From a bacterium (GTDB lineage: Bacteria > UBP6 > UBA1177), in the NCBI GenBank assembly GCA_017961325.1, contig JAGCXM010000028.1, positions 21,781-85,780 on the forward strand: DNA of 64,000 nucleotides, written 5' to 3'. Both the position numbers and the translations under genes were made by a program. The notes under the pieces were generated by a model that was not told where the DNA came from, made no database searches, and saw nothing but the letters and a program-made list of their open reading frames with translations. Below, piece after piece: positions 1 through 64,000 of the stretch (positions are counted from its first letter, which is position 1; each line of letters opens with the position of its first letter).

Positions 1-765
1 GTATTGAAAGTGCTTTCCCATCATCTCCTTTTTCTCTTCCGGAGTCACTTTTTCACCTTTGAGTTCGCGGAAGATCCACGGCTTTCCCAGTGCACCGCGG
101 CCGACCATTATTCCGGCGATTTTCGTTCCCTTGAATTTTTCCAGATCTTCAATCTGCCTGATATCGCCCGAATGAATGACGGGAACAGGCAGTTTTTCGG
201 CAAGTTCTATCGATACGTTGAAATCGCAACTTCCTGAAAACATTTCTGTTCTCAGACGAGGATGTACTGTGAGCATGTCCGCTCCGTTGTCAACAGCTTC
301 CATTGCGCAGCGCTCGTAATTCGGAGTTTTGAATCCTTTCCGTATCTTGACCGAAAGCGGCAGATCAGTGACGCCACGCAGGGTTTTCACGATTTTGCCG
401 AGTCTTTCGGGATCATCCATGAGAGCAGACCCTGCCCGTGCGGCGACGACTTTTCTCACGGGACATCCTGCATTGATGTCGATTCCGGCCGGAGTCACCC
501 GTTCCAGAATTTTTTCGGCTGCCTCTTTTATGACATCGGGGTCGCCGCCGAAAAACTGGAGAACGGTGCGCGGTTCCTTTTCGTCAATTTCCGAAAGCGA
601 AATCGTTTTTCTGTTGCGCAGGGTCACCGCTTTTGCCGAAATCATTTCGCTGAAGCAGCTGTCGGCACCGCCTTCATAGCAGAGAAGCCTGAATTCTTTC
701 GAAGTTATTTCTGCAAGCGGGGCGAGATAGAAATCCAAAACGGCACCTTTGGTAAGGTTAAACAA
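1..765 (-). CDS. tRNA-dihydrouridine synthase (Dus family), 3'-partial. The C-terminus runs off the window at position 1. Probable TTG start at 763-765; start uncertain.
   Basis: Reverse-strand translation reads ...LAPLAEITSKEFR...GIDINAGCPVRKV...IAGIMVGRGALGKPWIF..., matching the Dus motifs LAPMAGVTD / NxGCP / GRGALGNPWIF. Not in the ORF track because there is no in-window stop. The plus-strand ORFs 262..819 and 329..679 are its antisense. Confidence 0.75.
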   Translation of the reverse strand, partial: MFNLTKGAVLDFYLAPLAEITSKEFRLLCYEGGADSCFSEMISAKAVTLRNRKTISLSEIDEKEPRTVLQFFGGDPDVIKEAAEKILERVTPAGIDINAGCPVRKVVAARAGSALMDDPERLGKIVKTLRGVTDLPLSVKIRKGFKTPNYERCAMEAVDNGADMLTVHPRLRTEMFSGSCDFNVSIELAEKLPVPVIHSGDIRQIEDLEKFKGTKIAGIMVGRGALGKPWIFRELKGEKVTPEEKKEMMGKHFQY

Positions 766-875
766 AAACGGCTGAATATAGCAGAAAATCCGAAAAAAGA
801 CAGAACAATTTTAAGTTGACAAAACAGGTAAAATTTTTAAAGTTTTGGCGGATTTATTGTTTTTAGGAGGATATC

Positions 876-3005
876 ATGAAAAAATTTCTTTGGTTTTCCG
901 CGCTTGTTCTGGTGCTTTTGTTTGCGGTTTCATGCAGCAACGGCAACTCTTCAAAAAAAGATGATGTTACGCCTGATGAAGATTCTGATGACGAATCCGT
1001 TTCAGACGATGATTCAGATGATTCAGACGAAGATGAAGTGAAGGATGATTCTGAAAAAACCAACGATGACGAAACACAGGTCCCGCCGCTTGAATGCGCA
1101 AATCTGGTTGACGGACTCAACAAAAATCTGATTGTCGGCGAAGGTGCGAATAAACTCGAGAGAAGTTTCATTCTCCGTCTGCCGAAAGAAATTGACTCTG
1201 ACAAAAAATTCCCGGTCGTTTTCCTTTATCACGGCTACGGCGATACTGCCGAAGGTATCGAACCGCTTTTGAAACCTCATGTCGACAACGAAACGATGCC
1301 GTTCATCCTCGTTGTTCCGGAATCAAGATCCGATAAATTCGGATTCGACAATATTCCGCCGTCTGGTCTTGACTGGGATATGATGAATCTCACGGACGGA
1401 AACGCTGAAGCCGACATGTTCGACGCCGTTCTTGAATGTCTTGGCAAAAAATGGAAAATCGATGAAAAACATATTCACGTTTCGGGATTTTCGGCGGGTG
1501 CGATCACGGCGAACAGCATCGCTCTAATGAGACCTGAAAAAGTTGCAAGCATTCTTTCATACTCGGGCGCATACTTCTCCGATGAAAAGAGCCGCGACGC
1601 TTTGGGCGACTTTATGGGAATGGCAAAAATCGGTGATTTCTTCAGCTGGCCTGATTTTGCGGAAGGACACAACAAATATCCGCAGGTTTTCGTGTTCGGC
1701 GACAAAGAAGAGGACGCATGGAGCATATCTGGAATATTTACGATCTATTTCAACCAGATGGGCCGTCTGGGAGCAAACTATCTCACTGAAAACGGTCACG
1801 AGGCGATTCTCTGCGAACACGATCAGGATCATACTGTCGCAGGAATAAGTCAGGAAGGAATGATAAAATTCTTCAAAGATCATCCTTTCGGCACTGAAAA
1901 ATCATCGTACCGCGAAGAAATGCCCGAAGATTTCGCCGGAATCTGTCATTTCTTTACCGGGAAGGATCTCGAAGATATTGACGATGGTGAAGATGAGGAC
2001 AGTGACGATGAAGATGACGATACTGATTCAGAGGATGAAGAAAACGATGATACCGATAACGAACCGGAAAATCCTGAAACTCTGCTCGGATGCTCTTTTA
2101 AGGAAGGTCTCAACAAGAATCTGATTGTCGGCGAAGGTGAAAACAAACTTGAAAGAGAATTTATTCTCCATCTGCCTGACGGCATCGGTTCCGAAAAAAA
2201 ATTCCCTGTCATTTTCCTTTATCACGGTTCCAACGATACGGCGGAAAATTTTGATTCCTATTTTTCAAGCTATGTAAACAACGGGGAGATGCCGTTCATT
2301 CTTGTTGTTCCCGAATCGAGAAAGGATAAATTCAACCTTGACGACGCCCTTTCACCGACTGGACCGACCGGCTTGGAATGGGATATGGTAAATCTTGAAG
2401 ACGGAAATGCCGAAGCCGATATGTTCGACAAAATTCTTGCGTGCCTTGAAGATAATATTGATGAAAAGCACATTCACCTCCTCGGATATTCCGCAGGTGC
2501 GGTAGCGGCAGACGGCATCGCTCTGCAGAGAAACGACAGAATCGCAAGTGTCGTTTCAATTTCCGGAGCATACTTCTCGAATGATAAAAACCGCGAAGCA
2601 CTCGGAACAATATCATATCAGGGATATCCGATAGTGATAGGAGACTACTTCAAATGGCCCGATTTTAAAGAAAATCATACAAAATACCCGCAGCTCTTCA
2701 TTTTCGGCAAAGCAGGGGAAGATTCATGGAAGACTGAAGGAGATTTTTTAAATATCGAAATTGATTTCAATCAGATGGCTAACAATGACGGAACTTATTT
2801 CCATGAAAACGGTCACGATGCAATTCTTTGCAACCACGGCGGCAGCCACAACATATTATCGACCCAGGCTTTCAATAGCGGTGCGATGCCGAAGGCTGTT
2901 TTAAAATTCCTCAGGGATCATCCTTCAGGAACTAACCCTTCACCGTATCAGGAAAATCTTCCGACTGAATTTTCTTCATCAATGGATTGCTCATTTGTCC
3001 ATTAA
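876..3005 (+). CDS. Secreted lipoprotein with two tandem alpha/beta-hydrolase (esterase / PHB-depolymerase-like) domains separated by acidic D/E/S-rich linkers
   Basis: Signal peptide plus lipobox (LLFAVSC). Two diverged copies of a ~300-aa module: LNKNLIVGEG.NKLER.FIL.LP...FPV(V/I)FLYHG...MPFILVVPESR...GxSAGA (GFSAG / GYSAG nucleophile elbows)...ENGHEAILC. RBS AGGAGG upstream. Confidence 0.7.
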   Translation: MKKFLWFSALVLVLLFAVSCSNGNSSKKDDVTPDEDSDDESVSDDDSDDSDEDEVKDDSEKTNDDETQVPPLECANLVDGLNKNLIVGEGANKLERSFILRLPKEIDSDKKFPVVFLYHGYGDTAEGIEPLLKPHVDNETMPFILVVPESRSDKFGFDNIPPSGLDWDMMNLTDGNAEADMFDAVLECLGKKWKIDEKHIHVSGFSAGAITANSIALMRPEKVASILSYSGAYFSDEKSRDALGDFMGMAKIGDFFSWPDFAEGHNKYPQVFVFGDKEEDAWSISGIFTIYFNQMGRLGANYLTENGHEAILCEHDQDHTVAGISQEGMIKFFKDHPFGTEKSSYREEMPEDFAGICHFFTGKDLEDIDDGEDEDSDDEDDDTDSEDEENDDTDNEPENPETLLGCSFKEGLNKNLIVGEGENKLEREFILHLPDGIGSEKKFPVIFLYHGSNDTAENFDSYFSSYVNNGEMPFILVVPESRKDKFNLDDALSPTGPTGLEWDMVNLEDGNAEADMFDKILACLEDNIDEKHIHLLGYSAGAVAADGIALQRNDRIASVVSISGAYFSNDKNREALGTISYQGYPIVIGDYFKWPDFKENHTKYPQLFIFGKAGEDSWKTEGDFLNIEIDFNQMANNDGTYFHENGHDAILCNHGGSHNILSTQAFNSGAMPKAVLKFLRDHPSGTNPSPYQENLPTEFSSSMDCSFVH

Positions 3006-3066
3006 GCGGAATCAGAACTTCGAATCCCGGCAGATTGAATCTTAAAAATTTCGGAAAAATCAAAAA

Positions 3067-3153
3067 TGGTGCCGGAGACCGGAATCGAACCGGTATGGGG
3101 TCGCCCCCGCTGGATTTTGAGTCCAGTGCGTCTACCTATTTCACCACTCCGGC
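3067..3153 (-). tRNA. tRNA-Leu (anticodon CAA), long variable arm, CCA encoded
   Basis: Reverse complement reads GCCGGAGTGGTGAAATAGGTAGACGCACTGGACTCAAAATCCAGCGGGGGCGACCCCATACCGGTTCGATTCCGGTCTCCGGCACCA; anticodon loop CTCAAAA; 7-bp acceptor stem. Confidence 0.85.
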
Positions 3154-3275
3154 AAAATTGACGCAGCATGGTAGTCTAAAAAAATAAAAAGTCAATTTAT
3201 GCGAATGATTTTTTGAATGCAAATTGACTTTTTTCTTTTGAAATTTAAAATCCGGCAGACGTTTTTTGACAGGAG

Positions 3276-3695
3276 TTGAAAATGAACGCTTATCAGAAAT
3301 CGGAAATTATTGGCAGACTGTTGAATCTGTTGATGTTTCTTGCCGTATTGTTCCCTTTTTCAATTTTCGGGGAGGCTAAGCTGTCGCCCACGGTTGACGT
3401 CTCTTTCGCAAAATCCGGAAAAGGCGTCGTCTACACGATCGTTTACGGAAAAAACACTAAATTCAATGACAACGAAAACGCTCCCTACAAATTTATTTTT
3501 CTTGACGCCGGTAAAAAGGAACTCGGCAGGATAGAGAAGGATTTTTTTGTCAAAAACAATGAAAAAAAGGCGGTTTACACATCAAATTTCGGAGAATCTT
3601 CGGCAAAAATCACCCTTGCGGTGTGCCTTTACAGCGAAAAAACGGGACTTGCCGAAAAATGCACGGTAAAAAGCTTTAAATTGGAAATAAAATAA
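3276..3695 (+). CDS. Small secreted hypothetical protein (139 aa)
   Basis: N-terminal hydrophobic signal (LLNLLMFLAVLFPFSIFGEA); RBS GGAG; upstream -35/-10-like hexamers. Confidence 0.5.
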   Translation: MKMNAYQKSEIIGRLLNLLMFLAVLFPFSIFGEAKLSPTVDVSFAKSGKGVVYTIVYGKNTKFNDNENAPYKFIFLDAGKKELGRIEKDFFVKNNEKKAVYTSNFGESSAKITLAVCLYSEKTGLAEKCTVKSFKLEIK

Positions 3696-3706
3696 CGGAG
3701 GAAAAG

Positions 3707-4699
3707 ATGGGTTTAATCAAAAACATCGGAAATGCGGTAAAAAATGAAGTCAGGGATTACCTCTTGAAAATAGTCGAAGCCGAGAAGGAAGCTCCGAAAC
3801 GCCCTGAAGCCGAAAACGTGCAGAAACCTGCAGAAACAGAGACCGAGCAGCCGAAGCCTAAAGCAGAGGAAATGCCGGTTGTAAAAGAAGAGAAGGTTCA
3901 GCCCGAGCATACTGAAGAAATTGAAGAAGTTGCCGAAAAACCGCGCAGAAAAGAGATTTATCCGATAGCGAACGACCTTGAATTCGTCAGGTGTTCGTAC
4001 AAGAAAAATCAGGATCTTATCACGATTCCTAAAGAACTTGCCGAACTTATAAAAATGCTGCCGCTTGAAGAGTATGCTTGCTTCGTTAAGCTTTACTGCT
4101 TTGTGCTCGACCAGAAGAAGAATTACGGATACTGGGGCAGCACTCTGAAGCGCAGGATCGGGCTTGACTATCTTACGACTTCAGAATTCGAGGAACTCGG
4201 TAACAACCTTATGGCTTACGGTCTTCTCTTGATCGAAAAACTGACAGAAAATCAGAAGACTTTTGTCCTTTACGTTCCTTTTGATGAAGAAATAATGGTG
4301 AAACTCAGCACGGCCAAACAACCCGCAAAACAGCCGGAAAAGCCGAAGAAAAAATCTGAAAAACCTGTTCAGGGCATCAGAAAAGAGGTTAAAAAAGAGG
4401 CGGAATCGACGCCTCAGCACGAAGAAGACATTCCGGGAAAACATGTCGAAGGAATGGAAGACGATGAAATGTACAAATCATACAAAACTTTCGTAAGTCT
4501 GGAGATCGACAAGGCGAAAATGCGCGTCGGAAGGGCGAATTTCGACAAAATTTACATGGAAGCGGTAAAGTATATCGATAAAAAATACGGCTTCAAAGTT
4601 CTGTCAGATTCCGATAAGTTTAAGGAATATCTGACGAATTACTACATTTCGGCATTCGATATCCCGACTTTTGAAAACTGGAAGAAATCAAAAGGCTAA
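3707..4699 (+). CDS. Hypothetical protein with a K/E/P-rich low-complexity N-terminal half
   Basis: Clean ORF; RBS GGAGGA 8 nt upstream; no recognisable motif. Confidence 0.5.
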   Translation: MGLIKNIGNAVKNEVRDYLLKIVEAEKEAPKRPEAENVQKPAETETEQPKPKAEEMPVVKEEKVQPEHTEEIEEVAEKPRRKEIYPIANDLEFVRCSYKKNQDLITIPKELAELIKMLPLEEYACFVKLYCFVLDQKKNYGYWGSTLKRRIGLDYLTTSEFEELGNNLMAYGLLLIEKLTENQKTFVLYVPFDEEIMVKLSTAKQPAKQPEKPKKKSEKPVQGIRKEVKKEAESTPQHEEDIPGKHVEGMEDDEMYKSYKTFVSLEIDKAKMRVGRANFDKIYMEAVKYIDKKYGFKVLSDSDKFKEYLTNYYISAFDIPTFENWKKSKG

Positions 4700-4711
4700 T
4701 CGGAGTGAAAG

Positions 4712-4960
4712 ATGCTTAACGATATAAAAATCCTTATGAAATCGCTCAGCGACATCGACGTCAGGATAATGCTGTGCAAATCGGCGTTCGAGTGGGAGCT
4801 GCTGGCGAAAAAATACAACGCCCTGCGCGACGAGATCGAGGCTTTCTGCGCTTCGGGGCTTCCTGCAGACGTCCAAGAGGCTCTTGAAAAGACGCGAGCT
4901 TATTTGGTCGAAAAGAAAGGAGAACTTCCTCCGCTTGATTTGTCAGATTTTTTTAAATAA
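4712..4960 (+). CDS. Small hypothetical protein (82 aa), likely co-transcribed with 3707..4699
   Basis: ORF 12 nt after the previous stop, with GGAG RBS. Confidence 0.4.
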   Translation: MLNDIKILMKSLSDIDVRIMLCKSAFEWELLAKKYNALRDEIEAFCASGLPADVQEALEKTRAYLVEKKGELPPLDLSDFFK

Positions 4961-5004
4961 ATTCAAACAATTATCTTCTTGTCTCAAAAAAAACCGTTTT
5001 TTAT

Positions 5005-5032
5005 TTGACTTTTAAAAAAAAATTACTATAAA
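5005..5032 (+). promoter_or_regulatory. Sigma70-type promoter for the tRNA-Val/tRNA-Asp pair (-35 TTGACT 5005-5010, 16-nt spacer, -10 TATAAA 5027-5032)
   Basis: Near-consensus hexamers 14 nt upstream of the tRNA-Val 5' end. Confidence 0.55.
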
Positions 5033-5045
5033 TCTTGCCGCTGAT

Positions 5046-5121
5046 GGGCGCTTAGCTCAGCTGGGAGAGCATCGGCCTTACAAGCCGGTGGTCGCAGGTT
5101 CGATCCCTGCAGCGCCTACCA
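5046..5121 (+). tRNA. tRNA-Val (anticodon TAC)
   Basis: GGGCGCTTAGCTCAGCTGGGAGAGCATCGGCCTTACAAGCCGGTGGTCGCAGGTTCGATCCCTGCAGCGCCTACCA; cloverleaf with anticodon loop CTTACAA. Confidence 0.9.
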
Positions 5122-5138
5122 TCTTTGAAAATTGAGGC

Positions 5139-5215
<77 letters not shown>

Positions 5216-5249
5216 TTTTCAATTTTTTTCCGTAAAATTTTTTTGATTT

Positions 5250-7106
5250 TCAATGATTCGGGGTTTCTGGATTCGAATTTTGCAAAGATTCTTCCTTTTC
5301 CCGGAAAACCAGCGTCTGACCGAGAGCCCTGATACACTCTTCTGCTGAAAGATGTCCGGTTTCATTCATTATGGTGAGTATTCTGACCAGGTTTTTATAC
5401 CAGTTTTCACTGATGTTTTTTGTCAGGAACTGATAATGGTATTTGCTCGGACCGGGAATTACCGAAGCTAAATAGGCCGATTCCATCGGGGTGAGCTCAG
5501 GCGGCTCTTTGCCGAAATAGTACCGTGCCGCCTGCGAAATTCCGAAAATGCCCGGTGCCCATTCGATGATGTTGAGATAAATTTCAAGAAGACGCTCCTT
5601 TGACAGCGTCGCATCGAGCTCTATCGCGAGGAGAACCTCCCTGAATTTGCGCAGAAGCGTCTTGTCGCGGTTCAGAAACAGATTTTTTGCAAGCTGCTGC
5701 GTAATCGTCGAACCGCCGCGCATTTTGTGATTTTTTATGTTGTCCTTGACGGCGGCGTCAAGCTCCTGAAAATCGACTCCTTTATGAACGAAAAAACCGG
5801 CGTCTTCCGACACCACGACTGCCCAGATAAGATGCTCGGGAATAAGAGTTATCGGCGTAAAGTCCGGATTGGATTCCCCGACTACGATACTCCTTTTCGT
5901 TCCGTCGTTATTGGTAAAAGTGTATTCAAAAGTTCCTTTCAGATAGTCCAAACGGTCGGAAAGCTGCTTCGGATCGACAAGGTTGCCGCTCACCGAAAAG
6001 AGAGGTTCTTCTTCGTCCTTTTTAGAATATGCGACAAAAAGCTCCAGATTGCCGCCGAATAGATAATTGGCGAAAGTTTCGTCGTGAATCAGCGTTTCAA
6101 GTTTGTTCAGTGTTGCGGATTTGGTCTCAATTGAAAACTCTTTTGATTTCTTGCTGTAACTGCCTGAAAACACTGCGTCTATTCCGCCGAGTGAAACCTC
6201 TGAATCTTGTATCGAAACCGTTTTTTCATCCATATTTGCTATAATTTCACCAGAAAAACGGAACATGGGAATCGTGAACGGGTTCGAATCTATTACCGGA
6301 TGGAAAAAAGAGAGGTTCTTGATGCTTATATCGTTTTCAAAAGTAATAGTTCTGTTTTCTTTATTTGCTATGATGACGGCGTTTGCACTCCCTTCCGGAA
6401 TATCGAGCGTCGTTTTGTTTTTTATGATTTCGCGATAGCGGTTCAAATCCATTCCGTCAAGCCGCACTAAGGCTTTTTTCAGCGCCGGATAAAAATTGAT
6501 TTCAATAATTCCTTCGTCTTCGCTTTCCTGCAGAAATATTCTGCCGCTTTCGTGCGAAATCTCGGATTCCACCTCATATTTAAAGCTGTTTCCTTTGAAA
6601 AGCACCTCGGCATCTGTCGAAAACGAAAACGATTTTCCGGTTTTTCCGTTCTTTTCCGCGTCTTTGTTTCCCGAAGCCTCTTCACTTTTGATTTTATTGA
6701 AAAAATTCAATATCTTACGGTAATTATCCGCATAAAAAACAGTATTTCCGCACTTTAAACTGATTTTTTTCGTATCTGAAAAGAGAATCGAACCGAAACC
6801 GCTTGCGGCACAGTCATTAATTTCAGCAAATTTTTCACCAGAATGAGAAATTTCTCCTTTCTTCAAATGTATTTCAGAATTCGTAATAAGCGGCGAAAAT
6901 CGTATCCGAATGTTCTCGAGTTTGACGTCGATGCCGTATTTTTCTTTAATGGAATCAGTAATTTGCTGTGAGATTTCACTGATTTTCGAGTTGGAAAACT
7001 TCATAAAGGAAGAGTATAGGGCGAAGAGCGCGATGAGAAAAAACAGCAAGATCGAAACGATGCGCGATATTTTTTTTGTTTTCTGCCTCAACTCTAACAA
7101 TTTCAT
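5250..7106 (-). CDS. Membrane-anchored protein with a C-terminal peptidoglycan glycosyltransferase (GT51, MtgA/PBP1 transglycosylase-like) domain and a ~400-aa N-terminal region of unknown function
   Basis: N-terminal TM helix; C-terminal EDAGFFVHKGVD...GGSTITQQLAKNLFL...RK..E..LA..L, the GT51 signature motifs. Confidence 0.7.
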   Translation of the reverse strand: MKLLELRQKTKKISRIVSILLFFLIALFALYSSFMKFSNSKISEISQQITDSIKEKYGIDVKLENIRIRFSPLITNSEIHLKKGEISHSGEKFAEINDCAASGFGSILFSDTKKISLKCGNTVFYADNYRKILNFFNKIKSEEASGNKDAEKNGKTGKSFSFSTDAEVLFKGNSFKYEVESEISHESGRIFLQESEDEGIIEINFYPALKKALVRLDGMDLNRYREIIKNKTTLDIPEGSANAVIIANKENRTITFENDISIKNLSFFHPVIDSNPFTIPMFRFSGEIIANMDEKTVSIQDSEVSLGGIDAVFSGSYSKKSKEFSIETKSATLNKLETLIHDETFANYLFGGNLELFVAYSKKDEEEPLFSVSGNLVDPKQLSDRLDYLKGTFEYTFTNNDGTKRSIVVGESNPDFTPITLIPEHLIWAVVVSEDAGFFVHKGVDFQELDAAVKDNIKNHKMRGGSTITQQLAKNLFLNRDKTLLRKFREVLLAIELDATLSKERLLEIYLNIIEWAPGIFGISQAARYYFGKEPPELTPMESAYLASVIPGPSKYHYQFLTKNISENWYKNLVRILTIMNETGHLSAEECIRALGQTLVFREKEESLQNSNPETPNH

Positions 7107-7125
7107 GCTTTCAAATAAAAAGAAA

Positions 7126-7201
7126 TGGAGCTACCGAGGTGACTCGAACACCCGACCTGCTGATTACGAATCAGCTGCTCTACCGACTGAGCCACGGTAG
7201 C
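7126..7201 (-). tRNA. tRNA-Thr (anticodon CGT)
   Basis: Reverse complement GCTACCGTGGCTCAGTCGGTAGAGCAGCTGATTCGTAATCAGCAGGTCGGGTGTTCGAGTCACCTCGGTAGCTCCA; anticodon loop TTCGTAA. Confidence 0.85.
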
Positions 7202-7272
7202 ACCATAGCGGCGGGATTGTAGGAAAAAAAAATTACAAGTCAAATTTTTTCTTTTGGCGCGCAAAGTTTTAC

Positions 7273-7345
7273 CGGAATCTCGGGATTTCGGAATCACGGG
7301 ATTCTGGTTGCGCTGCTTCGGGATCACGGTATCTCGGAATCACGG
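7273..7345. repeat. Array of four CGGRATCWCGG 11-mers, two pairs with 16-nt spacing, between tRNA-Thr and psd
   Basis: cggaatctcgg 7273-7283, cggaatcacgg 7289-7299, cgggatcacgg 7319-7329, cggaatcacgg 7335-7345. Confidence 0.5.
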
Positions 7346-7418
7346 AATCCCGACACAAGATTTGCGGCGCAGGAAAAAATCGTTATAATCACCAGGTTTT
7401 TGGTTTTAGGAGTTTTTT

Positions 7419-8234
7419 ATGAAGTTTTTGAAAAAATTGTTTCTTTTCATCATTTCGTTTCCTTTTCTAAGCAGGATCTGGGGAAAAATCACTAAACTTG
7501 AGTTCCCGGCAGTTCTGATTCGGAAGGCGATCCGGATTTATGCCTCGCACTACGAAATCGATATGAAGAATTTTGAAGGAAATCTTGTCGATTACGATTC
7601 TCTGTGTGCGTTTTTTACAAGAAAAATCGACACTTACGTGCGTCCGCTGAAAAACGACGAAAATGCGTTTCTTTCGCCTTGCGACGGTGTCGTCAGCGTT
7701 CTCGAAAACATCCATGCCGATGTTGCGACGCAGGTCAAAGGGAAGACTTACCTCGTTTCGGAACTTGTCAAAAAGGAGCTTCCATTCGAGAAAGGTTTCT
7801 GGCTAGCGACCATCTATCTTTCGCCGCGCGACTACCACAGATTCCACGTTCCGGTCGATTCGACTCTTTCGGCCCACATTCACACGGGCTGGCGGCTTTT
7901 TCCGGTAAATTCGTTCGGCTTAAACAATATCGACAGGCTTTTCATAAGAAACGAGCGCGTCGTCACGAAATTCAAAGCTGAAAATTTTACCTACTTCTAC
8001 ATTGCGGTCGGAGCAACTTTCGTAGGCTCGATAAAAATGAATTTTACCGAAAAATTTTCTGACGAGTGGGTCAGAAACGACAAAGAATATTCACAGAACG
8101 ACGAATTCGGAATGTTCGAAATGGGCTCGACTATAGTTCTTCTCATTCCCGAAGAAGCGGTAGAAAAACCGGCTGTTGCAGAAGGTGAAAAAGTCCGCGC
8201 CGGAGAGCCTCTTTTCGTGCTCAGAAAATCGTAA
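7419..8234 (+). CDS. psd: Phosphatidylserine decarboxylase proenzyme
   Basis: LSPRDYHRFHVP motif and the FEMGSTIVLL self-cleavage site (G-S-T); size 271 aa. Confidence 0.8.
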   Translation: MKFLKKLFLFIISFPFLSRIWGKITKLEFPAVLIRKAIRIYASHYEIDMKNFEGNLVDYDSLCAFFTRKIDTYVRPLKNDENAFLSPCDGVVSVLENIHADVATQVKGKTYLVSELVKKELPFEKGFWLATIYLSPRDYHRFHVPVDSTLSAHIHTGWRLFPVNSFGLNNIDRLFIRNERVVTKFKAENFTYFYIAVGATFVGSIKMNFTEKFSDEWVRNDKEYSQNDEFGMFEMGSTIVLLIPEEAVEKPAVAEGEKVRAGEPLFVLRKS

Positions 8235-8451
8235 ATTTTCGCCATAAAAAATCACAAATTTCTGCCTTAGAAAATTGCATTTCTGCTCAAAAAACGGACG
8301 TTTTTTGACCACTCAAGAACCGTTCTTGAAAAACCCAATAAAATCAACAACTTAAAAACGTGTTTTTTGAGGCCGAAAAATCATATATGTCCTAAAAATC
8401 ATTGATTTTTTTCTTCGATAAAAATTGCTTTTTGCGATTCGATAAATATAA

Positions 8452-10941
<2,490 letters not shown>

Positions 10942-10952
10942 CGGAGGGAAAA

Positions 10953-13481
10953 ATGGACGAATTGATACACGGCAAAATAAAGGATATCGCGATAGAGCAC
11001 TCCATGAAAACGGCGTTCATCGACTATGCGATGAGCGTCATCACCGACAGGTCGCTTCCCGATGTCAGAGACGGTCTGAAACCGGTTCACCGCAGAGTGC
11101 TCTTCGCAATGAAGGAACTCGGAAACACCTACAACGCGGCTTACAAAAAGTCTGCGAGGATCGTCGGCGACGTCATCGGTAAATACCATCCGCACGGCGA
11201 CCAGGCTGTCTACCAGACTTTGGTCAGAATGGCTCAGGATTTCTCGATGCGTTACACGCTCGTTGACGGTCAGGGCAACTTCGGCTCGGTCGACGGTGAC
11301 GGCGCGGCTGCAATGAGGTACACCGAGGCGAGAATGGCGAAGATCGCAGGCGAGATCATGGCCGACCTCGACAAGGACACCGTCAATATGCGCGACAACT
11401 ACGACGGCAGTCTGCAGGAACCGGAAGTAATGCCGACGAAAATCCCCGAACTTCTCGTCAACGGAACGAGCGGTATCGCAGTCGGTATGGCGAGCAACAT
11501 CCCGCCGCACAACATCACCGAAGCTGTAAACGCAACTATCCACCTTATCGACAACCCCGACGCCGACATTCCCGAGCTTATGGAATTCATCACGGGCCCC
11601 GACTTCCCGACCGGCGGCTCGATCCTCGGCAAAGCGGGCATCAGAGCAGCTTACGAAACGGGCAAAGGCATCATCAAGATCCGCTCGAAAGCTACTATCG
11701 AGCTCGGTCAGAACGGTGCACGTGACCGCATAATCATCCACGAAATTCCTTATCAGGTAAATAAGGCGAACATGATAATCCAGATCGCCGAACTCGTTAA
11801 GGAAAAGAAACTCGAAGGGATCCACGACATCCGCGACGAGTCGGGCAGACGCGAAAAGATCAGAGTCGTCATCGAACTCAAGAAGGACGCAGACCCGAAC
11901 ATCCTGCTCAACCAGCTCTTCAAAATGACGCAGCTTCAGGTTTCCTTCGGCATCAACATGCTCGCAATCTGCAACGGAATCCCGAAGACGATCAACCTCA
12001 AGGACGCGCTTCACTACTTCATCCTTCACAGAAAGGACGTCGTCACGAGAAGGACCCGTTACGAACTTGCCGAAGCGGAAAAACGCGCACACATCTTGGA
12101 AGGACTCAAGATCGCGATCGACAACATCGACGAAGTCGTTCACATCATCAGATCGTCCGCATCGACTGACGATGCAAGGATCAATTTGATGGACAGATTC
12201 GGCCTTTCGAAGCTTCAGGCGAACGCCATCCTCGATATGAAACTGAGCAGACTCACCGGTTTGGAAAGAGACAAAATCATTGCCGAACTCGAAGAGCTCT
12301 ACAAAAAGATCGAATGGTACAAGGAGATCCTTGCAAACGAGCACGTTCTTTTCGGCGTAATCAAGGACGAACTCAAGGAAATCAAGGAGAAATACGGCGA
12401 CGAGAGAAAGACCGACATCGTCAACTACGACGGCGACATCGACATTGAAGACCTCATTGCCGACGACGACATGGTCGTAACGCTCACGACTGAAAACTAC
12501 ATCAAACGCACTCCGCTTGACCTCTACCGCAAGCAGAAACGCGGCGGAAAGGGCATCAACGCGATAAATCCGAAGGAAAACGACTACGTCAAGAACATTT
12601 TCGTCGCAAGCAGCCATACTCTCCTTCTTCTCTTCACATCGTTCGGCAAAGTTTACTGGACAAAAGTCCATCAGCTTCCCGAAGCGACGAGAAACAGCCG
12701 CGGCAAACCGATAATCAACCTCGTAAACATTGAAAAGGACGAGAAAATCGCGGCAGTTCTTCCGATAAAGGATTTCGTTGAAGGCGAATTCATAATGATG
12801 GGAACCAGAAACGGAACCGTCAAGAAGACCGACATCATGGAATACAAGACCCAGAGAACGAACGGCAAGAAGGCGATCAAACTCAACGAAGGCGACGAGC
12901 TTATCGAAGTCAAGATCACGAAAGGAAACGACGATGTCGTTCTTGCAACGAAAAAAGGTCTCAGCATCCGTTTCAACGAAAACGACGTCAGACCGATGGG
13001 CCGTGTTGCGGCAGGTGTCCGCGGTATCAGAATCAACAGCGATGACGAAGTCGTCACGATGGACGTTATCGAAGAGGGAACGACGCTTCTTTCGATCACC
13101 GACAAAGGTATCGGAAAACGCACTCCGGTCGAAGATTACAGGCTTCAGTCGAGAGGCGGCAAAGGCATCATCACGATCAAGACTTCCGAAGAAAACGGAT
13201 ACGTCGTCGGCGTTCTCAAAGTCAGCCAGAACGACGAGGCTATGCTCATCACTTCAAACGGTCAGGCGATCAGAATTCCGGTCAGCGGCATCAGCGTGAT
13301 CGGCAGGAACACGAAGGGCGTCAGACTCTTCAAAGTCGAAAACGGCGAACTTGTCGTTTCCGTCACGAAGATCATCGATCCGGAAGACCTGCAGCCGGAA
13401 TCGGGCAATACCACCGGTGTTCTTGATTCCGGAAACGTCGCTGAACCGCAGTTCGACGAACCGGAAGAAAACGAAGAATAA
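10953..13481 (+). CDS. gyrA: DNA gyrase subunit A
   Basis: [25 protein letters not shown]...[10 protein letters not shown] active-site region; C-terminal beta-pinwheel repeats; 842 aa. Confidence 0.95.
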
Positions 13482-13497
13482 CCTCACCCCTTTTATT

Positions 13498-13527
13498 CCC
13501 CTCTCCAGCGTGGAGAGGGGATTTTCT
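13498..13527 (+). terminator. Rho-independent terminator after gyrA: 10-bp perfect stem cccctctcca/tggagagggg, 3-nt loop, then ATTTTCT
   Basis: Perfect GC-rich hairpin plus T-tract 17 nt after the gyrA stop. A second imperfect, related hairpin lies at 13573-13597. Confidence 0.7.
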
Positions 13528-13615
13528 GAAATTTATTTCTCCATGTTTTTTCTGTCTCTTGCCTGAATTTTTCTCCCTTCGCCACAATGGAGAAGGGTGG
13601 GAATGAAGGCTTGTT

Positions 13616-14788
13616 TTAATGCCGGAATTTTTTCAACAAAGGTTTTAAAACGAGTTCCTTAACGAGAAGAATCACAAAAACGACGCTTGACGCTATTTCC
13701 CACCATGATGCACCTTCTCCGTGGTGATGCGCGCTCATTGCATCCGGCAGATATGCCGTAAACCACTCTCTCGGAAGGGCGTAATCGACGACAAAACCGA
13801 AAGCGACGGCTCCGGCAACTATCGAAATCAGGTAAATCAGCAGAGTCTTTCTGCCCATTGCCTTGCCGACGACGAGAATCGAAGCGGCATTCACGGCAGG
13901 TCCCGCCATCAGCATGACGAGCGCGGCTCCCGGCGTCATCCCCTTTATCATCAACGCAACGGCAATCGGAATAGAACCTGTTGCGCAGATATACATCGGA
14001 ACTGCGACGACAAGTACGGCAAGCATATTTATGACAGGGATGTTTGCAAACTGCGTGAAAAAGGTGTCCGGAACGAAAACAGTGATCAGACCTGCCGCGA
14101 CAAGGCCGAAAACGAGCCGTTTGCCGACATCGCCTATCATGTTGGAAAAACCGTATTCGAAAACGCGGCGGATTCTGCTTTTTTCCTTATTCCCGCGGCC
14201 GTGTTCATGCTCATGACCGCAGCAGTCGTGGTCATTCCCGCCATGATGATGGCAGCAGCACTCATCATCGTCGCAGTCGTGATCATGACAGCAGCATTCA
14301 TCACTGTCTGGTTCAAGTATTTGATTTTTTTCATCTTTTGTCTGAAATGCATTGGTCAGGAAACCGCCGAAAATAGCCGTTACGAATGCTGCGAGCGGAC
14401 GGATAACGGCAAAAGGCAGACCCATGAGAGAATATGTCGCGATTATCGAATCGACGCCCGTCTGAGGAGTCGAAATCAGAAACGAAACGGTCGCACCTTT
14501 GGAAGCTCCTTCCTTCTGCAGTGAAACGGCCGTCGGAATGACACCGCACGAGCAGAGGGGAAGAGGAACGCCGAAAAGAGCCGACAGAATCACCGATTTC
14601 GCGTTGTTCCCGCCGAGATATTTGTGGTAGAAATCCTTCGGAACATAGACGTGAAGAAGTCCTGCGACAAAAAATCCGAACAGAAGATAAGGTGACATCT
14701 GATGAAGAATGTAGGTAAATGCCGAAAAATCCATTTTTCTCTCCAAGTATTTAAGAATATTAAATAAATATTCAAATCTAAAGAACAT
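13616..14788 (-). CDS. Permease of the DUF318/ArsP-like family with a Cys/His-rich (CCCHDHDCDDDECCCHHHGGNDHDCCGHEHEHG) loop, likely a metal (Cu/Zn-type) transporter
   Basis: N-terminal LFGVPLPLCSCGVIPTAVSL...GASKGATVSFLISTPQTGVDSI, typical of this permease family; two-repeat TM topology. Confidence 0.65.
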   Translation of the reverse strand: MFFRFEYLFNILKYLERKMDFSAFTYILHQMSPYLLFGFFVAGLLHVYVPKDFYHKYLGGNNAKSVILSALFGVPLPLCSCGVIPTAVSLQKEGASKGATVSFLISTPQTGVDSIIATYSLMGLPFAVIRPLAAFVTAIFGGFLTNAFQTKDEKNQILEPDSDECCCHDHDCDDDECCCHHHGGNDHDCCGHEHEHGRGNKEKSRIRRVFEYGFSNMIGDVGKRLVFGLVAAGLITVFVPDTFFTQFANIPVINMLAVLVVAVPMYICATGSIPIAVALMIKGMTPGAALVMLMAGPAVNAASILVVGKAMGRKTLLIYLISIVAGAVAFGFVVDYALPREWFTAYLPDAMSAHHHGEGASWWEIASSVVFVILLVKELVLKPLLKKFRH

Positions 14789-14881
14789 CCCGAGAAAACT
14801 CAGCCATATTATCTAACAAAATTAGCTATAGTCAACCAGTAAGATGAAAATTTTTTCTCTTTTGTTGTTATGAAGAATTTT

Positions 14882-16168
14882 TTAACGGAACAGATGGCAG
14901 AAGGCGACAGCTGCCATAATTCCCGCAAAGTCGGCGCAAAGTGCCGCGGGAAGAGCATGACGGCTGTTTTTTATGTTTACCGCACCGAAGTAAAGTGCCA
15001 GAACGTAAAAGGTCGTTTCTGTAGATCCCTGCATTACCGAAACCAGGAAAGAAAGGAACGAATCGGGCTCGTTTCCTACGATCTGGCTCATTATTCCGAA
15101 TGCCCCGCTTCCGGAAAGAGGTCTCATCAGCGCCATCGGAAGAGCTTCCGCCGGCATTCCTACCAGACTGGTGACGGGATTTAAAAATCGGATCATTATA
15201 TCCATCGCGCCGCTCGCCTTGAACATTCCGACAGCTGCGAAGATCGCGACCATGAAAGGGATTATCCTCACTGCGGTGTTGAAGCCTTCTTTAGCGCCGC
15301 TGCACAGGGTTTCGTAGATTTTCACGTTTTTCAGATATCCGAAAATAAGTATTGCGGCAACGATTACAGGAATGAGCCAGTCGGAAACTGCTTTTGTCGC
15401 TTTCGTGAAACTGAGAGTGCTTAGGTCAGACGTGGCAATCCGGCAGATCATTCCGGCAAGAATGACGAGGACAAATAGCAGAACAACGATTTTTTTCCTG
15501 TTCAATGCTTTGTTTTCTTCAACTTCAGGCTCCTTTTCTTCGATCTCAGCCGGAGTTTCGCTCATTGTGCAGTCGGGAGTTCCTCTCTGCATGAGTTTTG
15601 TAGCTATTATTGCAACCGTTGTCGAAACTATCGTCGCTAAAAGCGTCGGGATCAGTATAGAAGCGGGGTCTTTTGCACCTGCCGCCGCGCGGATCGTGAT
15701 GACGCCGAGCGGAAGGAGGGTTACGCTTGAAGTGTTTATCGCCAGAAAAAGGCACATCGCATTCGTCGCGCGCCCTTTTTCACCGTTGAGTTTGTCGAGT
15801 TCCTGCATAGCGTTGATGCCGAAAGGAGTAGCAGCGTTTCCCATTCCGAGCATGTTCGCCGACATGTTCATAACCATCGCGCCGACTGCGGGATGATCTT
15901 TCGGGATTTCGGGAAAAAGTTTCGACATCACCGGCCGGACTATTTTTGCAATGATCTTAAGTGCTCCTGCCGCTTCGAGAACTTTCATCATTCCGAGCCA
16001 GAAAGCCATCGAGCCGATAAGTCCTATCGCCAGCATGACCGCTGCCTTCGATTCTTCAAAAAGGGCGAGAGTGATTTCACTCATTTTGCCGAGCCATGCG
16101 GCCGAGGCGATCGAAATAAGGATTATGGAAAACCAGATGATGTTGATTGCGGAAGCTTTTTCTTTCAT
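14882..16168 (-). CDS. Nucleoside-recognition (Gate) domain membrane protein, SpmA/SpmB-like fusion. The ORF extends to 16204 but the start is probably the ATG at 16166-16168, which avoids overlap with the upstream gene.
   Basis: Two Gate-domain halves; C-terminal GSTETTFYVLALYFGAVNIKNSRHAL, typical of SpmB. Confidence 0.65.
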   Translation of the reverse strand: MKEKASAINIIWFSIILISIASAAWLGKMSEITLALFEESKAAVMLAIGLIGSMAFWLGMMKVLEAAGALKIIAKIVRPVMSKLFPEIPKDHPAVGAMVMNMSANMLGMGNAATPFGINAMQELDKLNGEKGRATNAMCLFLAINTSSVTLLPLGVITIRAAAGAKDPASILIPTLLATIVSTTVAIIATKLMQRGTPDCTMSETPAEIEEKEPEVEENKALNRKKIVVLLFVLVILAGMICRIATSDLSTLSFTKATKAVSDWLIPVIVAAILIFGYLKNVKIYETLCSGAKEGFNTAVRIIPFMVAIFAAVGMFKASGAMDIMIRFLNPVTSLVGMPAEALPMALMRPLSGSGAFGIMSQIVGNEPDSFLSFLVSVMQGSTETTFYVLALYFGAVNIKNSRHALPAALCADFAGIMAAVAFCHLFR

Positions 16169-18510
16169 TAATTGATCATTAAAATGCGTTTGCCGCGTCC
16201 GCATTCATCGGGTTTTGTCTGATTCTGCGAGAATGAGACCGGATTGATCTCTCCGATTTTGTCAAAGAAATCTACTACGGCGTCACGAAGGGAAACCGAG
16301 GTGTCGAGACGCGTCGTATTTGCTTCAAGCATGTAGAATCCGCTGCCGCCGCGACCCATGTAGTCGTTTGTAGCCATTTTGAAAAGCAGATTCGGAAGGA
16401 GAACTTCATAGTTGTCGATGACGAGCGTGTCGCCGATCTGCAGACACTTCGTCAGAGCGTATGAATTGTGCTTTTTCTGAAGTTCTTCGCTCGGGTTGCA
16501 GTCCAGTTCAACGCCGATTCCTGCAACCTGAACCTGTGTTTTGCATCCGCGCGTCGCAGATTTTCTCGCAACGAAGTCAAAAAGCGTTTTCAGCTCGTTG
16601 CCGCTCAGATACATCGTCGTTATCGAGTTCTCGAACGGGAAAACTTCGTAGAGTTTTTCAAGGGTTATATCGCCTGTCGGAATGTCGGCTCTGATACCCA
16701 TCGAGTTCGTTACGCAGAGTTGTGCTCTTGCCAGTTCATGGTTCATCATCGCGTCGGTAACGATATTTCCGAGAGGACTGTCACCGTTGGCCGGATCGTT
16801 TCTGACGATCGTCGATGTCGCATATCCCACTTTTTTCTGGAGATACTGCGAATAGTCGAGCCCCTGAACATAAGGTCTAAGCATATTCACGAAATCGCCG
16901 TTTTCGGCAACTTTTTCAGTGATTGCGTGGGTTGCATATTTGTGCCATACGATTCTCTTGTTCTGCACTGCAATCTCAAGTTCTCCGACGACTTTGAGGT
17001 TTACTCCGCTGTGGACGACGATAACGTCTCTTCCGTCCGGACCTTTGAGGACTTTCGGCGGATCGAGAACGACATGGTGGTGACCGCCGAGAATAAGGTC
17101 GACGCCCTTGACGTTTTCCGCGATTTTGTAGTCACCGTCAAGTCCCTGATGCGAAAGGACGACTACTATGTCAACAAGCGGACGAAGACTGTTGACGTAG
17201 GTTTGTGTAGTTTCTATCGGGTCCATGAAGTTGAATCCTATACTGCCGCCTACCTGATATCCCGAATTTATCGAACTGTCGTTTGCAACGCCGACTATAC
17301 CGACGGTAAGTCCGCCGGCCATCACGATCAGATAAGGTGATGAGATGTCCATAAGCCCCTTGTGACCGTCGTTGTCAAAGAGATAATTCGAAGCGAGAAG
17401 AGGAAATCCTCCCGACTTTTTGTAAGCCGAAACGAGTCCGCCGGTGCCGTTGTCGAATTCATGGTTTCCGATAACCATCGCGTCAACTCCGAGTTTCTGC
17501 ATCGAAAGCATCTCGACTTCGCCTTTGTAGAGGTTGAATTCCGGTGCGCCCTGAAAAGTGTCGCCGCTGTCGAGGAAGAGAACCGGAACGCCGTCGCGCT
17601 CGTGTTTTGCCCTGATTCCGTCGATCAGAGTCTTTGCTCTTGCAATGCCGCCGGTATTGATGAGTCCAGGGCGGTAGTCGCTGTAATCGCATTTCCCGTC
17701 GAGATTGATGTCTTCGCTCTCTTTTTCGGCTTTGATCATCGCCTGCTCATATGAAAGATCATCATCAAAATTCTTGCGGAGAATCAGGCTGCCTTTTTCA
17801 TCACGCCAGGTTCTTCTCAGCGAATCGTAGGGATAATCGCACTTTCCGTTGTGGTTGCGGTCATAGACAAGCGCACAGTCGTCAGTGTCGCAGCGGTTGT
17901 CGAAGTTTATATCTTCTGATTTGTCGCATTCGCCGTTTTTGTTCGTATCCCAGCAGGTGAGATATGCGGTCGAATAGGGATCCCAGCAGTCACCCGAACC
18001 GCATCCCAGACCTGTCTGTGCGACGGGGTCGAAATCCAGATTTTCTTCCGGGTCGCAGATGTTGTTGCGGTTTTTGTCCCAGCATCTCTGGCAGTCGAGC
18101 ACATCGCATCTGCCGTCCTCGTTGATGTCTTCGATTACTTTTGTCGGGTCATCAGAGTAGTAGCCTTTTGATAACAATTCTTCTTTCGTGTAGTATGCAT
18201 ACTTGCCGTTTTCGTAGACCTGATACTTGCCGGTGTCAGCATTGTATGCGCCGTTGCAGTAGGAGCCTCCGCCGCTGTAATCAAGATCCCAGCAAGGCGG
18301 ATTGCTTGACTGGAGTCCCATGTTTCTGTCGAACATATTGGGTTCCATCCAGAACGGAAGATACTTTCCGTGAGTGTCTGTGGTGTGGATAAACACCAGC
18401 TTCTGCGGAAGACCTTCGTCAACGGGTGCACCGCCGTAACTGTTGTCAAAACATGAAGTTAAGAAGAAGCACGAAAAAAAAAATGAAACTAAAATTTTGA
18501 AAGATTTCAT
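16168..18510 (-). CDS. Secreted bifunctional metallophosphatase / 5'-nucleotidase (UshA family) with an N-terminal extension of thrombospondin-type-3-like Ca-binding aspartate repeats
   Basis: LDSGDTFQG, GNHEFDNG, GGHHHV metallophosphatase motifs; N-terminal signal peptide; DxDxDGxCD-type repeats in aa ~40-260. Confidence 0.8.
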   Translation of the reverse strand: MKSFKILVSFFFSCFFLTSCFDNSYGGAPVDEGLPQKLVFIHTTDTHGKYLPFWMEPNMFDRNMGLQSSNPPCWDLDYSGGGSYCNGAYNADTGKYQVYENGKYAYYTKEELLSKGYYSDDPTKVIEDINEDGRCDVLDCQRCWDKNRNNICDPEENLDFDPVAQTGLGCGSGDCWDPYSTAYLTCWDTNKNGECDKSEDINFDNRCDTDDCALVYDRNHNGKCDYPYDSLRRTWRDEKGSLILRKNFDDDLSYEQAMIKAEKESEDINLDGKCDYSDYRPGLINTGGIARAKTLIDGIRAKHERDGVPVLFLDSGDTFQGAPEFNLYKGEVEMLSMQKLGVDAMVIGNHEFDNGTGGLVSAYKKSGGFPLLASNYLFDNDGHKGLMDISSPYLIVMAGGLTVGIVGVANDSSINSGYQVGGSIGFNFMDPIETTQTYVNSLRPLVDIVVVLSHQGLDGDYKIAENVKGVDLILGGHHHVVLDPPKVLKGPDGRDVIVVHSGVNLKVVGELEIAVQNKRIVWHKYATHAITEKVAENGDFVNMLRPYVQGLDYSQYLQKKVGYATSTIVRNDPANGDSPLGNIVTDAMMNHELARAQLCVTNSMGIRADIPTGDITLEKLYEVFPFENSITTMYLSGNELKTLFDFVARKSATRGCKTQVQVAGIGVELDCNPSEELQKKHNSYALTKCLQIGDTLVIDNYEVLLPNLLFKMATNDYMGRGGSGFYMLEANTTRLDTSVSLRDAVVDFFDKIGEINPVSFSQNQTKPDECGRGKRILMIN

Positions 18511-18530
18511 GGAATCTCCGAAAAATTATT

Positions 18531-20846
18531 TTATTTTACATCATTTGCATCAACAATAACAAGACCAGGAACGCCGTAAGTTACGTCATAAACACCGCTT
18601 ATTTTGCTGACTTTGTCACCTGCTTTGAGAGAGAGATTGATTGAGAAAGTCTTGGGTTTGATTACCACGCCGTTTGTGAAAGTAACATTTTTATTTCCAT
18701 CAACTGATTCAACTTCTAAATTTGTGTCGGTCAGTTCAATGAAAGTTCCCTTGTCTTTTTCTGCAAGGTCTGCATAAGCTTTTTTTACAGCTGCAGGAAC
18801 CGTTCCAGTTCCGGTCTTTGTGATTGAACCTACGTTTTTCGCGTTTTTGATTTCCCACTGTTTGCCGTAGAAATCAATTTGACCTTCGATTGTTACTTTG
18901 TCACCTTTTGCAGGAGCTTTGTCTGATGTGACTCTGTAAATGTAAAGTCCGCTGTAATCTCCTGTTGTTCCGTCGGAAACATAGAATGTGTAACCGGTTG
19001 TGTCGTCATCAAAAGTCTGTGAAACGACAGGAGTGATAACTATCGCGTTTTCGATTTTAACAAGATCTTCTTTTGCTTTCGTTCCGCTCTGAATTTCTTT
19101 GATTGTTGCGGGTTCGCAAGTGTCAGTATCGTCATCATTCGTGTCGCCGGTATCAGTGTCATTGTCGTTGCCGGTGTCGCCGGTGTCAGTGTTGTCGTCG
19201 TTGGTTGTGTCGCCGGTGTCTCCGGTGTCTTCAACCAGGTCTTCTTCTGTTGTCGGCGCAAGTTCGTAAGCGTCGTAGGTATACATCAAAACGCCTTGAA
19301 TGGATTCGAATTTTTTGCCGGCCGTTCTTTTCCCGGAGTAGTAGTACAGATTCTTGTAGATTGCGAGATCGTCGGTAACGGTGAATGCGCCGTGACAGAT
19401 GTTTTCTTCAACGATTGCAACATCGTTTACCTTTACAAGAACGCCTTCGTATTCTTTTGCCTTTTCGCCGTGCTGTTTGCTTGAGGTCCAGCCTGCTTTG
19501 CAGGAATCCGTAACTTTTTCAGGATCGGTTATGAAAGGAGTTGCAATGTCTTTTGATGCAACTTCAGCTGGTTCGGGAAGAGCGACGTTTTCTCCAAGTT
19601 TTGTGATATTGCCTTCCTGTGTTTCAATTTGCGGAGCGCCGTAGTATTTTTTGTAAGTTCCAGTTATTTCGAGCTTGTCCCCGATTTTGCAAAAATCAAC
19701 GGCAGCGTTTTTGACAAAAACATAAATTCCGGAATAAGGTTCTGCTTTAGGAATGATTTCTGAAACATAGAATGCTTTGATTCCGGTGTTTTCATGGGTC
19801 TGGCTGTCCTGGATATATTCAATACCCGTAACAACACATTCACTGATTTTAACCTCTTTGCCCTCCTTATCCTCGCTTTTGATTTCCCGAATCTTGCTTT
19901 CTTCGTAAATGATGGGGGCTTCAACCAGGTCTTCTTCTGTTGTCGGCGCAAGTTCGTAAGCGTCGTAGGTATACATCAAAACGCCTTGAATGGATTCGAA
20001 TTTTTTGCCGGTCGTTCTTTTCCCGGAGTAGTAGTACAGATTCTTGTAGATTGCGAGATCGTCGGTAACGGTGAATGCACCGTGACAGATGTTTTCTTCA
20101 ACGATTGCAACATTATTTACTTTTACAAGAACGCCTTCGTATTCTTTTGCCTTTTCGCCGTGCTGTTTGCTTGAAGTCCAGCCTGCTTTGCAGGAATCCG
20201 TAACTTTTTCAGGATCGGTTATGAAAGGAGTTGCAATGTCTTTTGCTGCAACTTCAATAGGTTCGGGAAGAGCGACGCTTTCTTCAAGTTTTTTGATATT
20301 GTCTTCTGTTGTTTCAATTTGCGGACCGCCGTAGTATTTTTTATAAGTTCCAGTTATTTCGAGCTTGTTGCCGATTTTGCAAAAATCAACGGCAGCGTTT
20401 TTGACGAAAACATAAATTCCTGAATAAGGCTTTGCTTCAGGAATGATTTCGGAAACATAGAATGCTTTGATTCCGGTGTTTTCATGGGTCTGGCTGTCCT
20501 GAATATATTCAATACCCGTAACAACACATTCACTGATTTTAACCTCTGAACCTTCGTCATCCTTGATTTTGATTATTTGAATTTCACCGCTGTAGGTTTC
20601 ATCGCAGTCATCATCACAGTCAGTAACGGTATCACCTTCAGGTCTACCGCAGTCATCATCATCACAGTCAGTATCGGTATCACCTTCAGGTCTACCGCAG
20701 TCATCATCACAGTCATTGACAGTGTCGCCGGTGTCGTCGGTGTCGCCACACTTATCGCCTTTGCATGTTGTGCCGCATGCAATCGTAAACAGGCACAAAG
20801 CCAAAACGATCAGTGGAACCAGAAACTTTTTCATTTTTTTCTCCAT
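18531..20846 (-). CDS. Lipoprotein of unknown function built from three copies of a ~230-aa module; two copies are ~95% identical at the DNA level
   Basis: Signal peptide plus lipobox (LFTIAC); Asp/Thr/Cys-rich linkers; 690-bp tandem duplication 19231-19920 / 19921-20610. Confidence 0.6.
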   Translation of the reverse strand: MEKKMKKFLVPLIVLALCLFTIACGTTCKGDKCGDTDDTGDTVNDCDDDCGRPEGDTDTDCDDDDCGRPEGDTVTDCDDDCDETYSGEIQIIKIKDDEGSEVKISECVVTGIEYIQDSQTHENTGIKAFYVSEIIPEAKPYSGIYVFVKNAAVDFCKIGNKLEITGTYKKYYGGPQIETTEDNIKKLEESVALPEPIEVAAKDIATPFITDPEKVTDSCKAGWTSSKQHGEKAKEYEGVLVKVNNVAIVEENICHGAFTVTDDLAIYKNLYYYSGKRTTGKKFESIQGVLMYTYDAYELAPTTEEDLVEAPIIYEESKIREIKSEDKEGKEVKISECVVTGIEYIQDSQTHENTGIKAFYVSEIIPKAEPYSGIYVFVKNAAVDFCKIGDKLEITGTYKKYYGAPQIETQEGNITKLGENVALPEPAEVASKDIATPFITDPEKVTDSCKAGWTSSKQHGEKAKEYEGVLVKVNDVAIVEENICHGAFTVTDDLAIYKNLYYYSGKRTAGKKFESIQGVLMYTYDAYELAPTTEEDLVEDTGDTGDTTNDDNTDTGDTGNDNDTDTGDTNDDDTDTCEPATIKEIQSGTKAKEDLVKIENAIVITPVVSQTFDDDTTGYTFYVSDGTTGDYSGLYIYRVTSDKAPAKGDKVTIEGQIDFYGKQWEIKNAKNVGSITKTGTGTVPAAVKKAYADLAEKDKGTFIELTDTNLEVESVDGNKNVTFTNGVVIKPKTFSINLSLKAGDKVSKISGVYDVTYGVPGLVIVDANDVK
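19231..20610. repeat. Two tandem ~690-bp units, ~95% identical, inside CDS 18531..20846
   Basis: Direct comparison of the 19231... and 19921... segments shows only scattered substitutions until the copies diverge near 19865/20555. Confidence 0.85.
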
Positions 20847-20950
20847 AAAAAATTATTAAAGTATTTTCAAAGCTTCAAAGAACAAACAGTGGATTATACA
20901 CGGAACTAAATTTTTTGAAAGGAAAAATTTGCTCCGCTAACTACGCGAAT

Positions 20951-21274
20951 TTATAAATATCTTTTGACTAAATCGTCAAGAACCTCTTTCGGGACAAGAC
21001 CGATCTGACCGTCGATCTCTTCGCCGTTTTTGAAGACTTTGACGCACGGGATGCCGCGGATTTTGTATTTGAACGAAAGTTCCATGTTCTCGTCGGTATT
21101 GACCTTTACGAACTTGACATTCGTATTCCCTTCGTAGTTGTTTGAAAGCTCTTCGAAAATCGGTCCAAGCATTTTGCACGGTCCGCACCACGGAGCCCAG
21201 AAGTCAACGACTGCGATACCTTTGAAATCGACGACTTCCGCCTGAAAAGTTTCTTCGTTTGCATGAATAAGCAT
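20951..21274 (-). CDS. trxA: Thioredoxin
   Basis: WAPWCGPCK active site; 107 aa. Confidence 0.9.
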   Translation of the reverse strand: MLIHANEETFQAEVVDFKGIAVVDFWAPWCGPCKMLGPIFEELSNNYEGNTNVKFVKVNTDENMELSFKYKIRGIPCVKVFKNGEEIDGQIGLVPKEVLDDLVKRYL

Positions 21275-21283
21275 TGTTCCCTC

Positions 21284-21829
21284 CTAATTGAAAACTATTT
21301 TTTTGATTCCGTTTCTGCTGAGTGAAAGAACCTCCCTTTCAAGATCGGGATAGTCCTTTTTTGTTTCGTTTCCTTCGTTGCTGACCTGAATTTTGTAGAA
21401 AAATGCGGCAACGGGCGTTTTTTCACCTTCGATGTGGAAGAAGAAAACCTTGTCGTCTTCGATTTCGACCGGGTCTTTGCTTTCGCCCTTGACTTTCGGT
21501 ACGATGTGGTAGAGCGATTTCATCGAGCAGAATTTTCTGACTGGAACGAATCTGCCGTCCTCGAAACACGAAACGTCATCGCTGCTTTTGAATTCGATCT
21601 CTTTGATGTCGGCGAATTTAAGCATAAGTTCGTTTACGCCCTGAGCCGCCGAAATCGTTTTTGTTTCGATCATGGACCTGCTGTTAAGCGGTGCCGCCTC
21701 GATTTTTACGATTTTTCCCGAAATTTTCTTGCCGTTTTTCAGCGTAATCGTCGCATTTTCGGCAAAAAGCAAGGATGAAACGAGCAGAACCGTCAAAAAC
21801 AAAAAGATTTTTTTCATGGGTTTCTCCAA
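21284..21829 (-). CDS. Secreted hypothetical protein (181 aa)
   Basis: Signal peptide MKKIFLFLTVLLVSSLLFAENA; sits 10 nt upstream of trxA, possibly co-transcribed. Confidence 0.5.
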   Translation of the reverse strand: MEKPMKKIFLFLTVLLVSSLLFAENATITLKNGKKISGKIVKIEAAPLNSRSMIETKTISAAQGVNELMLKFADIKEIEFKSSDDVSCFEDGRFVPVRKFCSMKSLYHIVPKVKGESKDPVEIEDDKVFFFHIEGEKTPVAAFFYKIQVSNEGNETKKDYPDLEREVLSLSRNGIKKIVFN

Positions 21830-21949
21830 AAACAGTTATCAAAAAACAACTGTAAAATTTTAAGAAAAAAATGGAAAAATGCAAAAAATGTTTTGCATCG
21901 GCCTATCTTTTTTTGTATGTTTCTCCGGTTTTGTTGATGGGGGTGAACC

Positions 21950-22639
21950 ATGAAAAAAGTTATTCTTTTAAGTGCTGCCTTTATGTTTTTGATTTCCTGC
22001 AGCGGGACGAAAAACAGTGTTCCGGCTGCGGAAAAGGCTGCAAAACCTGCTGAAACGGCAAAAACCGAGGCAATGGAAGCTGCGGAAAAGGCTGCAAAAC
22101 CTGCTGAAACGGCAAAAAACGAGGAGATGGAAGCGGCGGAAAAGGCTGCAAAACCTGCTGAAACGGCGGAAACCGAGGAAATGGAAGTCGAAGGGCTTGA
22201 AGACGAGATCCTGGGCGAAGATTTTGAAAAAGAGAAAAACATACACGCCTTTGAAATGGTTTCGATAAAGAGCGGAGAGAATGTGAAATTCGGGGATTTC
22301 AAAGGAAAACGGATACTTATAGATTTCTGGGCGAGCTGGTGCGAGCCTTGTATCGCGATGTTCCCGGAGATAAACAAGCTGAAAAAAGAGTATGAAGACG
22401 AGAGAAAAACGCTGAAAATACTTTCAATCAGCGTCGATCCGATGCCGGGGAAGATAAAGAAGATAATCGCCGAAAAAAATGTGCAGTTCGATGTCCTGCA
22501 GGCGCCGGAATCTTTGGCGGAATCGGGCGTGATCATGCCTTACATGGTTCTTGCGGACGAAAACGGCAGCATTATTCTGACAAGTTCCGGCAAGCACAGC
22601 TACGAAGAACTTGAAAAAATGATTAACGGAGGGAAATAA
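21950..22639 (+). CDS. Lipoprotein thiol-disulfide oxidoreductase (TlpA/ResA-like redoxin) with three 18-aa AAEKAAKPAETAKTEAME repeats
   Basis: Lipobox LISC; WASWCEPC redox motif; three 54-bp tandem repeats at 22025-22186. Confidence 0.7.
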   Translation: MKKVILLSAAFMFLISCSGTKNSVPAAEKAAKPAETAKTEAMEAAEKAAKPAETAKNEEMEAAEKAAKPAETAETEEMEVEGLEDEILGEDFEKEKNIHAFEMVSIKSGENVKFGDFKGKRILIDFWASWCEPCIAMFPEINKLKKEYEDERKTLKILSISVDPMPGKIKKIIAEKNVQFDVLQAPESLAESGVIMPYMVLADENGSIILTSSGKHSYEELEKMINGGK

Positions 22640-22723
22640 ACTTTTTACTTGTTTTATGTTCGATTTTGTGCGATTTATACGGGTGATTTTTGGTTGTTTT
22701 AACAATTTCGATAGGAGAGTGAC

Positions 22724-23845
22724 ATGGTAAAAGTCGGTGAGAACATCAAAGCTATTTCCCCTTACAAACCCGGAAAACCGATTTCAGAAGTCGAAAGGGA
22801 ACTGGGGCTTACTTCTGCAATCAAGCTTGCGAGCAACGAAAACCCGACGGGGATCAGCCCGAAAGTCCGAGAAGCCCTGATCAATGCGCTTTCAGAGCTT
22901 AATTACTATCCGGACGGCAATGCATATTACCTCAAAAACGCGATTGTCGGCTATCACAAAAGCAGGGGTGAAGAGATAAAATTCGAAGAGGTTTTCGTCG
23001 GCAACGGTTCGAACGAAGTCATTGACATCGCAATCAGAACCTTGATCAAAGGCGATGAGGAAGTCGTTCTTTCCGAGCAGGGTTTCGTTGCTTACGAACT
23101 CATTCTCAAGGCGGCGGACATCAAGATGAAACTCGTTCCGCAGACGAAGGAACACGTCGTCGATATCGACGGACTCATCGCAGCCGTCACGCCGAAGACG
23201 AAAATGATCTGCCTCATCAACCCGAACAACCCGACCGGAACTTACTATCCGAAGGCTCAGTTTGAAAAACTTCTCAAGGCAGTGCCGCAGGAAGTCATCC
23301 TCGTCGTTGACGAAGCTTACTTCGACTTCGCCGACGCTCCGGACTATCCGAACGGTTTCGACTACAGAAACATGCACCCGAACATGATAATCTGCAGAAC
23401 GCTTTCAAAGGCTTTCGGACTCAGCGGAATCAGGCTCGGTTATGCCGTTTCAACTCCCGAAATCGTTGACTACATGAACCGCGTCAGAGAGCCTTTCAAC
23501 ACGAATTCGCTCGCTCAGATCGCGGGAATCGCCGCTCTCAATGATATGGACTACCTTAAAAACGCGATAAAAGTCAACAAAGAGGGAAGGGAATACCTCT
23601 ACAAAGAATTTGACAGGCTCGGGGTCGAATATCTGCCGACTCAGGGCAACTTCATGCTTTTCAAAATCGGCGAAGCGGCAAATTCAGGGCGCGACTGCTA
23701 CGACTACCTTCTTCACAAAGGCGTCATCGTAAGACCTGTAGCAAACTACGGCTTTCCGAACTGGCTCAGACTCTCGATCGGTCTCAAAGAGCAGAACGAG
23801 ACTTTCATAAAATATTTCGAAGAATTCCTTAAAACAGTCCGTTAA
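22724..23845 (+). CDS. hisC: Histidinol-phosphate aminotransferase (class II aminotransferase)
   Basis: LASNENPTG motif, pyridoxal-lysine region (SKAFGLSGIRLGY), 373 aa. Confidence 0.7.
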   Translation: MVKVGENIKAISPYKPGKPISEVERELGLTSAIKLASNENPTGISPKVREALINALSELNYYPDGNAYYLKNAIVGYHKSRGEEIKFEEVFVGNGSNEVIDIAIRTLIKGDEEVVLSEQGFVAYELILKAADIKMKLVPQTKEHVVDIDGLIAAVTPKTKMICLINPNNPTGTYYPKAQFEKLLKAVPQEVILVVDEAYFDFADAPDYPNGFDYRNMHPNMIICRTLSKAFGLSGIRLGYAVSTPEIVDYMNRVREPFNTNSLAQIAGIAALNDMDYLKNAIKVNKEGREYLYKEFDRLGVEYLPTQGNFMLFKIGEAANSGRDCYDYLLHKGVIVRPVANYGFPNWLRLSIGLKEQNETFIKYFEEFLKTVR

Positions 23846-23881
23846 TTCCGGCTGAAAAGTCAGTTCTCTAAAACAGTCAGA

Positions 23882-24787
23882 TTATTTTTTCTGCGCCTCT
23901 TCGGATGCCGAAAGCGTTTTGATGAATTCCATGCATACAAGCAGGATCAGCGCGCTGTAGTAGATCCAGAGGATGCTTGTTATGATCCAGGCTGCCGAAC
24001 CGTAGAGAAACGAGAAGTTCGATATTTCGTTGATGTAAAAATTGTATAATAATTTAGCTGCGTTCCACAAAATACTGCAAAGAAGCGCCCCGAAAAGGAC
24101 GGCATTTTTCCGCAGTTTTATTCCGTAGACGAAATATGAGATCAGAATGCGGAAAAGGAGGATTATTATGAGTGTAGAAAGAGCAAAACTGTAGGCCTGA
24201 CCTGTTGAAATCACGTCGATTATTCTTTGCAAAACAGGGATTCTCTGCGCGATGTTCCCTGCAAACGAAAGAAAAATTCCCGAAAAGTACTGGACGAAAA
24301 AGAGGATTATCGTGATCGTCAGCAGAAAAACGACTCCCATCAGCCTTGAAAGGATGAAATTTATCGATTTGCCGCCGAAAATCCTGAAAAAAGAGTAGTG
24401 AAGGGTCGAAAAAAGGAGCGTCGCCGAAACAAGGAGCGAAATGACGCCGACCGTTGTCAGACCCGCCTTGTAGTTTGCGATGTCGACAACGCCGGAAACA
24501 TATTTTTCACTTAAGAACGGGATCGCGATATGGAGCGAATTCATTATGTATGACGTAAGTTCTTCCGAAGTAAAATTCTGAATATCCTTAATGTAATCAA
24601 CGGCATATCCGACTGATGCGCCGAGCAGGATGAGGAACGGGATGAAACTTAGAAGAAAGTAGAAACTGATTGCGGCAGTGAAGGTAAAACAGTCGTCGGT
24701 ATAAAAATTGTGACCGGTTTTCCAGACTATTTTCAGAAACCGGCTTTTTTCAATTATGTCAAAAAATTTCTTTTTCAGGTTGTCCAA
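23882..24787 (-). CDS. YihY/BrkB family inner-membrane protein
   Basis: N-terminus ...DDCFTFTAAISFYFLLSFIPFLILL... plus multiple TM helices, typical of the YihY family. Confidence 0.65.
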   Translation of the reverse strand: MDNLKKKFFDIIEKSRFLKIVWKTGHNFYTDDCFTFTAAISFYFLLSFIPFLILLGASVGYAVDYIKDIQNFTSEELTSYIMNSLHIAIPFLSEKYVSGVVDIANYKAGLTTVGVISLLVSATLLFSTLHYSFFRIFGGKSINFILSRLMGVVFLLTITIILFFVQYFSGIFLSFAGNIAQRIPVLQRIIDVISTGQAYSFALSTLIIILLFRILISYFVYGIKLRKNAVLFGALLCSILWNAAKLLYNFYINEISNFSFLYGSAAWIITSILWIYYSALILLVCMEFIKTLSASEEAQKK

Positions 24788-24811
24788 GTTGCTCTCTCCC
24801 AGATGCGGCAG

Positions 24812-25471
24812 TTACTCCGGTATTCCGTCGACTAAAATCTCGACAGAAAGATTTGTCGTAGAATCCGGTGACTTGAAAGAGGCGGTTTTATGGTAGATGT
24901 CGACATAAAAATAAAGATTTTTCTCTGTATTTTTAGAATAGAAGTGAGCTTCGTTTGATGAAGCATAGTGATCGTACTTTTGATACTCCACGAATTTAAA
25001 AATTTCATTGTCAGTCGAGAAATAGTATTGCGGACAGTCGACAAGACAATTGCTAGTGTCATCCGGTGTGTCGTAGCTACGGTAAATATTACAGCCTGTA
25101 AGCTGGGAAAGATTTATTGCATTCGGTATAAAATCAGGATGTTCGCCGGATTTTTTGAAAACTATTGTCGTTTTCTGCAGCTTGGACAAAAGCTCAGTTG
25201 CGTTAAAAATACAATAGCCGTGTATTGATTCTCTGACACAGTCATCAAAAACAGAGCCGTTGTCTCTAATTAATGAAGTCGAGCCGTAGGAAATTCGAAC
25301 ATTACAATCTCCACCTCCGTAAGTTTCGGAATTGCTGTCAGAGTCGGAATCGTCAGTTGCTTCCGTATCAGCAAGGTAATCGTCATCATCTACTTTATTT
25401 TTGTGTGAGTCACCGCATCCGAAAAATAGAAACGTAGCCGAAATAACGCAGACAGCAAGGAATTTTCTCAT
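24812..25471 (-). CDS. Hypothetical lipoprotein (219 aa)
   Basis: Signal peptide plus lipobox (LFFGCG); acidic low-complexity stretch. Confidence 0.5.
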   Translation of the reverse strand: MRKFLAVCVISATFLFFGCGDSHKNKVDDDDYLADTEATDDSDSDSNSETYGGGDCNVRISYGSTSLIRDNGSVFDDCVRESIHGYCIFNATELLSKLQKTTIVFKKSGEHPDFIPNAINLSQLTGCNIYRSYDTPDDTSNCLVDCPQYYFSTDNEIFKFVEYQKYDHYASSNEAHFYSKNTEKNLYFYVDIYHKTASFKSPDSTTNLSVEILVDGIPE

Positions 25472-25642
25472 TTCTCACCTCAAAAAACCGTTAAAAATCA
25501 AACAATTGATTATTTTATTCGTTTTCGGATTAAAAACAAGTCGCTGCTTTCTGCACAAAAAAGCAGGCTTAATAATTTTTATAGCTTGCAAAAGGTTTCC
25601 CGAAAATTATAATCGCGCGGATTTTGATTTTGCGGGGCTAAA

Positions 25643-27139
25643 ATGAGCGCGAACGGTTCAAGAATGAAAAAACTTTTGGGAGAAACGGCGGTTTACGGGC
25701 TTTCAAGCATCGTCGGGCGGTTTCTCAACTGGATGCTGGTGCCGGTCTACACACGTGTTCTGGTGCGGACGAGCGACTACGGAATAGTTACTAATCTTTA
25801 CGGCTGGACGGCACTGATGCTCGTCATTCTGACTTACGGAATGGAGACGGGTTTTTTCCGTTTCATCAACAGGGAGCCTGATCCGAAGCAGGTCTACGGT
25901 ACGATCCTCACTTCGCTTGCATCGACTTCAACGCTGTTCGTTCTTGCTGTTGCCCTTTTTCTGAAGCCGGTTTCAGCCGCAATGGGTTATGCGCAGTACA
26001 GCGAATTCGTGATGATGCTTGCCGTGATAGTCGCGATGGATGCTTTCTGCGCCGTTCCTTTCGCAAACCTGAGGCACAAACAGAAGGCGTTCCGTTTTGC
26101 CGGCATAAAACTGGCTTCGATTGCGATAAATATCGGGCTTAACCTATTTTTCCTCATTGCCGCTCCGTGGCTTTCGAAAAACGGTTTTACTGCAGTCGAT
26201 CTGATCTGGTCGCCGGGTTTGGAGATCCGCTATGTCTTCGTTTCAAACCTGGTTTCATCGGCGTTCATCCTGCTCGCGCTTTCGCCGGATTTCCTTTTCA
26301 GATGGTCTTTCGATGCAAAACTCATGAAGAGGATTTTCACGTATTCGTTCCCGATTCTTCTTTTCGGAGTTGCCGGAATTTTCAACCAGACTGCCGACAA
26401 AATCCTTTTTCCGTATCTTTTTTCCGATCCTGCCGAGGCAAATTCGCAGCTCGGGATTTACGGCGCGTGCTTTAAAATCAGCGTGATAATGGTAATGTCG
26501 CTTCAGGCGTTCAGATACGCCTACGAACCTTTCGTTTTCCGCTACAAAAAAGGGGATGACACTTCGATTTACGTTGACGTAATGCACTTTTTCCTCCTTT
26601 TTTCGCTGCTGGTCTTTCTGGGTATCACCTTCTATCTCGATATTTTCAAACATCTGATCGGAAGCGCATACTTCTCAGGGCTTGCAGTTGTTCCGATAGT
26701 CATGCTGGGTGAACTTTTCTTCGGAGTATATTCCAACCTTTCCATCTGGTACAAACTTACCGACAGAACGAAATGGGGAAGCTATTTTTCACTTGCCGCA
26801 TGCATCATAACGGTCCTTATCATAGTGATTTTCGTGCCGAAATTCGGCTTCATGGCATGTGCATGGGCTTCGTTTACATCGAATTTCGTCGTCATGGCAG
26901 CTTCATATTTCATCGGACAGAAATATTTCCCGATTTCATACCGTGTAAAAAGCGGCGTTTTTTATTTTGTTTTTGCCATGATTCTCTGGGCTGTAGCAGC
27001 ATTCGTTCCGATCGAGGGAAAAATCCTTTCTCTTGCTTTCAAAACCGTGCTTATAATGGCTTTTGCAGTCGTTGTTGTAATCAAGGAACCGATTCTCCGC
27101 TCGTCTCTGCGCTCTTTTGTTGCAAAAATCAGACATTAA
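25643..27139 (+). CDS. Oligosaccharide flippase family (Wzx/MOP superfamily) membrane protein
   Basis: About 14 predicted TM helices; N-terminus LLGETAVYGLSSIVGRFLNWMLVPVYTRVL typical of polysaccharide biosynthesis flippases. Confidence 0.65.
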   Translation: MSANGSRMKKLLGETAVYGLSSIVGRFLNWMLVPVYTRVLVRTSDYGIVTNLYGWTALMLVILTYGMETGFFRFINREPDPKQVYGTILTSLASTSTLFVLAVALFLKPVSAAMGYAQYSEFVMMLAVIVAMDAFCAVPFANLRHKQKAFRFAGIKLASIAINIGLNLFFLIAAPWLSKNGFTAVDLIWSPGLEIRYVFVSNLVSSAFILLALSPDFLFRWSFDAKLMKRIFTYSFPILLFGVAGIFNQTADKILFPYLFSDPAEANSQLGIYGACFKISVIMVMSLQAFRYAYEPFVFRYKKGDDTSIYVDVMHFFLLFSLLVFLGITFYLDIFKHLIGSAYFSGLAVVPIVMLGELFFGVYSNLSIWYKLTDRTKWGSYFSLAACIITVLIIVIFVPKFGFMACAWASFTSNFVVMAASYFIGQKYFPISYRVKSGVFYFVFAMILWAVAAFVPIEGKILSLAFKTVLIMAFAVVVVIKEPILRSSLRSFVAKIRH

Positions 27140-27215
27140 ATAATTGATTTCTGATATTTTCGCAGAGACGTTTTAGGAAACGTCTCTGCGTTAACATTGT
27201 GATTTTATTGGATTT

Positions 27216-29285
27216 TTATTCGTCTTTATTGTCTTTGTTTGCTTCGTATTCGTCGATGATCTTCTTCTGGATGTCAGCCGGAACCTGCTCGTAATGGTCA
27301 TATTTGATGGTGTAGGTTCCGCGGCCGTTTGTCATCGAACGGAGCTGAGTCGAATATCCGTGAACTTCTTTGAGAGGAACGAGCGCTTTGATGACGGTGA
27401 GTCTGCCTTCGCTTTCCATGCCCTGCGGTTTGCCGCGGCGGCTGGAGATATCGCCCATTACGGAACCTGCGAACTCTTCCGGAACGGTGATCTTGATCTC
27501 GTAGATGGGTTCAAGGATTATCGGGTTGGCTCTCTTGACGGCATCTTTGAAAGCCATCTGAGCAGCTTTTTTGAACGCGACTTCCTTACTGTCGACCGGA
27601 TGTTCCTTACCGTCGTTGAGTGTTACTTTGCAGTTGATGAATTTGCAGCCCGAAAGAACGCCTTCAGCGAGAACTTCACGGATACCTTTTTCAACTGCCG
27701 GAATGAATCTGCCTGAGATTACGCCGCCGACGATAGCATCAACGAATTCGAATTCGCTTTCGCTGTTCGGCTCGAGAACGATGTTGACTTCTGCGAACTC
27801 GCCCGATCCGCCCGACTGTTTTTTGTGGCGGTAACGTGCTTCCGCTTTTCCTTTGATCGTTTCTCTGTAGGGGATTCTCGGTTCAAGTATTTTGACGTCA
27901 AGTCCGAACTGGTTCTTGATCTTCTTTGCCAGAACTTCAAGGTGGAGTTCGCCGAGACCGTCAACAAAAAGCTGTTTGAGTTCGGGATCGTTGACCATTT
28001 TGAAGGATGCGTCTTCGATCTGCATCTTTTTGATTGCAGCAGCGACCTTGTCGGTATCTTCTTTCGAAGCACCTGCGAATGCGCCGCGGACGATTGCTTC
28101 AGGCCATTCAATGAGCGGGAACGGATAAACTTCGGCAGCTTTGTTGTCGGAGAACTGGTCGCCGGTCTTGCTGTTTTTGAGTTTAACGGTTACGGCGATC
28201 TGACCTGCAACGACGTTTTTCAGCGGGAATCTGTCTTTGCCTCTCGTGTAGAAGAGCTGACCGAATTTTTCAGCCGATGCGGAAGACATGTTGTAAACGT
28301 CTGCGCCTTCAGCAAGACTACCCTGGAGAAGTTTGAACGCATAAACTTCGCCGAACTGCGGGATCGAGTTTACTTTGAAGATGATGCCTTTCGTTACGGA
28401 ATCGTCGTTCGTATCGATCTCGCCTTCGCCGAACTGCATGATCTTGCCTTCCGGGGAGGGGAAGAAGTCAACGACAGAGTCAAGAACGATATCAACGCCG
28501 ATGCCTTTGTTCGGGGCACCGAAGAATACCGGATAAACTGTTCCATTCGAGAAAGCTTTGTGGAGACCGGTGTTGATCTCTTCTTCCGAAAGCGAACCTT
28601 CGTCGAAGTATTTGGTCATAAGCTCTTCATCGCTCTCTGCGACTGCTTCCATGAGCTTTTCCTTGAGTTCCTGGACTTTGTCAGCAAACTGAGCAGGAAT
28701 CTCGCTTTCCGAAGCTCTTTTGCCGTTTGCATATTTTACGAGTTTGCCTTTGAAAATGTCAATGATCGAATCAGCGTTCTGACCAGTTGCAGCCGGATAG
28801 GTGATCGGAGCAAGCGAAATTTCGAGCTCTTTTGCGATGCTGTCGAAAGCCGATTCAAGGTTTATGTTGTCGCGGTCTACTTCGTTGATGAAGAAAGCTA
28901 TCGATTTTCCGAGTCTTTTCGCGAGCTTGAAAGCCTTTTCTGTTCCGGCGTCGATGCCGGTCGAACCTTCAACTGTGAGAAGAGCCGCTTCACAGAAAGG
29001 CATTGAAGCTGCAAGCTCGCCGCCGAAATCGAAGTATCCGGGAGTATCAATGAAAGTAATCAGATTCTGCTTGTACTCAACAGAATTGATTGATGCGGAA
29101 ATTGAAATTCCTCTGTTTTTTTCCTCTTCGGTGAAGTCAGAAACGGTGTTTCCGTCAGTAACGGAACCCTGTCTGTTGATTGCGCCTGCGTTGAAAAGCA
29201 GCGATTCGACAAGAGTTGTTTTTCCCGATGTGCCGTGTCCTGCGACACAAACGTTGCGTAAAGAGCTTTTGTTGAAATCAGCCAT
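27216..29285 (-). CDS. Elongation factor G-like translational GTPase (EF-G paralogue)
   Basis: G1 AGHGTSGKTTL, G3 DTPG, EF-G domains II-V; 689 aa; N-terminus differs from canonical fusA. Confidence 0.8.
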   Translation of the reverse strand: MADFNKSSLRNVCVAGHGTSGKTTLVESLLFNAGAINRQGSVTDGNTVSDFTEEEKNRGISISASINSVEYKQNLITFIDTPGYFDFGGELAASMPFCEAALLTVEGSTGIDAGTEKAFKLAKRLGKSIAFFINEVDRDNINLESAFDSIAKELEISLAPITYPAATGQNADSIIDIFKGKLVKYANGKRASESEIPAQFADKVQELKEKLMEAVAESDEELMTKYFDEGSLSEEEINTGLHKAFSNGTVYPVFFGAPNKGIGVDIVLDSVVDFFPSPEGKIMQFGEGEIDTNDDSVTKGIIFKVNSIPQFGEVYAFKLLQGSLAEGADVYNMSSASAEKFGQLFYTRGKDRFPLKNVVAGQIAVTVKLKNSKTGDQFSDNKAAEVYPFPLIEWPEAIVRGAFAGASKEDTDKVAAAIKKMQIEDASFKMVNDPELKQLFVDGLGELHLEVLAKKIKNQFGLDVKILEPRIPYRETIKGKAEARYRHKKQSGGSGEFAEVNIVLEPNSESEFEFVDAIVGGVISGRFIPAVEKGIREVLAEGVLSGCKFINCKVTLNDGKEHPVDSKEVAFKKAAQMAFKDAVKRANPIILEPIYEIKITVPEEFAGSVMGDISSRRGKPQGMESEGRLTVIKALVPLKEVHGYSTQLRSMTNGRGTYTIKYDHYEQVPADIQKKIIDEYEANKDNKDE

Positions 29286-29490
29286 TTGTTCCTCCTATTT
29301 ATTGGCTCAAAAATAACTTCAATAAGCGGTTTGCGGGTTTGCGAACCCGAAAAGCGGAATAGCATACTACTTTTTGAATTTTTTGCAATTTTTTTGAGTT
29401 ACAGGGTTAGGTTCGCCTTTTTGTGAAAAAGTTTTTCCGGAACTGTCGTACCGGTAAACGCAAAGCGAAGCCGTGAGCGGCAGACTTTGA

Positions 29491-31764
29491 TTATTTGCAG
29501 TCTGTGGAATAAGTTATTTCTGTAGCCGTGCCGTTAAGGCCGTTCGGAGACGAATCGTCTGCATTGCCGCTGAAATTCCAGAAAGCGATCGTATCATTGT
29601 CTGCACTGAGCAGACCCGGAGTAAAATCAGCCGTATATTTCGCGGTATTCGAAATCTTTATTGCATCGATAAGACCTTTGAAATAAAGATCAGTGCCGCT
29701 AATAAGGGGTTGGTCATAATAATAACCGATTTTAAGTGCGCTGGAGACTGTTCTCGGAGTGCGCTCACTGCTGCTGGTCTTTTCGCCTGCCAGTTTTCCG
29801 TTTATATAAAGACGAAGCAGGGATGTTCCGTTATCTACATGATAAGAAAGTGCAATATGATTCCAGTCTTCTTTGATCGGTGAATCAGCATCTGTATTCT
29901 GGTATTTGATTTCAGCACTAAGATCTGCGGAGCTGCTGTAATAAAAACCGCCGTACATATTGTAATAAGTATTTGAATCAGACGTTGTCTTGTAGAAACC
30001 GGTCAGAAAATATCCGTCACCCTTCCTTAGAATCGGAGTTTTTTTGTAAGTTGATGTCGGGAGATTACTCATATCCTGCTTTACCCAGGCTTCAATCGTC
30101 CAAGCCTGTCCGAGATTCAGCAGATCGTTGTCTGCAATTTCGATTTTGGATTTCTCTCCGTTAAAAACTGCGGAACAGAGAGGTTTGCACTCGTCACCTT
30201 CCGATCCGTCAGGACGGGCGTTTGAAACACATTTGTACTGGCACGGCTCAGGTTCTCCGTCTCCGTAATGTGTCGTATATGCAGGTCCCGGCATCCATGC
30301 TCCTGCTTCAACATCGTAATATACGTCGTAGCTCGAATCACCGTTCCATTCGGAATGTGCAGGCTTAGTATCGCATTTCTTTGTTTTGTAGCAGTTCTGC
30401 GCTGAAGAATCCCACGTTCCGCCTGCGCTGGCACATTTTTCTTCGTCGGACAGCAGTGTCTGATCATCGTTATTCGTCTGGTTTTCAGAATCTGAATCAT
30501 CGTCATTCGTCTGGTTTTCAGAATCTGAATCGTCATCAAGATCCGTGTCTGCTGCATCTTCATCGGGAATCGTATCGGTATGATCATCGGACGGATCTGT
30601 CTGGTTCGTCGAGCCGTTGACAAGCGTTGTTACGAAATCCTTGCCTGCCTGCTGCATTCTTGCGAAATCGCTGCCGAGAGATGTCGTGCAGTCAAGAACG
30701 AGCATTATCAGCGCGCTGTTCTTATCTTCTGTAACGGTGCTCGAACTTTCAGGATTGAACTCCGATTCTTTGTCCCAGCCGCCGGTGCTGGTCTCTTTCC
30801 ACAACATTATTCTGCTGATGTCGGCATCCGATACCGGAGTGCTGCCGTCATCGTATTTAAGGTCTTCAAACACAAAATGGTAGTATGCTCCGTCCGGAGA
30901 ACCGGTCGATACCGTAGTCCGGCTTGTTAAACCGTGGCATGTGATCTCCTCAAGAATTCTTCCGTCAGAGCGGCGGAAAGTGGCTTCAATGTAGAGTTTT
31001 GAATCTGTAGCCGTATCTGAATTGTCGAATGTGAAGCGCAGATGCTGGCCGTCATCGTAACCGCCGGGCACTTTAATATCCAGATTTACCGTTTTGGAAA
31101 CTGAATAGAGTGCTTCGGCAATTGCCTTGAAATGTTCCATAGCTTCTTCCATATCGGAAACCTGAAAGACATTATCGTCGCTGCTTGCCAGCTTTTTCAG
31201 TGTTTCGCCGAATGCGGTTTCATCGGTGACATCCTTGCCTTTAAGGCCGATGGTGTAGGCTGCTACGTTCAGTTCATGTATTTTATCGTTAACGATCATT
31301 TCATGAAGTGCGTCTCTGTATGCGGCTGTGCTGCCGTAGTTCCCGGGGTTGTAATCGTCGTTGGCAAGCGAAATGTTGTCGAGTCCGTCTGTAAATGTGA
31401 CCAGAGCTACATTTTTCAGCTTTGCGGGAACAGGATAGCTGCGCATCATTTCAAGCGCGGTGTAGTCGGCAAAGTAGAGAGCGGTGCCGTCGCCGGATGT
31501 GAGGTCGTCGATAAAACTTTTGTAAGTATTTTCAGTCGAATTGTCCAGCAGACCGATTTCCTTGGTGTATTGAGCTTCGTTGAATCCGATGATCCCGAAG
31601 TAGATTCCTTCCGCTGATGTATCAACGGTGTCTGTAGGTTCGGTGTCTTCGTCATTTACTGTCTCGCCGGATTCAGTGCCGTTGTCAGCTTTTTTCGAAC
31701 CTCCGCAGCTGACGATGAAGATCAGTGCTGCGAAAATTGCGCAAACCTCAAAAAATCTTTTCAT
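29491..31764 (-). CDS. Lipoprotein with an N-terminal vWA-like region and a C-terminal concanavalin-A-like/LamG domain. The ORF extends to 31779 but the probable start is ATG 31762-31764 (MKRFF), since the upstream ATG lies inside the GGAGGAGG RBS.
   Basis: Lipobox IVSCGG; ...ALVTFTDGLDN... (vWA-like); C-terminal WTIEAWVK...LRLYINGKL..., typical of LamG. Confidence 0.55.
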   Translation of the reverse strand: MKRFFEVCAIFAALIFIVSCGGSKKADNGTESGETVNDEDTEPTDTVDTSAEGIYFGIIGFNEAQYTKEIGLLDNSTENTYKSFIDDLTSGDGTALYFADYTALEMMRSYPVPAKLKNVALVTFTDGLDNISLANDDYNPGNYGSTAAYRDALHEMIVNDKIHELNVAAYTIGLKGKDVTDETAFGETLKKLASSDDNVFQVSDMEEAMEHFKAIAEALYSVSKTVNLDIKVPGGYDDGQHLRFTFDNSDTATDSKLYIEATFRRSDGRILEEITCHGLTSRTTVSTGSPDGAYYHFVFEDLKYDDGSTPVSDADISRIMLWKETSTGGWDKESEFNPESSSTVTEDKNSALIMLVLDCTTSLGSDFARMQQAGKDFVTTLVNGSTNQTDPSDDHTDTIPDEDAADTDLDDDSDSENQTNDDDSDSENQTNNDDQTLLSDEEKCASAGGTWDSSAQNCYKTKKCDTKPAHSEWNGDSSYDVYYDVEAGAWMPGPAYTTHYGDGEPEPCQYKCVSNARPDGSEGDECKPLCSAVFNGEKSKIEIADNDLLNLGQAWTIEAWVKQDMSNLPTSTYKKTPILRKGDGYFLTGFYKTTSDSNTYYNMYGGFYYSSSADLSAEIKYQNTDADSPIKEDWNHIALSYHVDNGTSLLRLYINGKLAGEKTSSSERTPRTVSSALKIGYYYDQPLISGTDLYFKGLIDAIKISNTAKYTADFTPGLLSADNDTIAFWNFSGNADDSSPNGLNGTATEITYSTDCK

Positions 31765-31881
31765 TTTTGCCTCCTCCAAAAAAACGTAGCATTTTAGGTA
31801 TTGTCGTCAAAAGTGCAAGTTTTTGCTTACATCCAATATTGTGGAATTTGCACGCGGGCCGATCTCTCTCCGGCAATCAGT

Positions 31882-32751
31882 TTATTTCCAGATTTTTTCA
31901 GAAACTATCGCGCCGGTTCCGAGAAGGAGCATGACGAATCCGGCGATGAAATAAGCCGAAAGTTTTTCACCGAGAAAAATGACGGCGAAAACAGTCGCGA
32001 CTGCCGGTTTCAGCATGAAAATAAGCGACGAACTGACGGGTGAATATTTCTTGATTGTCGCGAGAAATGTGACATAGCCCAGGCCAGTGACAATGAAACC
32101 GAGATAAACAAAAGCGGCTAACTTTGCGTAATCTTTAAAGAAAACAGGATTGAGCGCAAAACTTTTATTCGTTGCAAGCATAAAGACCGCAAGCGAGACG
32201 ATACCGAAGAAAAAGGAGACCAGATTGACCGAAAAAGGCTTGATCTTGGAGACGGTTTTCTTGCTGAGTACGGTGAATCCCGCAAAAATGACGGCTGCAG
32301 AAACTGCATAGACCGCGCCGTAGTTCAGTTTGAAGCCCTTTTCCCACATTATCACGAATATCGCCGCTACACCGATGAGAAGCCCGGCTATCTTTCTCGC
32401 GCTGATCTTCTCAAAACCCGCAATCGAAGAAATTATCATGACGAAAAGCGGGTTCGAGCAGAAAATCGCAGCCGCTGTCGCCGGAGTGCTTTCTTTCACT
32501 GCGAACTGCAAGAGACTCATCGCAAGAAATGCATTCAGAAAACCGAGCAGAAACAGGAAAAACCAGTCGCGTTTCGAAAATTTTCCGATCTCGGCGAAGC
32601 GTTTTTTCATGCCGGGATAAAGCAGGAAAAAGACGAAACCCATGGAAAACCGCCAGAAAGTCAGGGCGAACGGGTCGATGTAGGGCATGAGCGGCTTTGA
32701 AACGACTTCCAGTGAAGCGAAAATGAGCAGAGTCAGAATGAAGTAAATCAT
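31882..32751 (-). CDS. DMT superfamily (EamA-like) transporter
   Basis: Ten TM helices in two EamA-like repeats. Confidence 0.65.
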   Translation of the reverse strand: MIYFILTLLIFASLEVVSKPLMPYIDPFALTFWRFSMGFVFFLLYPGMKKRFAEIGKFSKRDWFFLFLLGFLNAFLAMSLLQFAVKESTPATAAAIFCSNPLFVMIISSIAGFEKISARKIAGLLIGVAAIFVIMWEKGFKLNYGAVYAVSAAVIFAGFTVLSKKTVSKIKPFSVNLVSFFFGIVSLAVFMLATNKSFALNPVFFKDYAKLAAFVYLGFIVTGLGYVTFLATIKKYSPVSSSLIFMLKPAVATVFAVIFLGEKLSAYFIAGFVMLLLGTGAIVSEKIWK

Positions 32752-32788
32752 GATTTTTAAAAAGTTAAGGCATTGAAATTATTAAAAT

Positions 32789-33793
32789 TTATGAAAGTTC
32801 CGCAAGGGTTTTCATAGCGTCGGAAAGGCCTTTGTACATCTTTTCGTATTCTTCCTTTCCCCAATCTTTCGGGTTTTTGCGGATGAAGGTCGTGAGATCT
32901 TCGCGGTTGTCGAATCTTGCGACCGGAATATTCCATTTTTTGGTTGCGAAAACATCTTTTCCGTCCTTTTTGACCGTAACGGTGCGTTCGACTTTGACCG
33001 TATCATGCTTGTCGCTCGTTTCGATGAGGTAAGCCATGTCGTCGCAGCCGTATTCGCCGAGCATGACTTCAAGCGGAACGCCGTGGTTGAGGATGGAGCT
33101 TTCTCCGTTCGGTTTCGCTCGTTCGTAGTTCTTTCTTCTGCTTTCTTCCGGCGTTACCCAGACGTAAAGTATCGAAGCTCTGTTGAGGATGTGCTCGGAG
33201 AACATCTCAAATGCCGAAGCATAACCCTGCGGAGGTGTAAGAGGCATTTTCGCGCCGTTTGCTCCGCCGCGAGCGAGCTCGATGACGATTGTTTTGTTTG
33301 TTTTGTCAGCAGCCGCCGTTGCATTTTTTTCTTTAAGAAATTCAGCTACTTCCGCTTCAATGGCCTTTCCAGCTGCAACTCTTATGTCCCACGGGATTTT
33401 TCCGAATTCGCGACCGAGATCGAGTTTTTCGCGGATGTTGTCCATCCTGTCGAAAAGCCACTGTGCAGCCGACGGAACATTGATTATATTGGAATTTACA
33501 AGGTCTTCGTAATCTTCGTTGAGAAGTTCGATAAGAGTTGACCACTCCATCGGATCCTTGAAAGGACGCGTCGCACCTTTGTAGAAAATATAGTGCCAGC
33601 CGAGCTTTGCAAGCTCGTCGTCAATTCTGTGCATGAAGTGAACGTAAGGATAGTCGTCAAGCTGAAGCGTCTCGCCCATGTGCATGTCGTTTTCGCACTG
33701 CTCGCGGGTAAGATGTTCCATGAATCTGCGGACTTCAGACTTTCCGGAAGCGGGAAGAGCCAGCAGCAAAACGGTGTCAAGCAATTTTTTCAT
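32789..33793 (-). CDS. Hypothetical protein with a P-loop resembling the 6-phosphofructo-2-kinase/zeta-toxin kinase Walker A (LLALPASGKSE). Start taken at ATG 33791-33793, which is preceded by AGGAGAG; the ORF track extends to 33907.
   Basis: GLPARGKT-like motif; otherwise unassigned. Confidence 0.45.
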   Translation of the reverse strand: MKKLLDTVLLLALPASGKSEVRRFMEHLTREQCENDMHMGETLQLDDYPYVHFMHRIDDELAKLGWHYIFYKGATRPFKDPMEWSTLIELLNEDYEDLVNSNIINVPSAAQWLFDRMDNIREKLDLGREFGKIPWDIRVAAGKAIEAEVAEFLKEKNATAAADKTNKTIVIELARGGANGAKMPLTPPQGYASAFEMFSEHILNRASILYVWVTPEESRRKNYERAKPNGESSILNHGVPLEVMLGEYGCDDMAYLIETSDKHDTVKVERTVTVKKDGKDVFATKKWNIPVARFDNREDLTTFIRKNPKDWGKEEYEKMYKGLSDAMKTLAELS

Positions 33794-33931
33794 TGTTCTC
33801 TCCTCTGTCAAAAAATTAAAACACGCTTTTATAAACAATAACGGAAAAAGAGTCAAAAAATGTAAATTCAGTCTGATTATAATTTTCATTTTGCAAAAAA
33901 AATTCAATGTGTTATAAGGACGCGGTTATTT

Positions 33932-35014
33932 ATGGAGACGCCCATGCTGATTCCTTTTTCAGAAGTCAAGTTTCATTCGCCCGATTTTGACGGAAAATTT
34001 GTTCCCTCTTTTCTGAACGACATTGCCCGTGACGGCGAATTTCAAAACGGAATACTCATTTGCGAGACATCGAACAAAACCGGATATGTTCTGATTTCAG
34101 ACGGCAGAGCGGTTTTGTCGCGCGGAATAGCCTTTTCAAACGAAGGAGAGGTCTTTGCCTCCGTTCCGATAGAATCCTTTTTGGAAGAACAGCATTTGGA
34201 ACTTACGTTGGCAAGTGTAAAAAATGATAATGTTTTAAAGTACTTGTCTGATTTTTTGGCTTATCCTCATTTTATTTGTTCGCCGTATCGTTTCGTAAAT
34301 GTTCCTTTTCTGGTTTCATATCTGTCGGGGCAGAAAGAGAGTGCGCTGATAGCTTTCAAGCACGGTCAGGCGATAGATATCGTCGCTTTCGACAAAGGGA
34401 ATTTTTCTTTTCTCGCTCTTTTTGACAGCAGGAAAAACGTTTACATTTTTGAAGACAATCCGGTTAATTTCGGCGCATATTTGGGTAATTTGGACATTAC
34501 TAAACCGATTGTTCTCGGGATAAAGATTTCGGAGAATCTTTTTTCTTCTTTCGGTTTCAGCAGCGGGCTTGATTTTATTGAAAAGGATCTCGTCTCTGAG
34601 GAGGCCGGAGTTTATTTCAATGCCTTTTCCGCTGTTTTCAAGGTTTTTGCGGAAATTCTGCCGCCGGAGAACGTGGCAGCCCTTGCCGGAAAAATCCTTT
34701 CTTACCTAAAAGGCAAGTATCCGCAGGTTTATTCTTTGCTTGAATATTCGCCCGAAAGAGGCACCGTAAACTGGGAATCTCTTCTCGAAACCAGAAAATT
34801 CGTTGCGGAAGAATACCGTTTTGCCGCCTATCACGGCTATCTTGACGAAATTCTTCTCCTTTTGCTGAGAAGTGCGAATTCTTTGCTGAAGCCGAGGGAA
34901 ATGAAGGCGCTTGAACTTGATGTCAGGGTTTTGTTTCAGGGCGCGGAGGATAAGAACAAAGATTTTTCAGGAATGTTTGACAGATTCGATAAATTGTTGA
35001 AAATCCTGCAGTAG
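33932..35014 (+). CDS. Hypothetical protein (360 aa), possibly carrying a DUF4388/PATAN-like N-terminal domain
   Basis: Weak resemblance only (..GILICETSNKTGYVLISDGRAV..); first gene of a co-directional cluster with the FHA, ankyrin and ParA-like genes. Confidence 0.4.
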   Translation: METPMLIPFSEVKFHSPDFDGKFVPSFLNDIARDGEFQNGILICETSNKTGYVLISDGRAVLSRGIAFSNEGEVFASVPIESFLEEQHLELTLASVKNDNVLKYLSDFLAYPHFICSPYRFVNVPFLVSYLSGQKESALIAFKHGQAIDIVAFDKGNFSFLALFDSRKNVYIFEDNPVNFGAYLGNLDITKPIVLGIKISENLFSSFGFSSGLDFIEKDLVSEEAGVYFNAFSAVFKVFAEILPPENVAALAGKILSYLKGKYPQVYSLLEYSPERGTVNWESLLETRKFVAEEYRFAAYHGYLDEILLLLLRSANSLLKPREMKALELDVRVLFQGAEDKNKDFSGMFDRFDKLLKILQ

Positions 35015-35028
35015 TGTTTTTTTAGAGG

Positions 35029-35916
35029 GTGAGTCCGGTGCTGAAGCTTATAGTCGAAAACGACAGGAACGAGTTGAATGTTTTTGAGTTTAACGGAAAT
35101 CTGATAACTGTCGGCCGGAGTGAAAAAAACGATCTCGTTCTGAACGAAAGAAACGTTTCGCGCTATCATTTCCAGCTTGAAATAATTGACGACAGGATAA
35201 TTATCAGCGACTGCAGAAGTTTCAACCACACTTTTGTCGACGAGCGCGAACTTTTCGGCGAAAAGCTCGAAATTTTTGTGGGAAATGTCATAACTGTCGG
35301 AGATTACAACATATATCTTGAAGAGGACGATGAGTCTCTGCTCAAAACTGTTCAGATGGCAGTCGAAACCGAGGGGCATAAGATAGCTTCCGAAAATCTT
35401 CTTCTCGCAAAGAACGGCTATTTGGGCGGAAAGGTTTTTCCGATCACCGGACGTGAAACCGTAATCGGAAGCCATGCGAGTGCCGATGTCTACATTTCGT
35501 CAAACGATATTCCTCCGATCCATTCGAAAATCGTGTTCGACGGCAACATTTATCTTCTCGTAAAAGGCGACTACAATGCCGATTATCCGCTTGTCGTCAA
35601 CGATACCAGAGTCGATTCGGTCGATATGAGGAACGGTGACGAAATCAGAATCGGCGACTATATTTTCGAGTTTGTCGAAAAGGGGGAGGAGTACGATCCG
35701 CTCCCCTATCAGCATGTCGCTGAAGAGACGAGAAAAGAAAAGCTGAGAAAAGACATAAAAGGCAAAAAAATAAAAAGTATCAACGATGAAGAACGAGATG
35801 AAAAAACCGAAATCACCCGCATCGAAAAGGGTTCGGGCGGCGGAAAAACAGTTTTGATTCTTGCCGCGCTTGCCGTTTTGGCTGCGGTTTTCGTAATTTT
35901 CTTTTTTGTTCTCTGA
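35029..35916 (+). CDS. Protein with two FHA domains and a C-terminal transmembrane anchor (GTG start)
   Basis: NLITVGRSEKNDLVLNERNVSRYHFQL and RETVIGSHASADVYISSNDIPPIHSKIVFDG FHA signatures; C-terminal hydrophobic segment. Confidence 0.7.
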   Translation: MSPVLKLIVENDRNELNVFEFNGNLITVGRSEKNDLVLNERNVSRYHFQLEIIDDRIIISDCRSFNHTFVDERELFGEKLEIFVGNVITVGDYNIYLEEDDESLLKTVQMAVETEGHKIASENLLLAKNGYLGGKVFPITGRETVIGSHASADVYISSNDIPPIHSKIVFDGNIYLLVKGDYNADYPLVVNDTRVDSVDMRNGDEIRIGDYIFEFVEKGEEYDPLPYQHVAEETRKEKLRKDIKGKKIKSINDEERDEKTEITRIEKGSGGGKTVLILAALAVLAAVFVIFFFVL

Positions 35917-35931
35917 TTTTTAGTTTCCGAA

Positions 35932-36639
35932 ATGCGTTTGCCGATAATCTTTTTTATTCTTTTTTTCTTTATCGCATGCACACAGAGCAATGCCGGCATT
36001 CTCAACAGAATGGGTTATGAAGCCGACGGAATCGGTTTTCTGGAAGCTGTTGAAAACGACGACTCTGCGGCGGTCGGAATTTTTTTGAAAATGCCCCATC
36101 TTATTAATTTTGCTGATAAATCAGGGAGAACTGCCGTGATGCTGGCTTCCCGGAAAAAGGATTCAAAAATGCTTGAAAAGCTGATAAATTCTGGTGCAAA
36201 CCTTAAAATCATGGATAATGCCGAAAAAACTCCGCTGCATTACGCCGTCGCCGCAAACTCTTTGGAAAATGCGAAGATTCTCATTGAAAATGGTGCCGAC
36301 GTGAACTGGCGTGATAACTACGGACGTGATGCGCTAAACACTTTCCTTAATTTCGCAAAAGAAGAAAATGTTGAATTGTTTCAAATGCTTGTCGCCGAAT
36401 CAGACGATCTGGAAAGGCGCGATAACGACAAAAAAACGCTTTTGATAGTTGCCGCCGAAAAGGGTTTCGGCAGGTGTGTCAGAATTCTTATGTCGCGCAG
36501 CGTTTCGCCGCTTGCCAAGGATTTTAAGGGAAAAATCGCTCTTGAGTATGCGGCCGAATCGCTTGAAGCCGGCAGAATCGATGCCGGAACATTCAATGAA
36601 CTTGAAATTTATACTCAGAAAATAAAAGAAAAACTGTGA
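35932..36639 (+). CDS. Ankyrin-repeat lipoprotein
   Basis: Lipobox FIACTQ; about five ANK repeats (TPLHYAVAANSLENAKILIENGADVN...). Confidence 0.7.
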   Translation: MRLPIIFFILFFFIACTQSNAGILNRMGYEADGIGFLEAVENDDSAAVGIFLKMPHLINFADKSGRTAVMLASRKKDSKMLEKLINSGANLKIMDNAEKTPLHYAVAANSLENAKILIENGADVNWRDNYGRDALNTFLNFAKEENVELFQMLVAESDDLERRDNDKKTLLIVAAEKGFGRCVRILMSRSVSPLAKDFKGKIALEYAAESLEAGRIDAGTFNELEIYTQKIKEKL

Positions 36640-36645
36640 CGGAGG

Positions 36646-38259
36646 TTGACAATGGTAAAACTGATTGCCGCGTTTTCGCCTAAGGGCGGAGCAGGAACTT
36701 CGCTCATAATCGCGAATCTTTCGATTTATCTTGCGCAGAAGGGGAAAAAGGTTCTTCTGATTGATGCCGCGCCTAACGGGGGAACGCTCCACTCCTATCT
36801 CAATCTTCCGACAATCGCCGTTTCCGATGAAGTCGCGGAACATTTTTCGGTTCTGCCGCTTATTTCTACTGATTATCAAAATCTTAGTTTTTTCAGTAAC
36901 TTACTGCATCAGGGCACGAAAGTCAGCGAACTTTTGGTGCGCTGGCAGATGGAAATCCGGCAGGGACAGTTCGACTTCGTTTTCATCGATATGGGTTCCG
37001 TGATAAATTCAGATCTGATGGAGGTCATCGGAATCGCCGACTATTCGCTGATGTTCATTTCGCCCGATTTCGTTTCGTTTGAAAAGAGCAACTATTTTTT
37101 CAGGGAGCTTGTCAACTACCGTCTGAGAAACGTCGAACTAAAGTACGACATTCTTCTTGAGACGCAGAACATAAGGCGTGCCAAGAAGGATTATCTTTTC
37201 ACATTCAGAAACCTGCTCGTTCTCCTTTCCCAGGCGATTCCAAAAAATTCAAACCAGATCGCCAATATTGAAGATCTCAAGATCGGAATAGTCTACAACG
37301 GAATGAAAAACTCGGCCGACAAGGAGCTGGCATCGCTTTACCAGTTCATAATCAGCAGCAGTTTCGGAGTCGAGAGCGACTGTATTGCCGAAATAGCATA
37401 TTCAGACCTTGTTCCGACTTCTATTGCCGCGATGAAACCTGTCGTTACTCTTGAAAAAAATGCCGAATTTATTGATGTTCTTGATAATCTGGCAAGTACT
37501 CTTTCGGGTTATCTGTTCCAGAAGAGCCCGCTTAAAAAGAAGTTGAAAATCACGCCGTTCAACTATTATGAATGGTTCGGTCTTGACCGCGGATGTACCT
37601 CTTTAGACATCAAAACGCAGTATGAAAAACTGAAAAAGCTTTATGTCGTCGAAAATCCGATCCTGCGCGACATTTACAGTGACAGCGACCTTTTCATCAT
37701 CAATGCGCTGCTCGACACTGTTTTCAGTGAGTTGAACGACCCGGAAATCAGGCGTGAATACGACATGGACATCGACAGTCACCTCGTTTCGCTTGAAACA
37801 TCGTTTCCCGACATTTTCATAATCGGCGAGGTCATTAAAAAGTATAACCGCGGAAAGAAAAGGGAAACTCTTGTGAAAAAGGACGTTTTCGGTCGCAGTG
37901 CGGAGAAAAATGTTCCGTCTCAGACAGAGTCCGATTTTGTTGATGTGAATGAAATATTTAACAAATACAAAGAGTTGCCTGTAACCGGCGATTTGCTGCG
38001 CAAGATCCGTGAGGAGGCCGGCATTTCTTACGAACTTATAATTTCCCGGACGAAAATATCGAACGGAGTCCTCTACGCGATTGAAAACGATATGTATTCG
38101 CAGCTTCCTGCCGATCTTTACGTCAAAAATTTCGTTCAGCAGTATTGCAGGACTCTCAAACTCAGCGCCGAAAACACCGAACTCATAGCCTGGGGTTACC
38201 TCAAATCGAAAAATAAGCCTGCAACAGTGGAAAATACCGCTGTTTCTGAGACAAATTAG
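36646..38259 (+). CDS. Multidomain protein: ParA/MinD-like domain with a degenerate deviant Walker A (KGGAGTS, P-loop lysine missing), a J-domain-like segment lacking HPD, and a RodZ-type HTH (HTH_25)
   Basis: MVKLIAAFSPKGGAGTSLIIANLSIYLAQKGKKVLLIDAAPNGG...; YYEWFGLDRGCTSLDIKTQYEKLKKLY...; C-terminal LLRKIREEAGISYELIISRTKISNGVLYAIENDMYSQLPADLYVKNFVQQYCRTLKL. Confidence 0.6.
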   Translation: MTMVKLIAAFSPKGGAGTSLIIANLSIYLAQKGKKVLLIDAAPNGGTLHSYLNLPTIAVSDEVAEHFSVLPLISTDYQNLSFFSNLLHQGTKVSELLVRWQMEIRQGQFDFVFIDMGSVINSDLMEVIGIADYSLMFISPDFVSFEKSNYFFRELVNYRLRNVELKYDILLETQNIRRAKKDYLFTFRNLLVLLSQAIPKNSNQIANIEDLKIGIVYNGMKNSADKELASLYQFIISSSFGVESDCIAEIAYSDLVPTSIAAMKPVVTLEKNAEFIDVLDNLASTLSGYLFQKSPLKKKLKITPFNYYEWFGLDRGCTSLDIKTQYEKLKKLYVVENPILRDIYSDSDLFIINALLDTVFSELNDPEIRREYDMDIDSHLVSLETSFPDIFIIGEVIKKYNRGKKRETLVKKDVFGRSAEKNVPSQTESDFVDVNEIFNKYKELPVTGDLLRKIREEAGISYELIISRTKISNGVLYAIENDMYSQLPADLYVKNFVQQYCRTLKLSAENTELIAWGYLKSKNKPATVENTAVSETN

Positions 38260-38271
38260 CGGGAGAGAAGC

Positions 38272-39129
38272 ATGAAATCAGATCTTTTCAAACCGATTTT
38301 CGATTATTTCGGTTTCAGATATCCGGGCGCATACATGACGATTCTCTTTTTTTCGTTTTTCATGACGCTGCCGATAATGGTTTTTTCCTCAAAGCGGTTC
38401 GATCTGAGCTTCAGGAAAATGGTCGGCATGCCGCTTGTCATCGTGCCGTGCGCTCTTGTTTTTTCAAAGATTTTCCATGTTTTTTTTGACGGAATGATTA
38501 CGACCTATATAAACGGTTTGGAAGAGAACGGAATTTCATATCTTTTTAAAGTAATGCTCAACCCTTTCAAGCCCGGACATGTTTTTTACGGCGGACTTTT
38601 CGGCGGATTTCTGGCCGGCGCGCTTTTCACTCTGGCGGCATATCCGCACGATGAAAAATCTTTTCTAAAAACAGCAGACGCCGCTTCGATTTGTGTCGCA
38701 AACGGACTCTGGCTGACAAGAATCGGCTGTTTTCTTGAAGGATGCTGTTTCGGAATCCCGTCGAGAATTTTCGGAATCAGTTTCCCCCGAGGCTCGAAGA
38801 CGATGTTTATGCTTTACACGCTTGATCCCGAGCATACTAGTCTTGTCAGTGACACTCAGCCGATAATTCCTACACAGCTTATTCATTCATTCAGCAATTT
38901 CGTAATATTTGTCGTCCTTTTAAAACTTGCTTTGTCGAAAAAACCTAAAAATCCCGGATATATTTCGGCGGTTTTCCTGATTTCCTATTCGGTAACGCGC
39001 TTTTTGATAGAATTCCTGCGCTTTGATTCTCGCGGCAGTTTTTTGATGTTTTCAACAAGTCAGTGGATTTCGGTTTTTCTTTTTATCGGCGGTTGGAAGC
39101 TTTTTCAGAAAACGGAACCTGAAAAATAG
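38272..39129 (+). CDS. lgt: Prolipoprotein diacylglyceryl transferase
   Basis: Lgt signature TRIGCFLEGCCFGIPS (G-R-I-G-C-F-L-x-G-C-C-x-G) plus polytopic membrane topology. Confidence 0.75.
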   Translation: MKSDLFKPIFDYFGFRYPGAYMTILFFSFFMTLPIMVFSSKRFDLSFRKMVGMPLVIVPCALVFSKIFHVFFDGMITTYINGLEENGISYLFKVMLNPFKPGHVFYGGLFGGFLAGALFTLAAYPHDEKSFLKTADAASICVANGLWLTRIGCFLEGCCFGIPSRIFGISFPRGSKTMFMLYTLDPEHTSLVSDTQPIIPTQLIHSFSNFVIFVVLLKLALSKKPKNPGYISAVFLISYSVTRFLIEFLRFDSRGSFLMFSTSQWISVFLFIGGWKLFQKTEPEK

Positions 39130-39133
39130 CTGT

Positions 39134-40501
39134 TTAAAAACGCTGTCTTACGCAGATGACTTTAAAAGAGTTTTCTTTTGAAAGTTCCATTGTTGATCCG
39201 TATGCCATACGTATTGCCCATACTTTTTCCCCATTGTTGGTATAGGAAGTCGAACTCCAGAAAGTTTCAGTATCCATTCCTTCAAAATCGGATGCCGGAT
39301 GGAATTTATAATAATTGATCATAGTTTTAAGTTCGTTTATATTAGGAAGTCTCCAATCGTAAAATCCTGCGTATCCGCCGATTTTTCTGCAGTATTTAAG
39401 AGCGCTTTCCCAATCCTGATTGCCGCCGAACGATTTCGTCCAGACAAGGTTGTTGACGGAATCGGTAACTATTTCCTCTCCTTCTGTTCCGGATACTTTA
39501 AACGAAGGAGTTTTTAATGTTCCTTCTCCCCTTACACAACGGACGTAAAGGTAGGAAAGAGAACCGGTTGTTTTGTTTCCATCGATTTTACCCTGCAAAA
39601 AATCTAAAGCCCAGTTCTTGTCGGTATCATAAAGGTAAACATCTGAAGTCCAGAAAGGCCTTCCCGGAGTGTTCGGGAATATTTCACTGTCAATTGACGG
39701 ATTCGTTTTGCCGTAATCCACAATGGTTCCCAATTCAGCCGGAGTCGGAAGACGCCAGTCGCTGTAGCCTGCATAGTTGAGATTGTTGCAGTAGCTGACT
39801 GCTTCTGAAGGTGCACAGAGCGTTCCTGAAGAGCCGGAGCAGCCGGAGTATGTCTCCGGAAGGTTACGCTGCCAGACCAAACCCGTGATATTGTCCGTTA
39901 CCAAATCTTCCGTCGTGGTGAAACTTCTTTTTACGCAGTAACCTTTCTCTGCATACTGGGTATCCTGTCCGAAAAATGGTTCTGACGGTGCAGGACATTC
40001 TATTTCGTCATATTTGTCGAAACATTTGCTCTGACCCGTACAGAGAACTTCTGCGGAGTTGGTTTCCTGAATTTCTTGATTTGCAACATCGTCGTCAGAT
40101 CCTGAATCGGCATCATCATTCGTGTCCGAATCGGTATCATTGTCGGAAACTGAATCCGCATCGTTATTAGCGGAATCGGAATCGTCAGGGCGTTCTTCTT
40201 CCGAGTCTGCATCGCCGGAAGGTTCGCCTGAATCGGCATCATCCTCTGAAACGGTGTCGGATTCATCGCTATCCGTATCGGTGTCGTTGCCGGAATCGGT
40301 GTCTGTCTCCGTGTCGTCACCGGTGTCTGCCTCCGTGTTGTCATCGGCAGTATCCGCATCGTCGTTTTCGTTTACGGAATCGGTGTCGCTGACCGCTTCA
40401 TCATCATTTTCCGGGTAATCGGTTTTGTTTCCGTCGCTGCATCCGGTAAAAAAGATAGCCGCGCAAAGAATCAAAAAGGAAATTGTTGCTTTAAGTTTCA
40501 T
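39134..40501 (-). CDS. Lipoprotein with an acidic D/S/T-rich low-complexity region and two C-terminal Fib_succ_major/DUF1566-type domains
   Basis: Lipobox FFTGCS; WRLPTPAELGTIVDY and WRLPNINELKTMINY motifs. Confidence 0.65.
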   Translation of the reverse strand: MKLKATISFLILCAAIFFTGCSDGNKTDYPENDDEAVSDTDSVNENDDADTADDNTEADTGDDTETDTDSGNDTDTDSDESDTVSEDDADSGEPSGDADSEEERPDDSDSANNDADSVSDNDTDSDTNDDADSGSDDDVANQEIQETNSAEVLCTGQSKCFDKYDEIECPAPSEPFFGQDTQYAEKGYCVKRSFTTTEDLVTDNITGLVWQRNLPETYSGCSGSSGTLCAPSEAVSYCNNLNYAGYSDWRLPTPAELGTIVDYGKTNPSIDSEIFPNTPGRPFWTSDVYLYDTDKNWALDFLQGKIDGNKTTGSLSYLYVRCVRGEGTLKTPSFKVSGTEGEEIVTDSVNNLVWTKSFGGNQDWESALKYCRKIGGYAGFYDWRLPNINELKTMINYYKFHPASDFEGMDTETFWSSTSYTNNGEKVWAIRMAYGSTMELSKENSFKVICVRQRF

Positions 40502-40513
40502 GTTTTCTCTCCG

Positions 40514-43500
40514 TTATTCAACGCAAATTACAATATTATCGCTGGTGTTTGTTTTTGTAGCAGTCGAGAGGTCGCCTCTTAGGAAATCGAAGGCATAAGC
40601 CTTTGTAGCATCGCTGTTTAAAGTCGTTGAAGTCCAGGCTTTTCCTGTAAATTCAGGAATCAGAGATTTGCCGGTTGTCGGATCGATGAGGTAAATAAGT
40701 TCGTTGGCGGTCGGCAGTCTCATCTTGTTGACACCGTTGATATCGACTCCCTTGCATGCAGCAAGTGCCTGCTGCCATGAAACGGTGTGTGTCAGATCTT
40801 CAAAATACCAGAACGAGAAAGCCGTTTCGCCGAAAATTATTACAAGTACATTCGGGTAATCCAAGACATTGGGTTTATTGTTTCCGCAGGTTAAGCATGA
40901 AGTGTTTTTATTGTCTGAAATGACGCATTTTACCTGAGCCGTGCCGGAGTATCCCTGAGTAAGAGTTCCGTCGGAAGTTGCGAAAATACCTCCCTCTGCT
41001 GTCCAGTAATTGCCGTTCGTATTTGTAAATCCTGAATAAATATGGCTGGCTGTAGTAAAATCGGCGATTTGCGGCAGTTCAAACGCGCTCGGCAGTCTCC
41101 AGCCTGTTTGTCCGCCTAAGTTGAGATTTTTACAGTAATTTTGTGCTTCTTCAAAGTTGCATGAAGATTCATTTTCGCAGTTTTCGTAGGAAGCCGGTGT
41201 TGCTTTCTGCCAAACGGAATTGGAGAATGTTTCAGTGATAACGTCGTTTCCGACATCATAATTTTGTGTCTCATAGGAAAAGTTATTACCCTGACCGTAG
41301 AAATCGCCGCTCTCGTCTTGACAAGGTATGATCGAATTATTGTTATAGCAAAGCGTCTGTTTCGTATCAAGGAACGGACTGGTAAATGAAGTATTATTGC
41401 TGCAATCCGTAAAAATCGGCATGCATTCGTCGTTGCATGATCTGATCGGGCTGTATCCTGTAAACTGGGAGATCATAAAACAGTATAAAGTGAAATCAAT
41501 GGATCCGTTCTGTTCGCATACTTCATCTTTTCCTACAACTCCGTCGCCGCAGTAAGAAATGCCGTCGCACGTTTCGTTGCAATGACCGTGATATCCGTTG
41601 TCTTTACCGCCTTCATCGCAGATTTCAGGTGAATAACCTTCTGCAAACTCAGCAACTTCGCAACAGTTTTGGATCGTATTCCCATCGCAGCGTGGAATGG
41701 AACCGCATTCTGTTTCGCTTGCTTTCTGTATTTTTCCGTCGCCGCAGTGTTCGCCAAGACCCGAGCAGTCGGTTTTGCATTTTCCGTATTTACCGTTGTC
41801 TTCGCCGTTGTCACATGCTTCTGCACCTTCAATAATTCCGTTACCGCATAGAGGAGTCTGGCCGTTGCATATTTCGTTGCAGAAGCCTGGAGTATTGTTG
41901 TCTGCTCCGTCATCGCATGATTCTTCCGGCTGCTGTATTCCGTCACCGCAGTAACCACCTTTGCCTCTTCCCAAACAGTCGGAATCGCAACTGCCCGGAG
42001 CAGACATCTGATATGTTCCGTTGACGTCTTCTCCTTCGTCACATACTTCTCCGTGGCTGAAATCAATGTTGCCGTCCCCGCATTTCCATGTTATCGTTTC
42101 TTTGCATTTTTCATCGCATTTGCCGAATTGACCGTTTTCTGCACCGTCGTCGCAGTTTTCGAAAGCTCCCGGAACTACCTGACAGTTCGTGTAATTGTCA
42201 CAGTTTTCGCGCTGGATGATTCCGTCGCCGCATCTTTCCGTTCTGTAAGCTGAGCATTCGTCGTTGCAGTGGCCGTATGTTCCGTTGTATAAGACGTTGT
42301 CGTCGCACTCTTCGTCAGCATATAAAGTAACGATGCAGTTGTCATAGCCTGTGCAGTCGGTGCGCTGGATGATTCCGTCATTGCAGTAGCCGGTATAGCC
42401 GTTACATGTTTCATTGCAATAGTTTCCGTATCTGCCGTTGTCAAAACCGTCATCGCATGATTCTCCAGGCTGCTGTATTCCGTCGCCGCAGTGAGAGGTG
42501 CCGCTGCAAGTAGAGTTGCAGTGGTCGTATTGGCCGTTATACTGGCCTTCGTCGCATGTTTCGTTTGCTCCTTCAGCTACGACGCAGTTTTCACCGTAAC
42601 CGGTGCAGTCTTCGCGCTGGATTGTTCCGTCGTTGCATGTTCCGCCTTCGGCAAAACCGTCACAGTTCGTGTTGCAGTAGCCGGGAGCTTCTGCGGAATA
42701 CTTGCCGTTGTTTGTGCCGCTGTCGCACATTTCATTTGCACCTTCGACCACTACGCAGTTGTCATAACCGGTGCAGTCGGCGCGCTGAAGGATTCCGTCA
42801 CCGCAGTAAGCGCCTTCATTGTGGCCAGAGCAGGTATTGTTGCATTTTTCATAGCCGCCGTTGTCACTTCCGTCGTCACATGCTTCGTTTGCACCTTCAG
42901 TGACGACGCAGTTTTCACCGTAACCGTCGCAGTTTTCACGCTGAAGAATTCCGTCACCGCATGTAAGTTGTGCCGAGCAGTCGCTGTTGCAGTGATTGTA
43001 TTCGCTGTTGTATGAACCTTCGTCGCAAGCTTCGTTTGTACCTGCAACTTCAACGCAGTTTTCGTCGTAACCGGTGCAGTCTTCGCGCTGAATGATTCCG
43101 TCACCGCATTTCGGCGAATTGCCGGAGCATGTCGAATCGCAGAAACCGTACTTGCCGTTGTTGCCACCGTCGTCGCACTCTTCGCCGTCCTGTTTGGTTC
43201 CGTCACCGCAGTAGCCGGCTTCTCCGCGGCCGTTGCAGCCGTAGTTGCAGAATCCTGGAGCGTTTTGTGAATACTGACCGTTGTTTCCGCCGTCGTCGCA
43301 TGTTTCGTTCGCCCCCTCGACTACAACGCAGTTCGCGTAACCCGTGCAGTCGGCACGCTGGATTATTCCGTCGTTGCAGTGAGGAGCGGAGCCGCTGCAG
43401 CTGGAATTGCAGTATCCGCCGTATTTACCGTTGTTTGCGCCGTCGTCGCATGTTTCGTTCGCTCCTTCGACGACAACGCAGTTAGCATAACCCGTGCAGT

Positions 43501-46087
43501 CTTCGCGCTGGATTATTCCGTCGTTGCAGTATGATTTTATTCCGTCTTCCAAAGTACAGTCGGAAGTGCAGATTTTGCAGTTCGTTTGACCGTAAGGACA
43601 GTAGGGCTGGGTGTTTCCGCCGTTGTCGCATTCTTCTTCCGGCTGCTTCGTTTCGTCGCCGCAGTAACCGCCTTCGCCTTTGCCACGGCAGTCGCCGTTG
43701 CAGAAACCGGGAGCATCGTGTTTGTAATGTCCGTTGTTTGCGCCGTCGTCACAATCTTCAATGTTTTCCATGGTGATTCCGTCGCCACATTCGCCGAGTT
43801 TCGTCTTGCAGTTGTCCGAACAGTAAGCGCCGATACCTTGTTTGTTTCCGACATTCGGTTCGGCCTTGTCGCAAATTTCGAAATCCTGTTTGGTTCCGTC
43901 TCCGCAGGATCCGAACGATTCCTGACAGTTTGCGGAACAGTAGTCGCCGTCTGCCGTGTTTCCGTCGTCACAGACTTCGTTTGCATTTTTAACTACGACA
44001 CAGTCCGTGAAGCCGGTGCAGTCTTCGCGCTGAAGGATTCCGTCGCCGCAGTAAGCGACGTTTGAACCTGCCGTTTTTTCGCAGCCGGAAGTGCAGACTT
44101 CGCAGCTTGTTTCGTTGTAAGGACAGTATTCGTTGCCGTTGTTTGCTCCTTCATCGCAGCTTTCGTTGGCCCCTTCTGCCGTTGTGCAGTCGCCGAATCC
44201 TGAGCAGTTCGCACGCTGAAGCTTTCCGTCACCGCAGAAACCGCCTTCGCCTCTGCCTTTGCAGTTGCTGTCGCAGTATGCCGCTTCTGCAGATGTAGCG
44301 TATGGAGAATATTTTCCGTTGTTCTGGCGGTCGTCGCATTTTTCGCCGTTTGCTTCGTCAACACCGCCGTTGCCGCAGTATGAAGTGATTCCTGCCGTTT
44401 TTTTGCACTCGGTCGTGCAGACTTCGCAGGACGTTTCCCCATAAGCGCATTTCGTGCTGCCGTTCGGGTTCGTACCGGTTTCTCCGTTGTCGCATTCCTC
44501 GTTGCCGTTCAGTATTTTATCGCCGCAGCGTCCTTCGATTTTGCATTTATCCGAGCAGTATGGAGTGTTCGGGTCATCCGTCTTGTTCGGATCGCATTCT
44601 TCGTTCTGCTGCTTTATTCCGTCACCGCAGTAGCCTGTAATTTTTTTGCAGTCGTCGGAACAGTAGAAAGGTCCGATTCCTTCGCCGGTCGTTGCCTTGT
44701 CGCATTCTTCGTTCGGCTGCTTTATTCCGTCACCGCAGAATCTGATTTTTCCCTCTACTTTTTTACAGTCCAAAGTACAGCGTTCGCATGGAACATATGA
44801 GCCGTATTCGCAGTCCAGATTTCCGTTCCGTATGGTACCTGTTTGGCCGTTGTCGCACTGCTCAATGCCTTCCTGAATTATTCCGTCGCCGCACTCGCCG
44901 AGCAGCGTCTGGCAGTTGTCTACGCAGTATGCGCCCGTTCCTTCGCCGTTGCCGACTCCCGGTTTTGCACTGTCGCATACTTCGAGACCTTCCTGAATTA
45001 TTCCGTCTCCGCATGCTCCGAACGATGTCTTGCAGTCCGAAGAGCAGTAGTCGCCGTCTTCGTTGTTTCCGTCATCACATGCTTCGTTTGCTCCGGCAAA
45101 GACAACGCAGTCCGAGCCGTAACCGTTGCAGTTTGACCTGTGAAGAATTCCGTCTCCGCAGTCCGGAGCGTAGTCGTCGCATTTATTATTGCATTTTCCG
45201 TATTTTCCGTTGTCTGCGCCGTCGTCGCATACTTCCATATCCAGCTGGGTGATTCCGTCACCGCAGGCGTGTTCTTTCTTCTTGCAGTCTTCACTGCAGT
45301 AAGTTCCGATTCCTTCGTGTTTTCCGACACTCGGATCGGCGTTGTCGCAGACTTCAAACGACTGTTTCGTTCCGTCGCCGCATTCCCCGAGTTTTGTCTG
45401 GCAGTCTTCAGAACAGTAGGGGTTGTTTCTGGTGTCGCACTGTTCGTTCCACTGTTCTATACCGTCTCCGCAGTAGCCTGTAATTCCCTGGCAGTCGTTT
45501 CTGCAGTAGTCGCCGTCCGTACGGTTTCCGTCATCGCAGAGTTCACCGCTGTCTGCGGTTCCGTCGCCGCATGTCGCAAAAGTGCAGTTCGTACGGCAGG
45601 TCTGCCCGAGTATGCCTGGTTCGTTGCTGTTGTCGAGAGCATTGTCGCACTCTTCGCCCTCGTCTTTTATGCCGTTGCCGCATTCGGGAACATACTGATC
45701 CTCATCCGGTTCGGAGTCTGCATCGTCTTTCGGTCCGTCTCCGTCGTTCGTTCCGGAATCGGTGCTGTCCGGAATATCCGTGTCGGTACCGGTATCAGTA
45801 TCATTTTTGCCGGAATCGGTATCGTCCGCCGGTTCCTCCCCGTCCGGTATCGTGTCGGAATCTTCGGTCAGGTCTTCGTCGGATACCGGTTTGCTGCACA
45901 CTTTATTGATGCAGACAAGGCCGCTTTTACAGTCTTTGTCTTTTCTGCATTTATCACCGATGTCGCCTGATGAAGTGTTGTCTCCTCCATCGCCGCCGGA
46001 ATACTGGTCATAGAAATCCTTTTTGTCACCGCATGCGGAAAAGACAAAAATGAAAGAGAGACAGAGCAAAATTTTGAAAAACTTCAT
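40514..46087 (-). CDS. Giant (1857 aa) lipoprotein composed of ~30 Myxococcus-type cysteine-rich repeats (CGDGI.Q..E.CD.G..NG) with two C-terminal Fib_succ_major/DUF1566 domains
   Basis: Lipobox VFSACG; periodic ~45-55-aa Cys-rich units; C-terminal WRLPSAFELPQIADF and MRLPTANELIYLIDP. The many internal antisense ORFs are taken as spurious. Confidence 0.75.
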   Translation of the reverse strand: MKFFKILLCLSFIFVFSACGDKKDFYDQYSGGDGGDNTSSGDIGDKCRKDKDCKSGLVCINKVCSKPVSDEDLTEDSDTIPDGEEPADDTDSGKNDTDTGTDTDIPDSTDSGTNDGDGPKDDADSEPDEDQYVPECGNGIKDEGEECDNALDNSNEPGILGQTCRTNCTFATCGDGTADSGELCDDGNRTDGDYCRNDCQGITGYCGDGIEQWNEQCDTRNNPYCSEDCQTKLGECGDGTKQSFEVCDNADPSVGKHEGIGTYCSEDCKKKEHACGDGITQLDMEVCDDGADNGKYGKCNNKCDDYAPDCGDGILHRSNCNGYGSDCVVFAGANEACDDGNNEDGDYCSSDCKTSFGACGDGIIQEGLEVCDSAKPGVGNGEGTGAYCVDNCQTLLGECGDGIIQEGIEQCDNGQTGTIRNGNLDCEYGSYVPCERCTLDCKKVEGKIRFCGDGIKQPNEECDKATTGEGIGPFYCSDDCKKITGYCGDGIKQQNEECDPNKTDDPNTPYCSDKCKIEGRCGDKILNGNEECDNGETGTNPNGSTKCAYGETSCEVCTTECKKTAGITSYCGNGGVDEANGEKCDDRQNNGKYSPYATSAEAAYCDSNCKGRGEGGFCGDGKLQRANCSGFGDCTTAEGANESCDEGANNGNEYCPYNETSCEVCTSGCEKTAGSNVAYCGDGILQREDCTGFTDCVVVKNANEVCDDGNTADGDYCSANCQESFGSCGDGTKQDFEICDKAEPNVGNKQGIGAYCSDNCKTKLGECGDGITMENIEDCDDGANNGHYKHDAPGFCNGDCRGKGEGGYCGDETKQPEEECDNGGNTQPYCPYGQTNCKICTSDCTLEDGIKSYCNDGIIQREDCTGYANCVVVEGANETCDDGANNGKYGGYCNSSCSGSAPHCNDGIIQRADCTGYANCVVVEGANETCDDGGNNGQYSQNAPGFCNYGCNGRGEAGYCGDGTKQDGEECDDGGNNGKYGFCDSTCSGNSPKCGDGIIQREDCTGYDENCVEVAGTNEACDEGSYNSEYNHCNSDCSAQLTCGDGILQRENCDGYGENCVVTEGANEACDDGSDNGGYEKCNNTCSGHNEGAYCGDGILQRADCTGYDNCVVVEGANEMCDSGTNNGKYSAEAPGYCNTNCDGFAEGGTCNDGTIQREDCTGYGENCVVAEGANETCDEGQYNGQYDHCNSTCSGTSHCGDGIQQPGESCDDGFDNGRYGNYCNETCNGYTGYCNDGIIQRTDCTGYDNCIVTLYADEECDDNVLYNGTYGHCNDECSAYRTERCGDGIIQRENCDNYTNCQVVPGAFENCDDGAENGQFGKCDEKCKETITWKCGDGNIDFSHGEVCDEGEDVNGTYQMSAPGSCDSDCLGRGKGGYCGDGIQQPEESCDDGADNNTPGFCNEICNGQTPLCGNGIIEGAEACDNGEDNGKYGKCKTDCSGLGEHCGDGKIQKASETECGSIPRCDGNTIQNCCEVAEFAEGYSPEICDEGGKDNGYHGHCNETCDGISYCGDGVVGKDEVCEQNGSIDFTLYCFMISQFTGYSPIRSCNDECMPIFTDCSNNTSFTSPFLDTKQTLCYNNNSIIPCQDESGDFYGQGNNFSYETQNYDVGNDVITETFSNSVWQKATPASYENCENESSCNFEEAQNYCKNLNLGGQTGWRLPSAFELPQIADFTTASHIYSGFTNTNGNYWTAEGGIFATSDGTLTQGYSGTAQVKCVISDNKNTSCLTCGNNKPNVLDYPNVLVIIFGETAFSFWYFEDLTHTVSWQQALAACKGVDINGVNKMRLPTANELIYLIDPTTGKSLIPEFTGKAWTSTTLNSDATKAYAFDFLRGDLSTATKTNTSDNIVICVE

Positions 46088-46287
46088 TGTAAAACTCCTA
46101 TTCTAAAACCAAATAAATTTTTAAAAAACCAGTGTATTTTACCCGTGAAAAGAAAAAAATCCACTTTTTACTGCCGCTTTTTTGCCGCAGTCGATATAGT
46201 GAAATGCTGACAATCGGCATACCGGTCGAAAATGAGGCGGAAACATTTAAAACTTGCCAAAAAAAATCAGATTTTTAAAATGCCGGC

Positions 46288-49077
46288 ATGTTTGGTCGTT
46301 TTTTATTTGTTGCAATCTTATTTTTGTTTCCGTTCGGGATTTTCAGCGGAGATATAACTTTTTCCGATTTTTACCACTTTTCTTCGCGTTCATGGAATGC
46401 CGTTTCTGGGCTTCCCCACAACAATGTCTCATCTTTTTACCGTGATGAAAAAGGTCTGCTCTGGGTAGGAACGGTCGAAGGGCTAGTCAGAATCGATTCT
46501 AAATCGTCCAAAATTTTCAATACAAGCACGACTCGTGCTATTTTGAGCAATAAAATCAACGACTTGTCAGGATGCTACGGCAAAATTTTCGTTGCGACTC
46601 CGATGGGGGTTTCAGAAATCAGTGATTCAGGCTTGAAGATTTCTAAGCTCGCCGAAACGCACGCCATTTTTGATATCGAAACACTCACCGACTGTACTCT
46701 CTTTGCGACGAACGGCAAAGAAATAATGATGATAAAATCAAATAAAATCAGTAAGTTGAGCGAAATAACGGCATTCCCTGAAAGTCCCGTTTCGGTTCTT
46801 TTTTCAGACGGTTTCGCACTTTATGCCGGTTTTGAAAACGGCGAAATCAGAATTTTCGGCGAGGACGGTTTCTCAGGAAACCTCTGCGGCGCAAATTCGT
46901 CGCCGGTTACTGCCGGAAGAGCAAAAGATGGAAGAATTTTTGCCGGAAACGCCGACGGAACCGTTTTTGAACTGAAAAACGGAAAGTGCTTGAAAATTGC
47001 AAGAACCGAATCGCACAAGGCGGTAACTTCACTCGATTTTCAGGAAAAAACAGTTGCTTTTGTCTCCGACGGGGCACTTTTCTTTGCCGAAGGCGGTGCT
47101 CTGAAGCCGTGCGGCAGTTTCTGCGCAGACAACGGTTCCATTTCAAAAGTTATGCTTGACGACGATTTCCTGTGGCTTTCCGGAAGCCGCGGCGTAACTT
47201 TGTTTTATCCTGGAAAATTCATAACTTTGGGACGTGAATCGGGGCTTTTTTCCGAAAAGGTCTATGCCGTTCTCGAAGATGATTCCGGCAGAATCTGGGC
47301 CGGCACACGCGGCGGCGGACTTTTTGTCTACGAAAACGGAAAATTCAGATACCTGAAGGACAGAAAGGGTGATATCGGGCGTTTGGTAGGAGGATTGTTT
47401 CAGAACGACGACGGCAGCATACTAGTCGGAACGACTTCCGGAGTGATTTCGTTTTTGCCGGAAAAGCCCAGTGTTTTCAAGAAGATGAAAGTTTCTCGCA
47501 ATGGAAGTATGAATGCCGTCAGTGTTATTTTCCGTGACAGAAAATCGCGTCTCTGGGCAGGCGGCAGCGGCGGTGCTATTTATCTTGATACCAAAGACGG
47601 CTGGCATCTTCTCCGTAAATTCGGCGACGAATCCGATTTGGTTTCGGCAATCGCTCAGGATAGTCGCGGAAACCTTTGGTTCGCCGCCTCGAAGGGTTTG
47701 TGGCAGCTTGACAGAAATGATGAATTTCATGAGATAAATCAAGGTGTTGACGGAAATATGCCTGTGAGTCTCTTTGTCGATGAAAACGATGTCGTTTTCG
47801 TCGGTTCGATGCACCGCGGCCTCACTTTGATTTTTCCCGATCTTAAATCCGCACAGCTTGATTCACGGAAAGGGCTCTGCAGCGACACGATTCTGGGAAT
47901 GACGGCAGATGAAAGCGGAAATCTCTGGTTTTCAAGCACAAACGGCATTTTTTCCCTTTCAAAACAAGAGGTTGTCGAAGCGGCAAAAAGCGAGAACGGT
48001 TCGCTTTCATGCACTCCTTTCGATTCTACTGACGGAATCCGCCGGCCTGAATCGACGGGAGGAGTCCAGCCTTCTGTTTTGAAGCGCAGAAACGGCGATC
48101 TGTGGTTCCCGACCCTTGAAGGAATCGCGGTTCTCAGACAAAACGGGAGAAAACCTGTTAAATTTGATTCGCTGGTACCTGAAGAAAATCCAACTATTAT
48201 TGTGAAAAGTGAAGAAAAATCAAATTTTTCCGGAATTTTCGTGATTTTGGCGGTTTTTGCTTCGGTAATTTTGGTTTTTGCGGTGAAAAAAGCTTTCAGA
48301 CCTCGCCTCCGGACCCTCTCAAGTGTGGGAGACCTCACCCCTGAACCACTCTCCGGTGTGGCGAGGGGAGAAGACCTCACCCCTGAATCCATCTCTGAAG
48401 CGGTTAGGGGAGAAAAAAATGAGGTCGCCGAGCCTGTGGAACAGAGTCAAGATAATTCTGAAAATATTGAACCAGAAACTGAATTTCTTGAAATTATTGA
48501 AGAAATTGATGATGAACCTCACCCCCGGCCCCTCTCCAGTGTGGCGAGGGGAGACGAGCTTGTTTCCGAACCTGTTTCTGAAGCGGCGAAGGATGAAGAC
48601 CTTATTTCTGAGCCTGTTTCTGAAACGGCAAGGGGAGATGATGAAGAACTTTTCGATCCTGCGGCCGACGAGGTTGAAGAAAAGCGGAAATATGAAGGCT
48701 ATCAGCTGGATGAAGAGATCGCAGCAGCTTATGCCGCCGAGGCGAGAGAGTTGATGGAAAAAGAAAAACTCTATAGAAATCCATATCTTACGATGCCGGA
48801 GGTTGCAAAGAAACTGAAGCTTTCGACAAATACGCTTTCTCAGGTTCTGAACGGCTACTGCGGTCAGACTTTTTACAATTTCATAAATACATACCGGCTT
48901 GAGGAAGTTATTGCGATGATGCATGATCCGAAATGTGACGGCAAAAGCATTCTGAAACTTTCGATCGAAGCCGGCTTCAATACGAAATCGACTTTCAACA
49001 ACATTTTCAAAAAGCGTACGGGACTCACTCCGGCGGAATTCCGCAGAAACATCGGAAATCAAGAAAAAAAGCAATAA
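46288..49077 (+). CDS. One-component transmembrane regulator: two-component-regulator beta-propeller (Reg_prop/Y_Y_Y-like) sensor domain, one TM helix, an acidic repeat-containing linker, and a C-terminal AraC-family HTH
   Basis: N-terminal propeller repeats (LWVGT..GL, LWFAASKGL, LWFSSTNGI); TM IFVILAVFASVILVFAV; C-terminal AraC HTH (...LSIEAGFNTKSTFNNIFKKRTGLTPAEFRR). Confidence 0.7.
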   Translation: MFGRFLFVAILFLFPFGIFSGDITFSDFYHFSSRSWNAVSGLPHNNVSSFYRDEKGLLWVGTVEGLVRIDSKSSKIFNTSTTRAILSNKINDLSGCYGKIFVATPMGVSEISDSGLKISKLAETHAIFDIETLTDCTLFATNGKEIMMIKSNKISKLSEITAFPESPVSVLFSDGFALYAGFENGEIRIFGEDGFSGNLCGANSSPVTAGRAKDGRIFAGNADGTVFELKNGKCLKIARTESHKAVTSLDFQEKTVAFVSDGALFFAEGGALKPCGSFCADNGSISKVMLDDDFLWLSGSRGVTLFYPGKFITLGRESGLFSEKVYAVLEDDSGRIWAGTRGGGLFVYENGKFRYLKDRKGDIGRLVGGLFQNDDGSILVGTTSGVISFLPEKPSVFKKMKVSRNGSMNAVSVIFRDRKSRLWAGGSGGAIYLDTKDGWHLLRKFGDESDLVSAIAQDSRGNLWFAASKGLWQLDRNDEFHEINQGVDGNMPVSLFVDENDVVFVGSMHRGLTLIFPDLKSAQLDSRKGLCSDTILGMTADESGNLWFSSTNGIFSLSKQEVVEAAKSENGSLSCTPFDSTDGIRRPESTGGVQPSVLKRRNGDLWFPTLEGIAVLRQNGRKPVKFDSLVPEENPTIIVKSEEKSNFSGIFVILAVFASVILVFAVKKAFRPRLRTLSSVGDLTPEPLSGVARGEDLTPESISEAVRGEKNEVAEPVEQSQDNSENIEPETEFLEIIEEIDDEPHPRPLSSVARGDELVSEPVSEAAKDEDLISEPVSETARGDDEELFDPAADEVEEKRKYEGYQLDEEIAAAYAAEARELMEKEKLYRNPYLTMPEVAKKLKLSTNTLSQVLNGYCGQTFYNFINTYRLEEVIAMMHDPKCDGKSILKLSIEAGFNTKSTFNNIFKKRTGLTPAEFRRNIGNQEKKQ
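48301..48660 (+). repeat. Degenerate ~39-42-bp tandem units inside the regulator CDS, encoding (S/T)EP(L/V)S.(V/A)ARG(E/D)(D/E)L. Best units at 48333-48370, 48375-48412 and 48517-48553.
   Basis: Units of the form cctcacccc-N-ctctcc-N-gtgtggcgaggggaga, closely related to the gyrA terminator hairpin at 13485-13527. Confidence 0.7.
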
Positions 49078-49257
49078 ATTACAACAAAAAAATATCTGTT
49101 TTTAAGAAAAAAATAAAAAATAAACAATTACTTGATTTTATTTGCGAAACATGGTATTCCTCTACACAGACGGACGTTTTTTGCCAAAGTCCGGTGTTCT
49201 TTTCTACACAGGCGGACGAAATTTATTTGTATATTAAGTAAAAAGTTGCGTTGATGT

Positions 49258-49995
49258 TTGACGGAGGTGGACGTGAGACAGACAAAAGGCTTTTCATTGA
49301 TCGAATTGATGATTGCTTTGGGAATAGTTACGATTCTGGCGACTATTGCCGTTCCCAGAGTTCAAGTCTGGAATGCCAGAAACCGCGGTTTGCAGTTGAT
49401 TATGGAGATCGTCTCGGATTTTTCAAAGGCAAAGTTGATAGCCGTATCTACGGTTGTTAAAAACGATGGCGGGTCCGAAGGAAAAATCGAGGTTCCATCC
49501 GGTAACGGTTCCAATACCGTCAACCTTGGCACGCGGCCTCAGGTTGCAATGGTTTTCTGGTCAGATGGATATAAGATTCTGCAAAAGGCATCACTGAACA
49601 GTAATTGGGAAAACGCTGAAAGTCTTAGAACACAGAAACTGCTTGACTATGTCCATATCGCAACCTTTGCTGACAGCAACATTAACGAGAATATCGTAAT
49701 GAGCAAGGGTTTTTCAAATGCGAAATCCATCGTTTTTACTTCAACCGGATTTGTCAAAAATCAGGACGGTGGCATGATAGAACCGAAACCGAGCAGTGAT
49801 TATGAGTGCGGCGATGTAGATACTAAATTGGCGTCGATTTTTTCAGCTGTTGTGAAAGCCAAGATCAGCGGCACGACAGATGCGATTTGTTACAGGGGTA
49901 TTGTAGATCAGGCCGGGAGATACAACATTTGCATGACTTTTGCACAGGGAGGCGCTGATTGTGATTTCTCAAAAGGATCCGTTGTTGAAATGTAG
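49258..49995 (+). CDS. Type IV minor pilin, FimU/GspH-like (prepilin-type N-terminal cleavage/methylation domain). Probable true start is GTG 49273, giving leader MRQTKG|FSLIEL.
   Basis: KGFSLIELMIALGIVTILATIAVP class-III signal peptide; RBS GGAGG at 49263-49267. Confidence 0.75.
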   Translation: MTEVDVRQTKGFSLIELMIALGIVTILATIAVPRVQVWNARNRGLQLIMEIVSDFSKAKLIAVSTVVKNDGGSEGKIEVPSGNGSNTVNLGTRPQVAMVFWSDGYKILQKASLNSNWENAESLRTQKLLDYVHIATFADSNINENIVMSKGFSNAKSIVFTSTGFVKNQDGGMIEPKPSSDYECGDVDTKLASIFSAVVKAKISGTTDAICYRGIVDQAGRYNICMTFAQGGADCDFSKGSVVEM

Positions 49996-50004
49996 GAGAA
50001 AAAT

Positions 50005-50586
50005 ATGAAAAAGATTAAAGCTTTTACTTTGATAGAGGTTATGGTTTCTATTTTTGTTTTTTCTTCTGCCATGATCGGATTTATGGCGTTTCATGTTTAT
50101 ACCAAGTCGGTTCTGTTCGAGCAGGAAATGTTCCAGGTGGCAAATGCGCTCGCTTCAAACATGCTTGAGGAAATAAACGCCATGTCTTACAGCGGTTTCC
50201 GCGAACATTTTATAACAAACGCACCTCTAAAAGAATGGAGAGAGGACAAAGAGTTTGTTGATTCAAATGGTGAGTCTTCCGGTACATCTTCCGGTGCATT
50301 TGGCAAGGGTTTTGTAGCAAGTCCTTTTAATTCTTTCGGAAAGCCGTCGCCTGATGCCAATGATAACTACCGTTTTTACAGAGCTGTAAAAGTTACGGCG
50401 TACGCAGAACGAACACAGAGGTTTGTTCAAAAAGGTACATATCTTTCCACGCTTTATGAAGTTGAAGTGCGTGTAGCGTGGCCGAAAAGTGATTATCCTG
50501 CGCACAGTTGCGATAAATCCGGTTTTAATGACAAATGTGAGTCTATAACTATTCCTTTGATAAGATCGGCCGAAAACTATAGATGA
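50005..50586 (+). CDS. Type IV minor pilin, PilV-like
   Basis: MKKIKAFTLIEVMVSIFVFSSAMIGFMAF prepilin N-terminus (G|FTLIE with Glu5). Confidence 0.75.
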   Translation: MKKIKAFTLIEVMVSIFVFSSAMIGFMAFHVYTKSVLFEQEMFQVANALASNMLEEINAMSYSGFREHFITNAPLKEWREDKEFVDSNGESSGTSSGAFGKGFVASPFNSFGKPSPDANDNYRFYRAVKVTAYAERTQRFVQKGTYLSTLYEVEVRVAWPKSDYPAHSCDKSGFNDKCESITIPLIRSAENYR

Positions 50587-50599
50587 GAAGGAGTGATAT

Positions 50600-51706
50600 A
50601 TGGGTAAAAACGGTAATATGAAAGCTTTCACCATTATCGAACTTATGGTGAGCATATTTCTTACGATATTAGTAGTAGCCTCATTTTACAAACTCTACAA
50701 TATAGCATCAAGGGAAGAACGTTCTTCCGCAATCAGAATCTCAATCAATGTTGCCGGTGAGCAGATGCTTGATGCGATTTCAAATGCAATCAGATTTATA
50801 GGCTTGAACGGCAAACTCTCCGATTTGGACTTTTATAATAGCGGGACAATTAGTTCTGCCAGGCCGTTAATAAGGATTGCGGAGCAAGATCAGTTCGAGT
50901 TTCTCTCACCTTACGGCGGACCTGTAACCAAGCTGGCCAAGGATGCTGAAGGAACGTATCCGAACTGCACTTTCACCTTGGTCAGCAGTACCGCCCTCAG
51001 TAATAAAACAAAATCCTTTTTCTTTCACAATCAGGATGGAATTTTTGAAACAGAAGAAGACGAGGACTTAACTGTAAGCATAAGCAGCAGCGGTGAACTC
51101 GTTTTTACAAACGGATCAGGTTTTAAAAATGCTCCGAGAAACGATTTGGACGGTACGGAGTGCAGTGCTGTTTTTCCGTACGGGACGTTAGTTTCAGGAC
51201 AGGATAATTTTTTTATGCTGAAGTACAACGATGCTACCGGGCAGCTTAAACTCTGCTTTACTGATAAAGAAAGTATGATGACCTCGGCAGACTGTATTAA
51301 TGGATTTAATGAAGAAAAGGACACATCGGTTGTAAATTTTATGCCAGATGCAGATAAGACTTACGATATGCCCACATTCTTCATTCAGTATCTCACTGAA
51401 ACCAAATCCGGAAATGATCTCGTTGTAAAATGGCAGAACGGTACCTTGGGTACCTCGGAGGGCGAAGATCTCAGAAAAGATATTGTCGCAGTCAGGTTCG
51501 GATTTGTTCTTATTTCGGAAAGAACAAGAAATGAGGGAAACTATCCTGTAAATTTAAATTTTAGCGAGGAATACTGCATTTTCGGTGACGAGAGATACAA
51601 AACAAAAGATTGTTATACTCTTAGAGACCCGAACAAAACTGCTTATGTTTTTCGGCGTGTAGTATACCTTGCAAATCATCGTTTGCTGAAAGATTTCAAT
51701 AATTGA
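50600..51706 (+). CDS. Type IV minor pilin, PilW-like
   Basis: MKAFTIIELMVSIFLTILVVASFYKLY...; 368 aa, typical PilW size. Confidence 0.7.
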   Translation: MGKNGNMKAFTIIELMVSIFLTILVVASFYKLYNIASREERSSAIRISINVAGEQMLDAISNAIRFIGLNGKLSDLDFYNSGTISSARPLIRIAEQDQFEFLSPYGGPVTKLAKDAEGTYPNCTFTLVSSTALSNKTKSFFFHNQDGIFETEEDEDLTVSISSSGELVFTNGSGFKNAPRNDLDGTECSAVFPYGTLVSGQDNFFMLKYNDATGQLKLCFTDKESMMTSADCINGFNEEKDTSVVNFMPDADKTYDMPTFFIQYLTETKSGNDLVVKWQNGTLGTSEGEDLRKDIVAVRFGFVLISERTRNEGNYPVNLNFSEEYCIFGDERYKTKDCYTLRDPNKTAYVFRRVVYLANHRLLKDFNN

Positions 51707-51714
51707 GGTGAAAA

Positions 51715-52323
51715 ATGCTGAAAATCACGTTTCATTCAAGAGGTGCAGCGCTTTTTGTAAGCGTTCTGATGACATTGAGCCTTTCGATTATAGCTTTAGC
51801 AACCATGTCGAAACTTTCCGAGCTTTCCCACACGGGAGTCGGTGATTCGGAGGAGAGGCGGCTTCAGATATATGCTTTTTCTGCGATGAATATCGTAAAC
51901 GGTGAGCTCAGACAGCTTCTTGATTCTACTCTGGATTTTGCAGACTTTTATTCGATCGGAGCCGGTGAAACCGTATCTATAAATGTTACCAACAGGGATT
52001 TCAAATACTATCCGTTAGACACCGGTAAAGGCGGCAAGGAAACGAAATTTGCATATCGTGCGATTGCGAGAAAGCTCACGACTAACAGCGATGCATTGCT
52101 TTACGGCATAGTAGGTAAATTTAAATTTAATTTAAACAAAGATGCCTGCTACGATATCATGGTGGATGTAATACCAGTTACATTTATCGGAACTAGCACC
52201 AATAATGTAATAGAAGTGGAAGAATCCGGAGACAATCCGGATCAATATGTTTTAGGTAAAATGAAGACTGTCGGGCAGATAAGCTGCTTTACAAAAGGAG
52301 AAATTGATCATACAGGTAATTAA
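51715..52323 (+). CDS. PilX/GspK-like minor pilin (PilX N-terminal-type hydrophobic segment, no Glu5)
   Basis: MLKITFHSRGAALFVSVLMTLSLSIIALATMSKLSEL. Confidence 0.65.
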   Translation: MLKITFHSRGAALFVSVLMTLSLSIIALATMSKLSELSHTGVGDSEERRLQIYAFSAMNIVNGELRQLLDSTLDFADFYSIGAGETVSINVTNRDFKYYPLDTGKGGKETKFAYRAIARKLTTNSDALLYGIVGKFKFNLNKDACYDIMVDVIPVTFIGTSTNNVIEVEESGDNPDQYVLGKMKTVGQISCFTKGEIDHTGN

Positions 52324-52337
52324 ATAAGAGGTGTGAT

Positions 52338-55300
52338 ATGAAACGGTTTGTAACACAAAACAGAATTTTAGCAGTTTTCGTTTCGGCGCTGTTGCTTCCG
52401 GTTTTGCTGGTGGCGGTGACGGAATCGGAGTTGGATGATGTTGCGGCTATGATTACGGTTGCCAAAAAAGCTGCCAATACCATTTTTATTCTCGACACCT
52501 CCGAAAATATGAACAGTTTTGCGTACAGCGACTATATCGAAACTTGTGCAGACGCTTATGCTAACGCTGAACATGCACATGAAATCTGTCTTAATTCTTT
52601 GGAACAGTGCCTGGAAGTAAAGGACGCAACTGATGGTTTCTGCGGCAGTGTCGACTGTACGCAGCTTGCGAACGGTTGCGATGAGATTAAGACGACGCAG
52701 AAAAGAGTTGAAAATTACTGCAATGATTTGAAGGCTGTTTACGCTTTCATGGATGATCCTGATCATCAGCCGGAAAACAGACAGCTGACCAGATCAGGAA
52801 CCGACCCGAAGAGAGAGAGGTTTGTCGGTCCTTGGAATCCTGACAGTTTCTATACGCAAGATCTCTGTTTTTACGACTGGACGAACGATACCAACGGTGA
52901 CGTACTGAACGGAACTACTTCCGAGCACTGGTCTAATCCGTCCTGCGACTATGATCCGGAACATTGCCATAATGTCGGAACATCCAAAGAAAAAGACCCG
53001 AAAGGTGCAACGTTGTCTGAAACCGCTTATTACGGCAGTGACCGCAGGGACTGGGACTGCATAACCGACGGTAACGACAATATGGACAACGGTCAGAGTT
53101 TTTCATCTTTGAAGGGCGGCGTCAGCGGGCACTGGCTCAACTGGAGATACGCGACATCCCTTGATGCCGTTAAAATTCTTCTTGCGAATGTCCACCAGTT
53201 TTCATATCCTCCGAGGTGGAGAGGCGAAAACAAGTGTATCCAATACAATTACAAGCCGGTCAAACCTGACATAACTCAGTGTGAAGAAGGCTACACTAAA
53301 GAGGTCGTTAATGATGCAACGGGCGAGGTCCGCTGTAAGGATTCAGACGGTAACACGGACAAATCTTATTACAAGAAGATATGTTTCATAAGCCCTGAAC
53401 CAACTAACGGCGGATCCTATTTTGATACGGCGTATCTGGACAAAGAGGATGAAGAGCGGTCTAAAATCCTTAATGCTATGCGTACGCTTGTTTCGGGTTC
53501 ATGGTCGGCTGACGATAAAGGCGAACACGAAAATGAGGTTTGTGCAAACTATGACTTGTTAGCCGATTTTTCGTTCTATGACAAAAAAGACGGTCCGGGT
53601 TTGCATTTTGATAAAGGAACATCCGCACATCCGGCACCAGTCAGTGCGGAAACGGCCGGTTGTCACAAGTGTATGAAGTTTAACGGTGATACCGAGGATC
53701 CGGCTTTTGAAGAAATGGATTGCGAGGAGTTTGAAGTCGATGCAGAATTCGATAATAACATACCGAGAGAACAAAATTTCGACGGTGAATATACTGCCAC
53801 ATATAGTCAGAAATGCTGCAAAACTTCTAAGTGTACAAATCCAAAGTGCAGGGACAACGATCTTTGCTGCAAGAATAATAGTACAGCTTATCCGGACGAA
53901 ACTTCCGAAGGATACAAAACCTGTCTTAAAGACGGCGAATATCAGTGCAACCTCGGTTTTTACAGCGAATTCGACCAGGATAAGACCCACTGCTGCGGAT
54001 CGGTGGAATGTGTAAACGGTGAAACAATCGAAGAGTATCTGACCGATACCACGACCGGATGCCAGATCTGCTCGATCGGTTCAGTAATGACGGAAAAAAA
54101 CGAAACCTCTACTTTTGTCAGCGAACCTGTTCTTCCTAATCCAGGGGCATATATGTATGATGAGAACATAGAGTTTAAAGTTAAAATCGCATCCATGGAT
54201 GGTGGGGATAACATTGAAGATATGACGGTAACGCTTTATTACGCCTGCAATAACGATACCGACTCGTGGCATGAGATGGCAAGTTTTACCTGTTACAGAG
54301 ACAGTGATCCTGACTGCGAAGACTATTATGAGAATGATAAGGAGATAATGACTCCCAAACTTTCCGGTTGTGAAACTGAAGGTTATAAGGTCAAGCTCGA
54401 AGTTTCTACTACGGGAAGATACTGCAAGATAGAAAGCAGCGAAAGTTTTTCAGTCTCATTCAAATACGAACTTCCGGAAGGTAACTTCTCCGGTAAAAAA
54501 GAGTGGCAGAAAGTATTAGATCCCACACAAGATTACTACATGATTCTAAAAAATCAGGCCGGCGGTGATCAGAGTGTGGTAGTTCATGAATATGAGTGCA
54601 AACAGGCTTTCTATCATACTCAGGCGTATACCGATTCCAGTTCCTGTCCTAGGGACGCGAACAAAATCGTTCAAAAATTTCACGAGAAGGGATATACGGA
54701 TGTCAAATACTGCGATCCGGATTACAGGAGAGAGGAAGTCATCATGAAGCAAAGCGGCTGCGGTTTTGAAATATCATATTTCTGTTCATACCTTTGCCGT
54801 GACGAAGTCACTTACAACGAACCCTGGGCGTGCATGGCTACATTCTTTCAGATGGACGAATACGAGAGAGGCGGTATTGAGAAATGTTCACAAGAGTGTC
54901 AGAGGGAATCGTATATAAGTCCGAATCCTTCAGGAGGAAAAACTAACAATGTCGAAGAATGCTGCCGTTGTATAGATCGTGCTTATTATTATGAGGCAGG
55001 CTGGTATCAGGATGAACCGTTTTTCGAGCCGGTGCAGGGTGTTTCCATGCCGGATGCTCCCGGTAGCAGTACAAAAAAGACTTACCATTGCGCCGTCAGT
55101 GCCATCAAGGGAAGTGACACTCAGGTCGGATTCCATGCCGAAATTATAAACGGACATACCAATGAAGTTATGAACAGTGTGACCGGCCAATATGACGGAA
55201 CATACCTCCTCAGTCCGTATGTCCTTGATGATGAAACCCTGTTCTCGCCGTATGATGAGTGGATTTCCGCTAGAACTTTCATTGAAACGAAATCAAAAGA

Positions 55301-58300
55301 CTTAGGTATCAGAGATACGACCATCAGCGGTTTCAAAACATCGAGCTCGGCGGAGAGAAGGAATGTCTGCATATACGATCTTTTGGATGACTGGGGCGGC
55401 GATCTCTGCAGCATATGCAGCACGGTTTCTTGCGGCAACTGCCTAGATCCTAGTATAAGTGTTCCTGATGACAAGTGTACCGATCCGAATTTCTGGATGA
55501 AAGTTCCGCGAAGCGAAGGCGGCGAGCTGATTTTCTCGAAGGAACAGATTGTCGATCCGGATTCAAGAGCCCGTTTCCAGAAGGCTATAAAAGAATTGAA
55601 AGCCGTGGGCGGTCCGACACTGGGTGAAACACTTTACGATGCATGGAGATTCCTCGGCGGAATGTATGCCCTGCACGATCCCAAACATGTTGTCGGTAGT
55701 GAAGAAGGACCTTATGAATCTCCGTTTGCTAACCAGGAACCGGAGTGTTTCTCAAACGAGGTCGTTGTTCTTTCGGGCGGTCAGGCACAGTTCGACCACA
55801 ACAACAGAATCGAAAAAGTGGAGGGCATTAACGTAACCTGTCCTTCAATGTCGCAGGTTAGCGAGATACCATGCGTCGCGCCTACCGAAGATGACTATTA
55901 TGACAACAGCGCGGATGGAGGCAGAGGTGGTTATGTGAATAGAAACAAACCTTATTACGAAACTGACTGGTATCAGTCATCCATTATGAATGTGGCAAGA
56001 TTTGTAAAGACCCATTCTTTCTATAATACTAATGAGAATTGTGTCAAAACCGACCAGCTGAAGAGAAATATTTTGGGTTATGAGGGAGATCCTGATGATA
56101 CAAAGTGTATGGAAACAATTGCTGGTGAAGGAAACAACAAGGCTGTTATAAACAGGATCCACTCCGGAGCTATCGGAGAATGGACTCTTTCGGCTCTCTA
56201 TAACAAACCAGACTTTGAATATCTGGAAAAAATCACGAAGAAGTATCCGACTGATGATGAAACGGCGACAGATGGCAAATACTGTTCGCTTACACTCGGC
56301 AAAGACAGTGTAAACGACTGTTCGTTCAGAAATATTACGGATCTTCTCTCCGATTTGTTGACGTTGCCTCAGCCTACCGATGTCGAGTCCGGTCGTCCGC
56401 ACTGGACATCTTCCCTTGTCCAGCCTTTCGATGTCGAGGAAAAATACCGCGGTCCGGAAGCTTATGTAGCCGGAGCTGTTCCCATAGCATCGGCAACGAG
56501 CAGATTCTGGTTCGGAAACCTCAAAAAATATATGGTCGACGAAGGAAATAGCGATTGCAACAAAACTATTTCGTGTGAGGGTTATGCGGAAAATAATGGC
56601 CAGTGCGGTACTGGCTGCGGAGGTTGGCAGAAACAGACATTCGCATCTTCGGCAGACTGTTTTGTCGATAATGACAATGGGGTTGGTGATATGCCTGGCG
56701 ATGACAGCGAGGATTTCAGAAGACTGCTTGCCGGCGGAGCCGCAAGAAAACTTTCAGATAAACTGAGAACCGAGACGTGCAGCAATCCTCCCTGCTTTAA
56801 GAAAGTAAGCACAAGGACGATATACTACGATGCGGACAATGCTCCGAATACTGACCTTAAGCTACTTAAAGATATCAGCGACGGCGACATGAGCATACTT
56901 CTCGACGAATTCGGATTGACCGGAGGAGCCGCTACAGCTGAAAAGATTTTCGATTATATGTACGGTTATGATTCGTTTGCCGATAATGTCGATCAGCAGA
57001 GGAAACTAAGATTCGGTTACGATAATAGTCCTACCGGCACGTCCATAACAGTAAGGGATCCGTTGAACATCGATTTCAACAACAAAAAGTATGTAACAAT
57101 CCGTCCGGTTCTTCTCGGCGCAATCGTTCACTCAAAACCGGTTGCGGTTTATTACGGCAATAATACCAAGACAAGAATTTTCGCAGGAGCCAACGACGGT
57201 ATGCTGCATGCTTTTGACGAAAGCGGAAATGAACAATGGGCTTATATCCCGAGCAATGTCCTTCCGTCCGTCCGCAAGATTGCCAACAATTCGAATTCCA
57301 TGAATTTCAAGGCTATGGTTGACGGTCCGATCACATTCTTCCACATTGATCAGAGCCATGACGGAATTGTTGATGAAGGCGAGAAGGCTTTCCTTATTTT
57401 CGGTTACAGGCGTGGAGCGAAAGGCTATACCGTAATTGATGTCTCCGAACCGGATAGCCCGAAATTCGTTCAGAATATCAACACGAACGGCGGTTACAGT
57501 TTCGGAAAGGCTCTCATATTCAGGAAGTGTCCCGGTGTTTGCAATTATGCGGAAGAACTTGACTATTATCTTGCCGTTCCCGGCGGTTACGACGATTGTG
57601 AAGACGGTGACGATCCTGACTGCAAAATGCCAGAGGACAGCTCAAATGAGGGCGGTAACGTTATGAAAGGCAACAAATTCGCTATTTATCCTTTCAATAA
57701 GGAACAAAACAAATTTTCAACGAGTGCAGGGTCATTTTTCAATTATGAGCGTGATTCCGAAGGTGAAACAAACAATCAGAAGAAATGGCTTGTCGCTTCG
57801 TTTGCCGCTGAACCTTTTGCAATAAACACCAAAGGCAAAAGATCAATCAATACCGAATTCGTCTACTTTACCGATCTTACCGGAACTGTATTCAGAGTCG
57901 ATGTCAGAGACGGAAATATACATGACTGGAAAGATAAAACAAAAGTCGTTTTTGCTAAGAGAAATTCCGCCGGCGATACGGGAGGCGTAAAACTCTTTGA
58001 ACAGGGCAAGAGTTATGCCGGCAACAATTTATTCCCGCCTTTGGAAATATACAACCCCGGAGGCGACAATAAGGAGGGACTGGTTCCGATCCCCGTCGTA
58101 TTCGGAGACGCTTCGTGGCCGAAAATTGATACTGAAAAAGCTTCAATGACCATTTTCTACGACAAGCAGCCTAAGGAGGATGAAGATTATCAGGCAAGTT
58201 ACAGCGGTTACAACTCGAATGATTATGAAACCGCAGATCTTAACAACAACAACCAGTTCCATTCCGGCAAGAGCGGTTGGAGAATAGATTTCGGCGGCTC

Positions 58301-58715
58301 AGAAGATTCGAAAGGTGAAAAAGGCATCACGGAGCCGATGATACTTTACGATCTTTACGGCAGCAACGGAAGTTCAGACACGTATGATTACTCGCTTGCA
58401 TGGAACACATATGTTCCGAAAAAGAGTACTGATTGCATGAATTTCGGAACGAGTTTCAACTACGACAGACATGTCGTGGACGGTTCGAATATTTTGAAAC
58501 TGACAGAAATGTCCAGTACTGTCGGCGAATGGGATCCTTCGAAGTGCAAAGACTCTTCGACGCAGGGCATAAGTGTTGCGACTGCGGTAGGAGTGGTTGC
58601 AACGAGTGAGGGATACGATCTTGCTTTCGGAGCGGGAGCAGACATATACAGAAAGCCGGGAATTACTGTCGTTATCAGTACGACCCGTGTTCTTAAATGG
58701 TATGAGCTTTACTAA
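52338..58715 (+). CDS. pilY1: Giant (2125 aa) PilY1-like pilus tip adhesin: N-terminal vWA domain apparently interrupted by a ~1000-aa Cys-rich insertion, plus a C-terminal PilY1/PilC beta-propeller domain
   Basis: Signal peptide; vWA start TIFILDTSENM (MIDAS DxSxN); later vWA elements AVGGPTLGETLYDAW and EVVVLSGGQA about 3.1 kb downstream; C-terminal RIFAGANDGMLHAFDESGNEQWAYIPSNVLP (PilY1 hallmark) and DQSHDGIVDEGE Ca-loop-like motif. Confidence 0.8.
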   Translation: MKRFVTQNRILAVFVSALLLPVLLVAVTESELDDVAAMITVAKKAANTIFILDTSENMNSFAYSDYIETCADAYANAEHAHEICLNSLEQCLEVKDATDGFCGSVDCTQLANGCDEIKTTQKRVENYCNDLKAVYAFMDDPDHQPENRQLTRSGTDPKRERFVGPWNPDSFYTQDLCFYDWTNDTNGDVLNGTTSEHWSNPSCDYDPEHCHNVGTSKEKDPKGATLSETAYYGSDRRDWDCITDGNDNMDNGQSFSSLKGGVSGHWLNWRYATSLDAVKILLANVHQFSYPPRWRGENKCIQYNYKPVKPDITQCEEGYTKEVVNDATGEVRCKDSDGNTDKSYYKKICFISPEPTNGGSYFDTAYLDKEDEERSKILNAMRTLVSGSWSADDKGEHENEVCANYDLLADFSFYDKKDGPGLHFDKGTSAHPAPVSAETAGCHKCMKFNGDTEDPAFEEMDCEEFEVDAEFDNNIPREQNFDGEYTATYSQKCCKTSKCTNPKCRDNDLCCKNNSTAYPDETSEGYKTCLKDGEYQCNLGFYSEFDQDKTHCCGSVECVNGETIEEYLTDTTTGCQICSIGSVMTEKNETSTFVSEPVLPNPGAYMYDENIEFKVKIASMDGGDNIEDMTVTLYYACNNDTDSWHEMASFTCYRDSDPDCEDYYENDKEIMTPKLSGCETEGYKVKLEVSTTGRYCKIESSESFSVSFKYELPEGNFSGKKEWQKVLDPTQDYYMILKNQAGGDQSVVVHEYECKQAFYHTQAYTDSSSCPRDANKIVQKFHEKGYTDVKYCDPDYRREEVIMKQSGCGFEISYFCSYLCRDEVTYNEPWACMATFFQMDEYERGGIEKCSQECQRESYISPNPSGGKTNNVEECCRCIDRAYYYEAGWYQDEPFFEPVQGVSMPDAPGSSTKKTYHCAVSAIKGSDTQVGFHAEIINGHTNEVMNSVTGQYDGTYLLSPYVLDDETLFSPYDEWISARTFIETKSKDLGIRDTTISGFKTSSSAERRNVCIYDLLDDWGGDLCSICSTVSCGNCLDPSISVPDDKCTDPNFWMKVPRSEGGELIFSKEQIVDPDSRARFQKAIKELKAVGGPTLGETLYDAWRFLGGMYALHDPKHVVGSEEGPYESPFANQEPECFSNEVVVLSGGQAQFDHNNRIEKVEGINVTCPSMSQVSEIPCVAPTEDDYYDNSADGGRGGYVNRNKPYYETDWYQSSIMNVARFVKTHSFYNTNENCVKTDQLKRNILGYEGDPDDTKCMETIAGEGNNKAVINRIHSGAIGEWTLSALYNKPDFEYLEKITKKYPTDDETATDGKYCSLTLGKDSVNDCSFRNITDLLSDLLTLPQPTDVESGRPHWTSSLVQPFDVEEKYRGPEAYVAGAVPIASATSRFWFGNLKKYMVDEGNSDCNKTISCEGYAENNGQCGTGCGGWQKQTFASSADCFVDNDNGVGDMPGDDSEDFRRLLAGGAARKLSDKLRTETCSNPPCFKKVSTRTIYYDADNAPNTDLKLLKDISDGDMSILLDEFGLTGGAATAEKIFDYMYGYDSFADNVDQQRKLRFGYDNSPTGTSITVRDPLNIDFNNKKYVTIRPVLLGAIVHSKPVAVYYGNNTKTRIFAGANDGMLHAFDESGNEQWAYIPSNVLPSVRKIANNSNSMNFKAMVDGPITFFHIDQSHDGIVDEGEKAFLIFGYRRGAKGYTVIDVSEPDSPKFVQNINTNGGYSFGKALIFRKCPGVCNYAEELDYYLAVPGGYDDCEDGDDPDCKMPEDSSNEGGNVMKGNKFAIYPFNKEQNKFSTSAGSFFNYERDSEGETNNQKKWLVASFAAEPFAINTKGKRSINTEFVYFTDLTGTVFRVDVRDGNIHDWKDKTKVVFAKRNSAGDTGGVKLFEQGKSYAGNNLFPPLEIYNPGGDNKEGLVPIPVVFGDASWPKIDTEKASMTIFYDKQPKEDEDYQASYSGYNSNDYETADLNNNNQFHSGKSGWRIDFGGSEDSKGEKGITEPMILYDLYGSNGSSDTYDYSLAWNTYVPKKSTDCMNFGTSFNYDRHVVDGSNILKLTEMSSTVGEWDPSKCKDSSTQGISVATAVGVVATSEGYDLAFGAGADIYRKPGITVVISTTRVLKWYELY

Positions 58716-58725
58716 GGAGGACAAT

Positions 58726-59508
58726 ATGAGAAAAATTTTAGTACTTATTTTTGTCGTTGCTCTGAATTTCACACTTTTTGCTGACAGAACGGCCGGAAAA
58801 GGCAACTCATATTCGGAATTCCCGTTTATTGTTCTTGTCGGACAACTTGTTGAAATCAATCCGTTTTCTGTTGTTTTTGAAAACACTTTGTATGAAGCGA
58901 ATACCGACACTGAAAAAATAGGCAGACTAATAGAAGTCTTTGAAAAGGATACCGATTTCAGATCCCACGGGATGGCCAATGCTCTTCGTGCGGCTAGCGT
59001 GAAAAACGGAAAAATGAGGCTTTCCTTCTATGTGGACAATATTTTCAGAATTTTCAGCAACGATGCTTCAACTTATGTACGTTATCTTCCCCTTTTACAC
59101 CTTTTCGAAAACAATATCAAAGAAGTAATGCTTACGCCGGAGCAGGTAGAGAGAATCAAAAAGATTTCGGCTGAATATGTCCTCAATCTTCCGGCAGCTA
59201 AGGAACTTATCAAAAATTCCTGGCTTGCAGGAGTTTTCCAGATCAGTCCGACTGACGGTAAACTTGTTTATAAAAGTGCGAGATTCTTTAAAGATTTTGA
59301 TGAACTCAACCAGAGTGAGTGGGCGAGGAACTACAGAATTCCCGATATTGTCAGGAGAGGGATGACCGTTTCAATGACGAAGGCGATTTTTATAGGTCAT
59401 GAATCCGAAAACGTTAAGAGCGAAGAGAAGGAAAAAGGTGAAAAATCTGGACAAAATAAAAAACAGTTCGATAATAGAAGCGGTGCTCCTGCCGGAAGGG
59501 AGAAATAA
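58726..59508 (+). CDS. Secreted hypothetical protein in the PilY2 position of the minor-pilin operon. Start taken at ATG 58726, preceded by AAGGAGG; the ORF track begins at 58597, overlapping pilY1.
   Basis: Signal peptide MRKILVLIFVVALNFTLFA; operon context. Confidence 0.55.
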   Translation: MRKILVLIFVVALNFTLFADRTAGKGNSYSEFPFIVLVGQLVEINPFSVVFENTLYEANTDTEKIGRLIEVFEKDTDFRSHGMANALRAASVKNGKMRLSFYVDNIFRIFSNDASTYVRYLPLLHLFENNIKEVMLTPEQVERIKKISAEYVLNLPAAKELIKNSWLAGVFQISPTDGKLVYKSARFFKDFDELNQSEWARNYRIPDIVRRGMTVSMTKAIFIGHESENVKSEEKEKGEKSGQNKKQFDNRSGAPAGREK

Positions 59509-59509
59509 A

Positions 59510-59980
59510 ATGACTGCATCATCCAAAAGTTTCAAAGGATTTACAATGATAGAACTTTTGATGGTTCTTGCCATAATCGGTGTCATTGTGGCCTTTGCGG
59601 TTCCTATTTTTAGCTATTTTTCAGACAGTTCGAAAGTTGACGAGTTGAAGTCCAAGATGTTTTTATTGGCAGGAGCACAGGAAAAATATTTTATAAAAAA
59701 CGCTACATACGCTCCTTCATTACAGTCACTTGGAGGCGCAAATACGTTCGGAATCAGTGCTGATGACGGAATGGATTTCGCAACAGGCGTTTATATTAAA
59801 AAAGGCGGCGAAATGTTCTACTGGATTTACGGCAAACGCTGTATAAACAACACTCCGCACTGCTGGCTTTATATTCCGTCTTTGGTGTCCAAACAAACGA
59901 CGGATGTTACTAATTTCATAGAATTGAAATCCGGTGTGAAGGTAGCTTACGACATACCGAATAATTGCGTGTGTGAATGA
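59510..59980 (+). CDS. Type IV pilin (PilE/PilA-like). Start ATG 59510, immediately after the previous stop.
   Basis: Leader MTASSKSFKG|FTMIELLMVLAIIGVIVAFAVPIF; C-terminal Cys pair (disulfide loop). Confidence 0.75.
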   Translation: MTASSKSFKGFTMIELLMVLAIIGVIVAFAVPIFSYFSDSSKVDELKSKMFLLAGAQEKYFIKNATYAPSLQSLGGANTFGISADDGMDFATGVYIKKGGEMFYWIYGKRCINNTPHCWLYIPSLVSKQTTDVTNFIELKSGVKVAYDIPNNCVCE

Positions 59981-59991
59981 GGGAGAAATTT

Positions 59992-60390
59992 ATGAAAAGA
60001 AAAGGTTTTACGCTTATAGAAGTAATGATTGTGCTTGCCATTGTTGCTGTTCTCTCAGCTGTTGCGATTCCTCTTTATACGGGTTACACCAACAGAGCTA
60101 AACAGGTAGAGGCTGAAGAACAGCTGATGAATATAGCTGCGATCGAAGCAGATTATTTCAACAGTTTCAGAAAATATTTGATAGGTTCTTGGAAAACTAC
60201 TGATGAGGATACGACAATTCTTACCGATTATTACGGTGCCAAGCTTAAGGGAGATTATTACACAATAGACATAACGAACCTCAACGGCTTTACAGCAAAG
60301 GCCTGCGTATGTTACACTGGTCAAACATGCTGTGATTTAAGTTGCACTGTTGATAAAAGCAATTCTAAACCAGACTGTAAAAAAGAATAA
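59992..60390 (+). CDS. Type IV major-pilin-like protein (PilA-like). Start taken at ATG 59992 (MKRKG|FTLIEV); the ORF track begins at 59977, overlapping the upstream stop.
   Basis: FTLIEVMIVLAIVAVLSAVAIPLYTGYTNRAKQ canonical pilin N-terminus; C-terminal Cys residues. Confidence 0.8.
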   Translation: MKRKGFTLIEVMIVLAIVAVLSAVAIPLYTGYTNRAKQVEAEEQLMNIAAIEADYFNSFRKYLIGSWKTTDEDTTILTDYYGAKLKGDYYTIDITNLNGFTAKACVCYTGQTCCDLSCTVDKSNSKPDCKKE

Positions 60391-60404
60391 TTAGGGAGGG
60401 TTAG

Positions 60405-61133
60405 ATGAGAGAAAAAATGTTACTCAGCTTTTTTATGATTACAGCCCTTTTCTTTTTTGTTTCCTGCGGTGAAGAGACTGACTCGGACAGTCTCAGCATC
60501 AGCAGCAACGGAACTGAACTTAACAGGGAGGAACTGAGAAAAGCGAGATTCAAACCTGCTCCGACTATTTTGAAGAAGAGTCCGCTCCGCAAGATGAATA
60601 CGCAGACTTGGGGTCCGGTTTCAACGGGGCAGACACAGTGTTTCGATCATGAGAAACAGATCGAGTGTCCGGCATCCCGCCAAAATCGTTTTTTCTTTCA
60701 GGACAGAAGCAGAATCGGAACGCGTTCTCTGACTGCAACGGACAGCCAGACGATAACGGATGACGTTACGCACCGCATTTGGAGCAGACACATAAAAGAA
60801 AATGTAACGTGGTATGAAGCCAAATATTATTGTGAATCTTTGAGAATGGCGGGCAAAAGATGGCGTCTTCCGACTACTGCCGAGCTTCGTTCGATAGTGA
60901 ACTACGGACAGATAGATCCTGCGACAGACGCTATTTTTTACCAAGGTATCGATAAAACCTCTCTTTCCAAACAGTTCTGGGCATCGGATCATTCCCGTTT
61001 AAATTCGGAAACATCGGACGGCGATGAAAAACAGTATGCTGCGGCATGGATAATCAATTTTTTTGACGGATTTGTCGAGTATACATCCCGTTACAATGTT
61101 TATAACGTACGTTGTGTAACAGAAGCTGATTAG
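60405..61133 (+). CDS. Lipoprotein with a Fib_succ_major/DUF1566-type domain
   Basis: Lipobox FFVSCG; WRLPTTAELRSIVNYG motif. Confidence 0.6.
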   Translation: MREKMLLSFFMITALFFFVSCGEETDSDSLSISSNGTELNREELRKARFKPAPTILKKSPLRKMNTQTWGPVSTGQTQCFDHEKQIECPASRQNRFFFQDRSRIGTRSLTATDSQTITDDVTHRIWSRHIKENVTWYEAKYYCESLRMAGKRWRLPTTAELRSIVNYGQIDPATDAIFYQGIDKTSLSKQFWASDHSRLNSETSDGDEKQYAAAWIINFFDGFVEYTSRYNVYNVRCVTEAD

Positions 61134-61144
61134 CGGAGGAAACA

Positions 61145-64000
61145 ATGAGATACAATAAATTTTTCAATGCGAATTTCAAATCCTTTGTGATTTTTTCTGC
61201 ACTTTGTTTCTTCGTTCAGTTTTCTTTTGCCGACGATTTGTGCAAACAGTGCACATTAAAAGAAAACGGCAATGTTTCAGGAACGACAACAGTATGCAGC
61301 TGCCAGTCTTACTGTGAAACGTCCAGCGACGGCAATACCGTCAGAGCTCAAAACGGCTGCAAAGGGGGAAACTACTATGCCAATGACAAATATTTGACAG
61401 AGCCGGAATTTGAGCCGGATTGGACAGAGGCTGTCAACCACACTGCAGGTATGTTCGGCGGTCAGTATATAAAGTTCAAACTCGAAGCCGGAATGACCTA
61501 CAGATGGACGACATATGACCCCGGTGAGGACTTCGAGGGCGGTGTTCTGTACGGTTCATCTTGTAATGTCAACGGTGTCGACGATGACACTCTGTGCGGA
61601 ACGCAGATGAAATGCCAGAACGGTCACTGTGCATGGCCTTTCGACACGGAGCTCACTCTTATCGACATAGAGCAGGGGAGCAAGGACTGCGATAACGGAA
61701 CAGTCTTAGCTTTCAGCAGATCAGGCGGTACAAGAAACCAGTCGACACTTGAATACAAAGCACCGAAAAGCATGTCCGTTGCTCTTCTTGTCACGAACAA
61801 CAAATACAACAGTTCAACACAGAGCTATGCTTCATGTCATGATTCTCAAATCGCTGAAAATACCAAGCTGCTTACGACGTTGAAGTGGCAGCGTTACGTT
61901 CCTGAACACTGTGCGGAATGCGGCAACAGCGTTGATTATGCTTTTAACACGAATCCGATAGTCAATGCGGTGAAGGCTCCCGACTGGACGCCCGTTTCGG
62001 CTTATGAATACATAGATTTGCCGAATTATGCTTCGTCAGCAGCTACCGAAAACTGGTTAAAACCGGGAAGTTATGTCGATTTTGATGTCGAAGAGGGTAA
62101 AATTTACCGTTGGTCGACATGCAAATCGGTTTTATTCGATACACAGCTCACGCTTTTCAAACCGGATGGAGGCGAAGGCTGCGGATATTTCCTCGCTTTC
62201 GATGATGACAGCGAAACTTCTTATCTGCCGAAGAACCCTTGGGATCAGAGCGGTACGAACGATTACTGTCCTGCCGGAACGAAACAGTCGCTTCTTGAAT
62301 GGCACGCCAATTTTACCGGCACTGTCCGGCTTCTTTTCAACGAATACAACTGTTCGCAGTGTGCAAGAGATGACAATTCACCTAATAATTTGCACTGGAC
62401 ACACTGTTTCAGGGTTCAGGATGAATATGTTGTCGGAGGTGCCGGTATTGCAACAGACTCTAAAGGATTCCCGCTTGCGGCGACTGAAAGCACTCCTTCG
62501 GCCGAAAGAGTCTCTCTTACATATCTCTATTCCTTCCCGCTTGACTGGCAGCGCTACGACTGTAACCAGTGCCGTGAGACTGCTGTTAAAAAAGTTGCCG
62601 ATTTCTGCGGTTACGGAAAGCAGAATGATTCATGCGTCAGCGATGTTTGCAGTTCGTGGGGAAGTTACACTGATTTCTGCACCGAAGACAGTGAGGGCAA
62701 GACGGTCTGCGGCGAAAAGAATGTTCTTCTTAAATCGGGTCAGTATATAACATTTGCTTTGAGAAGGGGTTCGAAATATGTCTTCAGAACCGACAGAACT
62801 GATGTCCTCATCACCGTCAAAGAGGGTGACAGCTGTACAGAAGGCAAGACTCTTGCGCAGGGCAGGGGACAGGTTGCATATTTTGCTGAAATTTCTGAGA
62901 AATGTTTTACCGAGAACGGCAAGCAAAACCCGAACGAATATTCGGATGTAGTCACCGTTCTTGTTTCAGAGCCGGAGTGTGACAACAAAGACGGCAGCAT
63001 CAAAGATATATATCTCACCTATTCTTTCTATACCGACGGATTTATCAATATTGAAAAAGCGGATAAGGCGGCAGATGCAAAAAGCAGATTCAAAATGTAC
63101 GACATCCCCACAGGTGATTATAGTGAATATTATGAAGATACCGCTACAGGTCTCAGATTCATCGAAGTTGAAGAACTGGCCGGAACATGGGAGAAAGCAT
63201 TCGAAATCTGCAGCAAGGATGTCGTTTTAGGCGGTACAACCGGAACGCTTGACTGCCCCGAACCTGATTGTCCGGCAGTTCCTGCGGGTGCTTCCTATAG
63301 TTTGGTGTCAAACGGTACAAATACATGTGAGGCTAAGAACGACAGGTGTGCATCTCCGAATTGCAACGCAAACTTTACTCCTTATTACGATTATCAGCAG
63401 ACCGTAGGAAGTGAAACTTACGATATATGTTATCCTGAGTCCGCTTCCGGCGATGACCCGTTGTGCGGAAAGTGCATTTCCTCTTATTCAAGGACATGTT
63501 CCGGCTATAAAGATTCAAACTGCTGCGACAAACCGACCCGCCAAGGTGAATGCGACACTTCCAACACATGCGTATCGAAAGCTCAGCTCTGTGCGAATAA
63601 GGTCGGTGTCGACTGGTCCTGTCCGAGCGGATATACCGAGAGTTCAAGCGGAACCTGCTATGATAAAAATGCCGGAACCAGCGTTTATTCGGATGTTGAA
63701 TACGGTACCAGATATATTGATACAGGATATTCTGTAAATTCGGAAGATCCCAACGGCGAATCATGCCCTTCCGGAACGACTAATAATAATGGATGCTGTG
63801 AGCCGAGCCCCTGCGGAAAATATGCTCTTAAGAGTAATGCAAACTGTAACGGAAACGGCAATATTATAGACGAAAACAAATGCTATGACAAAATATCGAC
63901 ACTTTCTGGCTTGGGTAATCAGGTTCCATGCTGTAACGGTCAGATAGATGTTTGGGATGCAAATACTGGATTTGGAATCACTTCTTATGCTATTAACAAA
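61145..64000 (+). CDS. Large secreted Cys-rich protein, 5'-complete and 3'-partial (no stop in window), with repeated modules resembling pre-peptidase C-terminal (PPC)-type beta-sandwich domains
   Basis: RBS GGAGGA plus ATG 61145; signal peptide; the same frame stays open to the window end and no listed plus-strand ORF uses it; recurring G.(T/I/K)YRW.T...D..L.L motifs. Confidence 0.5.
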   Translation, partial: MRYNKFFNANFKSFVIFSALCFFVQFSFADDLCKQCTLKENGNVSGTTTVCSCQSYCETSSDGNTVRAQNGCKGGNYYANDKYLTEPEFEPDWTEAVNHTAGMFGGQYIKFKLEAGMTYRWTTYDPGEDFEGGVLYGSSCNVNGVDDDTLCGTQMKCQNGHCAWPFDTELTLIDIEQGSKDCDNGTVLAFSRSGGTRNQSTLEYKAPKSMSVALLVTNNKYNSSTQSYASCHDSQIAENTKLLTTLKWQRYVPEHCAECGNSVDYAFNTNPIVNAVKAPDWTPVSAYEYIDLPNYASSAATENWLKPGSYVDFDVEEGKIYRWSTCKSVLFDTQLTLFKPDGGEGCGYFLAFDDDSETSYLPKNPWDQSGTNDYCPAGTKQSLLEWHANFTGTVRLLFNEYNCSQCARDDNSPNNLHWTHCFRVQDEYVVGGAGIATDSKGFPLAATESTPSAERVSLTYLYSFPLDWQRYDCNQCRETAVKKVADFCGYGKQNDSCVSDVCSSWGSYTDFCTEDSEGKTVCGEKNVLLKSGQYITFALRRGSKYVFRTDRTDVLITVKEGDSCTEGKTLAQGRGQVAYFAEISEKCFTENGKQNPNEYSDVVTVLVSEPECDNKDGSIKDIYLTYSFYTDGFINIEKADKAADAKSRFKMYDIPTGDYSEYYEDTATGLRFIEVEELAGTWEKAFEICSKDVVLGGTTGTLDCPEPDCPAVPAGASYSLVSNGTNTCEAKNDRCASPNCNANFTPYYDYQQTVGSETYDICYPESASGDDPLCGKCISSYSRTCSGYKDSNCCDKPTRQGECDTSNTCVSKAQLCANKVGVDWSCPSGYTESSSGTCYDKNAGTSVYSDVEYGTRYIDTGYSVNSEDPNGESCPSGTTNNNGCCEPSPCGKYALKSNANCNGNGNIIDENKCYDKISTLSGLGNQVPCCNGQIDVWDANTGFGITSYAINK

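Follow-up and report, generated by a model that had tools for sequence, protein, structure and literature searches.

An FHA-domain membrane protein and a MinD-like fusion protein, encoded close together in an uncultured rumen bacterium of candidate phylum UBP6 (genus UBA1177-like), probably form with a Hanks-type Ser/Thr kinase a signalling scaffold of a new kind, acting on the cell envelope or on cell shape, a function predicted here from sequence and modelled structure. Our more specific reading, which we hold tentatively and at somewhat less than an even chance, is that rearrangement has left at this locus part of an operon, found throughout UBP6 and related MAGs, for a kinase-controlled, membrane-recruited, RodZ-like morphogenetic scaffold. 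The original prediction, which wrongly took the lineage for Fibrobacterota, recognised no described system with this combination of domains, and we found none either. All positions given below refer to the window, the whole 64,000-nucleotide stretch of DNA that was analysed.

Four genes (G1 to G4) and lgt lie on the plus strand, separated by spacers of 6-17 nt that carry ribosome-binding sites. They are G1 (33932-35014), a 360 aa ORF for an orphan cytoplasmic protein; G2 (35029-35916), encoding a 295 aa protein that is tail-anchored in the inner membrane and has two FHA domains on the cytoplasmic side; G3 (35932-36639), encoding a 235 aa ankyrin-repeat lipoprotein; G4 (36646-38259), encoding a soluble 537 aa fusion of MinD-like, J-like and HTH_25 parts; and lgt (38272-39129), the prolipoprotein diacylglyceryl transferase gene (PF01790, E=1e-34). 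The coordinates and spacers on which a probable operon ending at lgt had been proposed were exact, and we also regard G1-G2-G3-G4-lgt as a probable operon with lgt as its final gene. A convergent gene is found at 39134, just past lgt, and terminator-like sites are not enriched inside the block (10, versus 8.3 +/- 3.4 in shuffled sequence). Homologues and the positions of ribosome-binding sites suggest slightly later true starts for G1 (33944) and G4 (an ATG at 36652), and possibly for G2 (35038). Across the rumen clade G2 and G4 are 79-86% identical and Lgt 75-82%; being as conserved as Lgt, both are under purifying selection. A pseudopilin/PilY1-like cluster lies 11 kb downstream, within the window. 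The domains originally assigned to G2 (double FHA, membrane segment), G3 (ankyrin lipoprotein) and G4 (ParA/MinD fold, J domain without HPD, RodZ-type HTH) were all recovered in the searches described below.

The original prediction had noted that no partner kinase is encoded in the window, which tblastn bore out, and had suggested a search for STPK genes elsewhere. We compared 28 related genomes, 19 of them non-rumen, and in all 19 non-rumen loci G4 is followed by a gene for a membrane Hanks Ser/Thr kinase with a PEGA ectodomain, the gap being -14 to +19 nt in the 17 of these loci where it was measurable. G1-G2 and G4 are co-directional in 22/28 related loci, with G4 identities down to 35-46%. 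The conserved core is G1-G2 ... G4 with the PEGA-ectodomain kinase directly after it. Co-occurrence in relatives, one of the points on which the original prediction was to stand or fall, was found for G1, G2 and G4. The four genes do not, however, rank equally as members of one module: G3 and the adjacency of lgt are confined to the rumen clade, and G1 is sometimes missing. We infer that in the ancestral operon of UBP6 and related MAGs a membrane Hanks kinase is coupled to a reader with FHA domains and to a scaffold that faces the cytoskeleton.

In the rumen clade the block is broken after G4, the kinase, Hsp33-like and NAD kinase genes are now elsewhere, and the ankyrin lipoprotein gene stands in place of the IF-2B-family and TPR genes between G2 and G4. 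The 465-aa kinase orthologues retain the ancestral STPK-Hsp33-like-NADK order. The accession of P0175 (MBP5405693.1) is 1,035 from that of G4 (MBP5406728.1; G1 to G4 are MBP5406725-728), and by this accession proximity the kinase orthologue was most probably relocated, not lost, lying ~1,000 genes away in the same MAG. The kinase retains the beta3 Lys, alphaC Glu, catalytic Asp, Mg-binding Asn and DFG motif, and carries a TM segment and a PEGA-like tail. Against the scaffold reading it counts that after the break the kinase kept company with Hsp33-like/NADK and not with G4, and that the kinase is atypical: it is of the non-RD type (HLD), and Asn stands where the catalytic-loop Lys would be.

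The ancestral order also contains interleaved genes for GDH, an IF-2B-family protein, an Hsp33-like protein and NAD kinase. Since housekeeping genes of this sort share the conserved order, synteny alone is no proof of functional coupling, and the genes might form no single system at all, but be unrelated genes with a synteny inherited in one lineage and merely co-transcribed here. The interleaving itself, the clade-specific nature of G3 and lgt, the dispensability of G1 in some genomes, the parting of kinase and G4 in the rumen clade and the unrelated contexts of distant G1-like genes would all fit such an explanation. We nevertheless consider it unlikely, because G4 and the kinase are translationally coupled in the 17 measurable non-rumen loci at G4 identities down to ~35%, because G2 and G4 stayed neighbours after the rearrangement though the genes between them were replaced, and because the biochemistry of an FHA reader matches that of a Hanks kinase.

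Pfam searches place two FHA regions in G2 (PF00498, E=1e-20; PF16697, E=1e-22), and its architecture recurs in 18 orthologues. Its top Pfam match is the YscD cytoplasmic domain, with weak matches to the NCBIfam models TagH and GltG and to the FhaB/FipA and OdhI models. FHA1 (residues ~18-99; 35080-35325) has the GR ... SRxH ... SxNxT pattern of a canonical phospho-threonine-binding domain, its motifs GR, SR(H/Y)H and S-x-N-x-T being conserved in an alignment of 19 G2 sequences, and it matches the FHA domain of Rv1747. FHA2 (residues ~125-220; 35401-35688) is degenerate: residue alignments to GarA and to the FHA domain of a GGDEF protein show the phosphate-binding Arg and Ser replaced (GS/GT, P-x), identically in all 19 G2 sequences, so FHA2 is probably a phospho-independent interaction domain. 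The C-terminal TM anchor (residues ~273-295; 35845-35913; hydropathy above 3) is preceded in the alignment by a run of basic residues and a T-E-(I/V)-T motif, both conserved. The motif is a candidate site of phosphorylation and may be likened to the ETTS motif of GarA, as a conserved Thr-rich motif beside FHA domains. The nearest parallel for the pairing is that of mycobacterial PknA/PknB with FhaA and FhaB (FipA, Rv0019c), in which a membrane Hanks kinase likewise works with a membrane-associated FHA protein, there in cell-envelope or division control. G2 differs from FhaA, FhaB, GarA and OdhI in having two FHA domains (one degenerate) and a C-terminal tail anchor, and it scores far under the equivalog cutoffs; PP2C phosphatase, FtsW/PBP and Wag31 genes are absent from the cluster.

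G4 has no TM segment, and its AF2 model has a pLDDT of 78. Its N-domain (36646-37530) has a complete MinD/FlhG-type SIMIBI fold, matching CbiA/AAA_31/ParA P-loop models (E=5e-9 to 3e-7) and, by Foldseek, FlhG, FleN and MinD (TMt 0.66-0.72) and BcsQ (TMt 0.62). The Walker A motif KGGAGTS (36676-36702) keeps the signature Lys and has Thr, nearly invariant across the family, in place of the cis P-loop Lys; in switch I (LIDAAP) the second, water-activating Asp is Ala, and the Walker B Asp is kept. Pocket residues K13, G14, G15, G17, S19, D40 and D115 are invariant, T18 and A42 replacing the catalytic residues, and in alignments to Aquifex MinD the structure 4v02 reads DAA as in G4 and 4v03 reads DAD. 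G4 shares the signature Lys, Walker B Asp and first switch-I Asp with MinD, FlhG and FleN, its closest overall folds, but lacks the second Lys of KGGxxK[S/T], the catalytic Asp and an amphipathic C-terminal membrane-targeting helix at the usual position, and there are no MinE, MinC or FlhF partners at the locus. With this Lys and the catalytic Asp both missing, ParA-type ATP cycling is unlikely.

The description of this domain as inactive-looking was right as to the substitutions but too strong as to inactivity, since BcsQ, a SIMIBI NTPase of cellulose secretion with the same pair of substitutions, binds ATP as a stable sandwich dimer and hydrolyses it very weakly (PMC7840130). Its constitutive ATP dimer serves as an assembly scaffold, and the BcsQ-type substitutions in an otherwise invariant pocket argue for ATP-locked dimerisation of G4 rather than a dead fold. 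G4 differs from BcsQ in keeping the signature Lys (Arg in BcsQ), in having Ala at the Asp position (Cys/Ser in BcsQ), in its two extra domains, in its score against TIGR03371 (31.5 versus a cutoff of 157.85) and in the absence of BcsR or bcs genes nearby. In six related genomes the ParA-like (~298 aa) and J/HTH (~245 aa) halves are two adjacent genes, and this fission or fusion indicates that the halves work together.

The J-like domain (residues ~304-375; 37555-37770) is modelled as a four-helix J fold (pLDDT 85-94). The single-sequence DnaJ match is sub-threshold (17.2 bits versus a cutoff of 27.8), but the family profile matches PDB J domains over the full J length (6rzy, E=1e-5; DNAJB12, E=1.2e-4). 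The HPD position reads V-x-E, and N337/P338 are conserved. HPD-less J-like proteins such as Pam16/Tim16 lack the tripeptide for Hsp70 stimulation and act as structural or regulatory modules; beyond the J fold, no kinship in sequence between them and G4 is detectable, and the context is wholly different.

The RodZ-type HTH (residues ~446-510; 37981-38175) matches HTH_25 (PF13413) at 61 bits, E=7e-17. Its top PDB matches are all RodZ homologues: 3fym (3.5e-9), CT009 (2e-6) and 2wus, the T. maritima RodZ chain crystallised with MreB (8e-6). In the alignment the invariant Y492 and F496 fall on Y66/F70 of Ct009, which correspond to F60/Y64 in E. coli. K36 of T. maritima RodZ also touches MreB, and the equivalent residue of G4 is hydrophobic, a point against the scaffold reading. 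Mutating the two RodZ aromatics abolishes RodZ-MreB binding (PMC4047632). RodZ (YfgA in E. coli, YmfM in B. subtilis and S. aureus, Ct009 in Chlamydia) thus has HTH_25 and the MreB-binding aromatic pair in common with G4. It is, however, bitopic, its HTH being N-terminal, with a TM helix behind it and in most cases a domain in the periplasm, whereas in G4 the HTH is C-terminal, no TM segment is present and MinD-like and J-like domains stand in front; G4 scores 32.6 against the NCBIfam RodZ model (cutoff 375). We did not find mreB in the ~1.4 Mb of sequence examined, which also counts against the scaffold reading.

In the scaffold reading, the kinase would sense an extracytoplasmic cue through its small PEGA-like domain and phosphorylate Thr on itself, on the juxtamembrane T-E-I-T motif of G2 or on a partner. 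G2, in the inner membrane, would read this phospho-mark through the canonical FHA1, and FHA2 would make a constitutive protein contact, G1 being the likeliest partner. G4 would be no cycling ParA, but most likely a long-lived, BcsQ-like, ATP-bound sandwich dimer that presents a pair each of HPD-less J-like modules and RodZ-type HTH domains. Since it keeps the MreB-contact aromatic pair and lacks the TM helix of RodZ, it may act as a soluble, dimeric, RodZ-like adaptor, with the kinase/FHA system controlling its membrane recruitment and, through this, how it affects MreB and the elongation machinery. Control of MreB by a kinase through RodZ has a precedent in B. subtilis, where the membrane Ser/Thr kinase PrkC phosphorylates RodZ and tunes MreB filament density (bioRxiv 10.1101/2020.08.28.272336); PrkC has PASTA domains where the kinase described here has a PEGA-like ectodomain.

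G4 could instead help to assemble or position a pilus, a polysaccharide or secretion apparatus or another such machine of the envelope, as BcsQ, TadZ/CpaE or FlhG do, with G2 as an FHA membrane platform resembling T3SS YscD or T6SS Fha/TagH under PpkA-type kinase control, and the HTH as a generic protein-binding module and no MreB binder. The YscD, TagH and GltG matches of G2, the FlhG, FleN and MinD folds and BcsQ substitutions of G4, and the ~1,170-aa TPR protein encoded between G2 and G4 in most relatives are in line with this, as are the pseudopilin/PilY1-like cluster downstream and the precedent of TadZ and BcsQ as polar localisers of secretion apparatus (PMC11407121). Against it, secretion, pilus, cellulose or flagellar genes adjoin the cluster in 0/28 loci, scores to the BcsQ, TagH, GltG and CpaE models are all far under their cutoffs, and the HTH specifically matches RodZ homologues and has kept the MreB-contact pair, so that we judge this alternative improbable, as we do inherited synteny.

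Less probable still is that G4 is a DNA-binding regulator or partition-type protein, in the manner of type Ia ParA or FleN/FleQ-like anti-activators, with an Xre-type HTH on DNA, modulation by kinase and FHA protein, and transcription or nucleoid-associated positioning as output: HTH_25 is of the Xre-like fold class, so DNA binding may be possible, G4 is soluble, weak matches to the Xre-type HTH_19 and HTH_31 were seen, and DNA is a common matrix for ParA-family proteins, but HTH_25 (61.4 bits) leads HTH_19 (24.1) and the lower-scoring HTH_31 by at least 37 bits, the closest matches by structure are to RodZ proteins, in which this fold binds MreB rather than DNA, ParA-type cycling is unlikely without the two catalytic residues, and an unsystematic look at the loci revealed no ParB-like partner or centromere-like repeat.

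As for G1, the putative partner of G2 in the scaffold reading, sequence searches of Pfam, NCBIfam and PDB gave no match, and its family comprises only 35 representative clusters among 1.84 billion proteins. In its AF2 model (pLDDT 76) two alpha/beta repeats lead into a bundle of helices at the C-terminus, without significant similarity to PDB folds (best E=2e-3, TM ~0.1). The suggested likeness to DUF4388 is a weak hint, sub-threshold in 2/31 family members (best E=0.0019). In 8/10 rumen-clade genomes and in 14 of the 16 informative non-rumen ones, G1 is the immediate upstream neighbour of G2. It is missing from L023 and from two of the ten rumen-clade genomes (L001 and L008), and G1-like proteins of more distant kind adjoin ksgA, not an FHA gene; both facts count against the scaffold reading.

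G3 is a rumen-clade insertion between G2 and G4, outside the conserved core; it was found only in that clade (L001-L008 and L026), where alone lgt adjoins G4. Its ankyrin repeats match PF12796 (Ank_2) at E=2e-24, and it has a signal peptide with a lipobox Cys, which all 9 orthologues share (10/10).

Five co-directional ORFs occupy positions 33932-39129 of the window, namely G1, an orphan of 360 amino acids (33932-35014), G2, a double-FHA protein of 295 amino acids (35029-35916), G3, an ankyrin-repeat lipoprotein of 235 amino acids (35932-36639), G4, a MinD-like/J-like/HTH_25 fusion of 537 amino acids (36646-38259), and lgt, which encodes 285 amino acids (38272-39129). The block is flanked by a divergent gene upstream and a convergent gene downstream. 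Shine-Dalgarno-like sequences are present at the gene junctions and, taken together with the N-termini of homologues, suggest that the actual starts lie at 33944 for G1, at an ATG at 36652 for G4 and perhaps at 35038 for G2. Transcription of the block as a single unit is plausible. Terminator-like hairpins within it showed no excess over shuffled sequence, and since promoter and terminator scans both gave counts at the level of shuffled sequence, the scans speak neither for nor against co-transcription. The original prediction had likened the first four genes to FHA/ParA-like modules of spatial organization or signalling; its observations were confirmed, and its interpretation was supported in part.

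We examined the distribution of the arrangement in a scan of GTDB species representatives, with one genome per species. The scan returned 28 loci (L001-L028) with true G4 orthologues at 35-86% identity, its other matches being generic MinD/ParA N-termini. The loci come from MAGs whose records carry the label “bacterium”, UBP6_UBA1177 or, inconsistently, Spirochaetales or Sumerlaeota. In a survey of the rumen, UBA1177 is assigned to phylum UBP6, in an entry separate from Fibrobacterota, and the Fibrobacterota origin first assumed for the window was given up in favor of UBP6/UBA1177. Two gene orders were found. The rumen clade (the window, L001-L008 and L026) has the order (G1)-G2-G3-G4-lgt, followed by two Lcl_C/Cys-rich surface proteins, whereas the order in the 19 non-rumen loci is GDH-G1-G2-IF-2B-family-(TPR)-G4-Ser/Thr kinase-(Hsp33-like)-NAD kinase. 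Upstream sequence was long enough in 16 of the non-rumen loci, of which 15 have G2 and 14 have G1; none of the 19 has G3 or lgt. The association of G1 and G2 with G4 and the kinase is conserved, and the presence of G3 and lgt is clade-specific. The co-occurrence in relatives expected by the original prediction was thus upheld for G1, G2 and G4 but not for G3, which is found in the rumen clade only.

Two further features of the gene order vary among the relatives. A TPR protein of ∼1,170 amino acids with a weak DUF3857 match is encoded between the IF-2B gene and G4 in at least 12 loci (for example at 5476-8997 of L020); it is reduced to an ORF of 223 amino acids in L009 and L014 and is missing from L010 and the rumen clade. 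In six genomes of one sub-lineage (L020, at 9001-10634, L021, L022, L024, L025 and L027) G4 is split into adjacent, nearly abutting genes for a ParA-like protein (∼298 amino acids) and a J/HTH protein (∼245 amino acids), and elsewhere it is a fusion, a pattern of fission and fusion indicating that the two halves function together. G4 of L028 is in pieces of 179 and 376 amino acids, which may reflect a frameshift. L011 has a lone ORF of 2,079 amino acids before G4 (878-7117) and no detectable upstream G1, G2, IF-2B or TPR gene; it keeps the G4-kinase-Hsp33-like-NADK part intact.

The window holds no partner kinase, as was noted at the outset: tblastn with the L020 kinase gave no match in its 64 kb, and neither did the GDH, IF-2B, TPR, Hsp33-like and NADK proteins of the same ancestral cluster. 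A search for Ser/Thr kinase genes elsewhere, also proposed at that stage, was productive. A kinase gene directly follows G4 in all 19 non-rumen loci; the distance between the two genes, measurable in 17, is −14 to +19 nt, and they are translationally coupled in these relatives. The kinase comprises a Pkinase domain, a TM segment and a PEGA-like ectodomain of ∼65 amino acids. When the L009 kinase was used as query, many orthologues of 465 amino acids with 66-69% identity were found in rumen-type samples. Their loci keep the ancestral downstream order kinase-Hsp33-like-NAD kinase-Smr, with varied upstream genes (AspS or RlpA/SPOR-like), indicating that the cluster was broken between G4 and the kinase. 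The orthologue considered for the window's own MAG, P0175, has the accession MBP5405693.1. The accessions of the window's G1 (MBP5406725.1) and G4 (MBP5406728.1) are three apart, fitting four consecutive genes, and P0175 lies 1,035 accessions from G4, a distance that fits a single MAG submission. We infer from this accession numbering, rather than from a contig list, that the kinase is probably encoded elsewhere in the same MAG. Comparative context paid here, since a seemingly missing kinase was found via relatives. The kinase family keeps the β3 Lys, αC Glu, catalytic Asp, Mg-binding Asn and DFG. The family is of the non-RD type (HLD), with Asn in the position of the catalytic-loop Lys (DMNPNN) in 13 of 13 aligned sequences from the L009-L028 loci and P0175. 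Such a loop is unusual for a Hanks kinase; kinase activity is plausible.

G2 contains two FHA stretches, matching PF00498 (E = 1e-20) and Yop-YscD_cpl (E = 1e-22). Its lone hydrophobic segment lies at the extreme C-terminus, which makes G2 a tail-anchored membrane protein whose two FHA domains are cytoplasmic; ahead of the TM segment, a basic stretch and the motif T-E-(I/V)-T are likewise conserved. We read the FHA residues by aligning G2 to GarA and further FHA domains of solved structure, and 19 orthologues to one another. The first domain (FHA1) carries the pThr-binding signature GR, SR(Y/H)H and S-x-N-x-T in 19 of 19 aligned sequences, whereas the second (FHA2) has, in all orthologues, GS/GT and P-x where FHA1 has GR and SR. 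For a link to T6SS threonine phosphorylation or to a T3SS YscD-type platform, no adjoining secretion-system structural genes were found in the window or the 28 related loci, and G2 scored 34 bits against a TagH model whose cutoff is 120.

G4 consists of three modules and has no hydrophobic segment. The first module (residues 1 to ∼295) has the complete SIMIBI α-β-α fold of the MinD/FlhG/FleN type (Foldseek E = 6e-9, TMt 0.66-0.72), and the protein scores above the Pfam cutoffs for CbiA, AAA_31 and ParA. Across 18 family members of 39-92% identity, K13 (the signature Lys), G14, G15, G17, S19, D40 (the first switch-I Asp) and D115 (Walker B) are invariant. The Walker A sequence is KGGAGTS, with the cis P-loop Lys replaced by Thr in 17 of the 18 members and by Ala in the other. 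Since the hallmark of ParA/MinD proteins is a deviant Walker A, KGGxxK[S/T], that includes both lysines (PMC11407121), G4 falls outside the motif for want of the second Lys. Switch I reads LIDAAP, in which the second, water-activating Asp (D40 of MinD) has become Ala; among aligned Aquifex MinD structures, 4v02 has DAA as in G4 and 4v03 has DAD. Replacement of both the cis P-loop Lys by Thr and the catalytic Asp likens G4 (T18, A42) to BcsQ (T15, C39/S), which forms crystals as a sandwich dimer with bound ATP, keeps its ATP for a long time, is only a weak ATPase and serves as an assembly scaffold (PMC7840130). Because the rest of the pocket is strongly conserved, its residues argue that G4 still binds nucleotide, which likely serves stable dimerization and not cycling. 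The domain had been described at first as an inactive-looking ParA/MinD; the fold and the replaced catalytic residues agree with that description, but the pocket is otherwise invariant and the substitutions are BcsQ-like.

The likeness to BcsQ also suits a role for G4 in positioning an envelope machine, comparable to that of BcsQ, TadZ or FlhG. G4 differs from BcsQ in scoring 31.5 bits against TIGR03371, whose cutoff is 157.85, and we found no bcs genes or BcsR context in the window or related loci; we consider this reading unlikely.

The second module of G4, at residues ∼304-375, is a J fold. The lone sequence falls under the Pfam cutoff (17.2 against 27.8), but with a 14-sequence family profile the match extends along the whole of solved J domains (E = 1e-5 and 1.2e-4), and the helices are confident in the G4 model. 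The HPD tripeptide, located between helices II and III, aligns to V-x-E in G4 and is followed by a conserved N-P, the family carrying Y-x-x-x-N-P in place of HPD. The third module, at residues ∼446-510, is HTH_25 (PF13413; 61.4 bits against a cutoff of 24.6). Its three best solved relatives are all RodZ homologues, namely 3fym, Chlamydia CT009 (4gqm) and Thermotoga maritima RodZ in complex with MreB (2wus). F60 and Y64 of Escherichia coli RodZ are critical for MreB binding, and mutation of the equivalent Y66 and F70 in Chlamydia Ct009 abolishes the interaction with MreB (PMC4047632). In profile alignments with Ct009 and T. maritima RodZ, this helix-4 aromatic pair corresponds to Y492 and F496 of G4, neither of which varies among 18 full-length and 14 J/HTH sequences. 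RodZ is bitopic, with an N-terminal HTH, one TM helix and an extracytoplasmic C-terminal part, whereas the HTH of G4 is C-terminal and G4 has no TM helix, so that it could reach the membrane only through a partner. A tblastn search for mreB, with E. coli MreB as the query, found none in the window and fetched loci, which at only ∼1.4 Mb make the result uninformative.

G1 gave no match in Pfam, NCBIfam or PDB sequence searches. A profile search of 1.84 billion proteins placed only 35 representative clusters in its family, all of ∼340-360 amino acids and none with an annotated domain. Its AF2 model, of fair quality (pLDDT 76), has two α/β repeats and a helical bundle, and Foldseek against the PDB returned only insignificant sliding-clamp-like matches (TM ∼0.1). 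DUF4388/PATAN (PF14332) had no match to the window's G1 at E ≤ 1 and did not reach its gathering threshold; it is the sole family matched by more than one G1-family member (sub-threshold in 2 of 31, best E = 0.0019), which is a weak hint of a DUF4388 link. Absence of G1 from L001 and L008 is not an artefact of ORF calling, as tblastn was empty, and the slot is taken by an unrelated opposite-strand gene. In L023, the most divergent genome (OY763407.1, a complete MAG chromosome), the place of G1 ahead of G2 is filled by a second kinase-like ORF of 594 amino acids (1681-3465), which we rejected as a divergent G1 (hhalign probability 0.1). A pairing of G1 with FHA genes outside the UBP6-type lineage was also dismissed: the distant G1 relatives at L090:8001-9083 and L093:6784-7863, in other MAGs, are followed directly by a ksgA/rsmA-type rRNA dimethyltransferase gene (RrnaAD), not an FHA gene. 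Ankyrin repeats, a signal peptide and a conserved lipobox cysteine were recognized in G3. The domain assignments with which the analysis began, two FHA domains and a membrane segment in G2, an ankyrin lipoprotein in G3, and a J domain without HPD and a RodZ-type HTH in G4, were thus all recovered.

The domain architectures and the patterns of active-site and binding-site residues are conserved, and all of the parts are of known kinds, namely a Hanks kinase, an FHA reader, a MinD-fold NTPase, a J fold and a RodZ HTH. We tentatively propose, with low confidence, that in UBP6 the job of RodZ, joining MreB filaments to the membrane, may be done by a split, signal-gated system, in which G4, a soluble, ATP-locked dimeric pseudo-ATPase, would be recruited only via G2 (with G1) reading Thr phosphorylation by the PEGA kinase. 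The more general mechanism that we favor, with somewhat more confidence but at less than even odds, is that the kinase would write a phosphate mark on Thr; FHA1 would read it at the membrane, with FHA2 making a constitutive contact, perhaps with G1; and the G4 dimer, its membrane recruitment conditional on phosphorylation, would present two RodZ-type HTH domains to MreB. A parallel is known in Bacillus subtilis, where PrkC phosphorylates RodZ and MreB filament density rises (bioRxiv 10.1101/2020.08.28.272336). Against this mechanism, housekeeping genes are interleaved in conserved order, the kinase is parted from G4 in the rumen clade, and G1 is dispensable in some genomes and has distant relatives that adjoin ksgA. 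The gene order might instead be mere inherited synteny, with the interleaved genes on its side and the G4-kinase coupling on the other, and we judge this improbable. That G4 is a DNA-binding ParA-like regulator, as an HTH joined to a ParA-like fold could suggest, seems to us quite improbable, with the HTH closest to RodZ and the Walker A outside the ParA/MinD hallmark. An anti-phage defence system was rejected because PADLOC gave generic domain matches only (none for G1 or G2, generic ankyrin for G3 and generic Pkinase for the kinase).

If phosphorylation-gated recruitment of a RodZ-like G4 were true, this would be a second, independent case, after BcsQ, of a MinD fold turned into an ATP-locked scaffold, here a static dimerizer for a cytoskeletal adaptor. 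It would also mean that the MreB-binding module of RodZ can be freed of the membrane and placed under the control of Ser/Thr phosphorylation. Such an architecture for the control of cell elongation by a kinase would be new, and it would offer a testable handle on envelope signalling in a phylum that is abundant in the rumen, uncultured and without experimental biology. The system is confined to one uncultured lineage. Our literature searches found nothing relevant on an HTH_25, ParA and DnaJ fusion architecture and no description of the combination as a whole, notably of a soluble protein in which a hydrolysis-impaired, BcsQ-like MinD fold is fused to a J domain lacking HPD and to the HTH of RodZ, in keeping with the first impression that no described system matches it.

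The surroundings of the block include gyrB/gyrA, EF-G, a transglycosylase-domain PBP, an aminotransferase and surface lipoproteins; gyrB and gyrA adjoin and are co-directional (8482-13481, + strand), which identifies the window as core chromosome. The divergent ORF at 32789-33907 (− strand) encodes 372 amino acids with a P-loop-like ALPASGKSE motif and has no family match; its true start is likely an internal Met at ∼33793, and it has a counterpart in none of the 28 related loci. At 39134-46087 (− strand) lie an Lcl_C (DUF1566-type) lipoprotein of 455 amino acids, with a long acidic Asp/Ser/Thr-rich low-complexity stretch, and after it a cysteine-rich repeat protein of 1,857 amino acids, a pair found at the same place downstream of lgt in every rumen-clade locus. 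Finally, a cluster at 49258-58715 (+ strand) includes a pair of type IV pilin/pseudopilin-like genes (49258-49995 and 50005-50586), each with an N-terminal methylation motif, together with two uncharacterized ORFs and a giant protein of 2,125 amino acids with a weak PilY1 β-propeller match, and resembles a minor-pilin/PilY1-type set.

What the first reader, a model, noticed from the sequence alone, without database searches (positions are those of the whole stretch)
46288..49077. Sensor-propeller/TM/AraC one-component regulator directly upstream of the pilin operon
The domain arrangement (periplasmic Reg_prop/Y_Y_Y-type propeller, single TM, cytoplasmic AraC HTH, no kinase or receiver) resembles a stripped-down Bacteroidetes hybrid two-component sensor. 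It sits 180 bp upstream of the minor-pilin operon in the same orientation, making it a candidate glycan/surface-responsive regulator of pilus or adhesin expression.
Basis: inference. Interest (0 to 1): 0.55.

Follow-up and report, generated by a model that had tools for sequence, protein, structure and literature searches.

The report
Membrane-anchored propeller–AraC regulator of pilus-tip operon
An uncultured rumen bacterium carries a single membrane protein with an outside sugar-sensor-type domain wired directly to a DNA-binding domain, and comparative evidence suggests it switches on the neighbouring genes for the adhesive tip of a type IV pilus; this is a new variant of a recently recognised kind of regulator, not a new kind.

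Summary
The ORF is real: 46288-49077 (+), 929 aa. It has a signal peptide, an HTCS-type tandem β-propeller, one TM helix, a 120-aa disordered acidic linker and an AraC/XylS DNA-binding domain. There is no Y_Y_Y, HisKA, HATPase or REC domain.

The gene belongs to rumen MAGs of candidate phylum UBP6 (genus UBA1177).

Two comparative results tie it to the downstream fimU-pilVWXY1E-like operon:
- The order regulator → four prepilin-like genes → giant PilY1-like gene holds in every orthologous locus long enough to show it, down to 27-28% regulator identity. It is absent beside more distant propeller sensors.
- The intergenic region carries two 16-bp direct repeats (CTACACRGNCGGACGA) 42 bp apart. 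The proximal one overlaps the missing −35 of a −10-like element. Repeats and spacing are kept in 12 aligned loci, occur nowhere else in the window, and a metagenome scan found the pair only at this locus.

Best reading: a dedicated membrane-tethered one-component activator, analogous to BguR and SusR, that acts by ligand-driven pairing of two flexibly tethered DNA-binding domains. The signal is unknown; a glycan is a guess. It is a new variant of a known kind, of moderate interest.

The parts
46254..46281 (+). Own promoter of the regulator gene: TTGCCA-N16-TAAAAT, ending 6 nt before the ATG. There is no Shine-Dalgarno, so the mRNA is probably leaderless or has a very short leader.
   Evidence: Promoter scan gives 10 of 12 matches. 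The block AAAACTTGCCAAAAAAAATCAGATTTTTAAAATGCCGGCATG is nearly invariant in 7 orthologous loci, while the rest of the upstream region is not conserved (A2).
46288..49077 (+). Regulator gene (929 aa): membrane-spanning one-component propeller/AraC protein.
46288..46350 (+). Signal peptide (aa 1-21, MFGRFLFVAILFLFPFGIFSG).
   Evidence: Read from the sequence. It is hydrophobic and has low pLDDT. Cleavage is inferred, not tested.
46378..48135 (+). Periplasmic tandem β-propeller sensor (aa 31-616), HTCS type, without a Y_Y_Y domain.
   Evidence: Pfam Reg_prop, 5 stretches. AF2 pLDDT is mostly 85-95. Foldseek matches 4a2l/4a2m at E 1e-31 with TM 0.6, and 3v9f. hmmsearch matches 4a2l at 1.6e-43. Mean identity among close orthologues is 74%.
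48136..48228 (+). Periplasmic juxtamembrane segment (aa 617-647). It sits where deeper orthologues have Y_Y_Y. It is predicted disordered but is 61% conserved.
48229..48288 (+). Single transmembrane helix (aa 648-667), followed by KKAFRPRLR (positive-inside).
   Evidence: AF2 helix 648-667; sequence. Identity among orthologues is only 49%.
48289..48648 (+). Cytoplasmic linker (aa 668-787). It is disordered, acidic (28% D+E) and hypervariable: 36-120 aa in the close clade, 21% identity. It contains 3-4 in-frame copies of a REP-like palindromic DNA element.
   Evidence: pLDDT about 30. No Pfam hit at E<=10. Length and composition table. Tandem repeats and element copies.
48649..49074 (+). Conserved pre-HTH helix (FDP..EKxKYEGYQLDDEIAAAYA..LYRNPxLT) plus the AraC/XylS two-HTH DNA-binding domain (aa 788-929).
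   Evidence: HTH_18 and HTH_AraC score above the Pfam cut-offs. AF2 shows 7 helices at pLDDT about 90. Identity among orthologues is 77-80%. The same juxta-HTH segment occurs in multi-TM AraC proteins of Flavobacterium.
49131..49156 (+). Conserved block CTTGATTTTATTT-N6-CATGGTA just upstream of the distal repeat. It is seen in the close clade only and its role is unknown.
49162..49177 (+). Distal direct repeat CTACACAGACGGACGT (candidate AraC-domain binding site).
   Evidence: One of only two exact matches to the consensus in 64 kb. Conserved in 12 loci at a fixed 40-43 bp from the proximal copy.
49204..49219 (+). Proximal direct repeat CTACACAGGCGGACGA, covering the position where a −35 hexamer would lie.
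   Evidence: The paired pattern was found in metagenomes only at orthologous regulator-pilin intergenic regions, 5 of 5.
49230..49235 (+). −10-like hexamer TATATT (TATAAT in L010 and L011). The hexamer 17 bp upstream is CACAGG, so no −35 is recognisable.
   Evidence: Read from the sequence. No transcription start has been mapped; this is an inference.
49273..49995 (+). pil1: prepilin-type protein (FimU/GspH-like), starting MRQTKGFSLIE from GTG 49273 with a GGAGG at 49263-49267.
   Evidence: N_methyl 2.2e-7; TIGR02532.
50005..50586 (+). pil2: PilV-like minor pilin.
   Evidence: N_methyl 7e-6. The TIGR02523 PilV hit is 5.8e-5, below its cut-off.
50600..51706 (+). pil3: PilW-like, assigned by position and size, with the prepilin-like N-terminus KAFTIIELMV.
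   Evidence: Weak N_methyl hit at 0.0044. Conserved in orthologous loci.
51715..52323 (+). pil4: PilX-like, assigned by position, with an N-terminal hydrophobic segment. No HMM hit.
52338..58715 (+). Giant PilY1-like protein (2125 aa).
   Evidence: PDB 3hx6 (PilY1 C-terminal domain) at E 4.9e-10. The Pfam T4P_PilY1 hit is 5.9e-5, below its cut-off. Conserved downstream in all orthologous loci.
58726..59508 (+). Conserved secreted or lipoprotein-like gene of unknown family. It follows directly after pilY and has its own AGGAGG.
   Evidence: no Pfam hit; conserved.
59510..59980 (+). PilE-like pilin (KGFTMIELL), the last gene of the cluster.
   Evidence: N_methyl 1.6e-6.

Best explanation
The gene encodes a type-I membrane protein that is a complete signalling pathway in one chain. 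A secreted HTCS-type double β-propeller sits in the periplasm. One TM helix anchors it. A long, floppy, acidic linker leads to a cytoplasmic AraC/XylS DNA-binding domain.

The protein is made from its own conserved σ70-like promoter. It acts locally as the dedicated regulator, most likely an activator, of the adjacent fimU-pilVWXY1E-like operon. That operon encodes the priming and tip complex of a type IV pilus, including a 2125-aa PilY1-like adhesin.

Two DNA-binding domains are proposed to occupy the two 16-bp direct repeats, which lie 42 bp apart (four helical turns, the same DNA face). The proximal repeat replaces the missing −35 element, which is the class II activator geometry.

Both sides of the TM helix are flexible and poorly conserved, and linker length varies from 36 to 120 aa among close orthologues. 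The signal is therefore most likely passed on by ligand-dependent pairing or clustering of the periplasmic sensors, which brings two tethered DNA-binding domains together at the membrane. This resembles ToxR/CadC 'diffusion and capture'. A rigid piston or scissor movement is unlikely.

What is shown: the architecture, the fold, the absence of phosphorelay modules, the conserved synteny, and the conserved, locus-specific operator-like repeats.

What is inferred: DNA binding to those repeats, activation rather than repression, the dimerisation mechanism, and the ligand. A plant-fibre oligosaccharide is a reasonable guess from the homology to HTCS sensors and the rumen habitat, but nothing here tests it.
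For: Architecture and topology.

Functional constraint: more than 50 orthologues at 55-80% identity have invariant residues in both the sensor and the DNA-binding domain.

Synteny:
- Regulator → pil1-4 → pilY holds in the 11 of 13 genome loci that extend past the regulator (L007 and L012 are cut inside it). In the shortest of these (L009, L013) only the first genes are visible.
- It also holds in L080 (28% identity) and in 5 metagenome loci.
- Prepilin motifs are absent beside 60+ more distant propeller-sensor loci. Two other propeller-Y_Y_Y-AraC proteins sit next to unrelated genes.

Operator-like repeats:
- There are two exact consensus matches in 64 kb, and both lie in this intergenic region.
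- Invariant alignment columns cluster in the two repeats and in the −10-like element (A3).
- Spacing is 40-43 bp in 12 of 12 loci.
- The paired pattern occurs in the JGI metagenome collection only at this locus, 5 of 5.

Precedent for the motif structure: predicted motifs of HTCS AraC domains and of SusR are likewise direct repeats with long spacers, 21 bp and 67/77 bp respectively (PMC3878776).

Precedent for the protein class: BguR is a propeller-Y_Y_Y-TM-GerE one-component activator of an adjacent locus (bioRxiv 10.64898/2026.01.10.698779).

Other points:
- The organism uses σ70-like promoters, as shown by the conserved TTGCCA-N16-TAAAAT of the regulator gene. This makes the missing −35 at pil1 meaningful.
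- No riboswitch or other Rfam family lies in the region.
Against: - There are no expression or binding data of any kind.
- No terminator-like site lies between the regulator stop and pil1, so some read-through co-transcription is possible.
- The repeat motif is not recognisable in the most distant syntenic locus, L080.
- A site overlapping −35 could also serve a repressor.
- Regulon size could be checked only in this 64-kb window and with a strict paired pattern, so further targets elsewhere in the genome are not excluded.
- The Y_Y_Y domain, the membrane-proximal part of the HTCS and BguR sensors, is missing. Transfer of their signalling logic to this protein is therefore uncertain.
- The dimerisation mechanism is argued only from disorder and variability, not from any model of a dimer.
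Confidence: 0.65

Rival explanations
1. The regulator and target are the same, but activation is by regulated proteolysis. Ligand binding, or its loss, exposes the conserved periplasmic juxtamembrane segment or the disordered cytoplasmic linker to a protease. The AraC domain is then released as a soluble factor that binds the repeats.
For: Both flanks of the TM helix are disordered. The periplasmic juxtamembrane segment is conserved (61%) despite being unstructured. A cleavage-dependent route has been reported even for the classical membrane one-component regulator CadC (PMC11484849).
Against: The TM helix lacks conserved helix-breaking residues and is only 49% conserved. No protease gene is conserved in the neighbourhood. 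A monomeric released domain would not by itself explain two strictly phased sites. A linker that varies from 36 to 120 aa and is filled with repeat-element copies offers no conserved cleavage site.
Confidence: 0.15
2. The periplasmic propellers do not sense an environmental glycan. Instead they monitor the pilus machinery itself, namely periplasmic PilY1 or unassembled minor pilins, giving feedback control of the operon. From my own knowledge, this is what minor pilins and PilY1 do through FimS-AlgR in Pseudomonas aeruginosa.
For: Regulator and operon are inherited strictly together over a wide divergence range, 27-80% identity. The regulon appears to consist of this one operon. No carbohydrate-active enzyme or transporter genes are linked to the locus.
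Against: All solved relatives of the sensor are glycan sensors of polysaccharide utilisation systems. The only characterised one-component relative responds to a glycan. There is no direct evidence either way.
Confidence: 0.15
3. The adjacency is conserved, but the direct repeats belong to a different transcription factor, and this protein controls other genes elsewhere, or the divergent Lcl_C surface-protein genes.
For: Binding is not demonstrated. In the rumen clade two large Lcl_C genes lie divergently upstream.
Against: No copy of the motif, and no other conserved repeat pair, lies in the 200-bp divergent region. The Lcl_C genes are missing from that position in deeper orthologous loci, where lgt is the upstream neighbour, while the pilin operon is always present. 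The repeat structure fits what is predicted for this type of AraC domain. The motif pair is specific to this locus.
Confidence: 0.05

Closest known systems
[quoted passage not shown]
   Same: Both have a signal peptide, an HTCS-like tandem β-propeller periplasmic sensor, a single TM helix, a cytoplasmic HTH output and no HisKA, HATPase or REC. Both are encoded directly upstream of the locus they are thought to control, with a conserved motif in the intergenic region. BguR is genetically proven to be an activator.
   Different: BguR has a GerE/LuxR output, whereas this protein has AraC. BguR keeps the Y_Y_Y domain and an α-helical linker; here Y_Y_Y is lost and the linker is disordered and of variable length. 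BguR controls β-glucan PULs and is almost restricted to Bacteroidota. This one is tied to a type IV pilus minor-pilin/PilY1 operon in candidate phylum UBP6.
Bacteroides hybrid two-component systems, e.g. BT4663 (PDB 4a2l/4a2m) and BT3049 (3v9f)
   Same: The sensor is the best sequence and fold match. The output is a C-terminal AraC-type DNA-binding domain. Predicted operators are direct repeats on one DNA face (PMC3878776).
   Different: This protein has no histidine kinase, no receiver and no Y_Y_Y. Its repeats are 42 bp apart rather than about 21 bp. In HTCSs the DNA-binding domain is held in check by interdomain contacts within a constitutive kinase dimer (PMC11253607), and those domains do not exist here.
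SusR, the starch-utilisation regulator of Bacteroides and a membrane-associated one-component system
   Same: It is a membrane-bound sensor-regulator without phosphorelay that activates an adjacent locus. Its predicted operator is a direct repeat with a long spacer of 67 or 77 bp (it is cited as the only comparable architecture).
   Different: The sensor fold and the DNA-binding domain are unrelated to those of this protein, and the target is a starch PUL.
ToxR/CadC-type membrane-integrated one-component regulators
   Same: They are single-pass membrane transcription factors with a periplasmic sensor, and they find DNA while membrane-bound (PMC6320335 and PMC7888679, listed). From my own knowledge, CadC has a disordered cytoplasmic linker.
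   Different: Their polarity is opposite: an N-terminal winged-helix OmpR-type DNA-binding domain with a C-terminal sensor. The sensor folds differ, and there is no sequence relationship.
FimS-AlgR control of fimU-pilVWXY1E in Pseudomonas aeruginosa (own knowledge)
   Same: The regulated unit is the same kind: a minor-pilin operon ending in pilY1 and pilE, collinear with window 49273-59980.
   Different: FimS-AlgR is a classical two-component system with phosphotransfer and a LytTR output, and it is not encoded next to the operon.

Membership tests
Hybrid two-component system (HTCS) | Periplasmic Reg_prop tandem β-propeller sensor | tested here: met
   Pfam Reg_prop at 1e-23. PDB 4a2l at 1.6e-43. 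Foldseek 4a2l/4a2m at 1e-31.
Hybrid two-component system (HTCS) | Y_Y_Y (PF07495) membrane-proximal domain | tested here: not met
   No hit at E<=10. The alignment shows a deletion of about 90 residues relative to P0054 and P0056, which have the domain.
Hybrid two-component system (HTCS) | HisKA + HATPase_c kinase core | tested here: not met
   No hit at E<=0.01 on the whole protein and none at E<=10 on aa 600-830. Only about 120 disordered residues separate the TM helix from the HTH domain.
Hybrid two-component system (HTCS) | Receiver (REC) domain | tested here: not met
Hybrid two-component system (HTCS) | C-terminal AraC-type HTH | tested here: met
   HTH_18 at 60.9 bits against a cut-off of 33.6, and HTH_AraC at 29.6 against 26.6.
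Membrane-spanning propeller one-component systems (BguR type) | Signal peptide, tandem propeller sensor, single TM helix, cytoplasmic HTH and no phosphorelay domains | tested here: met
Membrane-spanning propeller one-component systems (BguR type) | GerE/LuxR-type output domain and α-helical linker | tested here: not met
   The output is AraC. The linker has pLDDT about 30 and no secondary structure.
Membrane-spanning propeller one-component systems (BguR type) | Encoded next to the regulated locus, with a conserved intergenic motif | tested here: met
   Synteny and direct repeats.
Membrane-spanning propeller one-component systems (BguR type) | Transcriptional activation of the neighbouring locus in response to a periplasmic ligand | not testable with these tools
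   This needs genetics or a reporter assay. The organism is uncultured.
AraC/XylS family DNA-binding domain | Two helix-turn-helix motifs joined by a long helix (7-helix MarA-like fold) | tested here: met
   AF2 helices at 809-826, 836-842, 847-857, 862-879, 888-894, 900-911 and 915-928, with pLDDT about 90. Pfam and NCBIfam hits. PDB hits to SoxS, Rob, AraC and ToxT.
Type IVa pilus minor-pilin operon (fimU-pilVWXY1E type), the presumed target | Several genes with a prepilin N-terminal cleavage/methylation motif | tested here: met
   N_methyl in pil1, pil2 and the 59510-59980 gene, and a weak hit in pil3.
Type IVa pilus minor-pilin operon (fimU-pilVWXY1E type), the presumed target | PilY1 C-terminal propeller domain in the large protein | tested here: inconclusive
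   phmmer to PDB 3hx6 gives E 4.9e-10 over about 120 residues. The Pfam T4P_PilY1 hit scores 22.6 bits, below the cut-off of 28.1.
ToxR-like membrane-integrated regulators | N-terminal cytoplasmic winged-helix (OmpR-type) DNA-binding domain with a C-terminal periplasmic sensor | tested here: not met
   The polarity is opposite and the DNA-binding domain is AraC. The resemblance is functional only.

The most novel reading that the evidence does not exclude
This may be a 'proximity-only' transmembrane switch that couples HTCS-type sensing to pilus adhesion. On this reading the clade discarded every rigid coupling element. It lost Y_Y_Y outside the membrane. Inside, the linker became a 36-120-aa disordered tether that is freely remodelled by a REP-like palindromic DNA element. 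Ligand-induced pairing of the propellers would then be the only thing that places two AraC domains on direct repeats four helical turns apart, turning on the PilY1/minor-pilin tip complex. The ligand could be a plant-fibre oligosaccharide or PilY1 and the minor pilins themselves. If the ligand is a fibre glycan, this would be the first direct link between polysaccharide sensing of the Bacteroides HTCS kind and type IV pilus-mediated attachment, and it would lie in an uncultured rumen phylum.
Probability: 0.25. Interest if true: 0.7.

Novelty: new variant of a known kind. Interest (0 to 1): 0.5.

Why it matters
Membrane-spanning one-component regulators with HTCS-like sensors were recognised as a functional class only in a 2026 preprint. 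That work has one characterised example (BguR), a LuxR-type output, a glycan-utilisation target, and a distribution almost restricted to Bacteroidota.

This locus extends the class in three ways:
- to an AraC output;
- to another phylum, UBP6;
- to a different kind of target, the adhesive tip and priming complex of a type IV pilus.

It also offers a compact, experimentally tractable system. There is one protein, one promoter and two well-defined 16-bp sites. It could be used to ask how a signal crosses the membrane when both tethers are flexible.

For rumen biology, it gives a concrete hypothesis for how an uncultured fibre-associated lineage decides when to build its adhesin.

The interest is moderate. 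The architecture already exists in database annotations, and neither the signal nor the regulation has been demonstrated.

Tried and rejected
- **Cryptic kinase or receiver domains.** I looked for HisKA, HATPase, REC and Y_Y_Y with Pfam at E<=10 on aa 600-830 and found nothing.
- **RNA elements.** I searched 45900-49500 against Rfam at E<=1, with c-di-GMP riboswitches upstream of pilin genes in mind, and found nothing.
- **Terminator after the regulator gene.** None lies between the stop codon and pil1, so independent transcription cannot be argued from a terminator.
- **Autoregulation or control of the divergent Lcl_C genes.** No motif copy lies in 46088-46287 or anywhere else in the window.
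- **A wider regulon.** The strict paired-repeat pattern returned only five orthologous loci from the metagenome collection. A single-site scan was not run, because roughly thousands of chance hits would be expected by my own estimate.
- **The motif in the most distant syntenic locus.** It is not recognisable in L080.
- **A general link between propeller sensors and pilins.** This was rejected. More than 60 distant loci lack nearby prepilin motifs, and two other propeller-Y_Y_Y-AraC proteins have unrelated neighbours.
- **Biology of UBA1177/UBP6.** The literature search gave only taxonomic mentions.
- **AraC-type regulators of minor-pilin/PilY1 operons.** The literature search found no precedent.
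- **A decaying HTCS remnant.** This was rejected because more than 50 orthologues keep both domains at 74-80% identity.


Full report
**1. What is there**

The ORF 46288..49077 (+) is the only long ORF at this position. It encodes 929 aa.

Pfam finds Reg_prop repeats (E 1e-23), HTH_18 (aa 840-920) and HTH_AraC, all above the curated cut-offs, and nothing else. A second scan at E<=10 on aa 600-830 returns no family at all. There is therefore no cryptic Y_Y_Y, HisKA, HATPase or REC domain.

An AlphaFold2 model built on 32 homologues (mean pLDDT 77) gives the following layout:
- aa 31-616: β-sheet propellers, pLDDT mostly 85-95;
- aa 631-647: unstructured stretch;
- aa 648-667: one TM helix;
- aa 667-799: a segment at pLDDT about 30 with no secondary structure;
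- aa 809-928: a confident seven-helix AraC-type domain.

The best structural matches are the periplasmic domains of the Bacteroides thetaiotaomicron hybrid two-component systems BT4663 (4a2l/4a2m, E 1e-31, TM about 0.6) and BT3049 (3v9f). The profile-sequence search agrees (4a2l, E 1.6e-43).

The N-terminus (MFGRFLFVAILFLFPFGIFSG) looks like a signal peptide, and basic residues follow the TM helix. The propellers are therefore periplasmic and the AraC domain cytoplasmic; this is read from the sequence and the topology has not been tested.

There is no Y_Y_Y domain. The first pilin gene most likely starts at GTG 49273, behind a GGAGG, so the gap is about 195 bp.

**2. Where it comes from**

The closest genomic loci are rumen and gut MAGs from cattle, yak, buffalo, goat and red deer. 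They include 'bacterium UBP6_UBA1177'. Red-deer and cattle RUGs of this type were classified as phylum UBP6, genus UBA1177 (PMC7820578).

The window is ordinary chromosome. It carries gyrB, gyrA, EF-G, lgt and psd.

**3. The family**

The protein database holds about 50 clusters at 55-80% identity with the same architecture. A few follow at 37-40%, and then a long tail at about 25% identity. In that tail the same sensor is fused to histidine kinases, full HTCSs, GGDEF, PP2C, Ser/Thr kinase, MCP or cyclase outputs.

Several of the distant proteins are also propeller-Y_Y_Y-AraC with no kinase. JGI labels them 'ligand-binding sensor domain-containing protein/AraC-like DNA-binding protein'. The bare architecture is therefore already present in annotations.

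Conservation within the close clade is very uneven:

| Segment | Mean identity to the window protein |
|---|---|
| Propellers | 74% |
| Pre-HTH helix | 80% |
| HTH domain | 77% |
| TM helix | 49% |
| Cytoplasmic linker | 21% |

The linker also varies in length from 36 to 120 aa. It is acidic and rich in Pro, Ser and Thr.

Deeper orthologues (L009-L011, L013, L080) still carry a Y_Y_Y domain and have shorter linkers of about 30-75 aa. The rumen clade has thus lost Y_Y_Y and expanded the linker.

**4. The neighbour**

Downstream, on the same strand, lie:
- four genes with prepilin-type N-termini: pil1 is FimU/GspH-like and pil2 PilV-like, while pil3 and pil4 are PilW- and PilX-like by position and size;
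- a 2125-aa protein whose C-terminal part matches the PilY1 C-terminal domain (3hx6, E 4.9e-10);
- a conserved gene of unknown family;
- a PilE-like pilin.

The order is collinear with fimU-pilVWXY1E of P. aeruginosa (own knowledge). That operon encodes the complex that primes pilus assembly and sits at the tip.

**5. Evidence that the two belong together**

(a) Synteny.
- tblastn of the window proteins against the 13 closest genome loci shows the regulator followed by the pilin genes in the 11 loci that extend past the regulator. The operon is complete through pilY wherever the contig is long enough. Regulator identity in these loci runs from 71% down to 27%.
- The same holds for L080 at 28% identity and for five metagenome contigs.
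- The upstream neighbour changes. It is lgt in the deep branches; in the rumen clade two Lcl_C genes are inserted between lgt and the regulator.
- A regex scan for prepilin N-termini finds none beside 60+ more distant propeller-sensor loci.
- Two unrelated propeller-Y_Y_Y-AraC proteins have other neighbours.

(b) A conserved operator-like structure.
- The intergenic region holds CTACACAGACGGACG at 49162 and CTACACAGGCGGACG at 49204. These are the only exact matches to the consensus in 64 kb.
- In an alignment of 12 orthologous intergenic regions, the invariant columns fall in these two boxes (core TA....G.CG.AC), in a −10-like element, and in the Shine-Dalgarno (A3).
- The centre-to-centre distance is 40-43 bp in all 12 loci, and 42 bp in nine of them. 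This is four helical turns.
- A scan of the JGI metagenome collection with the paired pattern gave five hits, all at this same intergenic position.

(c) Promoter logic.
- The regulator's own promoter is a near-consensus TTGCCA-N16-TAAAAT that is almost invariant among orthologues. The organism therefore uses σ70-type promoters.
- At pil1 there is a −10-like TATATT (TATAAT in L010 and L011) but no −35. The proximal box occupies that position, as in class II AraC/MarA-type activation. This is inference; no transcription start has been mapped.

(d) Precedent for the motif structure. Comparative genomics of Bacteroides predicted that HTCS AraC domains recognise direct repeats about 21 bp apart, and that SusR-like membrane regulators recognise direct repeats 67 or 77 bp apart. 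In both cases the monomers sit on one DNA face (PMC3878776). The 42-bp repeat pair here fits that pattern.

**6. Mechanism**

The best-supported reading is a dedicated, membrane-tethered one-component activator of the pilus-tip operon.

The closest characterised analogue is BguR of Formosa agariphila. It is built as propeller-Y_Y_Y-TM-helical linker-GerE. It is required for a roughly 70-110-fold induction of the adjacent laminarin locus, and it has a conserved motif in the intergenic region (bioRxiv 10.64898/2026.01.10.698779).

The present protein differs in ways that bear on how the signal crosses the membrane:
- The segment between the propellers and the TM helix is unstructured.
- The TM helix is poorly conserved.
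- The cytoplasmic linker is disordered and varies three-fold in length among close relatives.

A piston or scissor movement, as proposed for the HTCS dimer (own knowledge of the BT4663 work), can hardly be transmitted through such tethers. I therefore favour ligand-controlled pairing or clustering of the sensors. This would raise the local concentration of two DNA-binding domains so that both phased boxes are filled. It resembles what has been described for ToxR/CadC-type receptors, which search for DNA from the membrane (papers listed).

Regulated proteolytic release is the main alternative. A precedent has been reported for CadC. Nothing here supports it specifically.

The ligand is unknown. 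Homology points to oligosaccharides. The strict one-operon association would also fit feedback from PilY1 and the minor pilins.

**7. What argues against the model**

- There are no expression or binding data.
- No terminator follows the regulator gene.
- The motif is not recognisable in the most distant syntenic locus.
- The regulon could be examined only in 64 kb and with a strict pattern.
- Repression cannot be excluded.

**8. Novelty and score**

The protein is not an HTCS, because three defining domains were tested and are absent. It is not a BguR-family member in the strict sense either, because the output domain, the linker and the Y_Y_Y status all differ.

It works like the newly described membrane-spanning propeller one-component systems and like SusR. 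I rate it a new variant of a known kind, with:
- an AraC output;
- flexible tethers;
- a type IV pilus target, for which the literature search found no precedent;
- a host in an uncultured phylum.

Interest is 0.5. This is a clear, testable system with a well-defined operator, but the architecture is already annotated in databases, and the signal and the regulation remain inferred.

**9. Side observations**

These are listed in full under 'noticed in passing'. The most striking one concerns the linker. It contains several in-frame copies of a palindromic, REP-like DNA element. The same element also occurs as a terminator-like hairpin after gyrA. In different orthologues the element is read in all three frames, giving PLQSGEG, PSPEWRGE and PLSSVARGE.

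Noticed in passing
window 48299-48555 (inside the regulator's linker) and window 13482-13522 (intergenic, after gyrA): A REP-like palindromic element, CCTCACCCC-N6-8-CCCTCTCC-AGYGT-GGMGAGGGG, occurs once as a terminator-like hairpin after gyrA. It also occurs 3-4 times in frame within the coding sequence of the disordered linker. In orthologues the linker peptides PLQSGEG, PSPEWRGE and PLSSVARGE are the three reading frames of the same hairpin DNA. The linker has therefore been repeatedly colonised or remodelled by this element, reminiscent of Rickettsia palindromic elements in coding genes.
   Followed up: partly
L080 4206-7910 (P0057; also P0058): In a distant, GC-rich relative the upstream lgt gene (prolipoprotein diacylglyceryl transferase) and the regulator are one 1234-aa ORF. 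The former signal peptide serves as an extra TM segment, so the topology stays consistent. The fused gene is still followed by the pilin/PilY1 operon. lgt is the direct upstream neighbour in L009-L013 as well.
   Followed up: partly
window 46247-46290: The regulator's promoter, TTGCCA-N16-TAAAAT, ends 6 nt before the ATG and there is no Shine-Dalgarno. The block is almost invariant in 7 loci, so the mRNA is probably leaderless. Some database gene calls (P0010, P0033, P0040) read through this block as a spurious N-terminal extension, KTCQKKSDFYNAA.
   Followed up: partly
window 49131-49156: A conserved block, CTTGATTTTATTT-N6-CATGGTA, lies just upstream of the distal repeat in the close clade only. 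It does not form a convincing σ70 promoter and its role is unexplained.
   Followed up: no
window 39134-46087 (- strand) and 60405-61133 (+): Two Lcl_C-domain proteins, of 1857 aa (with cysteine-rich repeats) and 455 aa, are inserted divergently between lgt and the regulator in the rumen clade only. A third Lcl_C protein lies downstream of the pilin cluster. These are probably surface or adhesion proteins flanking the pilus operon.
   Followed up: partly
P0050 (723 aa) and P0051 (619 aa), database homologues: Two close homologues at 62-64% identity carry only the propeller part and no HTH domain. They could be truncations within the repeat-rich linker, or assembly or gene-call artefacts.
   Followed up: no
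L081 8001-10748, L083 8001-10610: Other propeller-Y_Y_Y-TM-AraC one-component proteins at 23-24% identity sit next to unrelated genes. One, from an unnamed MAG, neighbours a C1 peptidase and glycosyltransferases. The other, from Krumholzibacteriota, neighbours a DUF4097 gene. The architecture is thus reused for other targets.
   Followed up: partly
L050 9344-10444 (Flavobacterium artemisiae) and similar loci L054-L075: Multi-TM membrane proteins of 366 aa end in an AraC domain with the same juxta-HTH signature, KYEKSxL...LYKNPDLTL. This signature seems to mark membrane-tethered AraC domains in general.
   Followed up: no
window 33932-38259 (+): Upstream of lgt lies a cluster of four genes: a 360-aa protein with no family, an FHA-domain protein, an ankyrin-repeat protein, and a ParA/MinD-like ATPase fused to an HTH_25 (RodZ-like) domain. 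Any relation to the pilus locus is unknown.
   Followed up: no

Follow-up and report, generated by a model that had tools for sequence, protein, structure and literature searches.

The window analyzed here, i.e., a 64-kb stretch of bacterial DNA, raises the question of why a palindrome that follows gyrA recurs, in translated form, inside the coding sequence of a membrane-bound regulator. The regulator gene (46288-49077; forward strand, as are all features below unless indicated; Pfam Reg_prop, HTH_18, and HTH_AraC) encodes a 929-amino-acid (aa) protein comprising a signal peptide, a Reg_prop beta-propeller, one transmembrane helix (~aa 647-666, 48226-48285; hydrophobic run FSGIFVILAVFASVILVFAV), a cytoplasmic juxtamembrane linker (aa 667-800, 48286-48687), and an AraC-type HTH output domain that lies in frame after the repeat linker (HTH_18 at aa 840-920, 48805-49047). 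In its AlphaFold2 model, the propeller is predicted with confidence, a helix spans aa 649-664, and the HTH occupies aa 809-928; the linker has a pLDDT of 24-33 and is without secondary structure. Across ~50 orthologues with the same propeller–TM–linker–AraC arrangement, the linker is hypervariable, with not a single alignment column invariant from F626 to K801, and is predicted to be disordered; despite this variability, HTH domains are kept in all listed orthologues (829-932 aa). The linker also has a higher GC content than the rest of the gene, both in eight relatives (53-62% versus 45-50%) and in the window gene (50% versus 46%).

The gyrA gene (842 aa; 10953-13481; Pfam DNA_topoisoIV and DNA_gyraseA_C) is followed, one base past its stop codon, by an intact copy of the element at 13482-13521, organized as CCTCACCCC-TTTTATT-CCCCTCTCCAGCGTGGAGAGGGGA. 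More specifically, a head (13482-13490) and a spacer (TTTTATT) precede a perfect 11-bp hairpin with a 3-nt loop at 13497-13521 (TCCCCTCTCCA-GCG-TGGAGAGGGGA). The perfect hairpin that the sequence-only reading had placed at 13485-13527 thus exists, but within an element whose coordinates are 13482-13521. A degenerate second copy with a decayed head (CCCACCCTTCTCCATTGTGGCGAAGGGAGA; 13574-13612, reverse strand) lies in inverted orientation, 52 nt away, so that the two form a pair with heads pointing outward. This inverted copy, suspected earlier near 13573-13597, is real and was recovered at 13574-13597 both by the hairpin pattern with 2 mismatches and by nhmmer (E = 0.0011 for 13574-13601); the convergent gene on whose 3' side it lies encodes an ArsP_1 permease (13616-14788, reverse strand; Pfam ArsP_1).

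As RNA, the hairpin of the gyrA copy folds with -21.1 kcal/mol (z = -3.75 relative to shuffled sequence), and the inverted copy with -12.8 kcal/mol (z = -1.6). A T tract (TTTTCTG, 13522-13528), recorded in a scan for terminator-like sequences, directly follows the first hairpin. Because a perfect G/C-rich hairpin with a T tract directly behind it stands at the 3' end of the gene, as in an intrinsic terminator, the gyrA copy probably serves as the gyrA terminator, judging from its sequence. It differs from an ordinary terminator in that its hairpin belongs to a dispersed family, 127 of 130 members of which, in other bacteria, carry no T tract; as a T-rich tail is so rare (3/130), we regard the tract as a local feature and not as part of the element. 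According to Holder et al. (2015, NAR; PMC4666352), who cite Maher's work, BoxC/PIT elements had no terminator activity in E. coli. The gyrA-downstream copy is absent from the gyrA loci of three relatives with 96, 82, and 77% GyrA identity, and synteny breaks directly past gyrA even at 96% identity; among matches that carry a phylum or class label, the closest GyrA is 58% identical. We read the gyrA copy as a recent intergenic copy whose perfect hairpin happens to precede a T tract.

To return to the regulator, its peptide repeat corresponds to a 42-nt (14-aa) unit arranged in two blocks of three (48301-48416 and 48517-48642), as anticipated by the description of (S/T)EP(L/V)S.(V/A)ARG(E/D)-type repeats. 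Unit 1 (48301-48332; CCTCGCCTC-CGGA-CCCTCTCAAGTGTGGGAGA, peptide PRLRTLSSVGD; nhmmer match 48301-48328, E = 0.006) is truncated; the first unit of orthologues L003 and L129 occupies the equivalent position. Unit 2 (48333-48374; CCTCACCCC-TGAACCA-CTCTCCGGTGTGGCGAGGGGAGAAGA, peptide LTPEPLSGVARGED) is well preserved (match 48333-48369, E = 3e-10), and unit 3 (48375-48416; LTPESISEAVRGEK) combines an intact head with a decayed hairpin (weak match, 48375-48411); the further units proposed at 48333-48412 are thereby borne out. Unit 4 (48517-48558; CCTCACCCC-CGG-CCCCTCTCCAGTGTGGCGAGGGGAGACGAG, peptide PHPRPLSSVARGDE; E = 1e-11) is the best coding copy, and the frame in which its head is translated differs from that of units 2 and 3. 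Within it, CCTCACCCC-CGG-CCCCTCTCCAGTGTGGCGAGGGGA occupies 48517-48552 (given earlier as 48517-48553). Units 5 and 6 (48559-48642; LVSEPVSEAAKDED and LISEPVSETARGDD, direct-repeat family D18) are strongly decayed 42-nt copies with 67-72% identity to unit 2, mostly through C-to-T changes. Intact and decayed units thus stand side by side in one gene.

Is the likeness between the two loci more than coincidence? The head CCTCACCCC occurs four times in the window against 0.16 expected, and the hairpin pattern gives six matches against 0.00 expected. An nhmmer profile built from related units placed the element at two loci only, i.e., at 13482-13521 (forward) and 13574-13601 (reverse) and at the four linker matches given above, and no further copy was found across the window by regular-expression searches or by this profile. 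The gyrA copy and unit 4 are equal at 31 of 33 alignable positions (head, 9/9; hairpin, 22/24), with unrelated spacers of 7 and 3 nt. The earlier count of 38 of 43 nt was too generous; nevertheless, the likeness is far beyond chance.

The three blocks common to the gyrA 3' sequence (13482-13521) and the linker units (48301-48642), i.e., CCTCACCCC, CCCCTCTCC, and GG(A/C)GAGGGG, identify the family. On its opposite strand, this G/C-rich element of ~35 nt (blocks CCTCACCCC, CCCCTCTCC, and GGAGAGGGG) is the published "intrastrand triplex motif" TM_ECO (Holder et al. 2015, NAR; PMC4666352), within which the earlier BoxC and PIT descriptions are cited. The published pattern, CCCTCNCCC N3-6 GGGNGAGGG N3 GGGNGAGGG, consists of a C-rich arm, a complementary G-rich arm, and a second G-rich block, and all three are present in the gyrA copy (TCCCCTCTCCA-CGC-TGGAGAGGGGA-ATAAAA-GGGGTGAGG on the reverse strand) and in unit 4 (CCCCTCGCC-ACACT-GGAGAGGGG-CCG-GGGGTGAGG). 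The former matches E. coli TM type B at 26 of 34 positions, and the latter type B-mm at 29 of 36, including the same stem mismatch and CCG loop. The literal published regular expression misses our copies because of a one-base register shift and, for the gyrA copy, a longer second loop. The third block mirrors the purine arm as purine-motif triads (G*G-C, A*A-T, and T*A-T) demand: Watson-Crick pairs and allowed triads number 9/9 and 9/9 in the gyrA copy, 8/9 and 8/9 in unit 4, and 7/9 and 8/9 in unit 2, triplex potential here meaning sequence compatibility of the triads alone. The "mm" variant, a T-to-G change in the C-rich arm (CCCTCGCC), is likewise present: 19 of 20 scored linker hairpins have GGCGAGGGG (CCCCTCGCC on the other strand) or a similar sequence that retains this C, the variant occurs in 13 of 130 copies from other bacteria, and type A-mm makes up 13 of the 23 E. 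coli TM_ECO copies (PMC4666352). The blocks, mirror symmetry, loop types (CCG and TT), and the frequent T-to-G stem mismatch all agree with Table 1 of that study.

These results demonstrate that the gyrA-side hairpin and the regulator repeats are copies of the known BoxC/PIT/TM_ECO element rather than of a lineage-specific REP. Rfam at gathering thresholds found only four tRNAs in the whole window, and a permissive scan of 13430-13640 returned chance-level matches only; no described RNA family covers the element. The family itself is already known; what is new is its location inside a regulator coding sequence. TM_ECO is described as "always located intergenically" in E. coli MG1655 (PMC4666352), whereas here only the gyrA pair is intergenic, six units lying within the regulator ORF and further in-frame copies in other genes. 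We have kept the assignment, since intergenic location belongs to the description of the E. coli copies and not to the structural definition.

The orthologues decide whether the repeat is a property of the protein or of the DNA. Of the nine regulator genes read at the DNA level, seven entered the frame counts, the other two (L126 and L127) carrying different hairpin repeats. Among orthologues, every one of the three frames is used to translate the element, giving LTPDPSPEWRGE, PHPDPLQSGEGE, TSPQPSPEWRGG, or PLSSVARG; in the seven genes counted, 15, 9, and 6 heads and 7, 7, and 6 hairpins fall in frames 2, 0, and 1, respectively. A protein-level repeat is refuted by the three-frame translation. 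That the 14-residue repeat is a selected binding or phosphorylation motif whose likeness to the gyrA hairpin is fortuitous might be suggested by the fairly regular (S/T)EP(L/V)S.(V/A)ARG(E/D) periodicity of the window gene alone, but the same DNA yields unrelated peptides in three frames, many phyla commonly carry the motif outside genes, the linker lacks any conserved column, and the DNA match has a chance expectation of ~0, leaving this explanation with practically negligible probability. That assembly or binning produced the repeats, for instance by chimeric joining of contigs, is scarcely credible either: although all of our data come from assembled metagenomes and repeats are notoriously prone to misassembly, the identical 929-aa protein occurs on six contigs, two of the places shown being from different samples, and orthologues from ENA, NCBI, JGI, and Logan have intact frames and conserved synteny.

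Unit number is unstable. Orthologue linkers show tandem periods of 38, 42, 75, and 78 nt together with partial-unit mosaics, and tandem and higher-order repeats within genes include the 75-nt period of L128 and the 78-nt period of L005. Within clusters of proteins sharing 90% identity, exactly one unit was gained or lost (P0148 versus P0020; P0160 versus P0033), a comparison of unit numbers among orthologues having been proposed earlier as a check. Element-bearing and element-free linkers are interleaved among sister proteins, and some orthologues (P0014, P0016, and P0047) have no such repeats and still an intact regulator gene. Between genes, the units are 92-100% identical, while four-fold degenerate sites of those genes are only 41-59% identical; thus, the units are kept or renewed at the DNA, not the protein, level, and sequence comparison indicates that they are either young or maintained as DNA.

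A single ancient insertion into the linker, followed by nothing but local tandem duplication, slippage, and decay, with neither outside input nor mobility, would account for part of this picture. All linker copies share one orientation, as would be expected more readily if one ancestral insertion had been duplicated locally than if insertions had occurred repeatedly and independently; the first unit directly follows the stop-transfer residues in many orthologues (KRPRPxPLS and KRPHPRPLS); tandem and higher-order repeats lie within genes; and no copy was found in the flanks of nine orthologous loci or at the three relatives' gyrA loci. Neutral descent, however, cannot hold 35-nt units at 97-100% identity between genes with 41-59% four-fold identity, and a single insertion would also need concerted evolution plus selection. 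Moreover, new copies do arise at new sites, as is evident from the gyrA pair and from copies read in frame within unrelated genes in other bacteria. We consider such a history improbable.

The near-perfect conservation of the units might alternatively be due to purifying selection for a function that they have in the linker as DNA or RNA, whereby hairpin or triplex DNA would make a contingency-like hypermutable tract that tunes linker length and signaling, or a Shine-Dalgarno-like purine-rich RNA would pause translation after the membrane helix emerges. Such a role would suit the near-identity of units, whatever their frame, between synonymously saturated genes, the at least three unrelated kinds of G/C-rich hairpin repeat that linkers of this clade have gathered, the change in unit number within 90%-identity clusters, and the hypervariability of TM_ECO loci among E. 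coli strains (PMC4666352). In vitro, the motif forms a stable intrastrand triplex as single-stranded DNA (CD and NMR); in living E. coli, no stable triplex was observed (PMC4666352). RNA folding of the regulator units, proposed earlier as a check, gave z values between 0 and -1.2, no better than shuffled sequence, and structured RNA in the coding units was accordingly rejected. Furthermore, the repeat-free orthologues have intact genes, coding units decay in the window gene, and the changes never switch the frame off, unlike at classical contingency loci. A nucleic-acid role is thus unlikely, though worth keeping in mind.

Both loci carry BoxC/PIT/TM copies, and we regard it as probable that those in the regulator undergo birth-and-death turnover within a disordered spacer that tolerates them. 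In this one-component sensor-regulator of an uncultured gut/rumen lineage, the cytoplasmic spacer that joins the membrane helix to the AraC DNA-binding domain would be a permissive site: units are readable in any frame because the spacer is disordered and unconstrained, and the C-rich strand of the element is almost free of stop codons. The total linker length would have to keep the HTH domain in frame. New or renewed units would arise by duplication or slippage between units, and probably also by copying from other genomic copies, while old units would decay toward the AT-rich background and whole units would be lost, yielding a hypervariable linker rich in proline, serine, and acidic residues. 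The units would have no specific function, and we read them as selfish repeats. Of the suggestion that the palindromes had been exapted or were expanding, the change in unit number holds, but exaptation finds no support: linkers of element-free orthologues are just as acidic and likewise unconserved, and the units therefore give the impression of being tolerated rather than recruited. Besides the shared orientation of the linker copies and the near-perfect conservation of their units, further points count against the explanation that we prefer: ~250 kb of relatives' DNA contained no copy outside the linker, and the window only the gyrA pair; mobility of BoxC/PIT has never been demonstrated; and no mobilizing enzyme was found in the window or in the relatives' loci by tblastn for DUF559.

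How far, then, does the element extend beyond this clade? A scan of public DNA recovered at least 119 stretches that contain it, from many phyla and groups (including Burkholderiales, Chloroflexota, Planctomycetota, Bacteroidota, and Myxococcota); a single MAG often has several, and the flanks are not conserved between phyla. The motif is thus widespread outside genes, the window organism itself being represented by 64 kb and two loci. The element is also read in frame in other bacteria. Coding copies were accepted only when Pfam domains lay in the same frame on both sides; open-frame length alone was rejected as a criterion because it is unreliable in GC-rich genomes. Such copies lie between or inside the domains of a TIR-FGE-sulfatase protein, RecJ, a DUF4147-MOFRL protein, a GT2 protein, and a type IIG R-M enzyme in other phyla. 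Phage carriage received little support from viral contigs, with only 3 matches in 2.9 million.

The only gene association seen for the element is with DUF559. BoxC-type elements flank 63 of 80 DUF559 endonuclease genes from metagenomes, which points to a candidate mobile parent, and a metagenomic unit of 665 bp that contains a DUF559 ORF is bounded by 18-bp terminal inverted repeats, has TM-like motifs in sub-terminal position, and is at least 96% identical in different flanks. E. coli K-12 has a BoxC copy on the downstream side of the DUF559 gene ycjD, at a distance of 167 nt, a suggestive but single case. It is conceivable, and we put it forward tentatively, that BoxC/PIT/TM copies are the sub-terminal repeats and solo relics of a family of small mobile units that encode a DUF559 (Vsr-like PD-(D/E)XK) endonuclease, occur in many phyla, and can be read in frame; the gyrA pair and the linker array would then be footprints, and coding linkers one habitat. 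A search of openly available literature found no link of BoxC/PIT to coding regions or to DUF559; as far as we found, DUF559 is the first concrete candidate enzyme for mobility of the element.

BoxC/PIT sequences are among the oldest unexplained E. coli repeats (known since the 1990s), forming triplexes in vitro, marking unstable loci, and described as strictly intergenic. Our data indicate that the element can live inside genes in any frame and, across a clade of uncultured gut/rumen bacteria, feed a fast-evolving disordered linker in a signaling protein, which identifies a source of linker variation that acts at the DNA level. Annotators should recognize peptides of the types PSPxWRGE, PLQxGEG, and PLSxxERG as repeat read-through, and the regulator linker offers a natural system in which to measure the instability of BoxC/PIT motifs.

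Compared with known systems, the element shares with REP/REPIN sequences a short G/C-rich palindromic form that is extragenic, often in inverted pairs, and often at gene 3' ends, but each REP sequence is confined to a lineage and goes together with a RAYT (Y1 transposase) gene, whereas the same 35-nt sequence occurs here in many phyla; we therefore did not assign it to REP/REPIN–RAYT. Of the features looked for in MITEs, the solo units show neither an obvious target-site duplication nor terminal repeats other than the hairpin itself, but the 665-bp DUF559 unit described above does have terminal inverted repeats. The view of a REP/MITE-like family stands as regards a dispersed palindromic repeat of changing copy number in coding sequence, though not as regards a lineage-specific one. 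Rickettsia palindromic elements (RPEs) are likewise small palindromic repeats lying in frame within genes and read through as peptides at positions compatible with function. They are summarized in the MITE review PMC10969869 as ~100-150 bp long, restricted to Rickettsia, and scattered over many genes with one conserved peptide in one frame; the present element is 35-42 nt long, occurs in many phyla, is read in three frames, and forms an unstable array within a single linker, so that only in-frame read-through is common to both, and RPE membership was rejected. Contingency loci resemble the array in being within a gene and in differing in unit number between close relatives, but here the units are complex (38-42 nt) and their changes alter linker length and composition while keeping the frame; as the listed orthologues (829-932 aa) and the full-length cluster members checked stay in frame into the HTH, this class was rejected too. 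The closest likeness is to TM_ECO, whose design, CCCTC(T/G)CC – loop – GGAGAGGG – loop (CCG or TT-type) – GGGTGAGG, is largely the same sequence here, and which shares inverted pairs, hypervariable carrier loci, and possibly also multiple copies per genome and a patchy distribution among related genomes. Differences from E. coli are a block register one base off (C4TCTC2 versus C3TCNC3), a second loop of 3-7 rather than 3 nt, pair heads pointing outward rather than inward, most importantly in-frame translation of most copies rather than exclusively intergenic location, and a distribution that extends from the proteobacteria named in the published survey to the many other phyla in which our scan finds the same sequence.

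The gyrA gene of the window (10953-13481, + strand; Pfam DNA_topoisoIV and DNA_gyraseA_C) is followed, starting 1 nt past its stop codon, by a copy of a ~35-nt G/C-rich repeat made up of a head, a loop and hairpin arms (13482-13528 including its T-rich tail; CCTCACCCC-TTTTATT-CCCCTCTCCAGCGTGGAGAGGGGA-TTTTCTG). A terminator consensus scan recovered this copy as an 11-pair stem with a 3-nt loop and a T-rich tail, and its hairpin folds as RNA at -21.1 kcal/mol (z = -3.75 versus shuffles). An inverted, degenerate copy occupies 13574-13612, on the 3' side of a convergently oriented ArsP_1 permease gene. The best coding copy, unit 4 (48517-48552; CCTCACCCC-CGG-CCCCTCTCCAGTGTGGCGAGGGGA), is located inside the regulator ORF (46288-49077, 929 aa) and equals the gyrA copy at 31 of 33 alignable positions. 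Thus, the gyrA hairpin sequence does recur in the regulator coding sequence, as the sequence-only reading had claimed; its count of 38 matches in 43 nt and its start coordinate for the gyrA copy were slightly off. Within the window, CCTCACCCC occurs 4 times (0.16 expected) and the hairpin pattern 6 times (0.00 expected). The coding repeat has a period of 42 nt and forms two blocks of three units (direct-repeat family D18), in which intact units 2 and 4 stand beside decayed units 1, 3, 5, and 6. An nhmmer profile found no further copies in the 64-kb window beyond the gyrA and regulator loci, and no matching family was found in Rfam.

The regulator consists, in order, of a signal peptide, a Reg_prop beta-propeller, one transmembrane helix (~aa 647-666), a linker of 134 residues that carries the units, and an AraC-type HTH. 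In an AlphaFold2 model built from an alignment of 42 homologues, the propeller and HTH were confident, and residues 663-805 had a pLDDT of 24-33 and no secondary structure; the regulator alignment contains no invariant column from F626 to K801. The gene is flanked by giant Lcl_C-domain genes on one side and a pilin-like (N_methyl) operon on the other, an order kept in all relatives fetched. Close relatives of both GyrA and the regulator came from gut or rumen-type metagenome assemblies only, and the best GyrA match with a phylum or class label showed 58% identity. Neighboring genes in the relatives carry Lcl_C domains and faint Fib_succ_major matches. Upstream of the regulator, the giant Lcl_C-type gene is dense in families of diverged coding repeats (41500-45900, - strand), among them one of 59 nt with 15 copies and one of 109 nt with 7; their translation is rich in cysteine and aspartate. 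Elsewhere in the window, a 300-nt direct repeat (19224-19523 and 19914-20213) is 97% identical at a spacing of 690 nt.

Most of the differences among approximately 50 orthologous regulators (55-80% identity, 829-932 aa) lie in the linker. Codon-level views of nine regulator genes (that of the window plus eight orthologues) revealed the same DNA element in seven of them, where it is translated as LTPDPSPEWRGE, PHPDPLQSGEGE, TSPQPSPEWRGG or LTPDHLSSVARGE. More specifically, heads in the linkers occupy frames 2, 0, and 1 in 15, 9, and 6 cases, and hairpins in 7, 7, and 6 cases, respectively. A protein-level motif was rejected, as one DNA element is translated in three frames; an assembly artefact was likewise rejected. 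The linkers show tandem periods of 38, 42, 75, and 78 nt, with partial units joined into mosaics, which is the signature of codon-phase-blind slippage or unequal exchange. The sense strand is the C-rich strand in all linker copies, and linker GC is 53-62% versus 45-50% in the remaining gene for eight relatives (50% versus 46% for the window regulator). In orthologues free of the element, this linker holds G/C-rich hairpin repeats of other kinds (L126 12026-12178; L127 12020-12260): one is a 66-nt triple (GCTCCCC-TACCTCA-GGGGAGC) with the peptide SQPAPLPQGSLEEV, and another, of 93 nt, yields DPSAFGSSPDAGAPE. Several unrelated repeat kinds are drawn to this linker.

In a tree of the conserved domains, element-bearing and element-free linkers are interleaved among sister proteins, and the sister pairs P0004 and P0005, P0024 and P0031, and P0017 and P0018 differ in the element. 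Comparison of unit numbers among orthologous regulators, a check that the sequence-only reading had suggested, revealed that single units are gained or lost within 90%-identity clusters: P0148 has one extra KDLTPDPSPVWRGE relative to P0020, and DLTPDPSPVWRGEE is missing from P0160 relative to P0033. In other clusters of this kind, the linker ranges from 76 to 152 residues, varying through other repeats. Units of different regulator genes are 92-100% identical (e.g., 35/35 for unit 2 of L004 versus unit 2 of L128, and 97% for window unit 4 versus unit 2 of L006), whereas four-fold degenerate sites of the same genes are only 41-59% identical. Selection on the peptide cannot explain this identity, given that the reading frame differs between units; they are either young, i.e., renewed, or under constraint at the DNA or RNA level. 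The presence of decayed units favors renewal. We regard as unlikely a role at the nucleic-acid level, in which the units would make the linker length hypermutable or would pause translation once the membrane helix has been made.

We consider it likely that a selfish, or at least self-renewing, repeat inhabits the permissive disordered juxtamembrane spacer of the regulator. Units would be gained by duplication, slippage or copying and lost by deletion or decay towards AT, and the sole visible constraint on the array is that the HTH is kept in frame. Three observations are weak points of this reading: no source copies outside the linker were found in ~250 kb of the relatives' DNA, all linker copies share a single orientation, and no mobilizing enzyme was found in this lineage. 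One ancient insertion followed by purely local dynamics appears even less likely than a nucleic-acid-level role. The earlier suggestion of a dispersed repeat family within coding sequence is supported in substance.

Downstream of gyrA, the element is absent in relatives at 96, 82, and 77% GyrA identity, in all three of which the gene order just downstream of gyrA is changed. Among 130 copies from other bacteria, only 3 are followed by a T-rich tail. The rarity of such tails and the absence in relatives indicate that the terminator-like character is specific to this locus, where a perfect-stem copy meets a T tract. Transcription of gyrA probably ends at this putative terminator; caution is warranted, because in E. 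coli the BoxC repeat, which was later found again as the PIT element and now carries the name TM_ECO, showed neither promoter nor terminator activity (Holder et al. 2015; PMC4666352). Another palindromic repeat family, GCAGAGACGTTT-N-AAACGTCTCTGC, occurs between convergent genes in the window (27163-27188); it replaces the gyrA terminator in the relative with 96% GyrA identity (L130 12560-12595) and, in rumen MAG RUG12558 (L088 4448-4469), lies in frame beside an element unit in a GT2 gene.

Scanning one genome per species with the pattern CCTCACCCC N2-8 CCTCTCC NNN GTGG N GAGGGG returned at least 119 stretches of DNA, from Burkholderiales, Cyclobacteriaceae, Anaerolineae, Dehalococcoidia, Planctomycetota, Ignavibacteria, Myxococcota, rumen Bacteroidales, and others. 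Among the matches listed, MAGs often contain several copies, and flanks are not conserved between phyla; the element is rare in viral contigs (3 matches). In Bacteroidales MAG SRR12081302_bin.27, at least seven contigs (L034, L052, L077, L080, L097, L112, and L125) carry the element (TM) within a larger conserved repeat (…ttctaccgagatt…cctaa-TM-gagcgttctacccggg…), an extended form specific to this lineage. Several coding copies were also recovered in unrelated genes from other phyla, in frame and flanked by Pfam domains on both sides. They lie between TIR_2 and FGE-sulfatase (L104 2252-3787), between RecJ DHH and DHHA1 (L108 2723-4948), within the DUF4147 of a DUF4147–MOFRL protein (L081 4465-6678), in a Polysacc_synt flippase (L072 720-2000), and in a GT2 glycosyltransferase whose domain is interrupted past profile position 8, after the first strand (L088 3681-4568). 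In a Cyclobacteriaceae MAG (GC 41%), a type IIG restriction-modification gene of 1388 codons (L050 1698-5861) carries a TM–DUF559–TM cassette, in frame and free of stop codons, in the order DUF7149–DUF7814–cassette–MmeI_Mtase/Eco57I–TaqI_C.

The element flanks a DUF559 ORF on both sides in three Bacteroidota matches (L034 473-1125, L049 2400-3223, and L050 3266-3717). Scanning metagenome contigs with an alignment of these ORFs yielded 80 DUF559 loci (L137-L216; 43-65% identity), 63 of them with the element no more than 150 nt from the gene and 31 with it on both sides; the seeds were picked for adjacency to the element, and the association holds for this subfamily only. Element density is 4.56 per kb up to 150 nt from DUF559, 0.33 at 151-500 nt, and 0.07 beyond 500 nt. 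Heads usually point outward (38 upstream + and 43 downstream - among 107 copies), the same geometry as in the gyrA pair. In one subgroup, a discrete 665-bp unit with a DUF559 ORF inside (L165 1276-1940, L166 431-1095, L170 1276-1940, and L175 1253-1917) ends in 18-bp terminal inverted repeats (ATAGCCGTCAACTTAAGA / TCTTAAGTTGACGGCTAT) with sub-terminal TM-like motifs, and looks like a small mobile element, because it is near-identical (≥96%) amid unrelated flanks. At L170, a palindrome, AATGAACTCACCCCC ... GGGGGTGAGTTCATT, encloses it. The DUF559 gene of E. coli K-12, ycjD, which neighbors fabI, has a BoxC copy 167 nt downstream (L133 2206-2240; NC_000913.3 ~1351205-1351239), oriented relative to the gene as are the usual downstream copies at the metagenome loci. 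DUF559 is a lead on the origin of the element, with mobilization of solo elements by DUF559 a candidate only; this link was not described in the DUF559 literature searched.

By its block layout, triads, and type B-mm match, the window element belongs to the BoxC/PIT/TM_ECO family, already known, as a variant whose register is shifted by one base. The TM_ECO pattern is CCCTCNCCC N3-6 GGGNGAGGG N3 GGGNGAGGG (PMC4666352); the window copies, taken on the reverse strand, have the form CCCCTC(T/G)CC – loop – GGAGAGGGG – loop – GGGGTGAGG. The gyrA copy has 9/9 Watson-Crick pairs and 9/9 allowed purine-motif triads, and unit 4 equals E. coli type B-mm at 29/36 positions, CCG loop and stem mismatch included. 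Single-stranded TM_ECO forms a triplex in vitro, a stable triplex was not seen in vivo, and its loci are unusually variable among strains (PMC4666352). In E. coli MG1655, the 23 copies are "always located intergenically," and five loci are inverted pairs (PMC4666352); the intergenic rule fails in the other genomes above, because in-frame copies occur there. New here, besides the DUF559 lead, is the in-frame occupation, in three frames, of the hypervariable linker of a regulator, whose peculiarity is the density of the array and its persistence across a clade.
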